Below are positions 1-64,000 of a DNA stretch of 64,000 bases, piece by piece. The position numbers were made by a program, and so were the translations under genes. Origin of the DNA: Bdellovibrionales bacterium (lineage in GTDB: Bacteria > Bdellovibrionota > Bdellovibrionia > Bdellovibrionales > UBA1609). Numbering within the stretch: position 1 is the stretch's first letter; every line of letters begins with the position of its first letter. Location: the NCBI GenBank assembly GCA_965200875.1, contig OZ241456.1, forward strand, positions 928,001 through 992,000, in the 5' to 3' direction. The notes beneath the pieces were generated by a model. It saw nothing but the letters and a program-made list of their open reading frames with translations. It was not told the DNA's origin and did not search any database.

Positions 1-2
1 AA

Positions 3-185
3 CTTGTGCTTTCATCTTTTTCTGATACTGCACAATATCGACCTGCCGTCTGGGGAATTATCTATGGGTTTGGACTGTATGCTGGCTTTTGTATGGGCAC
101 GCATGCTATAGGGTATGGTTATGTGATGCTGTTCTGTTACCCTGTGTGGGCGTTTCTTGGTCCGCTCCCATATCAACCTTTTTGA
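3..185 (+). CDS. Possible 3' end of a membrane protein gene running in from the left edge
   Basis: Frame 3 is open from the edge to TGA at 183-185 and encodes a hydrophobic, Gly/aromatic-rich peptide (AVWGIIYGFGLYAGFCMG...VMLFCYPVWAFLGP). Confidence 0.35.
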   Translation, partial: LVLSSFSDTAQYRPAVWGIIYGFGLYAGFCMGTHAIGYGYVMLFCYPVWAFLGPLPYQPF

Positions 186-259
186 ATCAATCACTTTTAT
201 CAAATTTTTTACACTCAACTCTAAAACCTAGAGTTTTTAAATTCTTTTGAAATAAATTG

Positions 260-775
260 TTATTTGAAGTTTTCATTTTTCAGTTGTTTTATCTCTTCTT
301 CCGAAAATCCTGTCACTTCAGAAATAAGCTCAGCAGAAAGTTTTTTCTCCAGCATATTTAAAACAATCTGTTGTCGTCCCTGCTGGATACCTTCTTTTTT
401 GTCCTGTTGCATACCCTGTTGCATACCTTCTTGTCGCCCTTCCTCTTTAATGTGTTCTCTTATGTTCATATAACCTCCTTTTGAAAAAATACCTTTAATA
501 ACAGCCTCATGTTCCAACTTCTCCCATAATTCCTTTGTCATACCAGAAACAGACGACCAAAAATAATCTCCCACACTTAATACTAAATCCTCTTTGTCTC
601 CAGTCCAGTTATCAAATAACGAAACTATCTCTTTCAATTCCTTTTCTTCTGCTTTGAAAGACCATACTCTCTTTAATGCACTTAAAAAGCCACGACTCTT
701 AAAATTTTTGTCACAAATGGCTTTCTCTACTTTTGGATCATGAGTGTCTAAAACCCTTTCTGAAAAATAGACAGT
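260..775 (-). pseudogene. 5'-truncated Rpn-family (PD-(D/E)XK transposase-like) gene fragment
   Basis: C-terminus has the typical EEGRQEGMQQGMQQ...GRQQIVLNMLEKKLSAELISEVTGFSEEEIKQL tail. The frame stays open upstream of the listed start (RVLDTHDPKVEKAI...) but no N-terminal nuclease domain is present. The 5' limit is approximate. Confidence 0.7.
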
Positions 776-1204
776 TTACTTGGTTGTCTTTGAACAAGTA
801 TGTTTAACGGGGTAGCGTTCCTTCAATACTTCCCCCCGTGTGGTCTCAAAGATGCTGATAAAAATGTAGTATATCTTTATTTTGAACTTCAAAAATAAAA
901 AGTCAATCATTTTAATCATTTACATATTTTAAACCTTCTCAAAGGGCGAACTCAGGACACACCTATAATCCTAGAATAGTATAAAAAATTGACTATTATT
1001 TAGTCGGGTGTGAAAAAAGTTGTTATTTTTTTGGCCTTTTGGTTTTCAAGTAGAGGCAAAAAAGGTTTTTTATACCAGACTAATGTAGTTTTCTTTGTAT
1101 AAATGTGAAAATTAAGTTTTTTGTGATATGATCAATGTCCTGTGAAAAAGTATGTTTTTAACAAGAAGTAACGAACAACGAACAAAAACTAGGGAATAAA
1201 AATA

Positions 1205-1543
1205 ATGAAAGCTTTTATCAGAAAAAATAACAATAATGTGTTTATCATTGATTTAAAAGAGGAAGTGGATTTTGCTTCTGCAGAATCTTTTTATCAGACT
1301 TGTATGGGTGAGCTTTCTAAAAAGAATATTGTTTTTAATTTAAAAAATCTGAGCTTTGTCGGTTCAGATGGTCTGACCTCATTTATGAACACCATTAATG
1401 ATTTAAGGAGAAAATCCAGTCTGCATTTCTGTTGTGTGGGTTCAGAGTTTCGAAAGGTCTTCGCGGAAAGTGAAATAAAAGACATTGCCATTTATGATGA
1501 TGAGCAATCCGCCACTGTGGCTTTTCGTCAGGATTTTGAATAA
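1205..1543 (+). CDS. STAS-domain anti-sigma factor antagonist
   Basis: 112 aa; IIDLKEEVDF, IVFNLKNLSFVGSDGL (phosphorylatable Ser motif) and IYDDEQSA fit the STAS pattern. Confidence 0.8.
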   Translation: MKAFIRKNNNNVFIIDLKEEVDFASAESFYQTCMGELSKKNIVFNLKNLSFVGSDGLTSFMNTINDLRRKSSLHFCCVGSEFRKVFAESEIKDIAIYDDEQSATVAFRQDFE

Positions 1544-1579
1544 ACAAATTTTATCAGCAAATTACTTAATAATCTCTAT

Positions 1580-2191
1580 ATGAAAAAATATCCTAGTGTT
1601 AACTGGAAAGTGTTTCAACCTCAACCGGTTGTTGGTGTGGATGAAGCCGGACGGGGTTGTTTAGCTGGCCCAGTGTTTGCCTCGGCAGTCATTTTGAAAA
1701 CAGATGATTCTTATACAGATTCAAAACAGATTCCTCCTGAAATAAGAAAGAAGATGGCGGAGATGATTATAAAAAAACATATATATGCTATAGGAATGGC
1801 CACTGTGGAGGAAATTGAAAGGCTCAATATTTTACAGGCAACTTTCCTCGCAATGAAAAGAGCTGTTATGCGGTTATCGATTCAGACAGGTCATGTTTTA
1901 GTGGATGGTAATGCTTTAATACCTGCTCTTCCAGAAAAATTTCAACAAACAGCTTTTGTTAAAGGGGATCAACGGGTAGCTCCCATTTCTGGAGCTAGTA
2001 TTGTTGCCAAAGTAAAAAGAGATGAATGGATTACCAAGCAAGATCATAAATTTCCTCAATACGGTTTTGCTAGGCACAAAGGTTATGCCACTGTTCAACA
2101 CCGAAAAGCTATTGCTCAATATGGTCCTTGTGCTCTTCATCGAAAAACATTTTCTGGTGTAAAAGAATATTTAAGTGATAAAGTCTTTTAG
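1580..2191 (+). CDS. rnhB: Ribonuclease HII
   Basis: GVDEAGRGCLAGPV, DSKQ, VLVDGN, KGD, ASIVAKVKRD and HKGYAT motifs. Confidence 0.97.
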   Translation: MKKYPSVNWKVFQPQPVVGVDEAGRGCLAGPVFASAVILKTDDSYTDSKQIPPEIRKKMAEMIIKKHIYAIGMATVEEIERLNILQATFLAMKRAVMRLSIQTGHVLVDGNALIPALPEKFQQTAFVKGDQRVAPISGASIVAKVKRDEWITKQDHKFPQYGFARHKGYATVQHRKAIAQYGPCALHRKTFSGVKEYLSDKVF

Positions 2192-2223
2192 GGGTGTTAT
2201 TCTCGAGTCACAAAAATCTCTTC

Positions 2224-3843
2224 TTATATTGTAGTGTATTCAGGTTCGCAGGTTTTCAGGCATTCCTGATTTTCAAGGTAAATTTCCCGGTCTCGACAGG
2301 CGGGCACTTTGGAGGAATGACGGACAATGGATATCTCATTAATATTTATATGTGTTTCCATTCCAAATATTTTATAACAAGCTCTGGAAGCTATTCTCTG
2401 CAATCCTCTTTTGATTGTGTGCAGTCCATCTGCTGCGTCTCTTATGTGCATGCGATTAATGCCAACGCCGTTATTATGAGCACTACTTTGAATGATGCTG
2501 AATTGAAAATTACTTAATTTGACTGTCTTAGAATGGCACTGATCAGAGTTGGTGATATTATTTAGACCAAAAGGATCACGACCTGTAAATTCCACTATGA
2601 AAACATGAGAATTGGATGCGATGATATCTCCCGGTTGGATAGGGTTTTGCACTGTGATATCCTGTTGCTTCAAGCAAGAGAGTTTGTTTCTTTCTGCGGT
2701 TTTAAACATCCAAGAGTTTATGCCTTTTACATGAATCGGACGGATAAACACCTTTTGCTTTAATCTTAGCCCTGCACTGGCCATTGCGCTGGTCACGAAA
2801 CCAGAACAATCTACGCCAAGAGATTTTGATCCGGAACCGGAGTTTCTGAATAAATTAATGGAACTCATGGAAGTGGAAGGTTTGCCACCATAATCGTAAA
2901 TCAAAGGTGTACTATGAACATTCGTGCACTGGTTATTATTTGGTATATCGATCTGACTCAGGTAATAATGTGTGTTATTCACATCTCTTAAACTGGTGAC
3001 GACTCTTCGCCATCCATTTCCACTGGGATGTCTGGAACTGGCTCGAATGCCTTTCGTGTTATAGTCAACAGGCATTAGCTCCAAATCCAAAACAGAACAA
3101 CTTTGGTAAGCGGTGGACATGACTTTTCTGGCTCCATAGACCAAAGGATGAACAGATTTTCTCATTTTATGGAACCAAGCTATATCCCATTCTGACAAGT
3201 GGCTACTGGAAGTGGAGTCAGTGGAGGTATCAGAGGAATGAGAAGAATCTGTATTGTTTGTGTCGTCTGTGTCCGCATAAATTTCTTCTTCCTTACAACC
3301 TTGATTCAGTGCTTTTGCATTTTCATCCAGTTCTTCAAAGGTTTGCGTTAATTTGTTTATGAAATCAGTGTGGCTTTGTTCCACAACTCCATGTTCAAAC
3401 TGAACCAATGTGGTAGTTGTTTCATCTTCCTGATGTGTGTTCATAAACTCAGTGACTAAAGCGTAGATTTCCACAAATCGCAAAGCGAATTTTTGAATAT
3501 CCTCTTTTGAAGCAGGGTGTTCTTTCATTAGCTCCTGAATCCGTTTGATAATTGTTTTTTTCACTGTATAGTAAGGAGGTGGTTTGCCATTTTCAATAGA
3601 TACAATTTTATAAATGTAGTTCCATACATAAGCTTGAAAATCCTGGCATCCGGCTTTGTTGAGAATGGATTTAAAGTCTGAATAATCCACGATCATCTCT
3701 TCGTCTTCTTTGGAGGAGATATTCAGTTCCCCATTCAGCCTCCCGCCATTCCTTATATTTAAAGGAGCGCATGTGATGAGCAGTAATCCTACAATGAGGC
3801 TTGAGAGCAAATAATATAATTTTGAGGGGTTAAATTTAGCCAT
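2224..3843 (-). CDS. Putative exported/lipoprotein with C-terminal NlpC/P60-like papain-fold domain
   Basis: N-terminal hydrophobic segment ending LITC; YDYGGK...GVDCSGFV...PGDII...SHVFIV gives a Cys-His dyad pattern. Confidence 0.6.
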   Translation of the reverse strand: MAKFNPSKLYYLLSSLIVGLLLITCAPLNIRNGGRLNGELNISSKEDEEMIVDYSDFKSILNKAGCQDFQAYVWNYIYKIVSIENGKPPPYYTVKKTIIKRIQELMKEHPASKEDIQKFALRFVEIYALVTEFMNTHQEDETTTTLVQFEHGVVEQSHTDFINKLTQTFEELDENAKALNQGCKEEEIYADTDDTNNTDSSHSSDTSTDSTSSSHLSEWDIAWFHKMRKSVHPLVYGARKVMSTAYQSCSVLDLELMPVDYNTKGIRASSRHPSGNGWRRVVTSLRDVNNTHYYLSQIDIPNNNQCTNVHSTPLIYDYGGKPSTSMSSINLFRNSGSGSKSLGVDCSGFVTSAMASAGLRLKQKVFIRPIHVKGINSWMFKTAERNKLSCLKQQDITVQNPIQPGDIIASNSHVFIVEFTGRDPFGLNNITNSDQCHSKTVKLSNFQFSIIQSSAHNNGVGINRMHIRDAADGLHTIKRGLQRIASRACYKIFGMETHININEISIVRHSSKVPACRDREIYLENQECLKTCEPEYTTI

Positions 3844-3981
3844 TTCATTGTTTTTAATCGGTAAAACAAAGTAGTGACTGAATTTTTTTACGATTGGTTT
3901 TCAATGTTTTTTGATTTTTTGTGACATAGATCTATATGGATGATTGACTGACTCTTAAGTCTCGGATAGAAGAGGATTACT

Positions 3982-6729
3982 GTGCGAGCGAAGAAACTTA
4001 CCCCTTTAATGAGACAATATTGGCAAATTAAATCCCTCCATAAAGATAAAATTCTTTTGTTTAGAATGGGGGATTTTTTTGAGATGTTTTATGAGGACGC
4101 AGAAAAAGCGGCCCCGATTCTTAATATTGCTTTAACAGCGAGAAACAAAAAAGCCTCTGATGAAGTTAAAATGTGTGGAGTGCCTCATCATAGTGTGGCA
4201 GGGCCTATTGGCAAGTTGTTGGCAGAGGGCCTTAAAGTGGCTATTTGTGACCAAGTGGAACCTGTATCCCAGGCAAAAGGTCTGGTTAAAAGAGCAGTTA
4301 CACGCATTTTAACCCCTGGAATGGTTTATGATCCTGAGAGTTTGGATCAGCTGAGTGCACATTATCTTTGTGCTTTTGACGAAAGTGCAGTTAGTTTTAC
4401 AGATATTTCAACGGGTGAGGCTTTTTATTATCTTTCCACCGACAAAAAAGTAAAATGGCGGATTATTCGGCTTTTAAATCCGGTAGAGCTGATCCTGACA
4501 CCGGAACAAAAGGAAACAGTTTTTTCCAAAAAGGAATGGGAGGCATTCCATGTTACTGTTTTCGAAGAAAAACAAAACGCAGGGATATCAGCTTGTTACT
4601 TCTCTCACTTAAAATCTGCTGTTGTTACACCCTCCCCGGAAGATGCTACTTCTTTGAAGGAGCTATCAGTTTCGCAAAAACAGGAATTCCCTCCGTACAC
4701 AGATGAAAACCTTTTAAAGACCGTCAGCATTCGCAAGCAAAAATCCACATTGCCTTCCTATGCAAAAAGCTCTTTATCCATACCCGAAAGTGCTAAGCGT
4801 CTTCTGAACTACATTATGGCTCAACAGGGAAAAGAGGTTCTTACAGTTATTCAACCTTTTCAGGAACGAAATGTTGGCCAGGAAATGTGGTTTTCCAGTC
4901 AAGCGCAGGAACATCTGGAGTTGTTTAAAACATACGATGGAGATAAAAAGGGCAGTCTGTTTTCCGCAGTTAATCGCGCTAAAACTCCACCCGGCGCGCG
5001 TCTTTTAAAGTCGCGTCTTCGCAATCCTTCCACAAATCAAAAGGAAATAGAAGAGAGAATCAAAGCCGTGGGGCAGTGGATAGAGCGAGCGGATAAAATA
5101 GAAAAAATCAGAAATCTGCTTTTTCATATAGGGGATATTGAAAGAAAATTGGGAAAAATATCTCATCCTCAGTGTAACGGAAGGGATCTTTTAACTGTAG
5201 CGGAATCCTTGCGAATTGGTTTGGAATTGATTTCTTTGGATCAATCTTTATGTGTATCTTCTGTCGCACTGGATTCTGCTCGAGAACTGATTAATGAAAT
5301 AGGAAACACTATTCGCCCAGACGCTCCAGTGGGAACACAAACTGGAAACATGATTCAAAAAGGGGTTTCAGAAGAGTTGGATCATCTGATTGAGGAAGCA
5401 GAGAAAAGACAATCCAGTCTGCGTCGTTTGGAAGAGAGAGAAAGAGTACAAACGGGTATTCCATCCTTGAAAATTCGCTATAATAATATTTTTGGCTATT
5501 ACATTGAAGTGACTAAAACACATTCTAAAAAAACACCTGCCCATTATATTCGAAAGCAGACTCTGACTCAGGCAGAGAGATATACAACAGAACAATTACA
5601 AAAAATAGAGGCAAAAATTCTTTCCTCGCGTGCATTGCGAATAGAAATGGAGTTTCGTGTTTTTGAAGATTTGAGACAAAAAGTGATGGGGGCTTTGTCT
5701 GATTTGTTTCATTTGTCTCGTATTATCTGTGAAATGGATTTGAATGTTGCTTTTGCCTATTTGGCTATTGAACAGTCTTATGTGCGACCTTGTCTTTCGT
5801 CTGATAATCAGATGGTATTGGTAAACAGTCGTCATCCAGTGGTGGAACAAAATCAGAACCAGCATTTTATTCCTAACACCATTCGCATGAAAAGCGGGGA
5901 GTGTTTGCTTTTAACTGGTCCTAACATGGCGGGGAAAAGCACTCTCATGCGTCAGGTGGCTCTTAGTGTGATTCTGGCTCAGGCAGGTTGTTTCGTGCCA
6001 GCGGAACAAGCTTTGCTACCGGTGTTTACAAGGATTTTTACCCGTATTGGTGCAAGTGATTCCCTTTCCCAGGGGCTTTCAACTTTTATGGTGGAAATGA
6101 AAGAATCTGTTGAAATTCTTAAACAGGCGAACGAAAATTCACTAATTGTATTGGATGAGATTGGAAGAGGGACATCCACTTATGATGGGATGAGCTTGGC
6201 TCAAGCCATATTGGAGTTTTTAATCGAGAAGAAAAAAAGCCTTGTTTTTTTTGCCACTCATTACCATGAGCTGACGACTTTGGCTAAAGTATTCCCTAAA
6301 ATCAGGAATGCACATTTGAGTGTGAGTGAAAAATCGGGGCAAATTAATTTTCTATACACTTTGGTGCCAGGTGCTTTAGCACAATCTTATGGTGTTCATG
6401 TAGCCCGTTTGGCTGGTTTTCCCTTGGAAGTGGTGGAGAGAGCAGAGGCACTATTGCGAGCACGGGAAAGCTCTTCTGTTTTAAATGCACATCGTGCCAG
6501 CCAAAAAAGTAAAAATGTATTGATTGAAGATTCTCCTACTGGTTCTTCTTCCGGCACTGATTCTTCTTCTCGGCCTTCTCATTCCCTTTCAGAGAAGGAA
6601 AAAATAAGAAGCCTGCTTTTGAAGAAACTGGCGCAGGAGATAAAATCTTATCCTCTTCAGGAGAAAAGCCCTTTGGAAACCATGAACGCTGTAGCAGGAT
6701 GGAAAAAAGAAATTACGGAAAAATCCTAA
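3982..6729 (+). CDS. mutS: DNA mismatch repair protein MutS
   Basis: TPLMRQY, LFRMGDFFEMF, TGPNMAGKST, STFMVEM, DEIGRGTST, FATHYHEL and SYGVHVARLAG motifs. Confidence 0.97.
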   Translation: MRAKKLTPLMRQYWQIKSLHKDKILLFRMGDFFEMFYEDAEKAAPILNIALTARNKKASDEVKMCGVPHHSVAGPIGKLLAEGLKVAICDQVEPVSQAKGLVKRAVTRILTPGMVYDPESLDQLSAHYLCAFDESAVSFTDISTGEAFYYLSTDKKVKWRIIRLLNPVELILTPEQKETVFSKKEWEAFHVTVFEEKQNAGISACYFSHLKSAVVTPSPEDATSLKELSVSQKQEFPPYTDENLLKTVSIRKQKSTLPSYAKSSLSIPESAKRLLNYIMAQQGKEVLTVIQPFQERNVGQEMWFSSQAQEHLELFKTYDGDKKGSLFSAVNRAKTPPGARLLKSRLRNPSTNQKEIEERIKAVGQWIERADKIEKIRNLLFHIGDIERKLGKISHPQCNGRDLLTVAESLRIGLELISLDQSLCVSSVALDSARELINEIGNTIRPDAPVGTQTGNMIQKGVSEELDHLIEEAEKRQSSLRRLEERERVQTGIPSLKIRYNNIFGYYIEVTKTHSKKTPAHYIRKQTLTQAERYTTEQLQKIEAKILSSRALRIEMEFRVFEDLRQKVMGALSDLFHLSRIICEMDLNVAFAYLAIEQSYVRPCLSSDNQMVLVNSRHPVVEQNQNQHFIPNTIRMKSGECLLLTGPNMAGKSTLMRQVALSVILAQAGCFVPAEQALLPVFTRIFTRIGASDSLSQGLSTFMVEMKESVEILKQANENSLIVLDEIGRGTSTYDGMSLAQAILEFLIEKKKSLVFFATHYHELTTLAKVFPKIRNAHLSVSEKSGQINFLYTLVPGALAQSYGVHVARLAGFPLEVVERAEALLRARESSSVLNAHRASQKSKNVLIEDSPTGSSSGTDSSSRPSHSLSEKEKIRSLLLKKLAQEIKSYPLQEKSPLETMNAVAGWKKEITEKS

Positions 6730-6815
6730 CCCTTATTGAAAAGTTACCTAGTTATGGAGGGCGTGTTTAAGAATATTCTTGTTTTTTTTGATCTTGTGAT
6801 GTAATTTTTGAATCT

Positions 6816-8291
6816 ATGATTACTTTACTTTTTGTTTTTTTATCTGGTTTGTTGTTAGGTGCTGTTTCGGTTTATCTGTGGCTGAACAAAAAACAAAGCC
6901 CTTTGCAGATAAAGATGGAAAAAGAGCACGCGGAAAGAGAAAGAGATAAATTGCGGGTTGAAAATGAAGATTACAGGCAAAAAGAAATTAGCTGGATAGA
7001 GCAGTCTTCCTCCCTAAAAAGCCGGGAGGAGCAAAAAACCAGAGACTTAGAAAATCAGGAGCAACTTTATAAAGAAAAAATTCAAGAAAAAGAGTCGCGT
7101 TTTGAAAAAGAGCTGAGTCATCAGAAATCTCATTATGAGGAAAAGTTACAAAATCAACAATCTCAGTTTGAGAATCAAAGAGAAGCCGAAAAAAAGTTTT
7201 ATACGGAAAGAGAAGAGCATTTTAAACAGTTGGCGGAAAAAGCAAAAATTGAGTTTGAAAACACAGCTAAAAAGATTTTTTTGGAGAGCACAAAATCTTA
7301 CGGAGAAGAGTCTTCAAAAAATCTTTCTCAAATTCTCAAACCTTTTAAAGAGGACATTGAAGGTTTTAAAAAGTCTGTTCAAAGTTTTGAAAGTAAAGAA
7401 AAATTTTTGGATCAGACGATCAATAACTTCAAGGATATAAATTTGGAAATGAGAGGTGAGACAAAGAAACTCACTCAAGCTCTTAAAGGGGATATAAAAA
7501 CCCAAGGGCAATGGGGAGAATTTGTGTTGGCGAATATCCTTGAAAAATCGGGGTTGAGAAAAAATGAGGAGTTTTTAACCAACAAGCAAAAAATGGATAT
7601 AAAAGATGATAAAGGTTCTTCCATTAAACCTGATGTGATTATTAAACTGCCTGATAACAAACAAATTGTCATAGATTCCAAAGTGTCTCTGACTCATTAC
7701 CAAGAATACCTTTCATCAGATACAGAAGAGCAAAGAGGAAAATGTTTAATGAAAATTTTAAACTCTGTCAGCACGCATATAGATAACTTATCCTCCAAAA
7801 AATATTCATTTGCTGAAGGGCTGAGGACACCTGATTTTACTTTGATGTTTATTCCCAATGAAGGAATATTTTCTCTTGTGACACAAGCTAAAAAAGATCT
7901 TTTTGAAAAAGCGTGGAATCAATCCATTGTTTTGGTCAGTCCAACGACTTTATATGCCACTTTAAGAACAGTGGCTTCAATATGGAAAATAGAAAGGCAA
8001 AATAAAAATGCCAAACAAATTGCCAGAGAAAGTGGCTTGCTTTATGATAAATTTATAGGTTTTTTAAATGATATGAACAGTATCGAAAAAGGGCTTGATA
8101 GTGCTCAGAAAAATTATGATCAAGCTTTTAAAAAACTTAAAACTGGCAGAGGAAGTTTAATTGGAAAAGTGGAAAGAATTAAAACCTTAGGTGCGAATAC
8201 AAGTAAAGTTCTGCCGGAAACTTTTCGACAGGAAAAGGATAAAATAGAAGATGACAGCATTCCCTCGGCTAACAGCCCAGCACTGGAATAA
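6816..8291 (+). CDS. rmuC: DNA recombination protein RmuC
   Basis: N-terminal TM helix and coiled coil; KTQGQWGE..L..ILEKSGL, PDVIIKLPD, VIDSKVSL, DFTLMFIPNE and LVSPTTL. Confidence 0.93.
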   Translation: MITLLFVFLSGLLLGAVSVYLWLNKKQSPLQIKMEKEHAERERDKLRVENEDYRQKEISWIEQSSSLKSREEQKTRDLENQEQLYKEKIQEKESRFEKELSHQKSHYEEKLQNQQSQFENQREAEKKFYTEREEHFKQLAEKAKIEFENTAKKIFLESTKSYGEESSKNLSQILKPFKEDIEGFKKSVQSFESKEKFLDQTINNFKDINLEMRGETKKLTQALKGDIKTQGQWGEFVLANILEKSGLRKNEEFLTNKQKMDIKDDKGSSIKPDVIIKLPDNKQIVIDSKVSLTHYQEYLSSDTEEQRGKCLMKILNSVSTHIDNLSSKKYSFAEGLRTPDFTLMFIPNEGIFSLVTQAKKDLFEKAWNQSIVLVSPTTLYATLRTVASIWKIERQNKNAKQIARESGLLYDKFIGFLNDMNSIEKGLDSAQKNYDQAFKKLKTGRGSLIGKVERIKTLGANTSKVLPETFRQEKDKIEDDSIPSANSPALE

Positions 8292-8413
8292 ATCAACAGG
8301 GAAATTGTGGATGTTCAATTAATCGCTTAAGTCTCAAAGCTTTTGCTTACTGGTAACGACTACTTTTAACTGAGAATGGAAATATTTTTCATCCAAACAG
8401 GAGATATAAAAAT

Positions 8414-9832
8414 ATGGCTGATAAAAAAACGAGTCCAAAAAAGAAAAAACTTCCTGCAAATCGCTCCATGACTTTCAGTATCAAGAATGTTCGTTGTTTT
8501 GCGGAAACACAGGATCTAAAAATCAAACCTCTTACTTTTTTAACCGGGGAAAACAGCACAGGAAAAACCACTATCTTGGGCTGTTTTCATATTGCTAGTA
8601 AATTAATAAGATCGCGATCTTTTTGGAGCGGTTCTCCTAACTTTAATCGAACACCCTATGAAATGGGATCCTTTAATGATATTGTTAGAAATATTCCCAG
8701 CAGTGGCCAGCTTTCTGACCTTTCTGAAGGAAAGTCTAAATCAAAAGAGCAAAAAAAACCTGCAAATTCTGAATTTGAGTTGGGACTGCTTTCTGAAGAG
8801 CTAAAAGCGCAATGTATTATTTCTTTTAAAAAGAAAACAAAAGGGGAAGAACCAAACATCAAAAGCATAACAATGAAAACTTTTGAGGGTAATGATAACC
8901 CTTCTCTCACTTTTGATTACAAAAAATTTCTTATTACTGGGTCTTCAAAAAAACATAAAACTTCTTCTATTCTGTTTAAAGATATTGATAAAGATATTAT
9001 AGATATTCCCTATATACCCCCTTCTATTTTATTGTATTTAATCAGAAAAAAAAAGGTGGTAGGTAAGACAAAAAAAGCTGAGGAATCTCACTTAATAAAG
9101 GTTCTTAAGAAGTTTGAGAGTATGATACATTCCATTTTTAGCCCTTTTCAAAAGTCTTTTATTACTATAGCTCCTGTGCGTTCAAAGCCTCAAAGGACTT
9201 ATAACTCTATGAGAGAAAGCATGGATCCAGAAGGTAAGGAAATCCCCATGATTTTAATGCTTCTTAATGCCAATGAAGAAAAAGAATGGAAAAAGCTTTA
9301 TAGTAATTTACTGAAGTTTGGTAAGTTTTCAGGACTTTTCTCTGATATTAAAGTTAAAAGGTTTGAGGAATCCACAAGTGGCCCGTTTCAGTTGCGGTTT
9401 GAAGTCAAAGGGGTTACGTCCAATATGATTGATACAGGTTATGGTATAAGCCAAATACTGCCTTTGCTTGTACATATCTTTTGTGCTCCAAAAGAATATC
9501 AGTTTTTACTTCAACAGCCAGAGGTGCATTTGCACCCCAAGGCACAGGCAGAGCTTTCCTCTTTGTTGATTCAAAGTATAAAAACCAAAAAACATTCTTT
9601 TATGGTGGAAACGCATAGTGACTACATGGTGGACAGAGCGCGCATAGAAATCCAAAAAGGAACTATCTCTCCTGATGATGTGTCTTTAATATACTTGGAA
9701 CACACAAAGGATGGCTCTGTAAAAGCACACAATATATCTTTTGATAAACAAGGGAATGTGTTAAACGCCCCTTCCGGTTATCGGGATTTTTTTCTAAAAG
9801 AAACTGATCGAGTTTTGGGATTGGGAGATTAA
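8414..9832 (+). CDS. Soluble ABC/AAA_15-AAA_21-type ATPase with DUF3696-like C-terminus
   Basis: Walker A GENSTGKT, signature GYGISQILP, Walker B/D-loop LLQQPEVHLHP, H-loop VETHSD, and tail ISFDKQGNVLNAPSGYRDFF. Confidence 0.8.
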   Translation: MADKKTSPKKKKLPANRSMTFSIKNVRCFAETQDLKIKPLTFLTGENSTGKTTILGCFHIASKLIRSRSFWSGSPNFNRTPYEMGSFNDIVRNIPSSGQLSDLSEGKSKSKEQKKPANSEFELGLLSEELKAQCIISFKKKTKGEEPNIKSITMKTFEGNDNPSLTFDYKKFLITGSSKKHKTSSILFKDIDKDIIDIPYIPPSILLYLIRKKKVVGKTKKAEESHLIKVLKKFESMIHSIFSPFQKSFITIAPVRSKPQRTYNSMRESMDPEGKEIPMILMLLNANEEKEWKKLYSNLLKFGKFSGLFSDIKVKRFEESTSGPFQLRFEVKGVTSNMIDTGYGISQILPLLVHIFCAPKEYQFLLQQPEVHLHPKAQAELSSLLIQSIKTKKHSFMVETHSDYMVDRARIEIQKGTISPDDVSLIYLEHTKDGSVKAHNISFDKQGNVLNAPSGYRDFFLKETDRVLGLGD

Positions 9833-9837
9833 GCCTG

Positions 9838-10269
9838 ATGTGTATGATTTTGGATAAAAACTGTTGGGGAATTTTTTTGAAAAAAACATCAGATATGAAG
9901 CCCATTTATCAATGGCTTGAAAAAAGAAAAGGTAAATTGGTTTACTCTGATCTTAAAAAAATATTAATTGATGGAGGGGAGTCAAAAAAAATGACAATCT
10001 TTATTAATGAGAGAAGCCGTGTCGGTCAGACAAAATGTATTGATTCATCAAAGGTGGAAGAAGCCATCACAGAAATCAAGGAAAGCAACACTACATTAAA
10101 ATCAAATGATATACATATTTTTGGTCTAGCTAAAGCCTCCAATACAAAACTTTTATGCTCCAATGATCAAAAACTGCAAAAGGACTTTAAGAAGATTATC
10201 AGAAACGGCAGTATATACAAAAGTGCGAAACACCACCAGCATCTGTTAACAAAAGATGTTTGTCCATAA
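9838..10269 (+). CDS. PIN-like domain protein
   Basis: N-terminal MILDKN and C-terminal SNDIHIFGLAKASNTKLLCSNDQKL resemble PIN acidic-residue spacing; starts 5 bp after the ATPase stop. Confidence 0.6.
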   Translation: MCMILDKNCWGIFLKKTSDMKPIYQWLEKRKGKLVYSDLKKILIDGGESKKMTIFINERSRVGQTKCIDSSKVEEAITEIKESNTTLKSNDIHIFGLAKASNTKLLCSNDQKLQKDFKKIIRNGSIYKSAKHHQHLLTKDVCP

Positions 10270-10409
10270 CCTCATATATTGTATTGGTGTTTAAAAGTAG
10301 AAATCAGCATGAAACAGTATGAGGATCACTCCCTCGCCAGCCATTTCCGCAAAAAAACACTGTTTTTTTTATTATTGAGGCATATTTGATACCATGATAT
10401 ACTCCAGAG

Positions 10410-10640
10410 ATGAGTACTTTAAAAGATTTGTATAAAGATATATGGCCAGTGGTTACTTTACTCATTATTTATACTGGCTTAATTTTTACTGGTTTTAATT
10501 GGATGCTTTCTGCTAAGATAGATCCAATAAATGAAAAGCTGGATAATCATATCACTGACACAAATAAAAAGATTGATCGGTTAAGTGAGCGTTTTGATAA
10601 ACTGTATCATCACCTTTTGAAGGAAAAAGAAAATAAGTGA
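10410..10640 (+). CDS. Small protein with one TM helix and a coiled coil
   Basis: 76 aa; hydrophobic IWPVVTLLIIYTGLIFTGFNWML followed by a heptad-like charged segment. Confidence 0.6.
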   Translation: MSTLKDLYKDIWPVVTLLIIYTGLIFTGFNWMLSAKIDPINEKLDNHITDTNKKIDRLSERFDKLYHHLLKEKENK

Positions 10641-10864
10641 TTTATTCCAAATCCATAAAAAGATTGGTTCTTTGAGCTATTTCCCTAGCTATATTCTCAT
10701 TACTTTGTCTGTAAAACTAAAGGCTTGTTTTTTTTTATTTGTCGGAGGATTAGCTTTTGCCAGTCCAATAACAGATGAAAAAATAAGAAACATAATATTC
10801 TTTTCATAATATATATTTCGGCTTTTTTAGATGTGCTATTAAGTGAGATTTTGAAAAAAAAAGA

Positions 10865-11662
10865 TTATTTTTCAGATATGATATAGGCTACCCAAGATTC
10901 ACATTCTTCTCCTGTTTTTTTACGAACAAACCTACCATTTCCTTCTCCTTTTTTATTAGTTCCTTCCCAATAAATATGAGTTTTTCGAAAACCTGCCTCT
11001 AAAAGCAAGTCTCTAATCTCAGGAATAGTCCAAAGTCGCCAATCATAACTAAATACCCGCTTTCTCTTTTTTTCTCCTCTTCTCTTGTAATGAATATGAA
11101 ATACGGAATGGTGAGAAACAGGATCAAAGTTTTTTTGATCCCAGTAATAAATAAAAGAACCATGATTTACCTGTTCTTCATTTGCCTGAAAACACTCACT
11201 GCCTCCAAAGCAATCCAATACAAGAATGCCTTTAGTGTTCAAAGACTTTAAGCAGTTCAGAAAATACTTTTTCAGCTCTTCTCTTTTCTTTAAAGCAAAA
11301 TAGGAAAAATTCAAAGCAGCTATAATGTCTGCTTTCGTTATATTAGGGTTTAAAACACTGGAGTGGATGAGCTGAATCCGGCTTTTTTGGTGTTCATTCA
11401 GTTCTGTCAGGTTGTTTTCTCTTCCATATTGAAGTGGTTTTTTATCAATATCTACAGCTGATGCTTTATAAAGTTTGCCCATTTTAACCCACTCACAACT
11501 TAAAGAGAAAGTGGAGCAAAAATCTTCACGAAAAACATAGCCACTTTTCTTTTTTAAAGATCGGTAACAGTTTCGAATAAAACGAACATCTATATCCGGG
11601 GACTGCACGGAATGACGATAATGCCAATATTTATCAAATTTTTTTTTCATGGAATAATACAC
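10865..11662 (-). CDS. Class I SAM-dependent methyltransferase
   Basis: FREDFCST (motif I variant), AVDID, DIIAALNFSY, L..KGILVLD and FSYDWRLWTIPEI. Confidence 0.75.
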   Translation of the reverse strand: MYYSMKKKFDKYWHYRHSVQSPDIDVRFIRNCYRSLKKKSGYVFREDFCSTFSLSCEWVKMGKLYKASAVDIDKKPLQYGRENNLTELNEHQKSRIQLIHSSVLNPNITKADIIAALNFSYFALKKREELKKYFLNCLKSLNTKGILVLDCFGGSECFQANEEQVNHGSFIYYWDQKNFDPVSHHSVFHIHYKRRGEKKRKRVFSYDWRLWTIPEIRDLLLEAGFRKTHIYWEGTNKKGEGNGRFVRKKTGEECESWVAYIISEK

Positions 11663-11671
11663 CTTTCTATT

Positions 11672-12322
11672 TCACTCGCGATTGGCTAATGAAGGCACTT
11701 GCACCACTTTTTTCTCTGGAAACCAGAGACCAGTAAGGAAACCTCCATAGACACAACCGGTATCCAAACCAATAGAGTTTTGTTTTATCTTTAAGCCCTG
11801 TTTAGCCCAGTGCGCATAAACAACCAATTTAGAACCCGTATAGAGATCATGCCAAGCAGGATAAACAGGATCTGTCACCATGCTTTCCTCTTTTTCATCC
11901 CAATAACGAATATTGATTAAATATTCTGTTTTCGATTGACGAGGATGCTCTCCCGGCACCACTCCTCCATGTACTGCCAAAAAATTCTCTTCCTCCACAT
12001 ACACTGGCCAGCTTTTTATCCAAGATAACCATTCTTTCAGTTTGATTCCCATATTTTTTTTCAATTTCTCTAACAAAGGAGGTAAGGAAAGATGCTCTTC
12101 AATGGAGTTAATAAATTCCCATTCATGGTTTCCAAGAAGAGCTGTTATTTGCCGTTCACGCACCCAAGACAGAACTTTAAAAGAATCAGGCCCTTTATTA
12201 ATCAAATCCCCTAATAAAATGAGTCGGTGATAATCAACATTATATTCTGCTTTTTTAAGCAGAATCTGCAACTCATCAAAACACCCATGCACATCTCCCA
12301 CAAAAAAAATTCGCTCTACCAT
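11672..12322 (-). CDS. Calcineurin-like metallophosphoesterase (ApaH/PrpA family)
   Basis: GDVHGC, GDLINKGPDS, GNHE, VHGG and LDTGCVYGG motifs. Confidence 0.92.
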   Translation of the reverse strand: MVERIFFVGDVHGCFDELQILLKKAEYNVDYHRLILLGDLINKGPDSFKVLSWVRERQITALLGNHEWEFINSIEEHLSLPPLLEKLKKNMGIKLKEWLSWIKSWPVYVEEENFLAVHGGVVPGEHPRQSKTEYLINIRYWDEKEESMVTDPVYPAWHDLYTGSKLVVYAHWAKQGLKIKQNSIGLDTGCVYGGFLTGLWFPEKKVVQVPSLANRE

Positions 12323-12421
12323 ATCAAAAAGCCTCTTTTAATCAATCAATACCGGTTCTTAGATGCGTACAGAACAGGCAGAGTGTTTTACGGAAAACCA
12401 ATGTTGGAAATTTATTTCCAT

Positions 12422-13351
12422 CTACAATCCAAAAATCAGATTAAATTTAACCAAAACATTTTTTTTATTTTTTGAAAACACTAATTCCTTGCTTTCCTGA
12501 AAAAGACAGTGAGAAAGTGCTCTCCTACTTTGAATATTCCCATTTCCCTGCAATTTTAATTTGGTTTTTTCCACTTTAGTTTGACTGAGTGTTAAAAAAA
12601 TTACAGCTTTTACAGATAGTTTTTCATCTTTTAGTAAAGCTTGTTCATAACAATCCCGAAACTGAAAACTATGCTGATCAATCACTCTCATAATATTCGC
12701 ATAATTTGCACCTCCATCTATTGTATCTGACTCCAATAATCGTATACGATTCCATAGCTGTTTCCGTGGAACATTCGCTTTTCTTTCAATATGTTTTTTA
12801 TACCCTAAACTCAATCCTGCCTTTAATTTCCTCTCTGCCTGAGCCAATGAAGATCTGTGCTTTTGTTTTTGCTCTTGCTTTTGTTTATCAAAATCAGCAG
12901 ATAAAACAGGGTTTTTTGATTTTTTCAGGACACTTAACAAGCTGTCTAAAGCAAGAATCTGCTTATCAGTCTTCTCATCATCTATTTCCAACAAAGTGGA
13001 GGAATTAATAACAATATCACTATTTTCATCAAATACAGGATCCAGAGGAGCAGAGACCATTGCATCCATTAATTCAAAATCAACTACATTTTCAATAACC
13101 ACTGTTTCTTTATTAGTGAGAATAGAGTTAAAAAAACCATTAAAAACAGTTAGAAAAAAAATAATATGCAAAATAATGGAAATAGAAAAAGAAATAAAAT
13201 GACGCCATTTCTGTTTAATCAGATCTTTTCTTTCATCTTTGCTTATACTTTTGAGATATAGATGTTTTTCTTTATACTCTTTTATAAAAAAAGCAATAAC
13301 CCGCCACGGAAAAATATACCAATATTTTTTTCTGAATGATTTATTACTCAT
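12422..13351 (-). CDS. AgmX/PglI C-terminal-domain (GltG/TonB-like) inner-membrane protein
   Basis: Single TM helix with SISIILH (TonB-like S-x-x-x-H) and C-terminal IMRVIDQH...FRDCYEQAL...LSHCL...VKFNLIF. Confidence 0.65.
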   Translation of the reverse strand: MSNKSFRKKYWYIFPWRVIAFFIKEYKEKHLYLKSISKDERKDLIKQKWRHFISFSISIILHIIFFLTVFNGFFNSILTNKETVVIENVVDFELMDAMVSAPLDPVFDENSDIVINSSTLLEIDDEKTDKQILALDSLLSVLKKSKNPVLSADFDKQKQEQKQKHRSSLAQAERKLKAGLSLGYKKHIERKANVPRKQLWNRIRLLESDTIDGGANYANIMRVIDQHSFQFRDCYEQALLKDEKLSVKAVIFLTLSQTKVEKTKLKLQGNGNIQSRRALSHCLFQESKELVFSKNKKNVLVKFNLIFGL

Positions 13352-13353
13352 GG

Positions 13354-13689
13354 CTAGTCTCTCTTTTTCAACACAGGGCTTGGTTGAACTGGTTTCAGTA
13401 GGTTTTTCTCAAATTCTTTTAATTCCTCTTCAGCCACGATGCCAATAGCTTTATTAAAATATTTTTTTGAGTGTACAAGTTTTACATTTGGTCTTCTGAT
13501 TTCCCCTTTGATTTCAATAGCTCCTAAGTCCAATATTTTTTGTTTTCCAAAGGAAAAAAAAGAAAACATACTCAATAAAGCAACAGTCATTGCCACCTTC
13601 ATAACCACTTTCATTGAAAAAAACAGTTTAAAGAGAATTGAATTATCGACAAAAAGGTTATAACAATATCTTTTTTGTTTTCTCAACAT
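13354..13689 (-). CDS. Small exported protein, GltF/CglF-like
   Basis: Signal-like segment then LDLGAIEIKGEIRRP; lies immediately upstream of the GltG-like gene. True start is probably an internal Met. Confidence 0.5.
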   Translation of the reverse strand: MLRKQKRYCYNLFVDNSILFKLFFSMKVVMKVAMTVALLSMFSFFSFGKQKILDLGAIEIKGEIRRPNVKLVHSKKYFNKAIGIVAEEELKEFEKNLLKPVQPSPVLKKRD

Positions 13690-13718
13690 AAATTATACTC
13701 CCTTGACAGTCAGCAAGT

Positions 13719-16166
13719 TTACTTCCATTGACTCACAATATTTCTTAACTCTTTATATTTTTCCCCATAAGGTGAGCTGTTAGCCAACTTTGTCAGCTCA
13801 CTTTCAAAGAGGTTGATTTGACGAGTTAAAAGAGTTTTCATTTGTTTTGCCACCGACTTTAAGTGCCATTTCCGTTTTTGATAATGAGAAACTGCTTTTT
13901 TAAGGTCCATAATCATTCCTGATGTTTTACTATCCAACTGAGATATTCCTTTTTTCATCCACAGAGTTTTTTTTTGTGTTCTCTCAAGCCATACAAAATC
14001 CCATGCCAAAGCACTGGCTCGTAACACAGAAGGTAGTTGAAGGTTTCCTAGAAACTTATGCTTGTTTTTTTTCTTATGGCCTTTTTTTATAACAAAAAAA
14101 TCATTTCCATCTGTGTTTTTCATCCAGCAACACTGATAAATAAATCTCAATAGAGGGGAGGTTTTTATTTCTTTCAGAACCTCTGACTGTAAAACACTGA
14201 CACAAGAGTTTTTATTATACAAGATTTTTTCAAATAATTCCACAGCCATATTTTTTTTCAAAAATACGGAAGATAATTTGTTCCAGTGTTCCACGATCAA
14301 ATGTATTTGTTCTGTCTTTAAATAATTTACAGCTAAAAACAAAGACACTGTTTTTTTATCTTTCTTTTTTGAAGGAAAATACTTTAATAATTTTTTCATC
14401 ACTCTGGCTTTTTGAAGTGAATCCATATCATCAGCCAAAGCTTTTTTAAACCAGGGTAGTGTTTTACGATAGGAGTCAACTTTGGATAAAGGCAACAGAT
14501 GTTTCAGTTCTTCCTGAGTTACTGCTGATGGCTTGTGGATCAGTATGTCCAAGTAATATTTTTTAAGGGATTTTGAGCTGAAGCGGTTTAGAAATTGTTT
14601 GATTTCTGCTGGTTGGTAACTATCAATGTGAGATAATACTAAATTTGGAAGTAAATCCTTTTCCCACCACTGTTCTTTCGCTTGCAATATATGCTTTTGT
14701 ACGACAAAATGAACTTGTTTTAAATTCAAAAAATCAAACAAACTGTTTTCCCATGAACTATCCATCTTTTTGTACTTTTGAATAATGGTGTTTGAACTGA
14801 GTACAGTATGCACTGCCTTTTCAATTTTCTGAAGTTCTCCTTTTGCTTTTTTGCAAAATTGAAAAGTTTCTGAAAAAGTTTTTTCCAACTCTTTATGTGG
14901 TGTACTTGAGTCTGCGAGATCAGTCATTTCAATTAACAGGCTGAGAGATTCGCTACAAGCTTTATTCTTTAACCCCATATTGCTATACACCAGAAGTAGT
15001 GGCCAACGTTCAATACCTTTCCGCTTCACTTTTACATATAAATCAGCGAGAGCTCCAAACCATTTTTTTTCGACTTGTTTTTTGGTTTTTGAAGAAGTTA
15101 CAGTATGAGCACATGAATTTAATACGGAAAGCGTTAACTCTCTATCTAGGTTCTGTATTTGTGATTTTTGCATCCAAGGTAAAAGCTGACAAGGATGATC
15201 CATAAACACAGTTCTATCCCGTAAAATCACATTTAATATATCGGTGGATAACTGCTGATCCACAGACAAAGCAGAAACTATTTTATTCATATTTTTTTTG
15301 AATGTTCGGTGCATTCCTTTTAACATTCCTCTTATTAAAACTTCTTTCTCCTCCTCGGAAATAGTTTTAATAACTTTTTTCAAACTGCCAAAAGACACTT
15401 TATTTTTAAAGTACTGGCTTTCAACCCATGTTTTTCCTAAATCAGAAAGTATAATATCACTTAATCGGTTTGCTTTTTGCTCCAAAGCCTGAATCAGCAG
15501 ATTAAAAGCTGGTGTCCATTTTTTTTGATTAACATATATCCAAGATTTTTTATGTAAAATATAAGCAACTGAAGATTTTAATCGAGCCTCCTCCTGCTTT
15601 AATACCAATTTTTTTTGATGCTTGATAATTCCAGGCTGTGCAGAAGAGGAAACAACGAGTAAATTAATCAGCTTTAAAGCTTCTTTATAACAACGATCTG
15701 CCTTCTTTAAATAACCTAATTCAAAAAAACCATCTCCTGCTTCAATCCATAAGGACATTCTTTTGTTTTCCGGGATATTTTTTGCGTAACGAGCGGCTAT
15801 AAAAGCATATTCATAACGTTTTTCTTTCATTAACACATTGTTTGGTAATTCATTTAACAGGAGGGCATAATGTCCTTTCTTGTTGTTATTTACTTTGTTC
15901 TTTATTTCCTGCTCCATTAAAGGAACAGCTGTTGAATATTCTTTTTTTTTCAATAGAGAAAGAATCCGTAAGGCTTTTTTATCTATTGAATATGCAGAAA
16001 ATACACATAAAAAATTTACTAGAAAAAAAACAAGGATGATCTGAAAACACATATACCATATTTTTATACTTCTGAATTGATCTAAAATATTCAGTGTTGT
16101 AGTTTTTTCAAACCACATCTGACAGTTCAAATGTTTGGCATATCTTAAACTGGTAGAGTTCAACAT
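13719..16166 (-). CDS. Large TPR-like helical protein (GltD/AgmU-like position)
   Basis: 815 aa ORF with TPR-like segments (EAGDGFFELGYLKKADRCYKEAL; YILHKKSWIYVNQKKW). Probable start 16052 (MCFQIILVFF). Confidence 0.55.
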   Translation of the reverse strand: MLNSTSLRYAKHLNCQMWFEKTTTLNILDQFRSIKIWYMCFQIILVFFLVNFLCVFSAYSIDKKALRILSLLKKKEYSTAVPLMEQEIKNKVNNNKKGHYALLLNELPNNVLMKEKRYEYAFIAARYAKNIPENKRMSLWIEAGDGFFELGYLKKADRCYKEALKLINLLVVSSSAQPGIIKHQKKLVLKQEEARLKSSVAYILHKKSWIYVNQKKWTPAFNLLIQALEQKANRLSDIILSDLGKTWVESQYFKNKVSFGSLKKVIKTISEEEKEVLIRGMLKGMHRTFKKNMNKIVSALSVDQQLSTDILNVILRDRTVFMDHPCQLLPWMQKSQIQNLDRELTLSVLNSCAHTVTSSKTKKQVEKKWFGALADLYVKVKRKGIERWPLLLVYSNMGLKNKACSESLSLLIEMTDLADSSTPHKELEKTFSETFQFCKKAKGELQKIEKAVHTVLSSNTIIQKYKKMDSSWENSLFDFLNLKQVHFVVQKHILQAKEQWWEKDLLPNLVLSHIDSYQPAEIKQFLNRFSSKSLKKYYLDILIHKPSAVTQEELKHLLPLSKVDSYRKTLPWFKKALADDMDSLQKARVMKKLLKYFPSKKKDKKTVSLFLAVNYLKTEQIHLIVEHWNKLSSVFLKKNMAVELFEKILYNKNSCVSVLQSEVLKEIKTSPLLRFIYQCCWMKNTDGNDFFVIKKGHKKKNKHKFLGNLQLPSVLRASALAWDFVWLERTQKKTLWMKKGISQLDSKTSGMIMDLKKAVSHYQKRKWHLKSVAKQMKTLLTRQINLFESELTKLANSSPYGEKYKELRNIVSQWK

Positions 16167-16831
16167 TGACTATCCACCCTTATTCTTAAATTTTTAGGAT
16201 TGCCCAGCTGCTTTAATTGAGAAATATCCAAGGGCCACCAATATATTTGATTTTTCCATTTCACTTTGGTTTTATGTTGACTTTGAGTGTCAAACAATTT
16301 ACTTAAACTCAGAAAATCTTTTGTTTGTTTTATTTTTGAAGAGTTTTTCTTTATCCTCTTTGCCAAGGCCAAGCTCCACTTTATAATTTTTCCAGAATCC
16401 TGAAAACGGCAATGGCGAAATAAAGCCAAAATTTCCAGTGTTAACAGATCCTGGCGAAAATAACTCACAGACAATTTATCATTGGAAAGCAGAACTCTTC
16501 TGTAATACACCGCCAAACCAAAGAAGCGATCCCAATCTTTATGAATATAGTTTATTTTTTGAATTTCCATCAGCCCGGAAACAAAATCCGGTTCTCCATA
16601 ATTTAAGGTTTCAAATTGATCTCGAGCGGCTGTCAGTTCTCCTTTTTGAAATAAATCAACTCCTCTCAGAAAAACAGAAAGTTTTCCATTAGTTTTCTTT
16701 AACTGTTTTTTCGGGCGGGAAGGAGAACCGAAGTTAGAATCTTCAGAAGAATTAACCGCAATAGGTTTTTCATTTATATGAGTACAGGAGAAAAGAAATA
16801 AGCAAAAAGTCAGTGTAAACGCTTTTTTCAT
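16160..16831 (-). CDS. Putative lipoprotein with TPR-like segment
   Basis: MKKAFTLTFCLFLFSC lipobox from ATG at 16831; FLRGVDLFQKGELTAARDQF is TPR-like. Confidence 0.6.
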   Translation of the reverse strand: MKKAFTLTFCLFLFSCTHINEKPIAVNSSEDSNFGSPSRPKKQLKKTNGKLSVFLRGVDLFQKGELTAARDQFETLNYGEPDFVSGLMEIQKINYIHKDWDRFFGLAVYYRRVLLSNDKLSVSYFRQDLLTLEILALFRHCRFQDSGKIIKWSLALAKRIKKNSSKIKQTKDFLSLSKLFDTQSQHKTKVKWKNQIYWWPLDISQLKQLGNPKNLRIRVDSQC

Positions 16832-16897
16832 ATCAATACTCCATTTTTCTAGGAAATAGTGTGTCTCCACACAAATGGAGATTAAAACTCTGACGAT

Positions 16898-17305
16898 TTA
16901 TTTACGGGATTCAACAGAGACAGCAAATCTATTCACCCCCGCTTTCCTGACAAAATCGATCAGCGAGATTACATTTCCATGAGCCACATTTTTATCAGCG
17001 GCAATCACTATTTTTGTATTTTTATCTTTTTTTATAAATTTTTCCAGTTCTTGTTTTAATGTTGTTTTTTTTAAAAGTTTTCGATTTAAATAAATTTTGC
17101 CATCTATATCTATTGTCAGTAGTGCCTTCACATTTTCTGGTTGCTGGGCTGTTTCTGCTTTAGGTAAATTGATATCAAACCCAGGATTAATAAACGCAGG
17201 AGAAACAATCAAAAAAATAATCAGGATGACCAATACTATATCAACAAAAGGAATAATATTAATTTCAGACACTATAGCATTGTGCTCATTCGATCTGGTT
17301 TGCAT
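16898..17305 (-). CDS. ExbD/TolR (AglS/AglQ-like) motor subunit
   Basis: EINIIPFVDIVLVILIIF TM with the conserved Asp; INLPKA and IAADKNV.HG.V motifs. Confidence 0.92.
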   Translation of the reverse strand: MQTRSNEHNAIVSEINIIPFVDIVLVILIIFLIVSPAFINPGFDINLPKAETAQQPENVKALLTIDIDGKIYLNRKLLKKTTLKQELEKFIKKDKNTKIVIAADKNVAHGNVISLIDFVRKAGVNRFAVSVESRK

Positions 17306-17955
17306 TATAATTCACTCTCACTTTCAACAGTAAAATTTTGAGATTGACTGTAAGACAAACAAACTTCTCCCACATTTTCCATAGTATCCAATACCCCGCT
17401 CACTCTTTTTCGAAAGTAATTATATAGCATGACAGAGGGAATAGCGACTGCCAGACCCATTGCCGTAGCCAGTAGAGCGATAGAAATACCTGACATCACT
17501 GCTTGTTGCCCAGCCTCCTGAACAACCCCTAAATCATGAAAAGATCTCATTATCCCAAATACTGTTCCCAACAATCCTATAAAAGGAGCATTTGCTCCAA
17601 TTGTTGCTAAAATAGGAATACCACCTTCCAATCCTGGTTTTTCCTGAAGATAAACAGATTTAAATAGCTCCGACAGTCCTGAAGAACCATGTTTTTTGAT
17701 ATGCGTCATTGCATATCCTATAAGCCGTCCTGATGGGTGGCTGAGGTCATTACTTAAACCTTCAATGGCTTTTAAAGAACCTGACTGAAAAATCATTTTA
17801 AGCTGTCTCCTGACTTGTATGCTTTTTCGATAAACTGGCCGGATAAAAAAATATCTCTCTAGGCTGATGCTTAACACCAAAACACTAAAAAAAACCAATA
17901 TAACCATAATGGCTTTATCTGCAAAAGGTGCTATGGAAAAAAATACATCAATCAT
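17305..17955 (-). CDS. MotA/TolQ/ExbB (AglR-like) proton-channel protein
   Basis: [24 protein letters not shown] and [18 protein letters not shown] motifs; overlaps the exbD start by 1 bp. Confidence 0.92.
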
Positions 17956-18158
17956 TTCTGTTTCTCTCCTTTAAAAATCACTTTATCTTCAACAAAGATT
18001 ATACTGTATTAGCTATTGTTACTTTCCTGAAAAATTTATTTTACATTAAAGATTACATTCTGTTTAGCTTATTACAATGAATCTTTATTTTTAACACATA
18101 AAAAAATTATTTTACTTAATTCAAGACAGATTTGCCAGATTAAAAATAAAAAAAATAT

Positions 18159-18809
18159 TTACAAATTGTAAATAAAATTAACAGAATACCAGTTGTATAA
18201 AAATCGGGCTTTTATGATAGAAATGGATTGGGAAAACATGATCTGAACCCCTAATCGGGGGCTGAAATGAATATGTGGCCCTATTCCCCACTTTAACGCG
18301 AAAAACATCCCTTTTTCCCCCATATTCATTAATCCAAATCCAAATTGTACAGGAAAACCAATATTCATCTTGAACACGCTGGCTAAATTAATGTGACTTT
18401 TAATAATACTGTAACGCCAGTTCACATATATCATACTTTTCAAAAAAGGGTACGCAAGATTCAAACCATATAAATCCATTTTTTTTTCAATAGCTTGCAC
18501 TGCCAAGTGAGATTTTGAATCATGAATAGAATATTCAAGACCTAACTGTAAAAAAGAATGAATCCGGTGCTGAACTTCTATACCAAAAAAAGAGGAATAA
18601 ATATAAGGGCTTCCTATTTCTTGTCCGCCAAATACAGAAATGCTGAATGGATATTCAGGTTTTTTATCAGTTTCCTGAATAAAAATTTGACCATAGTCCA
18701 CAAGTGGTGAAAGATGGATATTTTGTGGTATTCGCTCGATATAATCCTTGCTTTCTGACCAGGCTGAAAAACAAAATAAAAACATACTTAAAAACACATA
18801 CTTCATCAT
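18159..18809 (-). CDS. Putative small outer-membrane beta-barrel protein
   Basis: Signal peptide, alternating aromatic/hydrophobic strands and a C-terminal YSVNFIYNL beta-signal-like end. Confidence 0.55.
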   Translation of the reverse strand: MMKYVFLSMFLFCFSAWSESKDYIERIPQNIHLSPLVDYGQIFIQETDKKPEYPFSISVFGGQEIGSPYIYSSFFGIEVQHRIHSFLQLGLEYSIHDSKSHLAVQAIEKKMDLYGLNLAYPFLKSMIYVNWRYSIIKSHINLASVFKMNIGFPVQFGFGLMNMGEKGMFFALKWGIGPHIHFSPRLGVQIMFSQSISIIKARFLYNWYSVNFIYNL

Positions 18810-18888
18810 TATACTTTCTCTTATTTATAAGACATGGATGATTCAAGCTTGTTGCTCATAAATGTCTTTACACCTCTAAAATATCTTT

Positions 18889-21495
18889 TTAGGGCAATAA
18901 AAGTTTTTCTTCCAATAAAATCAATTCTTTCTCCCAGTTCATGTCATTTTCCTGCAACATTTGTTTTATTAAATTTCTATACACTTTGTTAAATTCATTT
19001 TCTGGAGGTAGTATTTCGTCGCTTTTCTCTGGTCCTAGCCAAACAGGTTGAATTTTACGAAAAACAAGAGACATAAAATAAAACCCCAGAGAATCTTGGC
19101 TGATATGCCCTTTTTCAGCATCATACTGAGGTACATTTTTCAAATATCTCCATAACCCATTTGATTGATACGAACTGAGTTGAAAAAAGTTTACCTCTTC
19201 AAATAAATGTATAAGCTCATCAACATTCTTCCATATTTCCTGTAAGTTATTCTCTTCTTCCAAATTAATGGGTGATAAAGTGAACTTAGCTAAAAGAAAT
19301 AAAAATGTATTAATTCTTTCCTGTGAAATAAGGGCATCACAGATATTTGTTGCTTTTCTGTGTTTCCTGCTTCGGTTATGTGTTGATCTTTGTTGAGAAG
19401 GATAAAATGTGAGCAAATATTTAATCATATTCACACTATACTTATGCTTCTGTATAAGAAAATGGCTTTTTTCATATCCTAAAAAACGACATACAGAGCT
19501 ATCTGCCACAGTTTGGTAAATACCGTTCACTCGATATGCAGTGTCATAAAATAAATCCATATCCGTAAATTCAGATTCTTTTAAGTACAGAGAAGATAAA
19601 ATTAAAGTTAAGATAATATCTTCCCATTTCTTTTTATCTATTTGTGAGATAATTACTGTATCCAAAGAATAGGGATAAAGTGAAAGAACACGCGCCAACC
19701 TCTGTACAAATTGATATTTTTCATAATTTTTCGGATTTTCCTTCAATGTGCTTTCAGACCCTAAATTCCAATCTGCTTTTTTAATCTGATTGACAATTTT
19801 ATTCCATTCCCTTTGCCTGAAGTCCTTCACAAAACTGGTGCAATTCTCAAAATTAAATTGATCGAATAACAAATTTTTCTGACCAGAATTATTGAAAAAC
19901 TGAAATAAATTTCTTACATAAGAATAATCACATTTTTCTGTGCCTTCCTGTTCCCTTAAACTCTCTTTAGGGTTGGATAAGTGGACAGAACTTTCCTCCA
20001 CTTCTGTCCAAAATAACCGGTGAAAATAAGAGTTATCCACATAAGCTCTGTCGTACCCATATTCATCAGCTATTTCTAAAACAGACTGCTCTCCGTTTAC
20101 AAAAACAGACCATATATCCTTGATTAAAAATGTAATCTGGCCTTCATAAGCCTGATTATGTATATGCAAAACCTCTCTTATACTTTTTCTGTCATGGCGG
20201 TCGCGTAAAGCACCCATTAAATTCAACCAATCCGTTTCTGAAAAATAACTGATGAGTTTTTTCCACTCATCAGGAGATCGTTTATATTTCTCCTCTTCAT
20301 ATACAAATAACAATGCGTCTACAGATTTTAAGTTCTTTGGATTGGAGTCATTTTTTAGAGTGTTTTCCAATATTTCATATTGATTTACTGCCAAATTTTC
20401 TATACCCATTACTTCCACACAAAACTTAATCGCCAAGGATTTATAATTTGCTGTGTTCCAATGATCCGCCAGTGTAAAGTATGAGCGCAAATCCTGATCC
20501 TGACAGGAAAAAGAATAAAGAGAAAGTAAGGCTTGTATATTTCCATTATCTGGTTTTTGAGGGTATTGGAGTAAAAATTTTTCCCATATAACAGACCAAT
20601 TTAAAGAGCCATAATCAGCGAAATATCTTTTGTATTCAGCCAAACTGATAATATCCATCATTTTGTCTTCTTCTTCAAACATTAAAAAAATGTCTTGTTC
20701 CAGATTTTCAATGGATTGATAAGCACTCCATTCCATTTCTAAAGTTCTTTTTAAATATTCCCGGCTGTTTTCTTTGTAATTAATCCAGCGAGCATCGTTC
20801 CAAAATGCGCGATCCACTACATTCAAAATATCACTCCAAACCCGAACATGCTGTGTTCTGGACCATTCATCGATGAGCGTTTTTTGTAATTCTTCAGTGT
20901 AGAGATACTTCTGGTTCTTTCTGGGATGAGAAGAAGGTGTTACTCTGTTTGACACCCCTTTGCGGGCATTTTCCGTAAGAAAAAAATCAGATTTTTCCTG
21001 CTTGATTTTTTCTACTTCTACTTCTTTTCTTTTATTGACTAGGAATTGCACCATTAATTTAAAAGTGGAGTTAGAAAGCCAAGTGGAACAAACTTTATTC
21101 AGACGATTAAGCTGATGACTGAATAATATTTTTTTGGGGTCAGCTGTAGCTATTTGCAGGAGAAGATTTGTAAACGCGCTCATACTTTCCTGTTGACAGG
21201 ATACTTCACTTAAAGAAAGCAATTTATTAAGTTCTTCTTCCTTTAAGTTTTCGTAAAGTTTTTTTTCTGTAATGCCAGACCAGTACTGACTCCAAGAAAA
21301 ACCGGGAGCATGATTATCTCGAAGATGGTTCACATAGTGTGAAAATTCTCCTTCTTCATCTTTTTCTCTTTGAAATTCCTCTAAGAATAAAAGTGCTGAC
21401 TGTAACCGTACTCCTTTTACGATAAACTTAGGTGGTTCAACAGTACATGATACGAAAAAAAAAATAGAAATTAGAAAAATGTTACTTTTTTTCAT
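18889..21495 (-). CDS. Large hypothetical lipoprotein
   Basis: Long ORF (listed to 21588); MKKSNIFLISIFFFVSC lipobox from ATG at 21495; no recognisable domain. Confidence 0.6.
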   Translation of the reverse strand: MKKSNIFLISIFFFVSCTVEPPKFIVKGVRLQSALLFLEEFQREKDEEGEFSHYVNHLRDNHAPGFSWSQYWSGITEKKLYENLKEEELNKLLSLSEVSCQQESMSAFTNLLLQIATADPKKILFSHQLNRLNKVCSTWLSNSTFKLMVQFLVNKRKEVEVEKIKQEKSDFFLTENARKGVSNRVTPSSHPRKNQKYLYTEELQKTLIDEWSRTQHVRVWSDILNVVDRAFWNDARWINYKENSREYLKRTLEMEWSAYQSIENLEQDIFLMFEEEDKMMDIISLAEYKRYFADYGSLNWSVIWEKFLLQYPQKPDNGNIQALLSLYSFSCQDQDLRSYFTLADHWNTANYKSLAIKFCVEVMGIENLAVNQYEILENTLKNDSNPKNLKSVDALLFVYEEEKYKRSPDEWKKLISYFSETDWLNLMGALRDRHDRKSIREVLHIHNQAYEGQITFLIKDIWSVFVNGEQSVLEIADEYGYDRAYVDNSYFHRLFWTEVEESSVHLSNPKESLREQEGTEKCDYSYVRNLFQFFNNSGQKNLLFDQFNFENCTSFVKDFRQREWNKIVNQIKKADWNLGSESTLKENPKNYEKYQFVQRLARVLSLYPYSLDTVIISQIDKKKWEDIILTLILSSLYLKESEFTDMDLFYDTAYRVNGIYQTVADSSVCRFLGYEKSHFLIQKHKYSVNMIKYLLTFYPSQQRSTHNRSRKHRKATNICDALISQERINTFLFLLAKFTLSPINLEEENNLQEIWKNVDELIHLFEEVNFFQLSSYQSNGLWRYLKNVPQYDAEKGHISQDSLGFYFMSLVFRKIQPVWLGPEKSDEILPPENEFNKVYRNLIKQMLQENDMNWEKELILLEEKLLLP

Positions 21496-21649
21496 CAATT
21501 TACCTGAATCATCGGTCCTGAATAGAGGGCATTCCAGATGGTAAAACCCTGGAATTACATAACAGAAATTCCCATGAAAAATTGACAACCTTTTTCAAGA
21601 CCGACTGCTTTGTCACCTGTCTGTAAACAGAGGGTTTTGTCCCTGTCGG

Positions 21650-22162
21650 CTATTTGGATACATTACCAGATTTTCCCTTTCCTTTAGGTTTGGCTGACGG
21701 TTTGGAATCAACAGCTGGTTTTTTATGCTTATGATCAGCTCCCTCGCTTTTGGTACAAGTTTTTTTATCTTTTCCTTCGCATTTGTCACAGGTTTTTTTG
21801 TCTTTCCCCTTGCATTTTTCAGCGCAGGCTGTTTTGGCTTTTTCCTTGCATTCAGCACAGGCTTTTTTGTCTTTCCCTTTGCATTTTTCAGCGCAGGCTG
21901 TTTTATGTTTTTCCTTGCATTCAGCACAGGCTTTTTTGGCTTTCTCCTTACGCTCAGCACAGGCTGTTTTAGCTTTTTCCTTGCATTCAGCAACACAGGT
22001 TTTTTTGTCTTTCCCTTTGCATTTTTCAGCGCAGGCTTTTTCTTTTTCCTTGCATTCAGCACAGGCTTCTTTCTTCTCTCCTTGTCCGCAACTACCACAA
22101 TGAGCAATAGCAAAAGGCACGAAAAGTAAAGAAAAAAGCATTACAATAATATATAATTTCAT
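21650..22162 (-). CDS. Secreted Cys/Lys-rich tandem-repeat protein
   Basis: Signal peptide MKLYIIVMLFSLLFVPFAIA from ATG 22162, then HCGSC and repeated KACAECKEKAK/TACAEKCKGKDK units. Confidence 0.7.
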   Translation of the reverse strand: MKLYIIVMLFSLLFVPFAIAHCGSCGQGEKKEACAECKEKEKACAEKCKGKDKKTCVAECKEKAKTACAERKEKAKKACAECKEKHKTACAEKCKGKDKKACAECKEKAKTACAEKCKGKDKKTCDKCEGKDKKTCTKSEGADHKHKKPAVDSKPSAKPKGKGKSGNVSK

Positions 22163-22263
22163 AATAAATTCTCCATTTTTTGTTGATAATGTTTGAAGTG
22201 CCAGTTTAAAAAAATATCTTCTCACTGTCAATAAAATTTACAATTCTTGTAATGAATTTTAAT

Positions 22264-24441
22264 TTAGTTTATTTCCGTAGCTGTAGCATTTTCGCCACCG
22301 GTAAAATCCACAATTCGAGGGGTTAAAAACAGCAATAATTCATTCCGTTGTTCACTTTTTGCAAATTTGGAAAAAAGCCAGTTCAAAATAGGTATATGTC
22401 TAAGAATGGGGATACCTTCATCTGTTCGTGCTTCATCTTTTTGGTAAATACCTCCAATAACAATTGTTCGTCCATTACCCACCAATACTTTTGTTTGTGC
22501 AGAACGGGAGTTTTTTGGACGCGCACCTTGTGGTCCCTGTTGGGCACCAAAAAATTCCCTTCGCATATTAATTTCCATATAAATAGAACCAACAGCCGTA
22601 ACTTTTGGAGATACTTCAAATTCCAATACCGCTGAGATTCTCTGAGGTGCTGTTTGAGTGGTTTGATCACTTTGAGTGGTGACTATATCAATATCCTCTG
22701 TTTGTTGGGAAATTTTTGCTTTTTCCCCATTTAAAACCATAATGCGAGGAGCACTCAGAACATGAATCAGGTTTTCAATTTCAGAAAGACCCAAAGCCAG
22801 ATCCAAATCCCCTACAGGTGCGAAAGAAACCCGCAATCCGCGTCCTCTGGTAATAAGTGTGCTTGTGGTACCTACGCCTCCAGGAAAAGCATCCAAGCCT
22901 CCACTGATATTTAAAGCTAAATTAGGATTTCCCCCTGGTACAATATTTAATGGAGCACCTTGAAAGCCCCAACTCACTCCAAGATTACGAACAAAACTTT
23001 CACGAGCTTCTACTATCTTGGCTTCAATCATGACTTGTATTGGCAACTTATCCAAATTTTTAACCATAGTTTCAATACGCTCAATATTGCGAGCGGTATC
23101 AGTGATAATTAAAGAATTGGATTTCTGGTCAGAGGTTGATTTCCCTCGATCTTTTGTAAGCATTTCTTTTATTTGTTTTTCTATATCGGCCACTTCTGTA
23201 TAAGCTAAAGAGATCACTTTAACCTTTAAGGGTTCCAAAATCTTTTGTTTCTCCCGCATTTCCTGAACATCTTTTTGCTCTTTCCTTAAATCCTCTAATT
23301 TCATAATCCGAATAATATTTCCTTCTCTCATGTAACCCAGATCTTTCATTTTCATCACTGTTACCAAGGCTTGATCCCAAGGAATATTTTTTAGTTTGAC
23401 ACTGATCTTTCCCTCTATATTATCCGACAGTACCATATTCAATCCTGTGCCTTCTGAAATAAAATACAAAACTTCTCTCACATCCACATCATTTAACTGA
23501 ATGGAAATAGGAGCTCCGGTAAATTGAGGAGTATGAAGCAAAAACTCCTCCAAGGATTTCGCTGGCAGGATTTCGCTTGAAATACTCTGATCAGATGATC
23601 CCTGCATGGAAAAAGAATCTTCTTCATTGCCTTGCCCTTCTTGCAAGCTGATGCCTGTTCCCCCTGTGCCACCCTGAGAAGAAATAATCAGAGAACCCGT
23701 ATCTTCTGCCACACTTACAGAAGGTGAACCTGCGTTTTCCCTCATTTGCAATACAATACGCACGGTATTACTGTCTTTTTGATCTGCCTGCAATAAGGCC
23801 ATATCAGTATGAAAATCTTTCATTACAAAAGGACGTTCCTGCAAGCTCTCCGATAAAACTGCTCCGGGTATTTCAATAATAAACTGATTATTTTCTCTAT
23901 TTTCTCTGGATTGATAAGAAAGAGAACCTGTGCCATCGATATAAATTTTATTTTCGCTAGCTTCGTATCGAATACTACTGACAACAACACCAATTCCACT
24001 TGCAGAGTCACTGGCGACTTTTTCATCTTCATCAATTTCCATATCATCTTCGGATGTTAACATATCCTCTTCTTCAGTTGCGTTTTCAGCTGTGGAATCT
24101 GTTGCATCAGACTCTTCCTTTACTGTCTGAGATTCTTCAGATTCAGCACTGATAGAGTCTTTCTCTGTTGTCTCTTCATCTGTTTCTGCTTGAGAATCGT
24201 CTGAAGGAAAAGCCTCATCTGCCATCTCTTTTTCAAAGTCTTCTGAATCGGCAAATTCATCTTCCAAGTCTTCTGAGTCGGCAAATTCACCACTGTCAGA
24301 TTCTTGTTCACCAATAACATCAGTAGCAGTTTCACCTTCGTCTATCTGCGTGGGAGATTGACTCTTGACCGTTTGGCAGGAAACTGCAAAAAAGAAAAAA
24401 AGAAAAAAAACGATATAAGTGTTCATCATATTGATTGTCAC
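22264..24441 (-). CDS. pilQ: Type IV pilus secretin PilQ
   Basis: Lipobox AVSC, acidic linker, AMIN-like region, FTGAPISIQLNDVDVREVL, IPWDQAL, QVMIEAKIVE, IVIGGIY, GIPILRHIPIL and ELLLFLTPRIV. Confidence 0.9.
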   Translation of the reverse strand: MTINMMNTYIVFFLFFFFAVSCQTVKSQSPTQIDEGETATDVIGEQESDSGEFADSEDLEDEFADSEDFEKEMADEAFPSDDSQAETDEETTEKDSISAESEESQTVKEESDATDSTAENATEEEDMLTSEDDMEIDEDEKVASDSASGIGVVVSSIRYEASENKIYIDGTGSLSYQSRENRENNQFIIEIPGAVLSESLQERPFVMKDFHTDMALLQADQKDSNTVRIVLQMRENAGSPSVSVAEDTGSLIISSQGGTGGTGISLQEGQGNEEDSFSMQGSSDQSISSEILPAKSLEEFLLHTPQFTGAPISIQLNDVDVREVLYFISEGTGLNMVLSDNIEGKISVKLKNIPWDQALVTVMKMKDLGYMREGNIIRIMKLEDLRKEQKDVQEMREKQKILEPLKVKVISLAYTEVADIEKQIKEMLTKDRGKSTSDQKSNSLIITDTARNIERIETMVKNLDKLPIQVMIEAKIVEARESFVRNLGVSWGFQGAPLNIVPGGNPNLALNISGGLDAFPGGVGTTSTLITRGRGLRVSFAPVGDLDLALGLSEIENLIHVLSAPRIMVLNGEKAKISQQTEDIDIVTTQSDQTTQTAPQRISAVLEFEVSPKVTAVGSIYMEINMRREFFGAQQGPQGARPKNSRSAQTKVLVGNGRTIVIGGIYQKDEARTDEGIPILRHIPILNWLFSKFAKSEQRNELLLFLTPRIVDFTGGENATATEIN

Positions 24442-24492
24442 TTTATCACAATGTTACTCTGAGTTGCTAAGATTATTTTTCAGTTTGAAAAA

Positions 24493-24546
24493 TTTACAAA
24501 CAATGTCATTTTTACAAACAATGTCATTTTTACAAACAATGTCATT
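24493..24546. repeat. 18-bp tandem repeat, 3 copies, upstream of pilQ
   Basis: TTTACAAACAATGTCATT repeated three times without spacer. Confidence 0.9.
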
Positions 24547-24790
24547 TTTAATTCTCTTTTTTGTCTGCTATAACCAGTCGATTTAGGCTTGAAGAAGTTT
24601 TGTTAACTTTGCAGAAAATCACTGGTTCATTATATAACGCGTGGGTTCAAACAGGCATTTTTTCAGTAGACGCAGGTTCACATTTGCAATGTTTTCAAGA
24701 TAAATGTGCTATGCGTTAAACAGTCCCTTGTGAAAAAGCCTTTCCTAAACTGAAAAAAATGTATTATAATGACCGAAAAAAGGTATTATA

Positions 24791-25435
24791 ATGAATAAAT
24801 CAACAGCTTCGATTTCAGATGAAATTTGGAGATTGATAAAAGAGACTCAGGAAAACCTAAAAGTTCTTTCAATTAGTCAAAAAGAGACTCAGGAAAACCT
24901 AAAAGTTCTTTCAATTAGCCAAAAAGAGACTCAGGAAAACCTAAAAGTTCTTTCAATTAGCCAAAAAGAAACAGATCGACAAATTCAAAAAATGGGTAGT
25001 CGTTTTAACCAACGTTGGGGAACTTTTATTGAATCTTTAGTTTCAGGAAATCTGGTAAAAATTCTTCAAGATTGGGGAATAGACATTATGCAAACTCATA
25101 CTCGTTCAGAAGCTCAATGGAAAAGACCTGATGGCAGTATTCAAAAGAGAGAGTTTGATATTATTGTTGCCAATGGTTCAGAGGTTGTAGCTGTGGAAGT
25201 AAAAAGTACTTTATATCCAAAAGATGTGAAAACTTTTTTAAAAACATTACAGGATTTTAGAAAATATTTTCCAAGATACAGATCTGAAATCATTTATGGG
25301 GCGGTTGCTTATTTAACGAGTGAAGATAAAGCTCATTTTTTCGCTGAAGAACATGGTCTTTTTGTAATTCGTGCTACAGGGGACAGTGCCAGTATTATCA
25401 ATCAAGAAACTTTTAAGCCAAAAGCATTTAGCTAA
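24791..25435 (+). CDS. PD-(D/E)XK nuclease-like protein (DUF3782-like) with N-terminal coiled-coil repeats
   Basis: KETQENLKVLSISQ x3, WGTFIESLV, REFDIIVANGSEVVAVEVKS and YGAVAYL. Confidence 0.75.
   Translation: MNKSTASISDEIWRLIKETQENLKVLSISQKETQENLKVLSISQKETQENLKVLSISQKETDRQIQKMGSRFNQRWGTFIESLVSGNLVKILQDWGIDIMQTHTRSEAQWKRPDGSIQKREFDIIVANGSEVVAVEVKSTLYPKDVKTFLKTLQDFRKYFPRYRSEIIYGAVAYLTSEDKAHFFAEEHGLFVIRATGDSASIINQETFKPKAFS
24838..24970 (+). repeat. 42-bp coding tandem repeat, 3 copies
   Basis: AAAGAGACTCAGGAAAACCTAAAAGTTCTTTCAATTAG(T/C)CAA repeated three times. Confidence 0.9.
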
Positions 25436-25450
25436 AAATAATTTAATGAG

Positions 25451-26101
25451 GTGAATATGAAATTGAGTAAAGACACAGTCATTAAAATTCTTGATACTAT
25501 ATATGATAATGCTGAGGAAGGTTTACCGGGTATATTATCTGTTAAGGAAGAGGTTCAAAAAGAAAAAATAAAATATAAAAACCCGCAAGAACATATTGAT
25601 TCAGTGATAAAGTGGGCTGTAGCTAAAAGCTCTTGTGCTGGTTTTGCTTCTTCAGTAGGAGGAATAATCACCTTGCCAACCCTTCCTTTTGGAATGAGTG
25701 TTAATTTGTATATCCAATTACGTATGATAATTAAAATTGCTTACATAAGTGGTCTTGATATAAAATCAGAGGAAGTGAAAACTTTTATATACTGTTGTTT
25801 GGCAGGCTCTAAGGCTATTAAGGACATTCTCAAATCTGTAGGTATAAAAATAGGTCAAAAGCTGACTCAGAAAATGATTACCGGTATAAGTGGAAAAGTC
25901 TTAATCAAAATAAACAAGCTTGTGGGTTTTAGGTTATTTACAAAATTTGGTTCTAAAGGAGTATTCAACTTTGGAAAAATGGTGCCTATAGCAGGAGGAA
26001 TTATTGGCGGGTATATTGATGGGCACTGGTGTTACAGTTCTGGAAAAATGGCTAAAAAACTATTTTTCAAAAATCCAAAGCTTAAGGAAAATCAAGAGTA
26101 G
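25451..26101 (+). CDS. EcsC-family protein
   Basis: GFASSVGGIITLP, LYIQLRMI..IAYISGLD, KINKLVGFRLFTKFG and KMVPIAGGIIGG..D. Confidence 0.8.
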   Translation: MNMKLSKDTVIKILDTIYDNAEEGLPGILSVKEEVQKEKIKYKNPQEHIDSVIKWAVAKSSCAGFASSVGGIITLPTLPFGMSVNLYIQLRMIIKIAYISGLDIKSEEVKTFIYCCLAGSKAIKDILKSVGIKIGQKLTQKMITGISGKVLIKINKLVGFRLFTKFGSKGVFNFGKMVPIAGGIIGGYIDGHWCYSSGKMAKKLFFKNPKLKENQE

Positions 26102-26234
26102 ACTCCCGTTTTCACTGGGATTTTCATTATACTTTCATTTGTGTTTTCATTATGCTTTCACTGTGTTTTCATCATATTTTCATTAGTTAAAAATCTTTAC
26201 ATTTCCCACAGTTTATTAGTAATTTTCATTTCTT

Positions 26235-28214
26235 ATGAAAGAAAATTTTTCAAACTCAAAACTTATTTCACTAAAATTATTATTAAAATTCAGAACTATC
26301 ACACCAAATTGTTCTGAATCAAAAGTTTATGTAATGGCCTGTGAAAAACCTCTAATTTTTTTTCTTTGTGCTATATATTTTTTACTGGTAGTTTTTATAT
26401 TATCTTCTTCAAAAGCTTTTGCTCATACTCATTCTCACGATCAAAGTCATCAAAGTATACCACCAGAACTTATCGAAAATATTTATGAAAAGGCTGTCAC
26501 TCTTTCTCCAGAAGTATTGGAGATTGCAAATGGTTCACTTACAGAACCTCATATACGAATTGGTAGACATAATATAGTGTTAAACTCCGGTTTTTGGGAA
26601 CTGGTAAAAGGATGGCTTAGGCTTTACCGTAAGGAAATTGAAGTATATTGTCCTTGTGATATTAGTGAAGAAGCATTGGTTAAAGATGCTAAGAATCATA
26701 TATCGTCTGGTTTTATTTATTCAAAAATAGGGAAACCTGTTGCTCACTTGTCTGAACACATCTTTGTAGGTTCTTATGGATTATCTGCAAAATATGGGAA
26801 AACAGCTTTACTGCTAAAAGCTTCAGCGGAAGTGGCGGAAACAATGCTTTCTGTATTTGTGGGAGGAAAAGGTATTCATATTCTCTGTAATGCGATTGAT
26901 GCCATGATTCTTTTTTTATTCAGAAAAACACAAATCTATGCTCGAGTTTTTCGCAATAGCCGATCAATGAACAAGAGTGGCTTATTAATGATGTTTCGCT
27001 TGGCTTGGTTCAATCGTTTAATGAAAAAAGCACAAAATAAAGTCTTTTTTCACTTGGAATCTGTGGAAATAAATCAAACAGCTCTTGCGAATGTTAATAA
27101 GGAAGGAGTTGGAAAAAATAAAAGAATGAAATGGGTAAACAGCATATCTCAAAAAGTGGCTTCTCTCCTAGAAGAAATTGCAGAGATAGACATGCTGTGG
27201 GAATCGGGACAGCTTTCAAAAAGACAACAGGAAAAATTACTGAAAAAAAGAAGAAAACTTTATCAGAAAATGGAACGAATTACAGCGGTATCCAGAAACT
27301 CTTTTTTGGGAAAAAGATATAAAAGATTTTTACTTCTCCTCTCCCGAAGAGGAAAAACAGACTATTTGAAAGGTTCCAGTGTGTCCGATAAAATTACACC
27401 TGAAAATTGGTTTTGGATGTTATCCGTTCAGGAAAATATTTTGGAAAGAGTCTTGATGAGAGAGGTTTCCAGAGAGATGGAAAACCTTGGTCAGGAATAT
27501 CGTACTGTTTTTAAAATCGATGAAGTCAGAACAGGCTTGGCAAGAGAGTTTGTTGAAAAAATGAATAGCACCAGCTTGCAAATAACTGAATCTCCAAACA
27601 ATTTGTCTACTGGAGAAAACAACAAATTTCAGGAAGATACCAACCAAAGTAGTACAAAAAAACAAGGCCATTACACCACTTCTGAACAAAAAAATATTCA
27701 ATCTGTAGAGAAAGTCTTAATGGATATAGAAAATATTTTTAATCCCTCTTTAACATTTAAGGAAAGGTACTTGCTGGTTTCCATCTTGGAATCAGGCCTG
27801 ACTGGTTTTTTTGAATATTATCTGCACATGATTTATAATCGTCTGTCTGAATCCACAGCGAATATGAATATATGGAGCAAAGCCAGATTGAAATGGAGAC
27901 TGGAAAGGTTTACTTATTACATATTTAGTTACGCTGATTTTTTGCGCACGATAGCTCTTATAAAACAGAAGCCTGCATTAATGGCTTATCAATATGAGGC
28001 AATGGAAAACTTTTTGTTGTTTTTTGAATATCTTCATAAACTGTCCAAAATTGCTGGTTCTCATAAACCCAAAGAAGAGCTTTTGGCCGTAATGGATAAA
28101 AATCTTCAATATATTCAATCTTTTCAGGTTCAAAAGGAAAAACGAACAGCTTTTTCATGGATGCCTTTCAAATCTCCTCTTCCTTATTGTCGCAATCTCA
28201 TAAGGAGTTTTTAA
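26235..28214 (+). CDS. Hypothetical exported protein
   Basis: 659 aa ORF; signal-like segment ending AFA followed by HTHSHDQSH. Start is probably internal. Confidence 0.6.
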   Translation: MKENFSNSKLISLKLLLKFRTITPNCSESKVYVMACEKPLIFFLCAIYFLLVVFILSSSKAFAHTHSHDQSHQSIPPELIENIYEKAVTLSPEVLEIANGSLTEPHIRIGRHNIVLNSGFWELVKGWLRLYRKEIEVYCPCDISEEALVKDAKNHISSGFIYSKIGKPVAHLSEHIFVGSYGLSAKYGKTALLLKASAEVAETMLSVFVGGKGIHILCNAIDAMILFLFRKTQIYARVFRNSRSMNKSGLLMMFRLAWFNRLMKKAQNKVFFHLESVEINQTALANVNKEGVGKNKRMKWVNSISQKVASLLEEIAEIDMLWESGQLSKRQQEKLLKKRRKLYQKMERITAVSRNSFLGKRYKRFLLLLSRRGKTDYLKGSSVSDKITPENWFWMLSVQENILERVLMREVSREMENLGQEYRTVFKIDEVRTGLAREFVEKMNSTSLQITESPNNLSTGENNKFQEDTNQSSTKKQGHYTTSEQKNIQSVEKVLMDIENIFNPSLTFKERYLLVSILESGLTGFFEYYLHMIYNRLSESTANMNIWSKARLKWRLERFTYYIFSYADFLRTIALIKQKPALMAYQYEAMENFLLFFEYLHKLSKIAGSHKPKEELLAVMDKNLQYIQSFQVQKEKRTAFSWMPFKSPLPYCRNLIRSF

Positions 28215-28840
28215 TGATGTGGGTTCAAAAAAAACAAAGAAAAAAAACAGTCTTACTTACTCTGACTTTTCTGTTGGTTCTTCTTGTATTTAATATTTCT
28301 GATTCCGGTGCAGGAATTATCTCTTTTTGTAGAACAGCTTTTTCTCGTAAAGATACTTTCCTAGCAGAGCATGATTTTAAAAACCCAACAGCAAAAACGC
28401 TTGTGGAGGGATATCAAATCATCAAGGGGTTAAAATGGTTTAAGCGGAAGCAAATAAAGGAATTTGAAAAAGGGTTAAAGGAAATGGTGGAGTTTTTGGA
28501 GCACCCTCATTCTGATACACGACAATTACAAGGTTTGAGTATTCCCTTGGAAGTTCTTGCAAGAAAATCTCATGAAATTATAAAATTTACAAAGCAATCT
28601 CCGCAAGCAGATGCTATTTATTTCCGACAGATCACACAGGCTGTGTTGGCACTGTTTGGCAAGCACTTTCCTTCAGTATTAAAAAATCATTCTTATCAAG
28701 TGGATTGGCCCAGGATTAATTTAATTGTAAAAAACATTGCTGACTTTGATATACACAATCCTCGCTTTTCACTTTATAAAATCAAAAGAGCCATAGAAGG
28801 ACGATACTCATTAAAGGAATTTATATTATGTCGTATGTAA
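28214..28840 (+). CDS. Hypothetical exported protein
   Basis: ORF listed from 28157; ATG at 28214 overlaps the upstream stop (TAATG) and is followed by a basic then hydrophobic signal segment. Confidence 0.6.
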   Translation: MMWVQKKQRKKTVLLTLTFLLVLLVFNISDSGAGIISFCRTAFSRKDTFLAEHDFKNPTAKTLVEGYQIIKGLKWFKRKQIKEFEKGLKEMVEFLEHPHSDTRQLQGLSIPLEVLARKSHEIIKFTKQSPQADAIYFRQITQAVLALFGKHFPSVLKNHSYQVDWPRINLIVKNIADFDIHNPRFSLYKIKRAIEGRYSLKEFILCRM

Positions 28841-28908
28841 GTAAACCAATGTCGTATGTAAAGTAAAAATTGTAACAAAGAAAAATATTTATCAAAGGAG
28901 TTTATATT

Positions 28909-30162
28909 ATGTCACACAAAGAAATAAAAAAACAGAATCCAATGCTAGGTTTTATGATTTTTATTTGTATTTTCTTTTTCATAGGTTGTGGGGAAACACA
29001 AGTCAATCTGGAAGAGACAGCAACAGCTGTTCCGGTTTTTGTTCCACAAATGGATCCAAAAGAAAAAGAGGAAATTGTCACTAACCCGTTGTTTGAAGCA
29101 GTTGTGGAAGGTAAAATAGCAGATATTGATAACATTGTTTCTAATGTGGGAGTATCTGTTCTGTCTGTAAACAAAAGAGGTGACACCCCTTTGGGCACAG
29201 CCATCCAGCTTAAGTTAAAAGAAAAAGCTTTGTTCCTGTTGGAAAAATTTCAGTGTCAGGACTTATCTTACCAGAATGAAAAAGGCGAAAGTTATATTTA
29301 TCTGGCCGCAAAGAGTGGTTACGAAGAGCTTATCCATCGCATAGCGGGAAAATGTTATGAAAATGATTTTTTTGACATTTCTGACTATGAATTTTCTGAC
29401 CTGGATCCAGAGACCACAACTGGAGAGATTGCTATTCATGTGGCTCTAAATGGTTCTGTCGCGAGTGCTTTGGATTATGAATACACAAAAGGTTCTATGG
29501 AATATTCTTGGTGGGTTTTTCATAAAGTCAATAATCAGGAGGAAAGTTTTTTACATACAGCCGTAAAAGAAGGCAGAACCAACACTGTGGATTGGGCTGT
29601 ACGCACTTACTGTCATGAGGGAGAATGGGAAAAATCAGATAGCGGATGGAAAAGCATCCCTGTCTCTGTATTTCAAAAATTTTGGAATGGATTACAGACT
29701 TTTACTTGGAACATGAATCAGCTGATAAATTACCGGGACATAAAAGGCAACACAGCTTTACACTTAGCCAGTAAAAACCTTGATGAGCAAAACATCCGGC
29801 TGTTATCAACTTGCCGATGGATGGATTTTTTGATAGAAAACAAAGAAGGCAATATTGCTTTGCAGGTTTTTTTACAGTCTCTTGATCCCCTGTTGAAAGA
29901 TCACAGTCAAAACATAAAAGACACTTTTATGTTTTTAACTCATAGAGAAACTTCTTTAAAAAAATGGTTCACAAATATATCCGGTACAGTGGATCATCAA
30001 AATAAAAAAGGCGATTCTGCATTTCATATATCAGCTCGCCTAGCAGATCCTTTTTTTTACAATTATCTTAAACAGTTTGCTGATTTATATTTAAAAAACA
30101 AATCTGATGAAACTCCAGCTACAATTTTTAATGTCACTCAAAGCAGGATTAATCATCTCTAA
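28909..30162 (+). CDS. Ankyrin-repeat lipoprotein
   Basis: Lipobox FFIGC; GDTPLGTAI, GESYIYLAAKSG, SFLHTAVKEG, GNTALHLAS and GDSAFHISA repeats; AAGGAG RBS upstream. Confidence 0.85.
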   Translation: MSHKEIKKQNPMLGFMIFICIFFFIGCGETQVNLEETATAVPVFVPQMDPKEKEEIVTNPLFEAVVEGKIADIDNIVSNVGVSVLSVNKRGDTPLGTAIQLKLKEKALFLLEKFQCQDLSYQNEKGESYIYLAAKSGYEELIHRIAGKCYENDFFDISDYEFSDLDPETTTGEIAIHVALNGSVASALDYEYTKGSMEYSWWVFHKVNNQEESFLHTAVKEGRTNTVDWAVRTYCHEGEWEKSDSGWKSIPVSVFQKFWNGLQTFTWNMNQLINYRDIKGNTALHLASKNLDEQNIRLLSTCRWMDFLIENKEGNIALQVFLQSLDPLLKDHSQNIKDTFMFLTHRETSLKKWFTNISGTVDHQNKKGDSAFHISARLADPFFYNYLKQFADLYLKNKSDETPATIFNVTQSRINHL

Positions 30163-30208
30163 AATGAAGTGACTTGGTTCTTTAGTAACCAAGGCAGAAA
30201 GAGCGGAA

Positions 30209-30844
30209 ATGATAAATCAAAGAAAGATGAGAATATTTTTTATTTTTTTGTTGTTTTGTGGCTGTTCCCCTGTAGTCCAAAATCAAGCCATACCGGTTAT
30301 TTTAGACAAAGATACAATATCCCTGACTGAGGATAAAAAAATATTACAGGGATCGGGAAGAGTGTTGTTTAACCAACCTCTGTTTGATTTATTTTCAAAA
30401 GAACTCTATTTCATTAAAGCAGAGATGTTTAATGAAAGTTCCTCTTTTGTTTTACACAGTCACTTTACCGGTTTTACACAAGCGGACGGAATTAAAATTT
30501 TTTTCAGCAGGGATAAAAACAGTTTAACCATACAAATATCCACTCCAAACTATTCATTTCAACATTTGTACACAGATGAAAAATACTTTATTCAAAATCA
30601 AACCTTACAAATATATACAGAGGCATATAATAGATCAAAAAATCTCATTGGCATTAAAGTGTGGAGAACTGATATAAACCCCACTGGGTATCTGAAACAA
30701 TCCATCTCTTTTCTCTCTAGACAAAATCTGCTCGCTGATTCCCAGGAATTGATTTTTTATTCCAGAGGACAGGGCATGTTATGGGGTGTGGAATTAAATA
30801 AAGTGCGTTTGATTAAAATTTTTCGGGAGTCTTTAAATCAATGA
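30209..30844 (+). CDS. Hypothetical lipoprotein
   Basis: MRIFFIFLLFCGC lipobox; beta-rich composition. Confidence 0.6.
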   Translation: MINQRKMRIFFIFLLFCGCSPVVQNQAIPVILDKDTISLTEDKKILQGSGRVLFNQPLFDLFSKELYFIKAEMFNESSSFVLHSHFTGFTQADGIKIFFSRDKNSLTIQISTPNYSFQHLYTDEKYFIQNQTLQIYTEAYNRSKNLIGIKVWRTDINPTGYLKQSISFLSRQNLLADSQELIFYSRGQGMLWGVELNKVRLIKIFRESLNQ

Positions 30845-31938
30845 TATACTTGGTTGCTTTCAGCTCAATAATCACAATATTGTGCTCTCTCTCTTTGATA
30901 ATACATTTCCCTGTGTGGTCAGTTCAAAATCCACTTAGGTTAAAATCTGGTTTAGTTGTAACTTTCGTTTTTATATTTGTCCAATTTCAGGTTGTTGCTA
31001 AACAGGAAAAAGAAAAACATTTATTTTCCATTCAATTAAGTGGTGAGGTGAGGCTCTCTCAAAATCAAATATCCAAAACCCAAACAGGTCTTTATCCTTA
31101 TATACCTTATACAGAACTGGAGTTTCATTATTCAAAAAATGAAAACTTGGATCTTTTAATAAATTTTGAAGTGGAGTCTCAAAATGAAGATTGGTCTATA
31201 AGTGTGGATGAGTTTAGTTTTTCGTACAGTTTTAAAGATATTCCTGTTAATGTAAAAGCAGGTTGGCTTCCTGTTCCATTAGGTTACATGGATGTAAATA
31301 CCAATGTGTTTTCCAGAGATCTGTCTTTTTATGATAGCATTTCCCATAGCCGTGAAGATATTGGCATAACGGTTGGTATAAATCTTTTACAGTCTGCTTT
31401 GAGTTTTCAAGTGGATCGCCTTGGAGGCTGGAGTTACAGGGAGTGGGATAACTCTTATAATCAGCCTGAATCTGCTCCTGTTGCAGTGAGTTTGAAAAGC
31501 CAGGGATCTTTTTGGGATTTTTTTATCAGCTGGTTTGAAGAGGACTTGGCTTTTTTTGATCCTGTTCAGGCTATAGGAGCGGGGGTGAATTTAAAAACTT
31601 CCCATAAAAAATTAGCAGTATCTATTCAATCCGAATTTTGGTGGATTACACAGGAGAGACAAACTGCCTTTGCCTATTATGTGTTTCCCAGTATTGCCAT
31701 TGATAAGATAAAAGTGGGGATGGTTTTTGAAAGTGTGAATTATTTTTCTCCTGATTTAAAAAAAGCTCAGGCAACCTCCTCTGTTTATGAAAGAATATTC
31801 CAAGTTTCCTATCAAATTCATCCTGACATAACTCTTATAGGAGAACGGTTTATCAGCACGCAGAAAAAAGGCCCTTTATTGAATGATTTGTGGTCAGCAC
31901 GGGTAAAAGTAAATTTTGGCTGGTCAAATTCCGACTAA
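30841..31938 (+). CDS. Putative outer-membrane beta-barrel/porin-like protein
   Basis: Many alternating aromatic strands, VKAGWLPVPLG motif and C-terminal ARVKVNFGW. Confidence 0.55.
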   Translation: MIYLVAFSSIITILCSLSLIIHFPVWSVQNPLRLKSGLVVTFVFIFVQFQVVAKQEKEKHLFSIQLSGEVRLSQNQISKTQTGLYPYIPYTELEFHYSKNENLDLLINFEVESQNEDWSISVDEFSFSYSFKDIPVNVKAGWLPVPLGYMDVNTNVFSRDLSFYDSISHSREDIGITVGINLLQSALSFQVDRLGGWSYREWDNSYNQPESAPVAVSLKSQGSFWDFFISWFEEDLAFFDPVQAIGAGVNLKTSHKKLAVSIQSEFWWITQERQTAFAYYVFPSIAIDKIKVGMVFESVNYFSPDLKKAQATSSVYERIFQVSYQIHPDITLIGERFISTQKKGPLLNDLWSARVKVNFGWSNSD

Positions 31939-32120
31939 GAAGGAATTTCTTTATGACTAAAGCCGTGGTTCTTTATCTAAGTCAAACGACCTCATAGATA
32001 TATTCAAATAAATATTTTAAACTTTTTAAATTAAATTACAGATTTTACTTGAATACAGCAGAGAATTTTTTTATCCAGAAAGTCCTCAGTCGCACTCCAT
32101 AAACGAAACATATAAAAAAG

Positions 32121-32951
32121 GTGAGTCAGCCAATGTTTGAATTTACTTACGACAAAAACAGGAGGCAGGTTTGTCCTTTGTCTGGAGGCAAAGACTCAAC
32201 AGCTATGGCTATTTTTTTGAAAAACAGAGTGCCTGATTTGGAATATGTTTTTTGTGATACAGGCAGTGAATTGCCAGAAACCTATCAATACTTAGACAAA
32301 TTGGAAGCTTTTTTAAGCCAAAAAATTATTCGGCTGAACAGTGAAAAAAACTTCGATTATTTATTAAAACAGCATTCGGATTATTTGCCTTCTCCGCGGG
32401 CCAGATGGTGCACAATGGAGATGAAAATCAAGTCTTTTGAAAGATATATCGGGGAGGATTTGATAGAAAGCTATATCGGAATCCGTGCGGATGAATTAAG
32501 GCAAGGTTATATTTCCAAAAAAGAGACTATTTTACCCCGTTATCCTTTTAAAGAAGAGGGAATTGATCTTGACGGGGTTAATCAAATTCTGGAAGAATCA
32601 GGTATTGGCCTTCCAAAATATTACGAGTGGCGGGTGCGTTCTGGCTGTTACTTTTGCTTTTTTCAGAGAAAAATTGAATGGGTGGGTTTGTTGGAAAAAC
32701 ACCCTGAGTTATTTAAAAAAGCCAAGTGGTACGAGCAACAAAACTACAAAGGGGATGGTGTTCCGTTTACATGGGTGGATGGTATGCCTTTGGAAGAGGT
32801 GGAAAAAAACAAAGAAAAAATTAAAGCTGACTATCAAAAAAGAATGGAAAAAGCAAAATTGAGTCAAAAAGGCAAACACATTACAGATGTTTTTAAAGAT
32901 GTCGTAAACGAAGACGATCAAGAAGATGCCTGCTTAATCTGCGATTTATAA
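32121..32951 (+). CDS. PAPS-reductase-family protein, SspD/DndC-like
   Basis: PP-loop SGGKDS, FCDTGSELPETY, RWCT..MKI, GIRADE, RSGCYFCFFQ and C-terminal ACLIC Cys pair. Confidence 0.85.
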   Translation: MSQPMFEFTYDKNRRQVCPLSGGKDSTAMAIFLKNRVPDLEYVFCDTGSELPETYQYLDKLEAFLSQKIIRLNSEKNFDYLLKQHSDYLPSPRARWCTMEMKIKSFERYIGEDLIESYIGIRADELRQGYISKKETILPRYPFKEEGIDLDGVNQILEESGIGLPKYYEWRVRSGCYFCFFQRKIEWVGLLEKHPELFKKAKWYEQQNYKGDGVPFTWVDGMPLEEVEKNKEKIKADYQKRMEKAKLSQKGKHITDVFKDVVNEDDQEDACLICDL

Positions 32952-32970
32952 AATAAAAGGAAATAGGAAA

Positions 32971-33852
32971 ATGCAACTACAGTTTTTTGAAAAACCACTT
33001 AAAAAAAAGATTGTTAATGTTGCGACAGTGCCTCATCGCAGTCCTTTCAGGTATCCAGGGGGTAAAACATGGTTTGTTCCTTTTTTCAGACAATGGATGA
33101 AAAGCAAAAAACAACAACCAGCCTTACTAATAGAACCTTTTACAGGAGGGGGTATAATAGGGCTTACAGCCGCTTTTGAAGATTTGGCTGATCACATTCT
33201 CTTAGTGGAAAAAGACGAAAATGTGGCTTCTGTTTGGAAAGTCTTGCTTGAAAAAAACTATCAAAAATTAATAAATGAAATTTTAAATTTTGAATTGACA
33301 CTTGAGAATGTAACAAAAACTCTAAAACTAAAACCCAAGTCCCTTTATCAACAGGCATTACAAACAATTATCCGAAACAGAGTCAGTTATGGTGGTATTA
33401 TGGCTCATGGTTCTGGTTTAACAAAAAATGGAGAAAATGGCAGAGGGCTTTCTTCCAGATGGTATCCGGCCACTTTATCTAAAAGAATGAAAGATATTGC
33501 TTATATAAAAAGAAAGATCTGTTTTGTTCAAGGGTGTGGGTTGGAGATCATTCAAAAGCACAAGAATACAAAAGAGAATTGTTTTTTTGTTGATCCTCCT
33601 TATACAGCTTTTGGAAAACAAGCAGGGAAGAGGTTATACAAGTATCATAATATTGACCATGAGTATCTTTTTAAACTTTTTCGCAACAGTCCTGCTGATT
33701 TTTTATTTACTTATGATATAAATAAAGAGATTTTAAAATTGGCAAAACATTTTAACTTTCAAACGGCTGTAGTCCCAATGAAAAACACTCATAATAAAAA
33801 AATGAAAGAATTAATTATAGGAAAAAATTTATCATGGCTATCAAGCAAATAA
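32971..33852 (+). CDS. Dam/D12-class N6-adenine DNA methyltransferase
   Basis: SPFRYPGGKT, IEPFTGGG (SAM binding) and FVDPPY (catalytic). Confidence 0.92.
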   Translation: MQLQFFEKPLKKKIVNVATVPHRSPFRYPGGKTWFVPFFRQWMKSKKQQPALLIEPFTGGGIIGLTAAFEDLADHILLVEKDENVASVWKVLLEKNYQKLINEILNFELTLENVTKTLKLKPKSLYQQALQTIIRNRVSYGGIMAHGSGLTKNGENGRGLSSRWYPATLSKRMKDIAYIKRKICFVQGCGLEIIQKHKNTKENCFFVDPPYTAFGKQAGKRLYKYHNIDHEYLFKLFRNSPADFLFTYDINKEILKLAKHFNFQTAVVPMKNTHNKKMKELIIGKNLSWLSSK

Positions 33853-35754
33853 ATGGGGTTTATAATGTCTGAATCAAAATTAAAAGTACAGGTTTTAGAA
33901 GGAGCTGACAATAAACTGGATCTTGCAAAACTGGAAGATGTTTTAAAGAGAAAGCTTATAATCCCTTCTTACCAAAGGCCATACGCATGGGAATCAGAAG
34001 ATATAGGGGAGATTTTTCAAACAATTTCAAACTCACAGGAAAACTATGAAGATATATGTTTTTTTGGATCAATAATTTTATCTAAAAAAAGTAATGGTAA
34101 TGGTTTTGGTCAAGAAAAGTATTATATTATTGATGGACAGCAAAGGCTTTCTTCATTTCTACTTATTTTAAGAATTTTTTTAAATCAGTTAGATGAGCTT
34201 TTAAAAAAATTACAAGATTCTATAGAAAATGGAACAGAACAGCAAATAGAGAAAAAACTGAAACTAAAAAACAAAAGAAGCAAACTATTAAACATAATTC
34301 AAACTGTAGACTTAGACAGAGAAAGCTCTGTCATTGAAAATGAAAAATCAATACTTAATTTTATAAAAAATGGAAGAGATTCTGATAAACTTCCAAAACA
34401 TCTAAGTAAAAAAATAGCCATAATATATAATCTCTCTCCAATTCGTCATGAAAATGATTTATTTGACTCAAATTATATAGAATATATTGATGAACTTTTA
34501 AAGTTTTTGGATATTATTTTAAATAAAGTTAAATTTTGTTTGATTTGTATTACAGGAAAACACTCAGAAGATTTTGCTATTAACCTGTTTAATACATTAA
34601 ACACAACAGGGCAACCTCTTACTGCCTTTGAAGTTTTGAAATCAGAGTTGCATACGATTGAGCAAGATTTATCAAAAAAAATTAATGATATACAATCAAA
34701 AATTATAAAACAATATATATTTCAAAGGAAAAAAATTATTACTCATACTGGGAAATTATTGCTTTATTTGCCACTTTATAGAGGAGATTTTACAGAAAAC
34801 GGTTATACTTTGTCTGATAAAAAATTTAAAGATCAAAGAGGATATTTAAAAGAAGTTTTAAAAAACAAAGATGTTGAGTCAGCGCAATCCATAGTTAATG
34901 ATATAGAAATCATTGATGATTTTTATTCAAAATATTGGTTAAAACCAGATTCATTTCCACAATTATTTCAAGAACATGATGAACAGATTTGTTTTCAATT
35001 TTTATCAGAGTTGAAACATGATCGTGTCTTACCAATATTAATTCGCTTTTATAAAGAAAATCAAAAATTATTGGGAAAATGTGTAAAAACCTGCACAGCT
35101 TTTTCTGTTTTATGGAGAGCCTTTTGTGACGGAGGGACTTCCGGCATTGATAAAGCCTATAAAGAAATTTCTTTAAAACTAAAAAATTATGAAATACAAG
35201 AGTTAAATACACAATTAAAAATTTTATTTTTCAATAAAATTGAATCACAAAATATTCAAAAAATAAAAAGCAGTTGGACACAAAAACTTAAAACCAGTAC
35301 TATTTATAAAAATCAAAAGTTGTCAAAACTTTTACTTTTTTTAGCTTACAATCAAAGAGATTTTGATCCTGCTCAGAAATTATTAAGATCAGGTAAAGGA
35401 ATTAATATTTTAACTCTTTATCACTGGAAAGATCAAGATTATAAAACCATAGAGCATATCATTCCAAAATCTGACAGATCAATTATAGGTCACACACACA
35501 CTTTAGGCAATCTTACTCTTCTTCCCCAAGTATTAAATTCTTCTTTAGGAAATAAACCCTTTTCAGATAAACTCAAACAGTATAAAATTTTTACTCAAAC
35601 AGAGAATAAAGATAAATATCCTTATCTCCCTATTATCGCACATATTGCCCACTATAATCAATTTGAAAAGAAAGAAATAGAAAGTCGCTCTGAAGTACTT
35701 GCTGAATTTATTTGGAAAACATTGGCTGAAGATTGGTTGGGCTGGGAAAAATGA
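33853..35754 (+). CDS. DUF262 + DUF1524/HNH protein (SspE/GmrSD-like modification-sensing nuclease)
   Basis: IPSYQRPYAW, IIDGQQRL and FNTLNTTGQPL (DUF262); TIEHIIP...LGNLTLL...NSSLGNK (HNH). Confidence 0.88.
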   Translation: MGFIMSESKLKVQVLEGADNKLDLAKLEDVLKRKLIIPSYQRPYAWESEDIGEIFQTISNSQENYEDICFFGSIILSKKSNGNGFGQEKYYIIDGQQRLSSFLLILRIFLNQLDELLKKLQDSIENGTEQQIEKKLKLKNKRSKLLNIIQTVDLDRESSVIENEKSILNFIKNGRDSDKLPKHLSKKIAIIYNLSPIRHENDLFDSNYIEYIDELLKFLDIILNKVKFCLICITGKHSEDFAINLFNTLNTTGQPLTAFEVLKSELHTIEQDLSKKINDIQSKIIKQYIFQRKKIITHTGKLLLYLPLYRGDFTENGYTLSDKKFKDQRGYLKEVLKNKDVESAQSIVNDIEIIDDFYSKYWLKPDSFPQLFQEHDEQICFQFLSELKHDRVLPILIRFYKENQKLLGKCVKTCTAFSVLWRAFCDGGTSGIDKAYKEISLKLKNYEIQELNTQLKILFFNKIESQNIQKIKSSWTQKLKTSTIYKNQKLSKLLLFLAYNQRDFDPAQKLLRSGKGINILTLYHWKDQDYKTIEHIIPKSDRSIIGHTHTLGNLTLLPQVLNSSLGNKPFSDKLKQYKIFTQTENKDKYPYLPIIAHIAHYNQFEKKEIESRSEVLAEFIWKTLAEDWLGWEK

Positions 35755-35832
35755 TTTGTTTAAATTGATATGGTGTGATTGGAAGAAATATCAACTATAA
35801 CAAAAAAGGAGATGGAGATGGAAAGGACGACA

Positions 35833-36006
35833 AGTGTAAAAACTTTCGATTATTTATTAAAACAGTATTCGGATTATTTACCTTCTCCGTGGGCCAGGTT
35901 GTGTACAATGGAGATGAAAATCAAGTCTTTTGAAAGATATAAAAGATGTTGTAAATGATGACGATCAGGAAGATGCCTGCTTAATCTGTGATTTATAAAA
36001 TAAAAG
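35833..36006 (+). pseudogene. Internally deleted second copy of the PAPS-reductase gene
   Basis: 35833-35940 matches 32340-32447 and 35941-36006 matches about 32895-32959 (3' end, stop and downstream spacer), with scattered substitutions. Confidence 0.85.
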
Positions 36007-36019
36007 AAAGGAAAAGACA

Positions 36020-38119
36020 ATGGAATCTAAAGAAAAAATAATAAAGACAATAATAGATGATATAAGTAGTGGTAATTTGTTACTGCCTCATTTTCAAAGA
36101 GACTTTGATTGGAAACCAGATAAGCAAAAAGATTTAATAGCTTCTTTTTTATATAATATCCCTATTGGCAGTATATTGCTTTTACAAACAAATACTGCAA
36201 CAGATATGACTACAAAAAAGATTGGATATAAAGAACCTGAGAACCAAAAAAACAGCAATCAGCCACCAAAGTCTTATTTGATGGATGGTCAACAGAGATT
36301 AACCACTTTAAAAAGTGTGTTTGATGACTTCTTTAAAGAATCTGAAGACAATGAAATATTTAATAAGCTATATCACAACTTGAAGTACAGATGGTTTTTA
36401 AAATTAAATATTTTTAGCCAAGGTGATATGATTGAAGAGTCACATTTAAGAATTATTTTAGATCTTATCTATAAGAGGGAAATATCTGATGATAGAAGTG
36501 TTTCAGATGTAAAAGACTTGATCAGTCAACTACAAATTCATAAATCTAGACCAGAAAAACCTTATCATCCTGAAGCTTTACGGAAAAATAAATCGGATTT
36601 TAGAAATTTTCTGGAGAAAAATCAATTTCTAGGTTTATTTTTACTTTTACCTACAACAAAGACAGGTTCTTTATCTCGAGAATATACAGATCTTCTGAAA
36701 GATCCAACACAAAAAATATTTGAAGAAGAGTGGTTAAAGAAACTTCAAGGTGATACTAAAATACAATTTATAAAAATTTTAAAAGAATATGAAAAAGAAG
36801 AATTAGATTTCAATAACTCAGATCAAATAAAACGCATATCTAGACAGTGGGCAGACGACTTATATGACGCTTTAAGACATTTATTCACTGAAAGTAGAAA
36901 ACTTTTTACTGTAAGTTATGGAGACAGTTTTTCCAAAGCGGTTGAAGCCTTTACAGCTATGAATAAAGGAGGACTACCTTTAAGCACATTTGATATTATC
37001 GTAGCTAAATATTCAGCTTTACAGGATAGCAAACCATTGAAAGAACGTATAATAGAAAAATTTAAAGAATTTTGTAAAGAACATACAGAGTTATTACCAA
37101 AAATTGAATGTGAGAAAATATTTAATCATTTTCCAAAGGATCAAAGCTCTGAAACACAAAAGTTTTATAACCAATATCTAAATATGCTAAGCATTCTTTC
37201 TTCTAAAAATAATAATGAATCAAATAATTTACAATCAGATCACATTAAAGAAAAAAAGAAACTATCTTTAACAAAGAAGGAGATTAATGAATATACTGAT
37301 GAGTCAATTCATGCCATTGCTTTGGCTTTTAGGTTTTTATCTGGATATTGTGGGGTGTCAAGAATAACTGATATTTCTTATCAATTAATGATTCTTCCAA
37401 TAGCAAAAAGTTTATATGATAAAACCTCCTCTCAGTCTCTAATATCTAAAAATATTTACAAAATATTGCATTGGTATTGGAGTGCGATTTTTAGTGGGCG
37501 GTATAGAGAAAAACAAAATAGCCGAGCAATAGAAGATATAAAAAATCTAAAAAAAATTTTAGATAATGAGTCATCAAATGTAAGTAGTAAAAAAGTTTTT
37601 TCCGATACAGGCTATAGTGATTTAGAATCACTAAAAAATAATGATACCCCTGCACTAAAGAATCCGATTATGCAATTTATTTTCATAAATAAAATTCTGA
37701 ATGAGAATTGTAAAAACCCAGAAGATGTTATTTCTAAATTGGAAAAAGGAGATTTTGAGATATCTCATTTAATTTCATTGGATGATTATAATAAAAAAAC
37801 AACCCAACAAATCAAAAGAAATTCTCCTCACTATATTAATTCTGTGCTTAATTTGTCTTTATTGTCAAAAGACATAAACCGTTTTGATCGTAGTAAAAGC
37901 TGGTATGAATGGAATCAAGATAAATTAAAAAAAGAAAATATTTTAATACCAGAAAAAATTAATAGACAGAATTGGGATGAATTTAGCAAGTCTGCTAAAA
38001 ATGCTGATTATGATCAATGGGAGAAGTTATGTGAAAGTTTTTTAGAATGTAGATTTAAAGAAATAAAAAAAACAGTAGAAAACAGATTAGAAGCTCTTAA
38101 ACAAAGCTGGAAAAAATGA
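36020..38119 (+). CDS. Second DUF262-domain (GmrSD-like) protein with degenerate HNH-like C-terminus
   Basis: LPHFQRDFDW, PIGSILLL, MDGQQRLTTL, FTAMNKGGLPL; C-terminal EISHLISL...NSVLNLSLLSKDINR. Confidence 0.85.
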   Translation: MESKEKIIKTIIDDISSGNLLLPHFQRDFDWKPDKQKDLIASFLYNIPIGSILLLQTNTATDMTTKKIGYKEPENQKNSNQPPKSYLMDGQQRLTTLKSVFDDFFKESEDNEIFNKLYHNLKYRWFLKLNIFSQGDMIEESHLRIILDLIYKREISDDRSVSDVKDLISQLQIHKSRPEKPYHPEALRKNKSDFRNFLEKNQFLGLFLLLPTTKTGSLSREYTDLLKDPTQKIFEEEWLKKLQGDTKIQFIKILKEYEKEELDFNNSDQIKRISRQWADDLYDALRHLFTESRKLFTVSYGDSFSKAVEAFTAMNKGGLPLSTFDIIVAKYSALQDSKPLKERIIEKFKEFCKEHTELLPKIECEKIFNHFPKDQSSETQKFYNQYLNMLSILSSKNNNESNNLQSDHIKEKKKLSLTKKEINEYTDESIHAIALAFRFLSGYCGVSRITDISYQLMILPIAKSLYDKTSSQSLISKNIYKILHWYWSAIFSGRYREKQNSRAIEDIKNLKKILDNESSNVSSKKVFSDTGYSDLESLKNNDTPALKNPIMQFIFINKILNENCKNPEDVISKLEKGDFEISHLISLDDYNKKTTQQIKRNSPHYINSVLNLSLLSKDINRFDRSKSWYEWNQDKLKKENILIPEKINRQNWDEFSKSAKNADYDQWEKLCESFLECRFKEIKKTVENRLEALKQSWKK

Positions 38120-38141
38120 TTTGTTTAAATTGATATGGTGT

Positions 38142-38260
38142 GACTGATGGAACAATATGTTGTTGATTTGGATTTCCGCTTTCGCGAGAATGATAATCCT
38201 TTGGGGATAGAGTGATAAGAGGCGAATATTTGAAACACAAAGATTTTTCAGGGATAACTA
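38142..38260 (+). mobile_element. Degenerate copy of the MITE-like element
   Basis: TATGTTGTTGATTTGGATTTCCGCTTTCGCGAGAATGA core and TTGAAACACAAAGATTTTTCAGGGATAACTA right end parallel the 49215 and 50632 copies. Confidence 0.55.
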
Positions 38261-38290
38261 AAATATATAAACTATAACAAAAAAAAGGAG

Positions 38291-38725
38291 GTGGAGATGG
38301 AAGGGGTGGCTGTTACTAGGATTAAAGATCAGAATTTTCAAATACTAAGTTGTTACCAGATTGCAGACTATAAAGAAGATGATAAAGTGTTTTTTAACAA
38401 ACAGCATTTAAAGGAACTACTAATGCCTCTTAAGGAAATAGAAGGAGGTCGCATTGTTATTAAAAAAGTGGAAGAGCAGGCAAAAGATTTTTTGTTAAAA
38501 AATTTAGAGAAAGCGCGCAAGATTGTGCTATGGCACTTTAAAAGTCAGCGAGAAACAGCATACAGTATAGCTTTTCACAAAGTGAAGGGTGTAATATTTG
38601 CCTTTCTTTTGACTCCTATCACCACCGCTGAATTAAAAGAAATAGAAAGCCGGGCGGAAGGAGTAAGCTATTTAACAGGAGATAAAGCTGACCTATCTAA
38701 GACCAAAAAAGATTTTATTCAGTAA
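38291..38725 (+). CDS. Hypothetical protein
   Basis: 144 aa ORF with AAGGAGG RBS; no recognised motif. Confidence 0.6.
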   Translation: MEMEGVAVTRIKDQNFQILSCYQIADYKEDDKVFFNKQHLKELLMPLKEIEGGRIVIKKVEEQAKDFLLKNLEKARKIVLWHFKSQRETAYSIAFHKVKGVIFAFLLTPITTAELKEIESRAEGVSYLTGDKADLSKTKKDFIQ

Positions 38726-38730
38726 TGGTA

Positions 38731-38809
38731 AGATTCCCGTTTTTAAGGGACTGAAAGCTCTTAGAGAGCTTTCAGTTTAGTAAAGGAAAACTTTTTTCAT
38801 GGGTAATTA
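38731..38809 (+). repeat. Partial MITE-like element with 12-bp-stem hairpin (possible terminator)
   Basis: GATTCCCGTTTTTAAGGGA, hairpin ACTGAAAGCTCT-TAG-AGAGCTTTCAGT (38750-38776) and TTTTTCATGGGTAATTA right end. Confidence 0.65.
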
Positions 38810-38829
38810 TACAGGTGTAGGCTAAAGAT

Positions 38830-40113
38830 ATGATTTATTTTGATTATAATTCCACAGCACCTTATTCCCCCTCAGTGAGGAACTACCTAAAAGAGGATTT
38901 GTTACGGAATTGGCAAAATCCATCAGCTATTTACCCACCGGCGAGGATCATGGACCAGCAAATAAGAGAGTGTAGAAAAGTTATCGCAGACTTTTTAAAT
39001 TGCTCGTCTAAGAATTTGTTTTTCACCAGTGGAGGAACAGAAGCAATTAATACTGTGCTCTCCACAGACACTTTAAAGCTTAATGGTTTAAATTCTGTTA
39101 TCAGCTCACCGCTGGAACACCATGCAACACTAAAAAAACTTGAATATCTAAGAGCTTTTTGCTCTGTTCATCAGGATTCCCACTTTCAAGTGGGTAATAA
39201 TGAACAAGGGGAAATCAACTTAAATGATCTGGAGGAGCTTTGTACAAAGCAACCCTATTCCTTAGTGTCTCTTTTATCCTCTAACAACGAAACCGGGGTT
39301 ATTACAAATATAAAAGAAGTAAGCAGGATTGCTAAAAAACATAATTGCCTAGTTCATGTGGATGCAGTTCAGTCTCTGGGAAAAACCCTTGTGGATTTAA
39401 CAGACTGGGGGGTGGACTTTGCCAGCTTCTCTGGTCATAAAATTGGTGCTATGAAGGGAGTTGGTTTTCTTTATGCCAGAAAACCTTTTGCACCTCTAAT
39501 GTATGGTGGTGGACAAGAAAGAAACTTAAGGGCTGGCACATATAACTTTCCGGCTATTTATTCTTTAAAACTTGCCCTACAGGATGTTGATTTTCAAAAA
39601 TGGGAGGGTGTAGGACAATTAAGAGATTACTTTGAAAAGTCTTTGCTAAGTGAATGTAGCTACACAAAACAAGGTGAGATTCCCGCTTTCAAGGGAAAAG
39701 AAGACAACGGTTTGTCTTCCTGTTTGGCATCAGCTGGATTAACAGATACGACTCCAGAAATGAAAAGTATTGTGGGAATGTCAAGTGCAAGTGGTGCAGA
39801 AATGACAAAAAAATACAAAATAAATTGCCAAAGAGCAAAACGTCTGCCCAATACTTCCAGTATTTATTGTATGGGTATGAGCAACCAAGTTGTTTTATTG
39901 CACTTGAACCAAAAAGGAATATGCGCTTCTGCGGGTTCTGCTTGTAATGTTGGTTCTCCTGAGCCTTCTCATGTTGTTACTGCCTTGAGAATATGTGAAG
40001 ATTTGAATCCCAGAGATTATGCTCGTTCCTGCTTTCGGATTTCTCTTTCACCAAATAATACAAAGCACGAAGTGGATATTTTAATAAGTGCTTTAAAAGA
40101 GCTACATTCTTAA
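38830..40113 (+). CDS. Cysteine desulfurase (IscS/NifS/DndA/SspA family)
   Basis: IYFDYNST, FTSGGTEA, NNETG, HVDAVQ, SGHK (PLP Lys), RAGTYN and SAGSAC (catalytic Cys); carries an ~55 aa insertion. Confidence 0.93.
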   Translation: MIYFDYNSTAPYSPSVRNYLKEDLLRNWQNPSAIYPPARIMDQQIRECRKVIADFLNCSSKNLFFTSGGTEAINTVLSTDTLKLNGLNSVISSPLEHHATLKKLEYLRAFCSVHQDSHFQVGNNEQGEINLNDLEELCTKQPYSLVSLLSSNNETGVITNIKEVSRIAKKHNCLVHVDAVQSLGKTLVDLTDWGVDFASFSGHKIGAMKGVGFLYARKPFAPLMYGGGQERNLRAGTYNFPAIYSLKLALQDVDFQKWEGVGQLRDYFEKSLLSECSYTKQGEIPAFKGKEDNGLSSCLASAGLTDTTPEMKSIVGMSSASGAEMTKKYKINCQRAKRLPNTSSIYCMGMSNQVVLLHLNQKGICASAGSACNVGSPEPSHVVTALRICEDLNPRDYARSCFRISLSPNNTKHEVDILISALKELHS

Positions 40114-40292
40114 ATGCGCAAAAGCCTAAAAAGCAAGGGAAATAACATATTTTTTCACGGGCGAATAAATAAAGTGTGAAAAGATTACAAAATATATATT
40201 TGTAATTGAAAAATTTTGAGAAAAATGGTTATATAATTTTTATTGAGTCCCAAAATTTAGGGGTCAAGAATAAATTGTATAAAAGAGGGTAT

Positions 40293-40850
40293 ATGAAAGC
40301 AATAATTTTACTAGTTATTTCCATGTTGGTTTTTGGTTGTTCAGAGAGTACCAAATTAGATAGTCAATCTTGTTTGACTCCTTCTGGTTCTTTTGGATGT
40401 AATATCACATTGCATGATGTGTATGGTATTGGTATTTACGAAGCGAGAGAGATAGAAAAACTGTTGAGTGATAATCTTGGTCTAGATATACCAGAAGTGG
40501 ATATACCAGAAGTGCCAGATATACCAGATGTGGATATACCAGAAGTGCCAGATATACCAGAAGTGGGAAATGGGAGATTGGACATTCACCGGTCATTAAC
40601 AGAAGAACCAGTTACTCTAAGAAATTGTGATCAAATGAAGATAGTGTTTGATCGTTGTGTTAAAAATGGGAGTAAATCATATTCTTGTAGTACACTTCGC
40701 CATGCTAGAACATGGGGCCTTATAAAAGTTCAATGCAGAAAGGATATAGTTCTTGATAAATGGAATCAATGTAATCCAAAAATTGAAAATCGCCAAACAA
40801 GCCAAGAGGTTCTTACAAGCATTTTTGTAGATCAATGTGTCCGAATCTAG
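40293..40850 (+). CDS. Hypothetical lipoprotein with DIPEV repeats and Cys-rich C-terminus
   Basis: MKAIILLVISMLVFGC lipobox from ATG 40293; DIPEV/DIPDV repeats at about 40485-40565. Confidence 0.7.
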   Translation: MKAIILLVISMLVFGCSESTKLDSQSCLTPSGSFGCNITLHDVYGIGIYEAREIEKLLSDNLGLDIPEVDIPEVPDIPDVDIPEVPDIPEVGNGRLDIHRSLTEEPVTLRNCDQMKIVFDRCVKNGSKSYSCSTLRHARTWGLIKVQCRKDIVLDKWNQCNPKIENRQTSQEVLTSIFVDQCVRI

Positions 40851-40882
40851 TAAATTCTTAGAAAGGACACTGACAAGATCAA

Positions 40883-42220
40883 TTATTTAAACGCGAATAC
40901 ACATCTTATGTGTTTTTCAACTTTTTCCAATGTTTCTGGATCTGATATGTATGCTCTTGTACTTTTCAGTGCTGTCTCTATTGCATAATGACCCAGTATA
41001 GATGCAACAACTTTCTGTTCAGGGCTAAGAGGTTTTGTTTGGTTTGTTCTTTCTGAGTCATTTTGCGGTCTTCTTGATTCACGAGAGTCTTCTATTGTTA
41101 GATCTTTGAGGAAATTTTCGTAATCCTGAAGAGTTGGTTGTCTTCTTGATTCACGAGAGTCTTCCATGCTCTCTTGGTTTGCCAAATGTGGGATAACTGA
41201 AACTCTATCTTGAAAATTCCTTAAGGCATCCTCCTGTATTTCAGGACGAAATGAAACTTTTCGCATTTCCGTTTCAAGTTCTGATAGCTCTCTTTTGTTT
41301 TGAATAAAGGAAAGGGTTTTATCCATTATTCTTATTTTGTCCGCTTCTGAGAAATACTCCCAGCCTATTTGCAGGAAAATCTTGGCATCCTGAATAGATT
41401 CAATATGAGGAAGGGCGTAAGAAACTATTATGGATAATTCTCTTTTGGAAAATTGTTTTTGTCCTACGAAGAGCAGGTCTACTGCATCAATAAAGTTCTC
41501 AATACTGTAAATCAGCTCCACTTGTTGTTGTCTGGTAAGCAGATTGAAAAACGCTGCTTTTCCACCTCTTTTATATTCAAGAGTGGCGTATTTGAAGTTT
41601 GCTATTAGTTCCTGATTTGCAACAGGCTTGAATTGTATGCCTTCTGGCTTTTTAAGACACCACCAAGTATCTGAGACTATTCGCCCGAGTGTTGCTGAAT
41701 CCTTGATGGCAACTCGAAGTTTTAGCTTGTAAGCTTCTTCTAAGCTAATGCCTTTTTCCTGTAATCGTGCTTTAATTCTTTCATCATTTAAATCAATAAA
41801 CGGGTAGCCTGCTGACACCACCACTTTTATTATACTGTCACCATAATGAGAAGAAGAATTTCTATTTTCTGCAACATAAAGTCCTTTACCAGTTCTACCA
41901 GCAATAGCTGGTTTTGAGTACATTTCAGTTCCTACATAATGTTCATAAAGTTCTTGAGTCATCTCACCAGCTGAAAGGAGTTTTTGTGCCACTTCTTTGG
42001 GTTGCCATCTGTAAAATACCCGTTCCTCAGTGGAAGGTGTTGCTAGGGACTCTATAAAATCCCTCTTTTCTTCAGGGGATAATTCATTGGCAAAACAAAG
42101 GTCATTAAAAAAGAAAAGGGACAAGAGCAAGGCTATAAGTGTCATTAGTTTCTGATTTAATGAAAATAGAATTTTTAAAAAATAGAAATGTAAAAGTATA
42201 TTCATAATAGATCCTTCCAT
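40883..42220 (-). CDS. Exported protein with putative ADP-ribosyltransferase-like N-terminal domain
   Basis: Signal-like segment, then VFYRW...GKGLYVA...SSHYG...IIKVVV pattern; the ART call is tentative. Confidence 0.5.
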   Translation of the reverse strand: MEGSIMNILLHFYFLKILFSLNQKLMTLIALLLSLFFFNDLCFANELSPEEKRDFIESLATPSTEERVFYRWQPKEVAQKLLSAGEMTQELYEHYVGTEMYSKPAIAGRTGKGLYVAENRNSSSHYGDSIIKVVVSAGYPFIDLNDERIKARLQEKGISLEEAYKLKLRVAIKDSATLGRIVSDTWWCLKKPEGIQFKPVANQELIANFKYATLEYKRGGKAAFFNLLTRQQQVELIYSIENFIDAVDLLFVGQKQFSKRELSIIVSYALPHIESIQDAKIFLQIGWEYFSEADKIRIMDKTLSFIQNKRELSELETEMRKVSFRPEIQEDALRNFQDRVSVIPHLANQESMEDSRESRRQPTLQDYENFLKDLTIEDSRESRRPQNDSERTNQTKPLSPEQKVVASILGHYAIETALKSTRAYISDPETLEKVEKHIRCVFAFK

Positions 42221-42403
42221 CCTTTATTTTTTAACTGATTATATTCAAAAATTTAAAAAACACAAAGGTTAAAAGTAATATATGTAATCTTTACATGAGT
42301 GTAAAATATTTAAACAAAGAACCTTGATACTTTGGATTTGTTGGTCAAGATAAGAAGCCGGAAAAGTAAAAGCACTGAAATAAAAAGTATAGATACAAAA
42401 TAA

Positions 42404-42724
42404 TTAAGACTGTTTGTTTTCTTTTGTTTTTAATTCTTTCAAAATATTTTGCAATAATTCAGTAGTAGAGTATAGTTTTTCGGTACGAGATTCCAAATGT
42501 ATAAAAAGATTGTTTCGTTCTTCTCTATCTGTAATAAGCATATCTTTTATACTTTGTTGCTCACTTTCCAAACGGGCTTGATTTTCCTTTACTGGTTTAA
42601 GTAACATATTAAACATAAACCCTAACGCTGTAAAGATAGCACAAAGAGCAATAATTGTTTCAGTATCCATTTTCATCCTCATTTTATTATTCACAAAAAG
42701 CATTTTATAAAAATATGATAACAA
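42404..42724 (-). CDS. Small TM + coiled-coil protein
   Basis: MDTETIIALCAIFTALGFMFNMLLKPV followed by a coiled coil; same architecture as 10410-10640. Confidence 0.6.
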   Translation of the reverse strand: MLSYFYKMLFVNNKMRMKMDTETIIALCAIFTALGFMFNMLLKPVKENQARLESEQQSIKDMLITDREERNNLFIHLESRTEKLYSTTELLQNILKELKTKENKQS

Positions 42725-42733
42725 TAGTCAATA

Positions 42734-42955
42734 TTAATACTCAAAAATATAAACAGAATAGACTGGTCCTGAAACTCTAGGCCCACCAATATCTGCATTA
42801 TAACCTTGTTCTTTATATTGATTTTCTAATCTTTGAGCATCATCGTAATACAAGCCTGTATGGATAACCTTGAATCCTGATACAATCCTACCCGTATTTT
42901 CCCATTCCTGTTTTCTTATATGAGGATCGCGGGAAGTTATACCAACATATCGCAT
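42734..42955 (-). CDS. Minimal GIY-YIG-like protein
   Basis: RYVGIT..P..R..E and AQRLE motifs; AAGGAAG RBS-like sequence upstream. Confidence 0.55.
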   Translation of the reverse strand: MRYVGITSRDPHIRKQEWENTGRIVSGFKVIHTGLYYDDAQRLENQYKEQGYNADIGGPRVSGPVYSVYIFEY

Positions 42956-43323
42956 AACTCACTTCCTTTCTTAAATTTATAATTTAAGAATAACAAATTC
43001 ATAACTTATAACGCAAACTGACTTATCGGCCTAGAAATGTTAGACTTTAGGGAAAGTTTAAAATTGTTAAAAAAAGACAGAAAAGCACCTCTATTCATCA
43101 TCACTTTGTGGGTTTTCATAGTGTGAAGAAAGTCAGTATAATATCCAAAGAATATAGTTTTATATGCTTATCTGAATGAGGAAAGTGCATTTTTTGCACA
43201 TTGCTTTTTTCGTCAATTTCCCCATCTTTAGTAATTTTTCCAATATGCTTTGTAACATGTGTGCTCTCCGACATAGCAAGGCTTTCTGAAATATGGTGTT
43301 GTAAAAGTGCATCGGCTAAACAA

Positions 43324-44340
43324 TCAAGTGGTGTTAATTTTTTCGAAGTTGTTCTTTTTGTTTTTCTTCGGCTTATTACCCTGCAACAACAGTACAATTA
43401 ATCCGATCATTTTATCTTTATCCTTTGGATCGCTTTCAGCAACCAACAAAGTTAAAGCTGTTAAAGCAGGTGGGGTTAGATTGCGAGGCAAACCTAAAGC
43501 TTTTTGCAAAAACCACAAAAAAGCGAAAGCCCCGCTTCTCTTATTTCCATCAGAAAAAGGATGATTTTTAACCATAAAATAGAGCAAATGGGCTGATTTT
43601 TCCTCAACAGTAGGATATAAATCCTGTCCGCCAAAGGACTGAAATACATTACCTACAATTCCCTCCACAGCGTTTTTTGATCTTTCTTGTCCAAATAAAT
43701 CAGTAGCTTGTTTTTTAGCGATAAGTTTCTGCTTGAATTTTTGTAAAGTATTGCTTAAATCTTCAGCTGTAAAAAGTACTTGTTTTTTTGTCACTCCATT
43801 TTTTGGAAACTTTTCAGAATCGTAAGCTTCCAAGGAAAGCCATGTGTCAGCAAATACACTAATAAGATCTACGGCAGACTGTGCGGGAATGGACTTATCT
43901 GCTGGCAAAAGATGTTTTATATCCTCCAGAGTTTTTTGGAATTGTTGATAATTTTTAGCCAACTGTTTTTTATTTATGGTGTAGCCTTTTAAAAGATGTT
44001 GTTTTAAGGTCTTTGTAGCCCATATACGAAATTGTGTGGCTTGGTTTGAATTGACACGATAACCGACAGACAGTATAGCATCCAAATTGTAATATTCAAT
44101 TTTCCTGTTTACTTGTCTCTTTCCTTCTTTTTGAACTGTTTCCAAAATGGAAACAGTTAATTTTTTGTTTAATTCTCCATTTTGATAGATATTATGTAAA
44201 TGTTTTGATATAGCTGGTTTTTTTACACCAAAAAGCTTTGCAATCTGGTTCAGATTTCCCCACACAGTGTTTTTTTGAAAGTCACCGCGAAACTCGATTT
44301 TTCCGGTTTTGGACTGATAGATAAACACTTCTTTTTTCAT
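43324..44340 (-). CDS. RhuM/Fic-Doc family protein
   Basis: ISKHLHNIY..GEL, YYNLDAILSVGYRVNS..ATQFRIWAT (RhuM) and HPFSDGNKRSG (Fic/Doc). Confidence 0.92.
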   Translation of the reverse strand: MKKEVFIYQSKTGKIEFRGDFQKNTVWGNLNQIAKLFGVKKPAISKHLHNIYQNGELNKKLTVSILETVQKEGKRQVNRKIEYYNLDAILSVGYRVNSNQATQFRIWATKTLKQHLLKGYTINKKQLAKNYQQFQKTLEDIKHLLPADKSIPAQSAVDLISVFADTWLSLEAYDSEKFPKNGVTKKQVLFTAEDLSNTLQKFKQKLIAKKQATDLFGQERSKNAVEGIVGNVFQSFGGQDLYPTVEEKSAHLLYFMVKNHPFSDGNKRSGAFAFLWFLQKALGLPRNLTPPALTALTLLVAESDPKDKDKMIGLIVLLLQGNKPKKNKKNNFEKINTT

Positions 44341-44419
44341 ATTTTTTCCTTCTTTTTAAATTGATTTTCCAGTCAAAAAAGAGATTATCCAAAAAATCAA
44401 TTATGTTACAACATAAGGG

Positions 44420-44761
44420 TTATTCGTTAAATTGTTCAAATTCATCCAGATTGTTTTTTTTCTTTACGGAACAGATGATAATGACTCTGAAGGGGGTATA
44501 AATTCCCAAAGTTAAACCAGCGGTAAGAATATGAAGAAACGATCTGGTTATTTTCAGGGTTTTCCAATTTGCAGGGCATTCCTTCCAGACTTTTATTTTT
44601 TCAGAAGTGTTGGCCAGCCCAAAGAAAAAAGAGGGTATGGTGTATTCTCTTTTTTTTGTCAGATAAAGGTTGGAGTTGCCAAGAGGTTTTTTACGCAAAG
44701 TAATGGGGGTCACGCAAGCGCATAATAAAAAACAAAGAAGAATACAGGTAAAATATTTCAT
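44420..44761 (-). CDS. Bor/Iss-family lipoprotein
   Basis: Lipobox LCAC; FFFGL, Cys, LTLGIYTP...C pattern. Confidence 0.75.
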   Translation of the reverse strand: MKYFTCILLCFLLCACVTPITLRKKPLGNSNLYLTKKREYTIPSFFFGLANTSEKIKVWKECPANWKTLKITRSFLHILTAGLTLGIYTPFRVIIICSVKKKNNLDEFEQFNE

Positions 44762-45069
44762 AGTTTAATAAAGTCCTGATTGGGTATTTCACACCATATT
44801 TCCGTGCTTTTTGGAGAATACAAGCCAAGAGTGCTTATCGCAAAAAGAAAATCTTCAAAATTAAAGTAATTTCTAATCTGAACAGGCTCTCCATCCACAC
44901 AAGCTGACTGTATGTTAATGGAGTCTGAACCTACTAATCCCCATAATCCATAGTGACTGTAGTGGGTAAAGGAGGTGGATTGTTCAGGATAGGGTGTTAA
45001 TTCAATATTTATAGAGGCGCAGGAAATCATTAAAAATATGGTAAAGCACAGCGTGGCGAATCTGGCCAA
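44758..45069 (-). CDS. Bor/Iss-family lipoprotein (second paralogue)
   Basis: LMISC lipobox; YGLWGL, AC, STLGLYSP...WC. ORF is listed to 45279; the TTG start at 45069 is inferred. Confidence 0.7.
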   Translation of the reverse strand: MARFATLCFTIFLMISCASINIELTPYPEQSTSFTHYSHYGLWGLVGSDSINIQSACVDGEPVQIRNYFNFEDFLFAISTLGLYSPKSTEIWCEIPNQDFIKL

Positions 45070-45271
45070 AATTTTTATTTTTGGAAGGAAATGCAAAAGC
45101 AGAAATGTTAAACTGAGGTGATGTAAAAATGTTTGCATTACTGTTTTGATACTATGTTTTGTATAGAGGCGCAAAATAAAAATTTTCAGTTGGACCAAGT
45201 TGATTAAGGTTGAAGACTGAGGTTGAAGGCTGAAAGTTGAGGTTGAAGACAGTTTTGTGGTTTTAAAAGAC

Positions 45272-45724
45272 TCAAGCACTCTTTTTTAGAGGGGCTGGGT
45301 AGTCTGTTTCAGCGATATTTTTACGCATGGATTCAAGATTCATTCCCAATTCATAGAGCTTTCTATATAAAGTGGCTCGGCTTATTTTCAGAGTTTTCGC
45401 TGCTTTAGAGGCGTTTCCTCTTGACTGAAGCAATGCGGTTTTGATGGCTTCCAATTTAATTTCATCCATAGTCTGTATGGGGCTCCCTGTAACAGGCATT
45501 TTTATAATGGACAAAGAATGATTTATTGTGTTGTCAGGTTTTTTTTGATTTTTTTTTGTCCCTTTTGTACATTTTACCGATTTTGCCCATTTTACCCCTT
45601 TTGACCTGAGGGTCTCCCATTCTTCTTTTGAATAATGTTCCAAGGAAAAATGATTTTTTTTCGCGAAATATTTTACTTTTTCCACATCTGCCAGACTATT
45701 ACTGATAAAGAGTAACTTATTCAT
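45272..45724 (-). CDS. Fis-type HTH domain protein
   Basis: TMDEIKLEAIKTALLQSRGNASKAAKTLKISRATLYRKL (HTH_8); no AAA domain. Confidence 0.8.
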   Translation of the reverse strand: MNKLLFISNSLADVEKVKYFAKKNHFSLEHYSKEEWETLRSKGVKWAKSVKCTKGTKKNQKKPDNTINHSLSIIKMPVTGSPIQTMDEIKLEAIKTALLQSRGNASKAAKTLKISRATLYRKLYELGMNLESMRKNIAETDYPAPLKKSA

Positions 45725-45990
45725 TTTTTCCTCTTACAGATATCTAAAATTTTCAAAGTTGCTTTTTCTGTCAAATTCAGGTGTTTTGTTCTTCATTATC
45801 ATTAACCGGGTTGTATTTACTTTGATTCGGCTGATTGATGTAAAAATTTAAATATTTTTTGTTTTAGACCTTGATAGCTGGAAATAACGACATAATTTTG
45901 CAGTAATATTTCATCCTCCGTCAAATTATCGAGGATAAGGATTCGGAAGGGGAGAGATAAATAAGCTGGTGGCTGGTCAATAGTTTTATG

Positions 45991-47487
45991 TTATTTTTTG
46001 CGTGTAGCTGGACTTTGAGTATGTTTGTCGGCAATATGCTTTCCTTGTAAAAAACATTTTGTGATTCCGTTTTCAAAAGAGTTGGCCAATTTGAATTTGC
46101 TTTTTTGATTTAATATGGATTTGGCTTGTTTAAAAGCCCATAGCATTTTATGTTTGTTTAACATACAAGCTTTCATAAAGTGTTTGTAAGATTTTTTTTC
46201 TTTTCCGGTGTTAAAAAGAGATTGCGCCAGCCCCAATCGTGCCTCCGCTGAGTTTGAATCTATTTTGGAAGCAGTTTGAAAATAAGGGAAAGCGGATGTG
46301 TATTCTTGTTGTTCAATGAAAAACTGGCCCACTATCACTTGGACAAAACTGGAGTTCGGAAATTTTTTGCCGGCAAATTTAAGCTGTTTTTCTTTATCTT
46401 CCTGTTTTTCCATGGAGAGAGCGTAGTAAATATAATTACTAGGTTCTTTTGGGTCGTATCTTATGGCTTTTTTACAGCCGGAAAGGCTCTGGTTGTAAAA
46501 TTTGTTAATATAAAAGTATTTGCAAATATCTTTGATATATTTTCTTTTTATGCCATATTCTCTGATAAGGGTTTGCAACAGTTTCAAAATGGCATAATTG
46601 TTTTCTTCGGAGTCTGCTTTAAATTTTAGAAGTTCCAGCATCTCCATCTGTGCTCTTTCGTGATACTTTTTATTGAGAGTAAGAGTTTTTTGGATAATAT
46701 CTATTACTTCATTTCTATGTGCAAACAAACCGGTTTTGAAGTAAAGCTTCCTGAGTCCTTTTGCCAGTTCCAACAGATAAGTTCCGTTTTTTTTGTCTTT
46801 TTTCACCAATTTTCTGAGAACACGAATTTGATTTTCATAATCTCCTGTATTTTCATAGGCTTGTGCTAAAATTAGGAGAGAACGAGGAGAACTGTCTTCC
46901 AATGATTCCTGCAGATCAATGGTTTTTCTGTGTTTATTTTCTTTTATATGATCCACGGCGGACTTTTTCTTGGTCTGTGGAGCGAGTGTTTTATTCAGGA
47001 AATCCAGTTCACTCGTCATGCTTTTAATAACAGATGAATCCAGGGAATCTGCTGATGGTTTTTTTTGCTTTTTCCTGTTATTTGCGGATTTCTTTTTTGC
47101 CTTTATGGGTTTTTCAACAAGCTTTTTGGTTTTGTGGGTTGAGCTTTCTGGTTTTTCAACAAGCTTTTTGGTTTTGTGAGTTGAGCTTTCTGGTTTTTCA
47201 GCAGGCTTTTTGGTTTTGTGGGTTGAGCTTTTTGTTTTTTCAGTAGGCTTTTTGGTTTTGTGGGTTGAGCTTTTTGGTTTTTTAGCAAGCTTTTTGGTTT
47301 TGTGGGTTGAGCTTTCTGGTTTTTCAGCAGGCTTTTTGGTTTTGTGGGTTGAGCTTTTTGGTTTTTTAGCAAGCTTTTTGGTTTTGTGGGTTGAGCTTTC
47401 TGGTTTTTCAGCAGGCTTTTCTGGTACAGCGATGACAGTAGAAGAGAAAAAGAGAAAAGAACAAATAGTAAAAATTTGTGTGTTCAT
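45991..47487 (-). CDS. Exported TPR protein with Lys-rich N-terminal tandem repeats
   Basis: Signal peptide, about 7 copies of a 15-aa KKPAEKPESSTHKTK unit, then TPR motifs (LAQAYENTGDY; ARLGLAQSLFNTG). Confidence 0.8.
   Translation of the reverse strand: MNTQIFTICSFLFFSSTVIAVPEKPAEKPESSTHKTKKLAKKPKSSTHKTKKPAEKPESSTHKTKKLAKKPKSSTHKTKKPTEKTKSSTHKTKKPAEKPESSTHKTKKLVEKPESSTHKTKKLVEKPIKAKKKSANNRKKQKKPSADSLDSSVIKSMTSELDFLNKTLAPQTKKKSAVDHIKENKHRKTIDLQESLEDSSPRSLLILAQAYENTGDYENQIRVLRKLVKKDKKNGTYLLELAKGLRKLYFKTGLFAHRNEVIDIIQKTLTLNKKYHERAQMEMLELLKFKADSEENNYAILKLLQTLIREYGIKRKYIKDICKYFYINKFYNQSLSGCKKAIRYDPKEPSNYIYYALSMEKQEDKEKQLKFAGKKFPNSSFVQVIVGQFFIEQQEYTSAFPYFQTASKIDSNSAEARLGLAQSLFNTGKEKKSYKHFMKACMLNKHKMLWAFKQAKSILNQKSKFKLANSFENGITKCFLQGKHIADKHTQSPATRKK
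47108..47421 (-). repeat. 45-bp coding tandem repeat, about 7 copies
   Basis: Recurrent GCTTTTTGGTTTTGTGGGTTGAGCTTT(C/T)TGGTTTTT unit at 45-bp period. Confidence 0.9.
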
Positions 47488-47514
47488 TCGGAGTTTTCCG
47501 TCTTTCAGGGTTTG

Positions 47515-47611
47515 GCTTTGAGAGCAACATTTCAGAAGTGTACTGTCTTAGCTTGTATTCCAGCCTCCTGTTTTTAGCTTTGAGAGCAACATTTCAGAAG
47601 TGTACTGTCTT
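47515..47611. repeat. 35-bp perfect direct repeat, 2 copies, 27-bp spacer
   Basis: GCTTTGAGAGCAACATTTCAGAAGTGTACTGTCTT at 47515-47549 and 47577-47611. Confidence 0.85.
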
Positions 47612-47844
47612 TGAATATTTTTCAACAAATACTGTTTAATTTCAAGGAATTTTGTCGCTTGGTTTGTTTTTGGATCTGCCGGCTTGGAGTAAATTAGTGA
47701 TGAAAAAGTGATATTTATTGATTTTGTTTCACTGTGATCCAGAACAAATGTCTTTTTGTAATAATTGTTTTTTTTAGAGTTACCCAGTCTTTAGTTTTAA
47801 ATCGAAAGTCATATAAAGGTATTGTTGAGCATCATGGTTTTAAA

Positions 47845-47934
47845 AAGTGGTCCGTGAAAAAGTATGTTATTTTCCTGGATTCCCGCCTGTAAGGGACTGA
47901 AAAGCCAACAACATGGCTTTTTCACAGAAGACTA
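47845..47934 (+). mobile_element. Short MITE-like element
   Basis: AGTGGTCCGTGAAAAAGTATGTTATTTT..TGGATTCCCG left end, AAAAGCCA/TGGCTTTT hairpin and TTTTTCACAGAAGACTA right end. Confidence 0.7.
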
Positions 47935-48101
47935 AATTAGCTCTTAATATTTTTTTATTTATGTCCGATATATCAATCTAAAGGCAAATTTCAAGCGGAA
48001 ACAATTTGAAGCTGTTTAAGGTCTCAACAGGTTTGAGCCTCTGAGGAACTCCAAATTGCAGTTTGAGTTATTGAATGGAAAAGTAAAACAGGAGTGATTT
48101 T

Positions 48102-49217
48102 ATGTCATCTGACAATCAGAACAATATCATCTCATTTCCAGGTACTGCAAAATCAAATGCACGGGTTTCGAAAAAGGATGAAAACAAACAATCACATTTG
48201 AATAATGTAATTCAAATTCCTTTGAAAACTGTTGAATCTCCCAGTTACCAGACAATGGAGAAAAAGAATATGATGTTGCAAAGCTCCAATGTGCAAAGAA
48301 GCTCTGGTGTGAAAAATTCAAATAATAATATTATAAACAAAACAAATTCTGATTTTTGGAGAGAGAGAGGACACACCACAGACTTTCATTCTTCAGATAA
48401 AGATGAGGCAGAGGCAGGTTCGTTTTCAGCTTCCGGTGGTGGTGGTGAGTCTTCCGGTGGTGGTGGTGAGTCTTCCGGTGGTGGTGGTGAGTCGCTTTCT
48501 GGCAAGAAGTTTCATTATGTTGGTGTGGCTTGTGCTTTGTGTTTCATGTTGGTAAGTGTTCCTTTTTTGAATCAGAAAAATGCGCGCGGATTGGCTTCAT
48601 CATTAAAATCTGCTCTACCGGTAAAAATAATCAAACCGGATGGCACACAGTATAAAGTAGATCTCTATGAAAATGAAAATGGAGCTTTGAAACTGAATTT
48701 ATTGGAAGAAGGAAACCTCTCTGATCGTAATCCTAGTAGTGTGGAAAAAGATAGTTTTTTGGGGACTTTTAAGTCTGTATTTGGTTTTTCCAATAGAGAT
48801 CCTGATAATGAGGATAAGGAAAAAATTAAAACAAAATGGCGTGTACAACAGGATAAAGCTTTGTATTTAATCAATAAAGGTCAGAGAAAGCTGGCTGGTA
48901 TCGGGCGAGACCCTCAAGCTAGGGATATTTTTTCCATAGAGGAGCTGAATTCCAGTTATAATGTGAAATGGAGAAGGGGTAAGTTGGTATATGCGATTTT
49001 ATTGCCGGGTAAATCACCTGTTTTACTGCCGACCACGGAGCATATAGTGAGAAGGTACAGAGAAATTTTTCCGGCTCACAGGGTAATCAGAAAATTAGAC
49101 TCTTTATCAGGAGATCTGGAAATTTATGAATTAAGGAACGCGGAAGGCTTAATTACAGCGCAGGTGGAGACTTTAAGAGATGAGAAAGGCAGAGTACTTT
49201 CCATCCATGTACAATAG
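48102..49217 (+). CDS. Hypothetical single-TM protein with Gly/Ser repeat
   Basis: CAGGAG RBS; SGGGGES x3 (21-bp repeat at about 48430-48492); TM YVGVACALCFMLVSVPFL; RGLAS/RNPSS motifs. Confidence 0.7.
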   Translation: MSSDNQNNIISFPGTAKSNARVSKKDENKQSHLNNVIQIPLKTVESPSYQTMEKKNMMLQSSNVQRSSGVKNSNNNIINKTNSDFWRERGHTTDFHSSDKDEAEAGSFSASGGGGESSGGGGESSGGGGESLSGKKFHYVGVACALCFMLVSVPFLNQKNARGLASSLKSALPVKIIKPDGTQYKVDLYENENGALKLNLLEEGNLSDRNPSSVEKDSFLGTFKSVFGFSNRDPDNEDKEKIKTKWRVQQDKALYLINKGQRKLAGIGRDPQARDIFSIEELNSSYNVKWRRGKLVYAILLPGKSPVLLPTTEHIVRRYREIFPAHRVIRKLDSLSGDLEIYELRNAEGLITAQVETLRDEKGRVLSIHVQ

Positions 49218-49345
49218 TGGTCCGTGAAAAAGTATGTTATTTTGACTGGATTCCCGTTTTCACGGGAATGACTTCCCTTGGGAAGGAAAATGAAAAAAGG
49301 GTGTGATAATTGAAATACAAAAGGTTTTTCACGGGTGAGTAACTA
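49215..49345 (+). mobile_element. MITE-like element (long form)
   Basis: Terminal inverted repeats TAGTGGTCCGTGAAAAA / TTTTTCACGGGTGAGTA; internal ATTCCC-GTTTTCAC-GGGAAT palindrome. Its first TAG is the stop codon of the upstream gene. Confidence 0.8.
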
Positions 49346-49492
49346 GTAGCCTGTGAAAAAGTATGTTATTTTGATTGGATTCCCGTTTTCAAGGGACTGA
49401 AAGCCAATAACTTGGCTTTCAGTTTCCAAGAGGGAGCTTTCTCTTTAACAGGTAAGTAACCGGTTTTATCAGGGGTTTTTCACGGGCGATTA
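49344..49492 (+). mobile_element. MITE-like element, tandem to the previous copy
   Basis: TAGTAGCCTGTGAAAAAGTATGTTATTTTG...GGATTCCCG...CTGAAAGCCAA/TTGGCTTTCAG hairpin...TTTTTCACGGGCGATTA. Confidence 0.8.
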
Positions 49493-49538
49493 TTTAGATT
49501 TGATTTTTGATCTTATATTAAGATAAGTTACTGATTTA

Positions 49539-50615
49539 ATGAAAGCAGAAAATCTTCTTAAAGAACTAAAAAAAACTCCTTTTCTCTTGGCTCCTATGGC
49601 CGGCATCACGGATCACCCTTTTCGCTCCTTTATGCGGGAGATGGGTTGTGGTATCGTTACAACTGAATTGATCTCTGCTAAATCTCTTCAAACTGGTTCG
49701 GAAAAAAGCCATAAATTGATGTTTTTTAACGAAAGTCAGCGTCCAATAGGGGTGCAGATTTTCGGAGAGGAATTATCTGCTCTGGCGGACTCCGCTCAAA
49801 TTGTGGAACAAACTGGAGCTGACTTCATTGATCTCAATTTTGGATGTCCTGTTTCCAAAATTGTTAAAAAAGGTGCTGGTTCAGCTATCTTGAAAGATCT
49901 TTTGTTTTTGCGCAAAATACTTCAAACAGTCAAAAAAGCTGTTTCCATTCCCGTGTCCATTAAAGTTAGAACAGGGTGGGATCAACATTCCCGCAACACC
50001 TGTGAAATATCGCATATAGCTTATAATGAAGGAATTGTCTGGTTGACTATTCATGGTAGAACCCGTGCGCAGGCTTATTCTGGTACTGCGGATTGGAATT
50101 ATATTGCTAAGGTGAAAAAACAAGCCACTATACCTGTAATTGGTAATGGAGATTTGGTAAATTCAAAACAAGTTTTAAAATTGAAAAAAGAAAGCAAATG
50201 TGACGGTATGATGATAGGAAGAGGGTGTTTAAAAAACCCTTGGATTTTTCAGGAAGTGAATACAATATATAATAGGAGCATGTATCAGGTGCGCAATACG
50301 CAGATCAATCAGACATATAATATGACTGTCCCCTCTGTGAAAGGACCAAAAAAATGCTACATGAATATTCTAAATCGATTGCAATATCATTTGGAAAGTT
50401 TTTATGATGAGAAAATATTTTTATTACAATATAAAAAGTTTTCCACTTGGTATTCTTCAGGTTATCCAGAGTCAGCTCGCTTTCGCCAGATTGTTTTTCA
50501 AAGTAGAAGCAAACAGGAAGTATTGGATGTAGTGGAGAGTTATTTCCGGGAAGTTGATTTTAAGAATCAACAGAACACAAATTATGAACCTGCTTTAATG
50601 CAAGGGCATGGATAA
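49539..50615 (+). CDS. dusB: tRNA-dihydrouridine synthase B family
   Basis: LAPMAGITD, QIFG, IDLNFGCP, KVRTGW, TIHGRT, IGNGD and MIGRG...PWIF. Confidence 0.9.
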   Translation: MKAENLLKELKKTPFLLAPMAGITDHPFRSFMREMGCGIVTTELISAKSLQTGSEKSHKLMFFNESQRPIGVQIFGEELSALADSAQIVEQTGADFIDLNFGCPVSKIVKKGAGSAILKDLLFLRKILQTVKKAVSIPVSIKVRTGWDQHSRNTCEISHIAYNEGIVWLTIHGRTRAQAYSGTADWNYIAKVKKQATIPVIGNGDLVNSKQVLKLKKESKCDGMMIGRGCLKNPWIFQEVNTIYNRSMYQVRNTQINQTYNMTVPSVKGPKKCYMNILNRLQYHLESFYDEKIFLLQYKKFSTWYSSGYPESARFRQIVFQSRSKQEVLDVVESYFREVDFKNQQNTNYEPALMQGHG

Positions 50616-50631
50616 AATTCGATGAAATATA

Positions 50632-50758
50632 TAGTAGTCTGTGAAAAAGTATGTTATTTTGACTGGATTCCCGTTTTCACGGGAATGACTTCCCTTGGGA
50701 AGTTACATGAAAAAAGAGTGTGATAATTGAAACACTAAGGGTTTTTCACGGGTGACTA
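50632..50758 (+). mobile_element. MITE-like element (long form)
   Basis: Near-identical to the 49215 copy; ends TAGTAGTCTGTGAAAAA / TTTTTCACGGGTGACTA. Confidence 0.8.
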
Positions 50759-50898
50759 TAGTGGCCCGTGAAAAAGTATGTTATTTTGACTGGATTCCCG
50801 CCAGCAAGTTTGCCAACAACTTGGCTTTTAGTTTCCAAGGGAAAGTACATAAAAAAGTGTGATAATTGAAGAAATGGGGGTTTTTCACGGGGGTAGTA
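50759..50898 (+). mobile_element. MITE-like element, tandem to the previous copy
   Basis: TAGTGGCCCGTGAAAAAGTATGTTATTTTGACTGGATTCCCG...TTTTTCACGGGGGTAGTA. Confidence 0.8.
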
Positions 50899-50915
50899 TT
50901 AGAAAGAAAAAAACA

Positions 50916-50991
50916 GCGGGAGTAGCTCAACTGGTAGAGTATCAGCCTTCCAAGCTGAGGGTTGCGGGTTCGAGGCCCGTCTCCCGCTCCA
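50916..50991 (+). tRNA. tRNA-Gly(TCC)
   Basis: GCGGGAG/CTCCCGC acceptor stem, TCAGC-CT-TCC-AA-GCTGA anticodon arm, GGTTCGA T-loop and encoded CCA. Confidence 0.96.
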
Positions 50992-51025
50992 TTTTTGCGG
51001 GCAAGGCAGAGAACAGAAAAAAACA

Positions 51026-51097
51026 GCCCGTGTGGCTCAGTGGCAGAGCACACCCTTGGTAAGGGTGAGATCGTGGGTTCGATTCCCGCCACGGGCT
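51026..51097 (+). tRNA. tRNA-Thr(GGT)
   Basis: GCCCGTG/CACGGGC acceptor stem, CACCC-TT-GGT-AA-GGGTG anticodon arm and GGTTCGATT; CCA not encoded. Confidence 0.95.
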
Positions 51098-51321
51098 TTA
51101 AGGTTTATGTATATCGTAGTTCAATAATGAATATTGATTCCTGTTCCAAGTTTTGATATGTCAAAGGCTTTATGGGGCAATTCAGCTCTGAAAAAGCTTA
51201 ATCTTCTGCTGGAAAAGCTTGTAATAGTTGAATTATTTTGTAAAATGAGTGCTTTTCAGGTATTAAAAAAACAGCATAAATACAATACTTGACAAAAACA
51301 AACATAAAAAAGGGAGGAACA

Positions 51322-52506
51322 GTGGCAAAAGAAAAATTTCAGAGAAATAAAGAACATGTTAATGTTGGCACTATTGGGCATGTAGATCATGGAAAAACAA
51401 CCTTAACGGCGGCTATTACTACTGTTCTGGCTAAAAAGGGCGGAGCTGAGGTTATGGCTTATGATCAAATTGACAAAGCTCCTGAGGAAAAAGCCAGAGG
51501 TATTACTATTTCCACTGCTCATGTGGAATATGAAACGGAAAAACGTCACTATGCTCATGTAGACTGTCCAGGTCACGCTGATTATGTCAAAAACATGATT
51601 ACAGGAGCGGCTCAAATGGATGGAGCTATTTTAGTTGTGTCTGCTGCGGATGGACCTATGCCTCAAACTCGTGAGCACATTTTGTTAGCTCGTCAAGTGG
51701 GTGTTCCGGCTATTGTGGTTTATATGAACAAGTGTGATCAGGTAAATGATCCAGAACTGTTGGAACTGGTTGAAATGGAAATTCGGGAAAGACTGAATGA
51801 TTATAAGTTCCCTGGGGATGATACTCCTATTATTAAAGGTTCTGCTTTAAAAGCTTTGGAGGGAGATGCCAAGGCTGGAGAGTCCATTATGGAGTTGATG
51901 AATGCGATTGACAGCCATATTCCTTCTCCTGTTCGGGATAAAGATAAATCATTTTTGATGCCCATAGAGGATGTGTTTTCCATTTCCGGTCGGGGGACAG
52001 TTGTCACTGGTCGTATTGAAAGAGGAGTTGTGAAAGTTGGAAACGAAGTGGAAATTGTAGGTATTCGTGATACGAAAAAAACAGTGGTGACAGGTATTGA
52101 GATGTTCAGAAAAGAACTGGATCAAGGGGAAGCAGGAGATAACGCCGGTTGTCTACTTAGAGGTGTGGACAAAACAGATGTAGAAAGAGGGCAGGTTTTG
52201 GCTCAACCGGGCACTATTACTCCTCATAAAAAGTTTAAGTGTGAGTGCTATATTTTGACGAAAGATGAAGGTGGCCGTCATACAGCTTTCGTGGATGGTT
52301 ATCGTCCTCAGTTTTATTTCCGCACAACAGATGTAACAGGAAAAGTGATTTTACCGAAAGGTAAGGAAATGGTAATGCCAGGAGATAATGCCACGATGGA
52401 AGTGGAATTGATTTCCTCTATTGCTATGGAAAAAAACAGTAAGTTTGCTGTTCGTGAAGGTGGAAGAACAGTCGGCGCGGGAGTAGTGACTGAAGTTATT
52501 GAATAA
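51322..52506 (+). CDS. tuf: Elongation factor Tu
   Basis: GTG start after [31 protein letters not shown] and GGRTVGAG. Confidence 0.99.
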
Positions 52507-52550
52507 AAAAAAAGCGTAGATACGAAAAGGTATTTTGACTTTCATCACAA

Positions 52551-52623
52551 AGGGCAGTAGCTCTAATGGTAGAGCAACGGACTCCAAATCCGTCGGTTGG
52601 GGGTTCGAGTCCCTCCTGCCCTG
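52551..52623 (+). tRNA. tRNA-Trp(CCA)
   Basis: AGGGCAG/CTGCCCT acceptor stem, ACGGA-CT-CCA-AA-TCCGT anticodon arm and GGTTCGAGT; usual position before secE. Confidence 0.95.
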
Positions 52624-52713
52624 TATACAGCCATTCGGAAAAAGTCTTCTTTTTCTCGAAAAGAAAGAATGAAAGGCCAATATTGCCTAGAGTCAAAATA
52701 TTGGGTATGGAAT

Positions 52714-53094
52714 ATGATTAAAGAAGAAAACGCAAAAATTATTACTTTATCTTTTGTGTTGGCTGGTTTTCTAACGGCTTTCGTTGTGCGAGTTCTGTTT
52801 GAATTTGTGGCAGTTTATTCAGGAATGATTGCAATAGCGTATGGACAGGAGTGGATTCGTCATGGAGCACCTGTACTGGCCGGCTTGGTTGTTTTTTTAT
52901 TTTTACAGTTCAGGGAGAGAACCAGAATTTGGGCACATGAAGTGGTAGTGGAAGTGCGTAAAGTGGTATGGCCTTCCCGTCAGGCTACTTTGGGAATGAC
53001 AGTTCTGGTTTGTGTTATTTTAATACTTTCTGGTGTTGTTTTAGGTGTGTTCGATCTGGCCAGCAGTGCGGTTATTAACTTTATTATCGATTGA
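52714..53094 (+). CDS. secE: Preprotein translocase subunit SecE (3-TM form)
   Basis: EVRKVVWPSR motif plus C-terminal TM; lies between tRNA-Trp and nusG. Start inferred. Confidence 0.9.
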   Translation: MIKEENAKIITLSFVLAGFLTAFVVRVLFEFVAVYSGMIAIAYGQEWIRHGAPVLAGLVVFLFLQFRERTRIWAHEVVVEVRKVVWPSRQATLGMTVLVCVILILSGVVLGVFDLASSAVINFIID

Positions 53095-53143
53095 GGTAAA
53101 AGCCGTACAGGGTATGGTGGATATTTTGAAAAGGATTAAAATA

Positions 53144-53698
53144 GTGGAATCAGAAGTTACAAAAGATGATTTTAAGTGGTATATCGTTAAAACCAAAACC
53201 AACTGTGAGTTTAAGGCCAAAACGGCTATTCAGAGATTGGCGAAAGATCATCGCTTGTCATCTGAGCTGAAAAATATTTTAATTCCTGAAAAAGATGTGA
53301 TGGAGGTCAGTAAAGGAAAAAAAGTTATACGACCCAGAAAATTTTATCCAGGTTATGTTTTTATTCAAATGCGCTTGACGAATCATTTGTGGCATTTAAT
53401 AAAGAGTGCTTCCAATGTGGTTAATTTTGTGGGTACACAGGGAAAACCCACGGAAGTTCCCGCGCAACAAATTTCGGCTATCACAAATCGGATAGAGGAA
53501 GATGTAGAGCATCCTCATTCCAAAGTTTCTTTTACAGCTGGAGAACATGTAAAAGTAATAGATGGTCCTTTTAAAACTTTTGGTGGAGTGGTAGAAGAGG
53601 TAAATCAGGAAAAAGGAAGAGTTAAGGTTTCTGTGAGTATTTTTGGACGCCCCACGCCGGTGGAATTGGATTTTTCACAGGTATATCGGGAAGAATGA
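53144..53698 (+). CDS. nusG: Transcription termination/antitermination factor NusG
   Basis: KWYIV, FYPGYVFIQM, NFVG, KOW VKVIDGPF and SIFGRPTPVELDF. Start inferred (GTG 53144; ATG 53114 possible). Confidence 0.96.
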   Translation: MESEVTKDDFKWYIVKTKTNCEFKAKTAIQRLAKDHRLSSELKNILIPEKDVMEVSKGKKVIRPRKFYPGYVFIQMRLTNHLWHLIKSASNVVNFVGTQGKPTEVPAQQISAITNRIEEDVEHPHSKVSFTAGEHVKVIDGPFKTFGGVVEEVNQEKGRVKVSVSIFGRPTPVELDFSQVYREE

Positions 53699-53712
53699 AA
53701 GTTTAGGTAAAA

Positions 53713-54138
53713 ATGGCAAAAAAAGTAGTTTCTCAAATTAAGCTTCAGATCCCGGCTGGCAAAGCCAATCCGGCACCTCCAGTTGGCCCGGCTTTAGGTC
53801 AACATGGAGTCAATATTATGGATTTTTGCAAACAGTTTAACGCAAAGACTCAGAAAATGGGGGACACAGTTGTACCAGTGATTATTGATGTTTTTCAAGA
53901 CAGATCTTTTTCTTTTATTACAAAAACACCACCTGTATCGGTTCTTTTGAAAAAGGCTGTTGGCATCGAAAGCGGTTCTAAAATGCCTCAAAAAGAAAAA
54001 GTGGGAAAAATAAGTATGGATAAAATTAATGAAATTGCCAAGCTTAAAATGCCGGACTTAAACGGGTTGGAGCTGAAATCAGCGATTTCTCAGGTAATAG
54101 GAACTGCTAAAAGCATGGGTTTGGAAATTGTGCAATGA
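53713..54138 (+). CDS. rplK: 50S ribosomal protein L11
   Basis: [34 protein letters not shown]. Confidence 0.99.
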
Positions 54139-54824
54139 GTGGAAAAAAGTACAGAGCTGTTAAAGAAAAGCTTAAAGATCAGAAGTATTCTGTGGATGAA
54201 GCCTTAAAACTGGTGCTGGAAAATCCTTCAGCAAAGTTTGATGAATCCGTGGATGTGGCTGTTATGTTAGGGGTGGACATACGAAAAAACGAGCAACAGG
54301 TGCGTGGTTCTGTAGCTCTTCCTCATGGTTTGGGAAAAAAGACGCGGGTTTTGGTGTTTGCAAAAGGTTCCGCTGAAGAACAAGCTCGGCAAGCAGGAGC
54401 AGATTTTGTGGGATCGGAAGATATGGTGGAAAAAATAAAACAGGGGTGGTTGGATTTTGACTCAGCCATATCCACGCCGGATATGATGCTAATGGTGTCT
54501 AAAGTGGCCAAGATCCTTGGGCCAAAGGGTTTAATGCCAAATCCGAAGTTAGGAACGGTAACCTCTAAAGTGACTCAGGCGGTGGAAAATCAGAAAAAAG
54601 GGACAGCCAATTTCCGAGCAGATAAAAATGGCATCATTCATAGCTCTATTGGTCGTTGTTCAATGAGTTTGGATAGTATAAAAGAAAATTTTTTGACTTT
54701 TTTGAAGGCAATAGTGAAGGCCAAGCCCTCTTCCAGTAAAGGTATTTACTTGAAGAAGATAGCTCTTTCTTCCACGATGGGACCTTCTGTTTTAGCGGAT
54801 ACCTCTGACAGTGCTTTTGATTAA
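54135..54824 (+). CDS. rplA: 50S ribosomal protein L1
   Basis: [33 protein letters not shown] and SSTMGP. Confidence 0.99.
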
Positions 54825-54946
54825 GCATATATGAGAGTAGTCCTACAAACACCTTTTGTTGTAAAGCTTAAGAATATATGAGAAGTTAAAAACCCGATAA
54901 ACTGAAATTTGTGCAGAAATTTATAAATAACAAGGAGTAAATAGAA

Positions 54947-55474
54947 TTGATTACCCGATTGGAAAAAGAAGCGCAAGTTAAGAATATTTCTGATAATATC
55001 CAGAAAGCTAAAGCTGGTTTTCTGGTTGATTTTCAGGGCTTGAGTGTGCAACAGATAACAGAAATGAGAAAAGAATTGAGAAATGAAGGTATGGCTGATA
55101 TGAAAGTGTGTAGAAACACTTTGTTTAAAAACGCTTTTTCTGCTTGGCCAGAAATGAAAGAGCATTTTAGCAGTAGTCTCACTGGTGCTAATGCCTTTGT
55201 TTTTGCTTTTGGTGAACCATCCCGTGTGGCTAAAGTTTTAGCGGATTATGCGGAAAAAACAGAAGCCTTACAAATTAAGAAAGGTATGTTGGATGGAAAA
55301 GGCATTAGCGCGGAGGATGTAAAAGCGTTGGCTAAATTGCCACCGATGGAGGTATTGAGAGCCATGTTGTTGGGTGTGTTTTCAGCACCTCTTTCGCAAC
55401 TGTTGTCTGTTTTTTCGGCAGTTCCTGAAAGTTTGTTAAGAGTTATGTCTGCGCGGAAAAAAGATAAAAAATAA
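54947..55474 (+). CDS. rplJ: 50S ribosomal protein L10
   Basis: DFQGLSV..ITEMRKEL, KVCRNTL and LAKLP; AAGGAG RBS; sits between rplA and rplL. Confidence 0.95.
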   Translation: MITRLEKEAQVKNISDNIQKAKAGFLVDFQGLSVQQITEMRKELRNEGMADMKVCRNTLFKNAFSAWPEMKEHFSSSLTGANAFVFAFGEPSRVAKVLADYAEKTEALQIKKGMLDGKGISAEDVKALAKLPPMEVLRAMLLGVFSAPLSQLLSVFSAVPESLLRVMSARKKDKK

Positions 55475-55555
55475 AAATCAACAAAAAGTGAAAGTGACCA
55501 ACCATCAGGATCAGGTTATGAACTTAAAATAAAAACAACAGAAACGGAGGAAAAA

Positions 55556-55933
55556 ATGACAATCACAAAAGAACAGCTTATTGAGCATCTGTCCAATATG
55601 CCAGTCATTGAGGTGGCAGGGCTTATTAAAGATCTGGAGGAAAAATGGGGTGTGAGCGCAAACGCGCCTGTTGCTGTTCAGGCAGTAGCGGGAGCGACTT
55701 CTGCTGAGGCGGAAGAGGAAAAAACAGAGTTTAATGTTACTTTAGCGGTTGTGGGTTCCAACAAAATTTCGGTTATTAAGGAAGTGCGCAGTCTTACCGG
55801 TCTTGGATTGAAAGAAGCGAAAGATCTGGTTGATGGTGCTCCTAAAACGATAAAGGAAAAAGTTTCCAAAGAGGAAGCAGATAAAATGAAGACAGCTTTG
55901 GAAAAAGCTGGTGCAAAAGTGGAAGTGAAATAA
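55556..55933 (+). CDS. rplL: 50S ribosomal protein L7/L12
   Basis: [36 protein letters not shown] and AGAKVEVK. Confidence 0.99.
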
Positions 55934-56023
55934 TTTTTTGTATGAAAAACAACACTTGATTTTATAAATGTTTAAAAAATATTTACTTATAAAAATCATC
56001 AGCAAAAATTTTAAGGAGGACGA

Positions 56024-59000
56024 ATGTCCAAATCTCCTGTAACAGCGTCCAACCTACGATTAAGGAAAAGTTTTGGTCGTGTGGCAAACGCAGTGGATGT
56101 GCCAAATCTGATAGAATTGCAAAAATATTCTTACGAAAAATTTTTACAAAAAGATGTGGATCCGGATCGTAGGGAAGATTGCGGTCTGCAAGCGGTCTTA
56201 AAATCCATTTTCCCTATTCAGGACTATAAAGGTGTTTTGCAGATGGAGTTTGTGAAGTATATCCTGAAGCATCCGGTTTATGATATTGACGAGTGCAGGC
56301 AAAGAAAAATCAGTTACGCAGCCCCTTTAAAGGTTTTATTGCGTTTGATTGTGTTTGATATTCCAGAAGGTTCCGGTGAAAAAACAATCCGGGATGTTAA
56401 AGAGCAAGAAGTATTTTTAGGGGAAGTTCCTCTTATGACAGACAGTGGTTCCTTTATTATTAATGGAACGGAAAGAGTCATTGTATCTCAGCTTCATCGT
56501 TCTCCGGGTGTGTTTTTCGATCACGATGGAGGCAAGTCCAATACAAGTGGGAAATTAATTTATTCCGCTCGCATAATTCCTTATCGAGGTTCTTGGTTGG
56601 ATTTTGAGTTTGATCATAAAGATCTGGTTTATGCCCGGATTGATCGTCGTCGTAAGTTTCCAGCCACTATTTTCTTAAAAGCCCTAAATTATACGGCAGA
56701 AGAAATTTTGGAATATTTTTATGATCTTTCTCTGGTGTCCTTGCGAGCCAATGGAAAGATTTTTCGGCCTATTGATATTGAAAAAATGGCCGGTCAAAGA
56801 GCACCGGTTGATATTAAAGACAATAAAGGAAATGTGTTTATTAAAGCTGGCAGAAGAATCACTCGTTTGGCTATAAAAAGAGTTTTATCTGAGGGTATTA
56901 AAAAAGTGGAGTTGACCTCTGAAGATTTGACAAGTGCAGTGATAGCCAAGCCTTTATTTAATGCCAAAACAGGTGAAATAATTGCTGATACCAATCAGGT
57001 TATGACGGAAGAAATTTTCACGAAGGCGAAAGCCAATGGCATTTCCCAGTTTTATTTAATCTTTTTTGATGGTTTTACAGTGGGACCTTATTTATGCAAT
57101 ACTCTTTTGCAGGATAAAGTGTTCAATCGGGAAGAGGCTTTGATTGATATTTACAAGAGAATGCGACCAGGTGAGCCTCCCACTTTGGAGGCGTCTGAAG
57201 TTTTTTTTGATCGTTTGTTTTTTCAACCTGAAACTTATGATCTAGGGGAAGTGGGCAGGCTGAAAATGAATCACCGGTTTAACACTTCTCTTTCGTCCGA
57301 TGATAAAACCCTGGGAATTTTAAAGAAAGAGGATATTTTGAATGTTATCTATACTCTGATCGACTTAAAAAATGGTAAAGGGCAGGTGGACGATATAGAT
57401 CATCTGGGCAATCGTCGTGTGCGATCCGTTGGAGAATTGGTGGAAAATCAATACCGCATTGGTTTGGTGCGGATGGAAAGAGTGATCCGGGAAAGAATGA
57501 GCATGAAAGACCTAGATACAATGATGCCTCATGATCTTATTAACGCAAAATCTGTTTCTGCGGTGGTAAAGGAATTTTTTGGTTCCAGTCAGCTTTCCCA
57601 GTTTATGGATCAAACTAACCCATTATCTGAGATCACGCACAAGCGTCGTTTATCTGCTTTGGGTCCCGGTGGTTTAACCCGCGATCGTGCTGGTTTCGAA
57701 GTGAGAGATGTGCACCCCACTCACTATGGGCGGATATGTCCCATTGAAACCCCGGAAGGTCCTAATATTGGCTTGATTGCCTCTTTGGCCACTTTCGCTC
57801 GAATCAATAAATATGGTTTTATTGAAACACCTTATTGTGAAGTGAGTAAAAACAAAGTCACTGATAAAATAAATTATGTTTCCGCTTTGGAGGAGCAAAA
57901 GCATTGTATTGCGCAGGCAGATCCTCAGTTTAATTCTCTCTCCAAGGAGCAAAATGTGACTGTTCGTATGGACGGGGAGTATAAGGTTGTAAGAAAAGAG
58001 GATGTATCTTTGATGGATGTGTCCCCCAGCCAGCTGGTATCTATTGCGTCTTCTCTTATTCCTTTTTTGGAGCATGATGACGCTAACCGTGCCCTCATGG
58101 GTTCCAATATGCAGAGGCAGGCAGTTCCTCTTATGAAAACCAGTGCTCCTTTGGTGGGGACAGGAGTGGAAAAGTTGGTGGCCAGAGACTCTGTAACCAG
58201 TGTGGTTTGTAAAGCGGATGGTGTTGTAGAGGAAGTAGATGCAAGTCGGATTGTTGTGCGTCTTTTTCATAGGAGCGGGAAACTGGGTGCCAGTGTGGAT
58301 ATTTACAATTTGATTAAGTATCAAAAAACAAATCAAAATACCTGTTTCAATCAAAAGCCTATTGTTAAGCATGGTGATTATGTTCGAAAAGGGGATGTTA
58401 TTGCAGATGGTCCTTCGACAGATAAAGGAGAGCTGGCTTTGGGTCAAAATATTCTGGTGGCTTTTACTCCTTGGGCTGGATATAATTTTGAGGATTCCAT
58501 ACTCATCTCTGAGCGTCTTATCAAAAAGGATGTGTATACTTCCATTCATATAGAAGAATTTGAATGTGTGGCCAGGGACACCAAATTGGGTCGTGAGGAG
58601 ATCACAGCTGATATTGCTAATGTAGGGGAAGAGGCTTTAAAGGATTTGAATGTATCGGGTATTATTCGTATTGGTGCGGAAGTCAATCCAGGGGATATTT
58701 TGGTTGGAAAAATCACTCCAAAAGGGGAAGCTCAGGTTTCCCCTGAGAAGAAACTTTTGTTGGCTATTTTTGGGGAAAAAGCTGGGGAGGTGCGTGACAC
58801 TTCTCTTCGCGCTCCATCCGGTGTGAATGGAACTGTTATCAATACACAGGTGTATAGTCGTGATCCTATGGATAACAATGAAAGGCTCAGTGAAATTCTT
58901 CGGGAAAAACGTGAAAAATTAAAAAAGGATTTTGAAATTGAAAAGAATGTGATTCAAAACAACACTATTGATGAGATCAGGGATATATTGATTGGCCAAA

Positions 59001-60262
59001 AAACAGTGGATGTGCTTTTGAGTGATGATGGTTCGGAAGAATTATTATCCAAGGATCATACGATTGAAAGTCACGATGTGGATAAAATCCCTTTTGATCT
59101 ACTAGCTTATGTGCCTTTGATGGATGACTCTTTGGTGGAGAGTATTTCCAAGAGGGTGGAGTCAGCTAAGAACAGGTTATCAGCTGTGGAAATGGTTTTT
59201 CAGGACAGAGTGGAGCGTCTTTCAAAGGGGGATGAAATGCCTCCCGGTGTGATTAAAATGGTAAAGGTGTATGTGGCCGTTAAAAGAAAGCTGAAAGTGG
59301 GGGATAAATTTGCCGGACGCCACGGAAATAAAGGGGTGATATCTCATGTTTTACCGGAAGAGAGCATGCCCTATTTAATGGATGGTTCCCCTGTTGATAT
59401 GGTTCTCAACCCTTTAGGAGTGCCGTCTCGTATGAACATTGGTCAGATTTTGGAGACCCATTTAGGGTGGGCGGCTTATGCTTTAGGACATCAGCTGAAG
59501 GAGCATATTGATAATTCCCAACTGGAAAATGTTCGATCTATTTTGTTAAGTTTTTATAAAAACGACAAGTTACTCGTTGAGAAGGTGAAAAAAGCGGATG
59601 ATGACTCTTTAAAGAAAATAGTTAGTGATATGCAGGATGGGGTGTTTATTGCCACTCCAGTTTTTGATGGAGCTACAGAAGTGGATGTGAAAAATCTTTT
59701 AGATGAAACAGAGCTTCCTAAGTCTGGTCAGACTGTATTATTTGATGGCAGGACGGGAGAGCCTTTTCATCGGCCTGTCACAGTGGGAGTGATGTATATG
59801 TTGAAGTTGCATCATCTTGTGGAGGAAAAAATACATGCGCGTTCGATTGGACCTTATTCTCTAGTGTCTCAACAACCTCTTGGAGGGAAAGCGCAGTTTG
59901 GTGGCCAACGTTTAGGAGAAATGGAAGTATGGGCTATTGAAGCTTATGGAGCTGCTTATTGTCTTCAGGAGTTTTTGACTGTAAAATCAGACGATGTGGC
60001 TGGACGAACCAGAATGTATGAAAGTATCGTTAAAGGCGAAAATATTTTAGAACCCGGTATTCCTGAATCTTTTAATGTTTTAATTAAAGAGCTTCAAGGT
60101 CTTGGTTTGGATGTGGAAATGATTGAATCAGAGCTTTTGACGGAGGTTCCTAAATTAGCCAAAGCCGACAGTAATTCAGCGGATTTTTCACCAGCCCCTG
60201 CGAAAAAAGAAAAGGCTCAGCAGGTATCAGTTATGCGGGAATCTATCAAACCAAAGGAGTAA
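56024..60262 (+). CDS. rpoB: RNA polymerase beta subunit
   Basis: [51 protein letters not shown] and [12 protein letters not shown]. Confidence 0.99.
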
Positions 60263-60265
60263 AAA

Positions 60266-63200
60266 GTGAGAGATTTATTAAACTTTTTTGACAAGCCAAA
60301 AGATCCTTTGGCTTTTAATGGTGTCAGGGTATCTTTGGCTTCTCCAGATAAAATTCGTACATGGAGTTATGGAGAGGTAAGAAAACCGGAAACTATCAAC
60401 TACCGGACTTTTAAACCGGAGCGGGAAGGGCTTTTTTGTGCCAAGATTTTTGGGCCGGTAAGAGATCATGAATGTTTGTGTGGAAAATACAAGGGGATGA
60501 AGTATCGTGCCGTGATTTGTGAAAAATGCGGTGTGGAAGTCACGAAATCCAAAGTGAGAAGAGAACGCATTGGGCATATTCAGCTGGCTACTCCTGTGGC
60601 TCATGTGTGGATGTTGCGATCCCTTCCCAGCCGGATAGGTGTTTTGCTGGATATGAACTTTAAAGAAGTGGAGAGGGTGCTTTATTGTGAGTCTTATGTT
60701 GTGTTGGATGCTAAAGACACGGAATTGCAAAAAGGTCAGCTTCTCTCTGAATCAGAGTATCAGGCCGCACAGCTGAAATATGGTCCTCATTTTTCTGCTG
60801 GTACTGGAGGAGAGGCTATTAGGGACTTACTGCAAGAGCTGGATCTGGAATTTCTTTCCCGGAAAATCCGCAGAGAATTGCATGACACAAAATTGGTTAC
60901 TCTCACTAAAAAGCTTACCAAGCGATTGAAAGTGGTGGAGACTTTTCTTCACTCCACCAACCGGCCGGAGTGGATGATGCTGGAAGCTTTACCTGTTATT
61001 CCTCCTGATCTTCGTCCTTTGGTGCCTTTGGATGGAGGACGCTTTGCCGCTTCAGATTTAAATGATTTGTATCGTCGGGTTATTAACCGGAATAATCGTT
61101 TAAAGAAACTAAAGGAGCTAAACGCGCCAGAAGTGATTATCCGAAATGAAAAAAGAATGCTCCAAGAAGCAGTGGATTCTTTACTGGATAATGGGCGGGG
61201 TGGCAAAACATTCACCAGTGCGAATAAAAGACCTCTTCGTTCCTTAAGCGATATGTTGAAAGGAAAGCAAGGTCGTTTTCGTCAAAACCTTCTTGGGAAG
61301 CGTGTGGATTATTCAGGAAGATCTGTTATTGTGGTAGGGCCTAAGCTTCGTTTGCACCAGTGTGGTGTGCCTAAAAAAATGGCTTTGGAGTTGTTTAAAC
61401 CTTTTGTTTATAACAAATTGCAGGAAAGAGGTTTAGCCGTTACCATTAAGCAAGCCAAGAAACTGGTGGATCAGGAAAGTGTAGAAGTATGGGATATTTT
61501 ATCTGAAGTGGTGAGAGAACATCCTGTATTGCTTAATCGTGCTCCCACCTTGCATCGTCTTGGTATTCAGGCTTTTGAACCTATTTTGCATGAAGGAAAA
61601 GCGATTCTGCTTCATCCTCTGGTTTGCACAGCTTTTAATGCTGACTTTGATGGAGACCAAATGGCAGTTCATGTTCCCTTATCAGTGGAGGCTCAGGTGG
61701 AAGCTCGTGTTCTGGTTATGTCCACCAATAATATTTTAAGTCCAGCCAATGGCAAGCCCATTATTAACCCTACTCAGGATATTGTTTTGGGGATTTACTG
61801 GATGACCCGTATTCGTCCTGGCGCGAAAGGATCGGGAAAACTTTTCAGCTGTGTGCAGGATGTGATTTATGCTTATGAAAATGGTTATGTGGATCTGCAA
61901 GCTGAGATTAAATGTTACATAAAAGGCAAACTGGTGGATATTTCCGTTGGGCGTGCTCTTCTCAGTGATGTTATTCCATACGAAGTGCCTTTGGAATATT
62001 ATAACAAAGTAATGAATAAAAAAGCCTTGGCGGATTTAATTGATAAAACTTTCCGTTTGTGTGGCGGAAAGAAAACTGTTTTGTTGGCGGACGCCTTAAA
62101 AAATTATGGATTTAAGTACTCAACTCTAGCTGGTATTTCAATATGTTTGGATGACTTGGTGATTCCAAAATCCAAGGAGAGTTTACTGAAAAAAGCTCGT
62201 CAGCAAGTGGAGGAGATTCGCACTCAGTATGATGAGGGATTGATTACTGACAGTGAAAGATACAATAAGGTGGTGGATATATGGACTCACTGTGGAGATC
62301 GAGTGGCCAAAGAAATGATGAGCAATCTGGAAAAAGACACTTTTACTTTAAAGGACGGAAAGAAAGTGGACTCGGACAGTTTTAATTCCATTTTTATCAT
62401 GGCTGATTCCGGGGCAAGAGGTTCAGCAGCTCAAATTCGTCAGCTGGCTGGTATGCGGGGCTTGATGGCAAAACCCTCTCAGGAAATTATCGAAACTCCC
62501 ATTACTGCCAACTTTCGCGAAGGTTTGACAGTTTTACAATATTTTATTTCCACACATGGAGCGAGAAAAGGTTTGGCAGATACAGCTCTTAAAACAGCTA
62601 ACTCTGGTTATCTGACTCGTAAGTTGGTGGATGTGGCTCAAGATCTGGTGATCACAGAGCGAGATTGTGGCTCTTCTGAATATATGGAAGTAAAAGCTCC
62701 CATAGAAGGAGGGGGTATGGAGCAGTCTTTAAGTGATCGTGTATTGGGTCGAACAGCGTTTGAAGATATCAGACACCCTAGCAGTGATGAACTGCTGGTG
62801 CAAGCCGGTGAAGAGATAAGCGAGCGTGTATTATCCGGTTTGGAATCTGCTGGTATTGAGTCTGTGAAAATTCGATCAGCCCTTACCTGTCAGGCGCATA
62901 GAGGACTTTGCGTTAAATGTTATGGTCGTGATTTAGCTCGTGGTCAGACAGTGAATCTGGGTGAACCAGTGGGTGTGATAGCCGCTCAATCTATCGGTGA
63001 ACCTGGCACTCAGCTTACCATGAAGACTTTTCACACGGGAGGAACAGCTTCCCGGTCAGTGGAGCAATCCGTACACACCGCCCGCCACGATGGAATCATT
63101 AAGTTTGATAATATTGTGGCTATTGAAAATAAAATTCGCAAGCTAACAGTAATGAACCGAGGTGGTGACTTGCTGGTTGTGGATGAGAAGGGGCGTGAAA

Positions 63201-64000
63201 AAGAGAGGTTATCGGTACCTTATGGTTCTGTTTTAAGTGTGAAAGAAGGGGATTCAATAAAAAAAGGAGGCTTGCTTGCGGAGTGGGATCCTTATTCCAA
63301 TATTATTGTGGCAGACTGTGCTGGTCGGGTAAAATTCATTGATATTGAAGAAGGTGTATCCATGAGTGAACAAGTGGATCCCGTTACGGGTTTTGCGACT
63401 AAAGTGATTATAAAAAGTAAGTCTTCGGATCAAAAACCGATTGTGACTATTGTGGATAAAGAAGGCAACAGTATTATGCTTCCCAGGAAAAACGCGCCTG
63501 TTTCCTATACTATACCAGTGGGGGCGCATTTATTAGTCTCTGATGGGGCAGAGATTGTGGCAGGGGACATGATTGCGAAGATGCACAAAAAATCCACTAA
63601 AACAAAAGACATTACAGGAGGGCTTCCTCGTGTGGCTGAATTATTTGAAGCAAGAAAACCTAAAGAAGCTGCTATTATTTGCGAAATAGATGGAGAAGTG
63701 AGTTTTGGGAAAGACTTAAAGGGAAAGCAAAGAGTGATTGTCACTTCTAGGGATAATGAGCAAAGAGAATATTTAATTCCGAAAGGAAAACATATTGCTG
63801 TTCGTGAAGGGGAATACATTAGAGCGGGTGAAACCATTATGGATGGTCCAAGTGATCCGCATGATATTTTGCATATTTCCGGCAGTCAGGCTCTTTCCTG
63901 TTATCTGGTGGATGAGATACAAGCTGTTTATCGTCTGCAAGGGGTGGTTATTAATGACAAGCATATAGAAGTGATTGTCAGTCAGATGCTGAAAAAAGTG
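60266..64000 (+). CDS. rpoC: RNA polymerase beta' subunit (partial, runs off the window)
   Basis: GTG start after [72 protein letters not shown] and [16 protein letters not shown] read from the DNA. Confidence 0.98.

Follow-up and report, generated by a model that had tools for sequence, protein, structure and literature searches.

Gene Content of the Locus

The window analyzed in this work is a stretch of 64,000 nucleotides from the chromosome of a Bdellovibrionales bacterium (genome G000; two-contig assembly, 94.5% complete). Six co-directional ORFs were confirmed on its forward strand, with the limits given in the original prediction. The first (32121-32951) was identified as sspD, whose product is the ATP pyrophosphatase (PAPS reductase family) of the Ssp modification module, and was followed by the gene of a solitary D12-class (Dam-type) N6-adenine DNA methyltransferase (32971-33852), placed between sspD and sspE. 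The latter (33853-35754) codes for a putative phosphorothioate (PT)-sensing effector that combines a DUF262 domain (DGQQR NTPase) with a DUF1524/HNH nickase domain. Further downstream lay duf262b (36020-38119), coding for a further DUF262 protein, whose C-terminus holds a conserved H/N/N block similar to a His-Me finger, a small ORF of 144 aa (38291-38725), and sspA (38830-40113), which codes for a dedicated class-V cysteine desulfurase. All the motifs quoted beforehand (SGGKDS, CxxC, DPPY, DGQQR in both DUF262 proteins, EHIIP, SGHK, and SAC) were found, and the methylase stop codon (33850-33852) indeed abutted the ATG at 33853, which is a mechanical ORF start. Judged from MAFFT and local alignments with the relatives, sspD probably starts at ATG 32133; the small ORF likely starts at 38297. 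A promoter and terminator scan of positions 31500-40400 was uninformative (39 promoter-like sites vs. 36.6 expected, and 4 terminator-like sites vs. 4.5).

The sspD product, with SGGKDS at residue 21, a CxxC pair formed by CYFC and CLIC, and a PF01507 domain, was recognized as SspD by the PADLOC model PDLC02782 (9e-107, 355 bits, profile positions 1-276 of 277), far above the rival models BrxP (4.6e-8, 30 bits) and DndC (3.9e-4, 17.5 bits). SspE matched PDLC02792 (1e-71), GmrSD_N (PF03235), and GmrSD_C (PF07510), as well as the solved SspE structures 6JIV/7DRS (E 8e-31), and shared 64-72% identity with the gene in the slot of two relatives (G176 and G182). SspA matched PDLC02759 (8e-84), DndA (3e-82), and Aminotran_5 (1e-56); against the NifS profile it reached 276 bits, under the cut-off and in two stretches, and it carried an insertion of about 45 residues with respect to the NifS and IscS profiles. 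Five relatives carry at the same position a desulfurase with 55-61% identity to it, and G038 has one with 36%. NifS-type and SufS-type genes were present elsewhere in the genome, the protein of the window being the third desulfurase. The possibility that it was a housekeeping IscS was checked and gave way to a dedicated SspA, given the separate NifS and SufS types and its place at the slot end in six of eight relatives. The HMM gaps, the conserved position, and the separate housekeeping genes settled the assignment of SspD against DndC, BrxP, and CysH, and that of the desulfurase against IscS and DndA.

Like this locus, the PT systems BREX type 4 (BrxP/BrxC/PglZ/BrxL) and Dnd (DndBCDE) contain a cysteine desulfurase together with an enzyme of the PAPS reductase family. 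Of the partners typical of these systems, PglZ (PF08665) was not found in the genome, and the best DndD match (TIGR03185) reached 19.8 bits vs. a cut-off of 245.85, the search for Dnd proteins covering DndD and DndC.

A Variable Effector Slot between sspD and sspA

SspD was detected in nine genomes of the order (n = 201), one of them G000, and four of the seven other congeners had it. The protein of the window was 82-94% identical to that of seven relatives and 61% identical to that of G038. In all eight relatives sspB, sspC, sspD, and the slot were contiguous, the slot being closed by sspA in six of them, and the content of the slot was different in every one (n = 8). The sspD-sspA stretch is, in consequence, a variable effector slot, and that of G000 is a composite in which SspE, a relic of a second sspD, and duf262b follow one another, with the methylase also lodged there. 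Synteny with congeners placed the ssp flanks at scattered positions in G000, indicating that there is no conserved insertion site.

The relic (35833-36015, forward strand), a degraded second sspD, had been overlooked in the earlier reading of the sequence. It matched positions 55-99 of the SspD profile (E 2.6e-9). Its first part (35833-35941) was 92% identical to 32340-32448 of sspD and its second part (35942-36015) was 88% identical to 32895-32971, which covers the sspD 3' end and the spacer; thus an internal piece of sspD and its 3' end with the spacer are kept, whereas about 446 bp between them and 219 bp at the 5' end are lost. A relic of sspD was also found in G182. In G184 the 3' end of an intact sspD leads straight into a homologue of duf262b. 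Moreover, the effector genes of the window are each followed by a copy of the same "tail" sequence, one after sspE (35741-35826) and the other after duf262b (38106-38305), neither with an assigned strand, in which 35741-35781 was 95% identical to 38106-38146 and 35788-35826 was 88% identical to 38265-38305.

Homologues of the small ORF were present in the slots of G176 (37% identity), G182 (40%), and G186 (76%), and its distribution was lineage-restricted, with only five relatives in the database. It belonged to no family of Pfam, PADLOC, or NCBIfam, and Atlas returned no usable match. Its AlphaFold model (pLDDT 77.5) had no Foldseek match in the PDB at E ≤ 0.001; the best VIA wide score (Z 7.1, PAS-like) was equalled by antitoxin and ParE entries and was within the noise of the tool.

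The Second DUF262 Protein

GmrSD_N (PF03235; 1e-24) was the sole domain matched by duf262b, without PF07510, which four listed relatives carry in precomputed annotations. Four PADLOC models were matched at E ≤ 1e-3, including PDC-M55C and HEC-05, none of them an SspE model. Among solved structures, the profile of the family matched only BrxU (7P9K; 7.5e-17), mainly over the first 100 residues or so, and it did not match solved SspE; hhalign aligned the family with SspE over just 80 N-terminal columns. Residues H583, N611, and N620 were invariant across 31 sequences. Judged from these comparisons, the duf262b family is distinct from SspE beyond the DUF262 core.

The resemblance to BrxU/GmrSD type IV enzymes in the DUF262 NTPase-like N-terminus, and perhaps in the conserved C-terminal H...N...N block, together with the failure of SspE models to recognize the protein, would fit a stand-alone type IV enzyme residing in a defense hot spot with no link to PT. 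The genomic context makes this rather unlikely. In contrast to stand-alone enzymes, the family adjoined ssp genes wherever a genome was found to have it. Three of the 401 genomes of the phylum sample (G000, G399, and G306) gave a family hit, beside ssp genes in all three, and in the congener G184 nothing but the homologue lay between sspD and sspA. Relatives also stood beside sspB and sspC on five metagenome contigs, and in L109 and L115, the two of these with scanned ORFs, directly after sspA. No SspE-type gene was detected by tblastn in the loci of G399, G306, and the five metagenome contigs.

We put forward, tentatively and at somewhat less than even probability, that duf262b represents an undescribed family of PT-coupled effectors which either replaces SspE or is stacked with it, as in G000, the slot acting as a site of cassette exchange. 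Replacement would apply to G184, G399, G306, and the metagenome loci whose PAPS reductase is BrxP-like, and each incoming effector would bring a piece of sspD as a recombination anchor into the sspD-sspA slot.

Location of sspB and sspC and Rearrangement of the Operon

No sspB or sspC partner had been visible in the original prediction, which was right for the ORFs of the window but not for the genome, as the same chromosome carries both genes intact, 128 kb upstream. The sspB gene (C1:825931-826887) lay outside the window; its product matched PF13182 (DUF4007) with 236 bits (3.3e-70) over positions 1-288 of 288, without stops, at C1:826009-826869, and was also recognized by PADLOC (1e-65). 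The sspC gene (C1:828043-831705) codes for 1220 aa and matched PDLC02779 (2e-129; profile positions 3-1048 of 1054). Considering that the order is contiguous in all eight relatives, the suggestion of a split Ssp system, one of those originally offered, was borne out.

sspC ends at C1:831705 and the sspD ORF starts at C1:960121, so that sspB, sspC, and sspD are not contiguous here. On the sspC side, likeness to the relatives stops at C1:831522 (831512 with respect to G186), and the final 60 residues or so of SspC are unlike those of the relatives. On the sspD side, local alignments with four relatives resume at C1:960132-960142 (window positions 32132-32142), and in the MAFFT alignment kinship with the sspC-sspD operons of the relatives begins only at the sspD start codon; the junction 5' of sspD was accordingly placed at 31939-32132, with no strand assigned. 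The 8-bp overlap of sspC and sspD seen in four of the eight relatives (mechanical ORF calls) is lost in G000, and a pentapeptide-repeat gene now parts sspB from sspC. pilP and pilQ, adjacent in four of five congeners, were about 116 kb apart in G000, with pilP adjoining sspC and pilQ located 8 kb from sspD. The break in the 3' end of sspC is paired with a break between pilP and pilQ. A single inversion failed to reproduce the gene order, at least two steps being required. No repeat or mobile element common to both rearrangement junctions was found. All that the junction search brought to light was a paralogue of a 349-aa ORF and some short elements present in multiple copies.

Such a rearrangement might have inactivated PT synthesis, in which case the window would hold leftovers whose effectors are idle or act alone. 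The operon broken at sspC/sspD with the SspC C-terminus replaced, the foreign genes between sspB and sspC, and the sspD relic are all consistent with this. However, there are no internal stops in the six ORFs of the window, sspB, or sspC, all catalytic motifs are kept, the SspC profile is covered up to position 1048 of 1054, and sspD retains its own start codon. In addition, components encoded apart do work, with sspA/iscS located elsewhere in the genome, in the systems described in the available text of PMC8092258. Because every ORF for modification or for an effector is intact, a decaying system is not favoured, and we assign it a low probability. The replaced end of SspC and the lost overlap could nevertheless impair stoichiometry.

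The Dam-Type Methylase

The methylase belongs to PF02086 (D12), was matched by PD-Lambda-5_B (3e-38) and MTase_II of PADLOC, carries the motifs FTGGG and DPPY, and conserves each of the 63 columns that are invariant in an alignment of 32 family sequences. It was 48-55% identical to the methylases of NotI-family pairs (PF12183 REase plus D12 methylase), from which it differs in lying inside an ssp operon without a detected REase partner. In this family a homologous neighbor gene was present in 72 of 80 loci, the tested members being PF12183 NotI in four of four, and ssp genes occurred within 10 kb in none of the 80. A methylase-bearing slot may still recur in near kin, as the 80 loci exclude the closest relatives (P0002-P0015, 62-89% identity). 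Another genome of the same order, G011, also possesses a pair of methylase and NotI-type partner. When 72 partner proteins were searched by tblastn against G000, which is 94.5% complete, none was detected at E ≤ 1e-3; six of these same queries did find the partner in G011. A PF12183 search of G000 gave no match, but neither did the controls.

The methylase was absent from all eight related Ssp slots, and a contig of Logan run X1 joined 32951 to 33864, revealing sspD-sspE without methylase in the same sample. As this contig rejoins at 33864, the start of sspE is likely ATG 33865 rather than 33853. Most likely the methylase is a passenger, the remaining member of a NotI-type type II restriction-modification pair, and methylates its own site independently of PT.

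N6-adenine methylation and PT had been proposed to serve jointly as the self mark sensed by both DUF262 nucleases, in a hybrid system lacking SspB and SspC. The placement of the methylase ORF inside the operon, its stop touching the sspE ATG, and its intact catalytic motifs agree with that proposal, which we nonetheless hold to be very improbable. It is contradicted by the presence of intact sspB and sspC, by the methylase-less contig, and by the order PAPS reductase-Dam-DUF262, which recurred in neither the eight related Ssp loci nor the 80 loci of the methylase family, most of them with the NotI-type neighbor. Furthermore, in the available portions of PMC8092258 and PMC9646914 the published Ssp systems do not need base methylation, and methyltransferases beside PT genes may act independently according to the accessible part of PMC12914056.

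Assembly Support

Two contigs of Logan run X1 matched the window with 0 differences, one of 7340 bp bridging 24940-32279 and a second bridging 32657-35776. Positions 32280-32656 and 35777-35911, where the copies of the 109-bp repeat sit, were left unbridged, and the tandem order there consequently rests on the window's own assembly. Runs X3 and X4 had no coverage of 33072-36473 and have no bearing on presence or absence in that interval. An assembly artefact, with the operon contiguous in reality, is a scarcely credible explanation of the split: the two-contig assembly was obtained by an unknown method and the Logan contigs end at the repeat within sspD, but the independent 7340-bp contig carries unrelated upstream genes into sspD, the sequence is unique on either side of the break, the pil operon is broken in matching fashion, and sspC runs on into about 60 unrelated codons.

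Discussion

The locus is a split canonical Ssp system, and a methylation-sulfur hybrid is not supported. With high probability, the window contains the distal half (sspD to sspA) of a canonical SspABCD-SspE system from which sspB and sspC were cut off by rearrangement, with two readers and a passenger methylase. By analogy with the published system, SspA would mobilize cysteine sulfur and SspD would activate it through ATP pyrophosphatase chemistry, whereas SspB (nickase) and SspC (ATPase), acting in trans from the other locus, would select and open DNA sites; host DNA would thereby gain single-strand PT marks, which in SspABCD-SspE systems lie at CCA-type motifs and are required for phage restriction, PT synthesis by the split module being what we infer. 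SspE, whose domain roles are established (PMC9646914, as far as its available text goes), would sense PT through its DUF262 GTPase domain and use its HNH domain to nick invading DNA that lacks the marks. The composite slot probably arose by the joining in tandem of two alternative "sspD-effector-tail" cassettes, a relic sspD being left between them, and a single modification module probably serves both readers, SspE and duf262b.

As in SspABCD-SspE, with type examples in Vibrio cyclitrophicus FF75, E. coli 3234/A, and Streptomyces yokosukanensis (available parts of PMC8092258 and PMC9646914), all five proteins (SspA, SspB, SspC, SspD, and SspE) are full length in G000. Differences from that system are the distance of 128 kb between sspB-sspC and sspD, sspBCD being normally a three-gene operon and sspA the gene that can be elsewhere (PMC8092258 and PMC12914056, in the text available), the replaced SspC C-terminus, and an sspD-sspA interval that also holds the methylase, the relic sspD, the second nuclease, and the small ORF. 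SspE and a second effector are able to share one SspABCD module in the available account of PMC8092258, where SspABCD occurs with SspE and SspFGH; judging from gene content, G000 would resemble that arrangement, one module with two restriction-type effectors in the same locus, although the role of second effector falls to one DUF262-H/N/N protein, from an uncharacterised family, and not to the three-gene SspFGH.

Known PT chemistry is left unaltered by these results, the methylase behind the exotic look of the locus being most likely a passenger. The detection rules given in the available text of PMC12914056 demand adjacency of sspB, sspC, and sspD; adjacency-based detection would call neither half here, and split PT systems may thus be under-counted. 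How effector cassettes are added at one fixed site can be seen from the duplicated tails and the sspD relic. About 84% of sspBCD modules are without SspE or SspFGH according to the accessible part of PMC8092258, and the duf262b family, if our tentative assignment is true, names one "missing" partner of such modules. This second DUF262-nuclease family travels with ssp genes and is a concrete candidate for the protein that serves most sspBCD modules as restriction partner. The locus itself constitutes a natural test of whether the Ssp modification module works when expressed from two sites.

Results

The locus and its missing genes

All six co-directional ORFs described in the original prediction were recovered at their positions, along with every motif quoted for them. 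The protein encoded at 32121-32951 (+) corresponded to SspD (PADLOC PDLC02782, 9e-107, profile positions 1-276 of 277), and its PADLOC values were 4.6e-8 for BrxP and 3.9e-4 for DndC. It was followed by a D12-class N6-adenine methyltransferase (32971-33852, +; PF02086), by SspE (33853-35754, +; PDLC02792, 1e-71; GmrSD_N and GmrSD_C domains; 8e-31 to the solved SspE 6JIV/7DRS), by the second DUF262 gene, duf262b (36020-38119, +; only the DUF262 N-terminal domain in Pfam), by a small ORF that matched no family (38291-38725, +) and by a class-V cysteine desulfurase, SspA (38830-40113, +; 8e-84 for SspA, 3e-82 for DndA, NifS below cut-off). The true starts are likely ATG 32133 for sspD, 33865 for sspE and 38297 for the small ORF. 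The reported abutment of the methylase stop on the first DUF262 start held at the level of ORF calls but is a mechanical feature of these calls, because sspE likely starts at 33865.

Two other desulfurases were found in the genome, one NifS-type (C1:686480-687652, C1 being the contig that holds the window) and one SufS-type (C1:1314276-1315640). The window enzyme is thus the third, and its position at the end of the slot, as we call the variable stretch between sspD and sspA, was kept in relatives. This indicated that it is a dedicated SspA and not a housekeeping IscS, an option that the original prediction had considered.

A DUF4007 search of the genome (1.87 Mb, 2 contigs, 94.5% complete) gave one full-length match, C1:826009-826869, and the 20 kb around it were examined for ssp genes. 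Both sspB (C1:825931-826887; PADLOC SspB 1e-65) and sspC (C1:828043-831705; 1220 aa; PDLC02779 2e-129, profile positions 3-1048 of 1054) were located there, outside the window, with 128,415 bp between the end of sspC and the start of sspD; their absence thus applies to the window but not to the genome. PglZ was not found in the genome and nothing above cut-off was obtained for DndD. A pentapeptide-repeat gene preceded sspB (C1:825290-825874; 9290-9874 of L004, the fetched upstream locus) and another sspC (C1:827144-827785; L004 11144-11785); the sspB-sspC spacing was at most ~330 bp in seven relatives with close homologues. The two genes formed the end of a defence island, which upstream of sspB (C1:816093-824749; L004 93-8749) contained a type I S-subunit fragment, a second D12 methylase, a fused AriAB (5e-174), a GIY-YIG ORF, an HEC-01 pair and PDC-S01.

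Loci of relatives

When 201 genomes were sampled from the order, SspD (E<=1e-30) was present in nine, the window's own counted; among seven other congeners it was present in four. For all eight relatives, 17-20 kb around sspD were fetched and the proteins of the window and of the upstream locus were mapped on them. The genes sspB-sspC-sspD were contiguous in every case, with an 8-bp sspC/sspD overlap in four (mechanical ORF calls), and sspA closed the locus in six. Slot content was different in each relative (percentages are identities to the window's proteins): a small ORF and SspE (64%) in G176; a small ORF, a 33-codon sspD 3' relic and SspE (72%) in G182; a duf262b homologue alone (53%) in G184; an SspE-like protein (36%) and the small ORF (76%) in G186; and more distant SspE-like proteins (25-34%) in G152, G109, G113 and G038. 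In G186, sspA (666 aa; L105 5493-7493) and sspC (1411 aa; L105 10876-15111) were far longer than in other relatives, and the alignment gaps suggest insertions.

The split and the pil operon

In local alignments, similarity to four relatives stopped on the sspC side at C1:831522 (831512 against G186) and restarted on the sspD side at C1:960132-960142. These ends put the predicted break within the final ~60 bp of sspC, past which SspC continued for ~60 codons unrelated to relatives. Directly after sspC were pilP, pilO and pilN (L004 17165-19601, -), and pilQ (22264-24441, -) lay 8 kb before sspD, ~116 kb from the other three; pilP and pilQ were neighbours in four of five congeners tested (pilP had no match to this query in G184). 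Thus, the ssp and pil operons were each broken and then joined to the other. A single inversion cannot yield the observed gene order, which takes at least two steps, and no repeat common to both junctions was found.

An assembly artefact as the source of the split is argued against, as far as testable, by contigs of the sequencing run X1 without differences. One of 7340 bp with 0 differences spanned 24940-32279 and a second 32657-35776; they halted at 32279 and 35776, just before the first and second copies of a 109-bp repeat, so that the order across these repeats depends on the assembly of the window itself. Runs X3 and X4, from another study and tagged by the tool as sponge metagenome, yielded short contigs that differed little from the flanking genes (24199-32960 and 38292-41000), and a 757-bp X3 contig matched 32425-32960 and then diverged from the methylase sequence.

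The methylase

The methylase family comprised 3931 proteins at E<=0.001, many with >50% identity across phyla; among them, the relatives P0002-P0015 were 62-89% identical to the window's methylase. In the best 80 loci from species-representative genomes, none had sspD, sspE or duf262b within 10 kb, and 72 had a homologous neighbour of ~290 aa, which in all four cases tested was a NotI-family restriction endonuclease (PF12183); several of the other eight had the methylase at a contig end. The pair was present as well in G011, which carried the closest methylase match in the order. No NotI-type partner was detected in the window's genome by tblastn with 72 partner proteins; a PF12183 search gave no match there, and none with controls either. 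A minor X1 contig (depth 6.8) joined 32951 to 33864 via 14 other letters, placing sspD directly before sspE. Together, these results pointed to a solitary type II methylase that was inserted at the strain level. With its motifs and the 63 invariant columns of its family all intact, this enzyme is probably still active at its own site. There was no evidence for its participation in phosphorothioate (PT) marking: the methylase was absent from the eight relatives' slots and ssp genes from the 80 family loci, which spoke against methylation and sulfur as a joint self-mark, and the PAPS reductase-Dam-DUF262 order did not recur in these loci.

A composite slot

Between sspE and duf262b lay a degraded sspD (sspD'): 35833-35941 was 92% identical to 32340-32448, and the stretch directly following, 35942-36015, was 88% identical to the sspD 3' end plus spacer (32895-32971). 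Tail repeats were found at 35741-35781 and 38106-38146 (95%) and at 35788-35826 and 38265-38305 (88%), giving the layout sspD-[methylase-sspE]-tail-sspD'-[duf262b]-tail. The sspD of G184 was intact and passed straight into the duf262b homologue. Two alternative cassettes may have been united in tandem via recombination in common flanks, and the redundant sspD would then have decayed.

Short multi-copy intergenic elements, with matches of ~30-110 bp at many genome sites, bordered the small ORF, sspA and the sspC-side junction (38729-38801, 40132-40172 and C1:833028-833139); they look REP/MITE-like.

The second DUF262 gene

None of the PADLOC SspE models matched the duf262b protein. BrxU was the sole match of its family profile (31 sequences) among solved structures (7.5e-17). 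Compared with an alignment of eight SspE sequences, the duf262b protein matched in 80 N-terminal columns and no more. H583, N611 and N620 were invariant in the family and four of the listed relatives had a precomputed DUF1524 match, making a His-Me-type nuclease at the C-terminal end likely.

The duf262b homologue was the sole slot gene in G184, and all three matches at E<=1e-40 among 401 genomes of the phylum (the window's own, G399 and G306) adjoined ssp genes. Among 80 metagenome loci, most with only the DUF262 core in common, five had sspB and sspC beside the duf262b relative; the order was BrxP-like PAPS reductase-SspB-SspC-SspA-DUF262b-Pbe genes in L109 and L115. No SspE-type gene was detected by tblastn in the seven loci (G399, G306 and the five metagenome contigs). 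A stand-alone type IV enzyme is possible; the genomic company beside ssp genes favours a PT-coupled effector of a family outside current SspE models.

L109 (155-13733) and L115 (1622-13537) display an Ssp variant with an unfused BrxP-like PAPS reductase ahead of sspB-sspC-sspA; the Pbe genes were PbeA and PbeC in L109 and PbeC in L115. A third DUF262/DUF1524-type gene (C1:1347462-1349213; L188 4462-6213), 22% identical to SspE, sits between recG and an ORF weakly matching a type III restriction endonuclease (2e-9, far below cut-off).

Neighbouring genes

A RhuM plus Fic/DOC protein (43324-44340, -) matched the PADLOC candidate PDC-S23 (5e-113); in G113, a 63%-identical homologue comes after the SspE-like gene. 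The interval from pilQ to the ssp half-locus contained, at 24791-26101 (+), an ORF with weak PD-(D/E)xK/CARF-nuclease-like matches and after it an EcsC-family ORF (PDC-S29, 2e-61). Five co-directional ORFs (26235-31938, +; 659, 227, 417, 211 and 365 aa) stood directly before sspD; except for ankyrin repeats in the third, they gave no family match, and comparison with the ssp loci of the relatives turned up no homologue.

Discussion

In the cited papers, sspBCD is typically a three-gene operon with sspA adjoining or elsewhere, one module can serve both SspE and SspFGH, and 2,211 of 2,678 sspBCD modules are without known partner (PMC8092258); sspE is mostly absent from Acinetobacter Ssp (PMC12421847). 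In PMC12914056, adjacency serves as the detection rule, and an independent role is considered possible for methyltransferases close to PT genes. Domain roles of SspE are treated in PMC9646914 and domain views of SspB and SspC in PMC10853773. The literature searches and the passages cited showed neither a split sspBC|sspD system nor the duf262b family as an Ssp partner; we make no claim of a first report for either.

The locus is a known Ssp system in an uncommon arrangement: its genes lie in two separate parts, and its slot is stacked. The methylase, exotic as it looks, is its least interesting part; worth follow-up are the second nuclease family, represented by duf262b, and the cassette scars.
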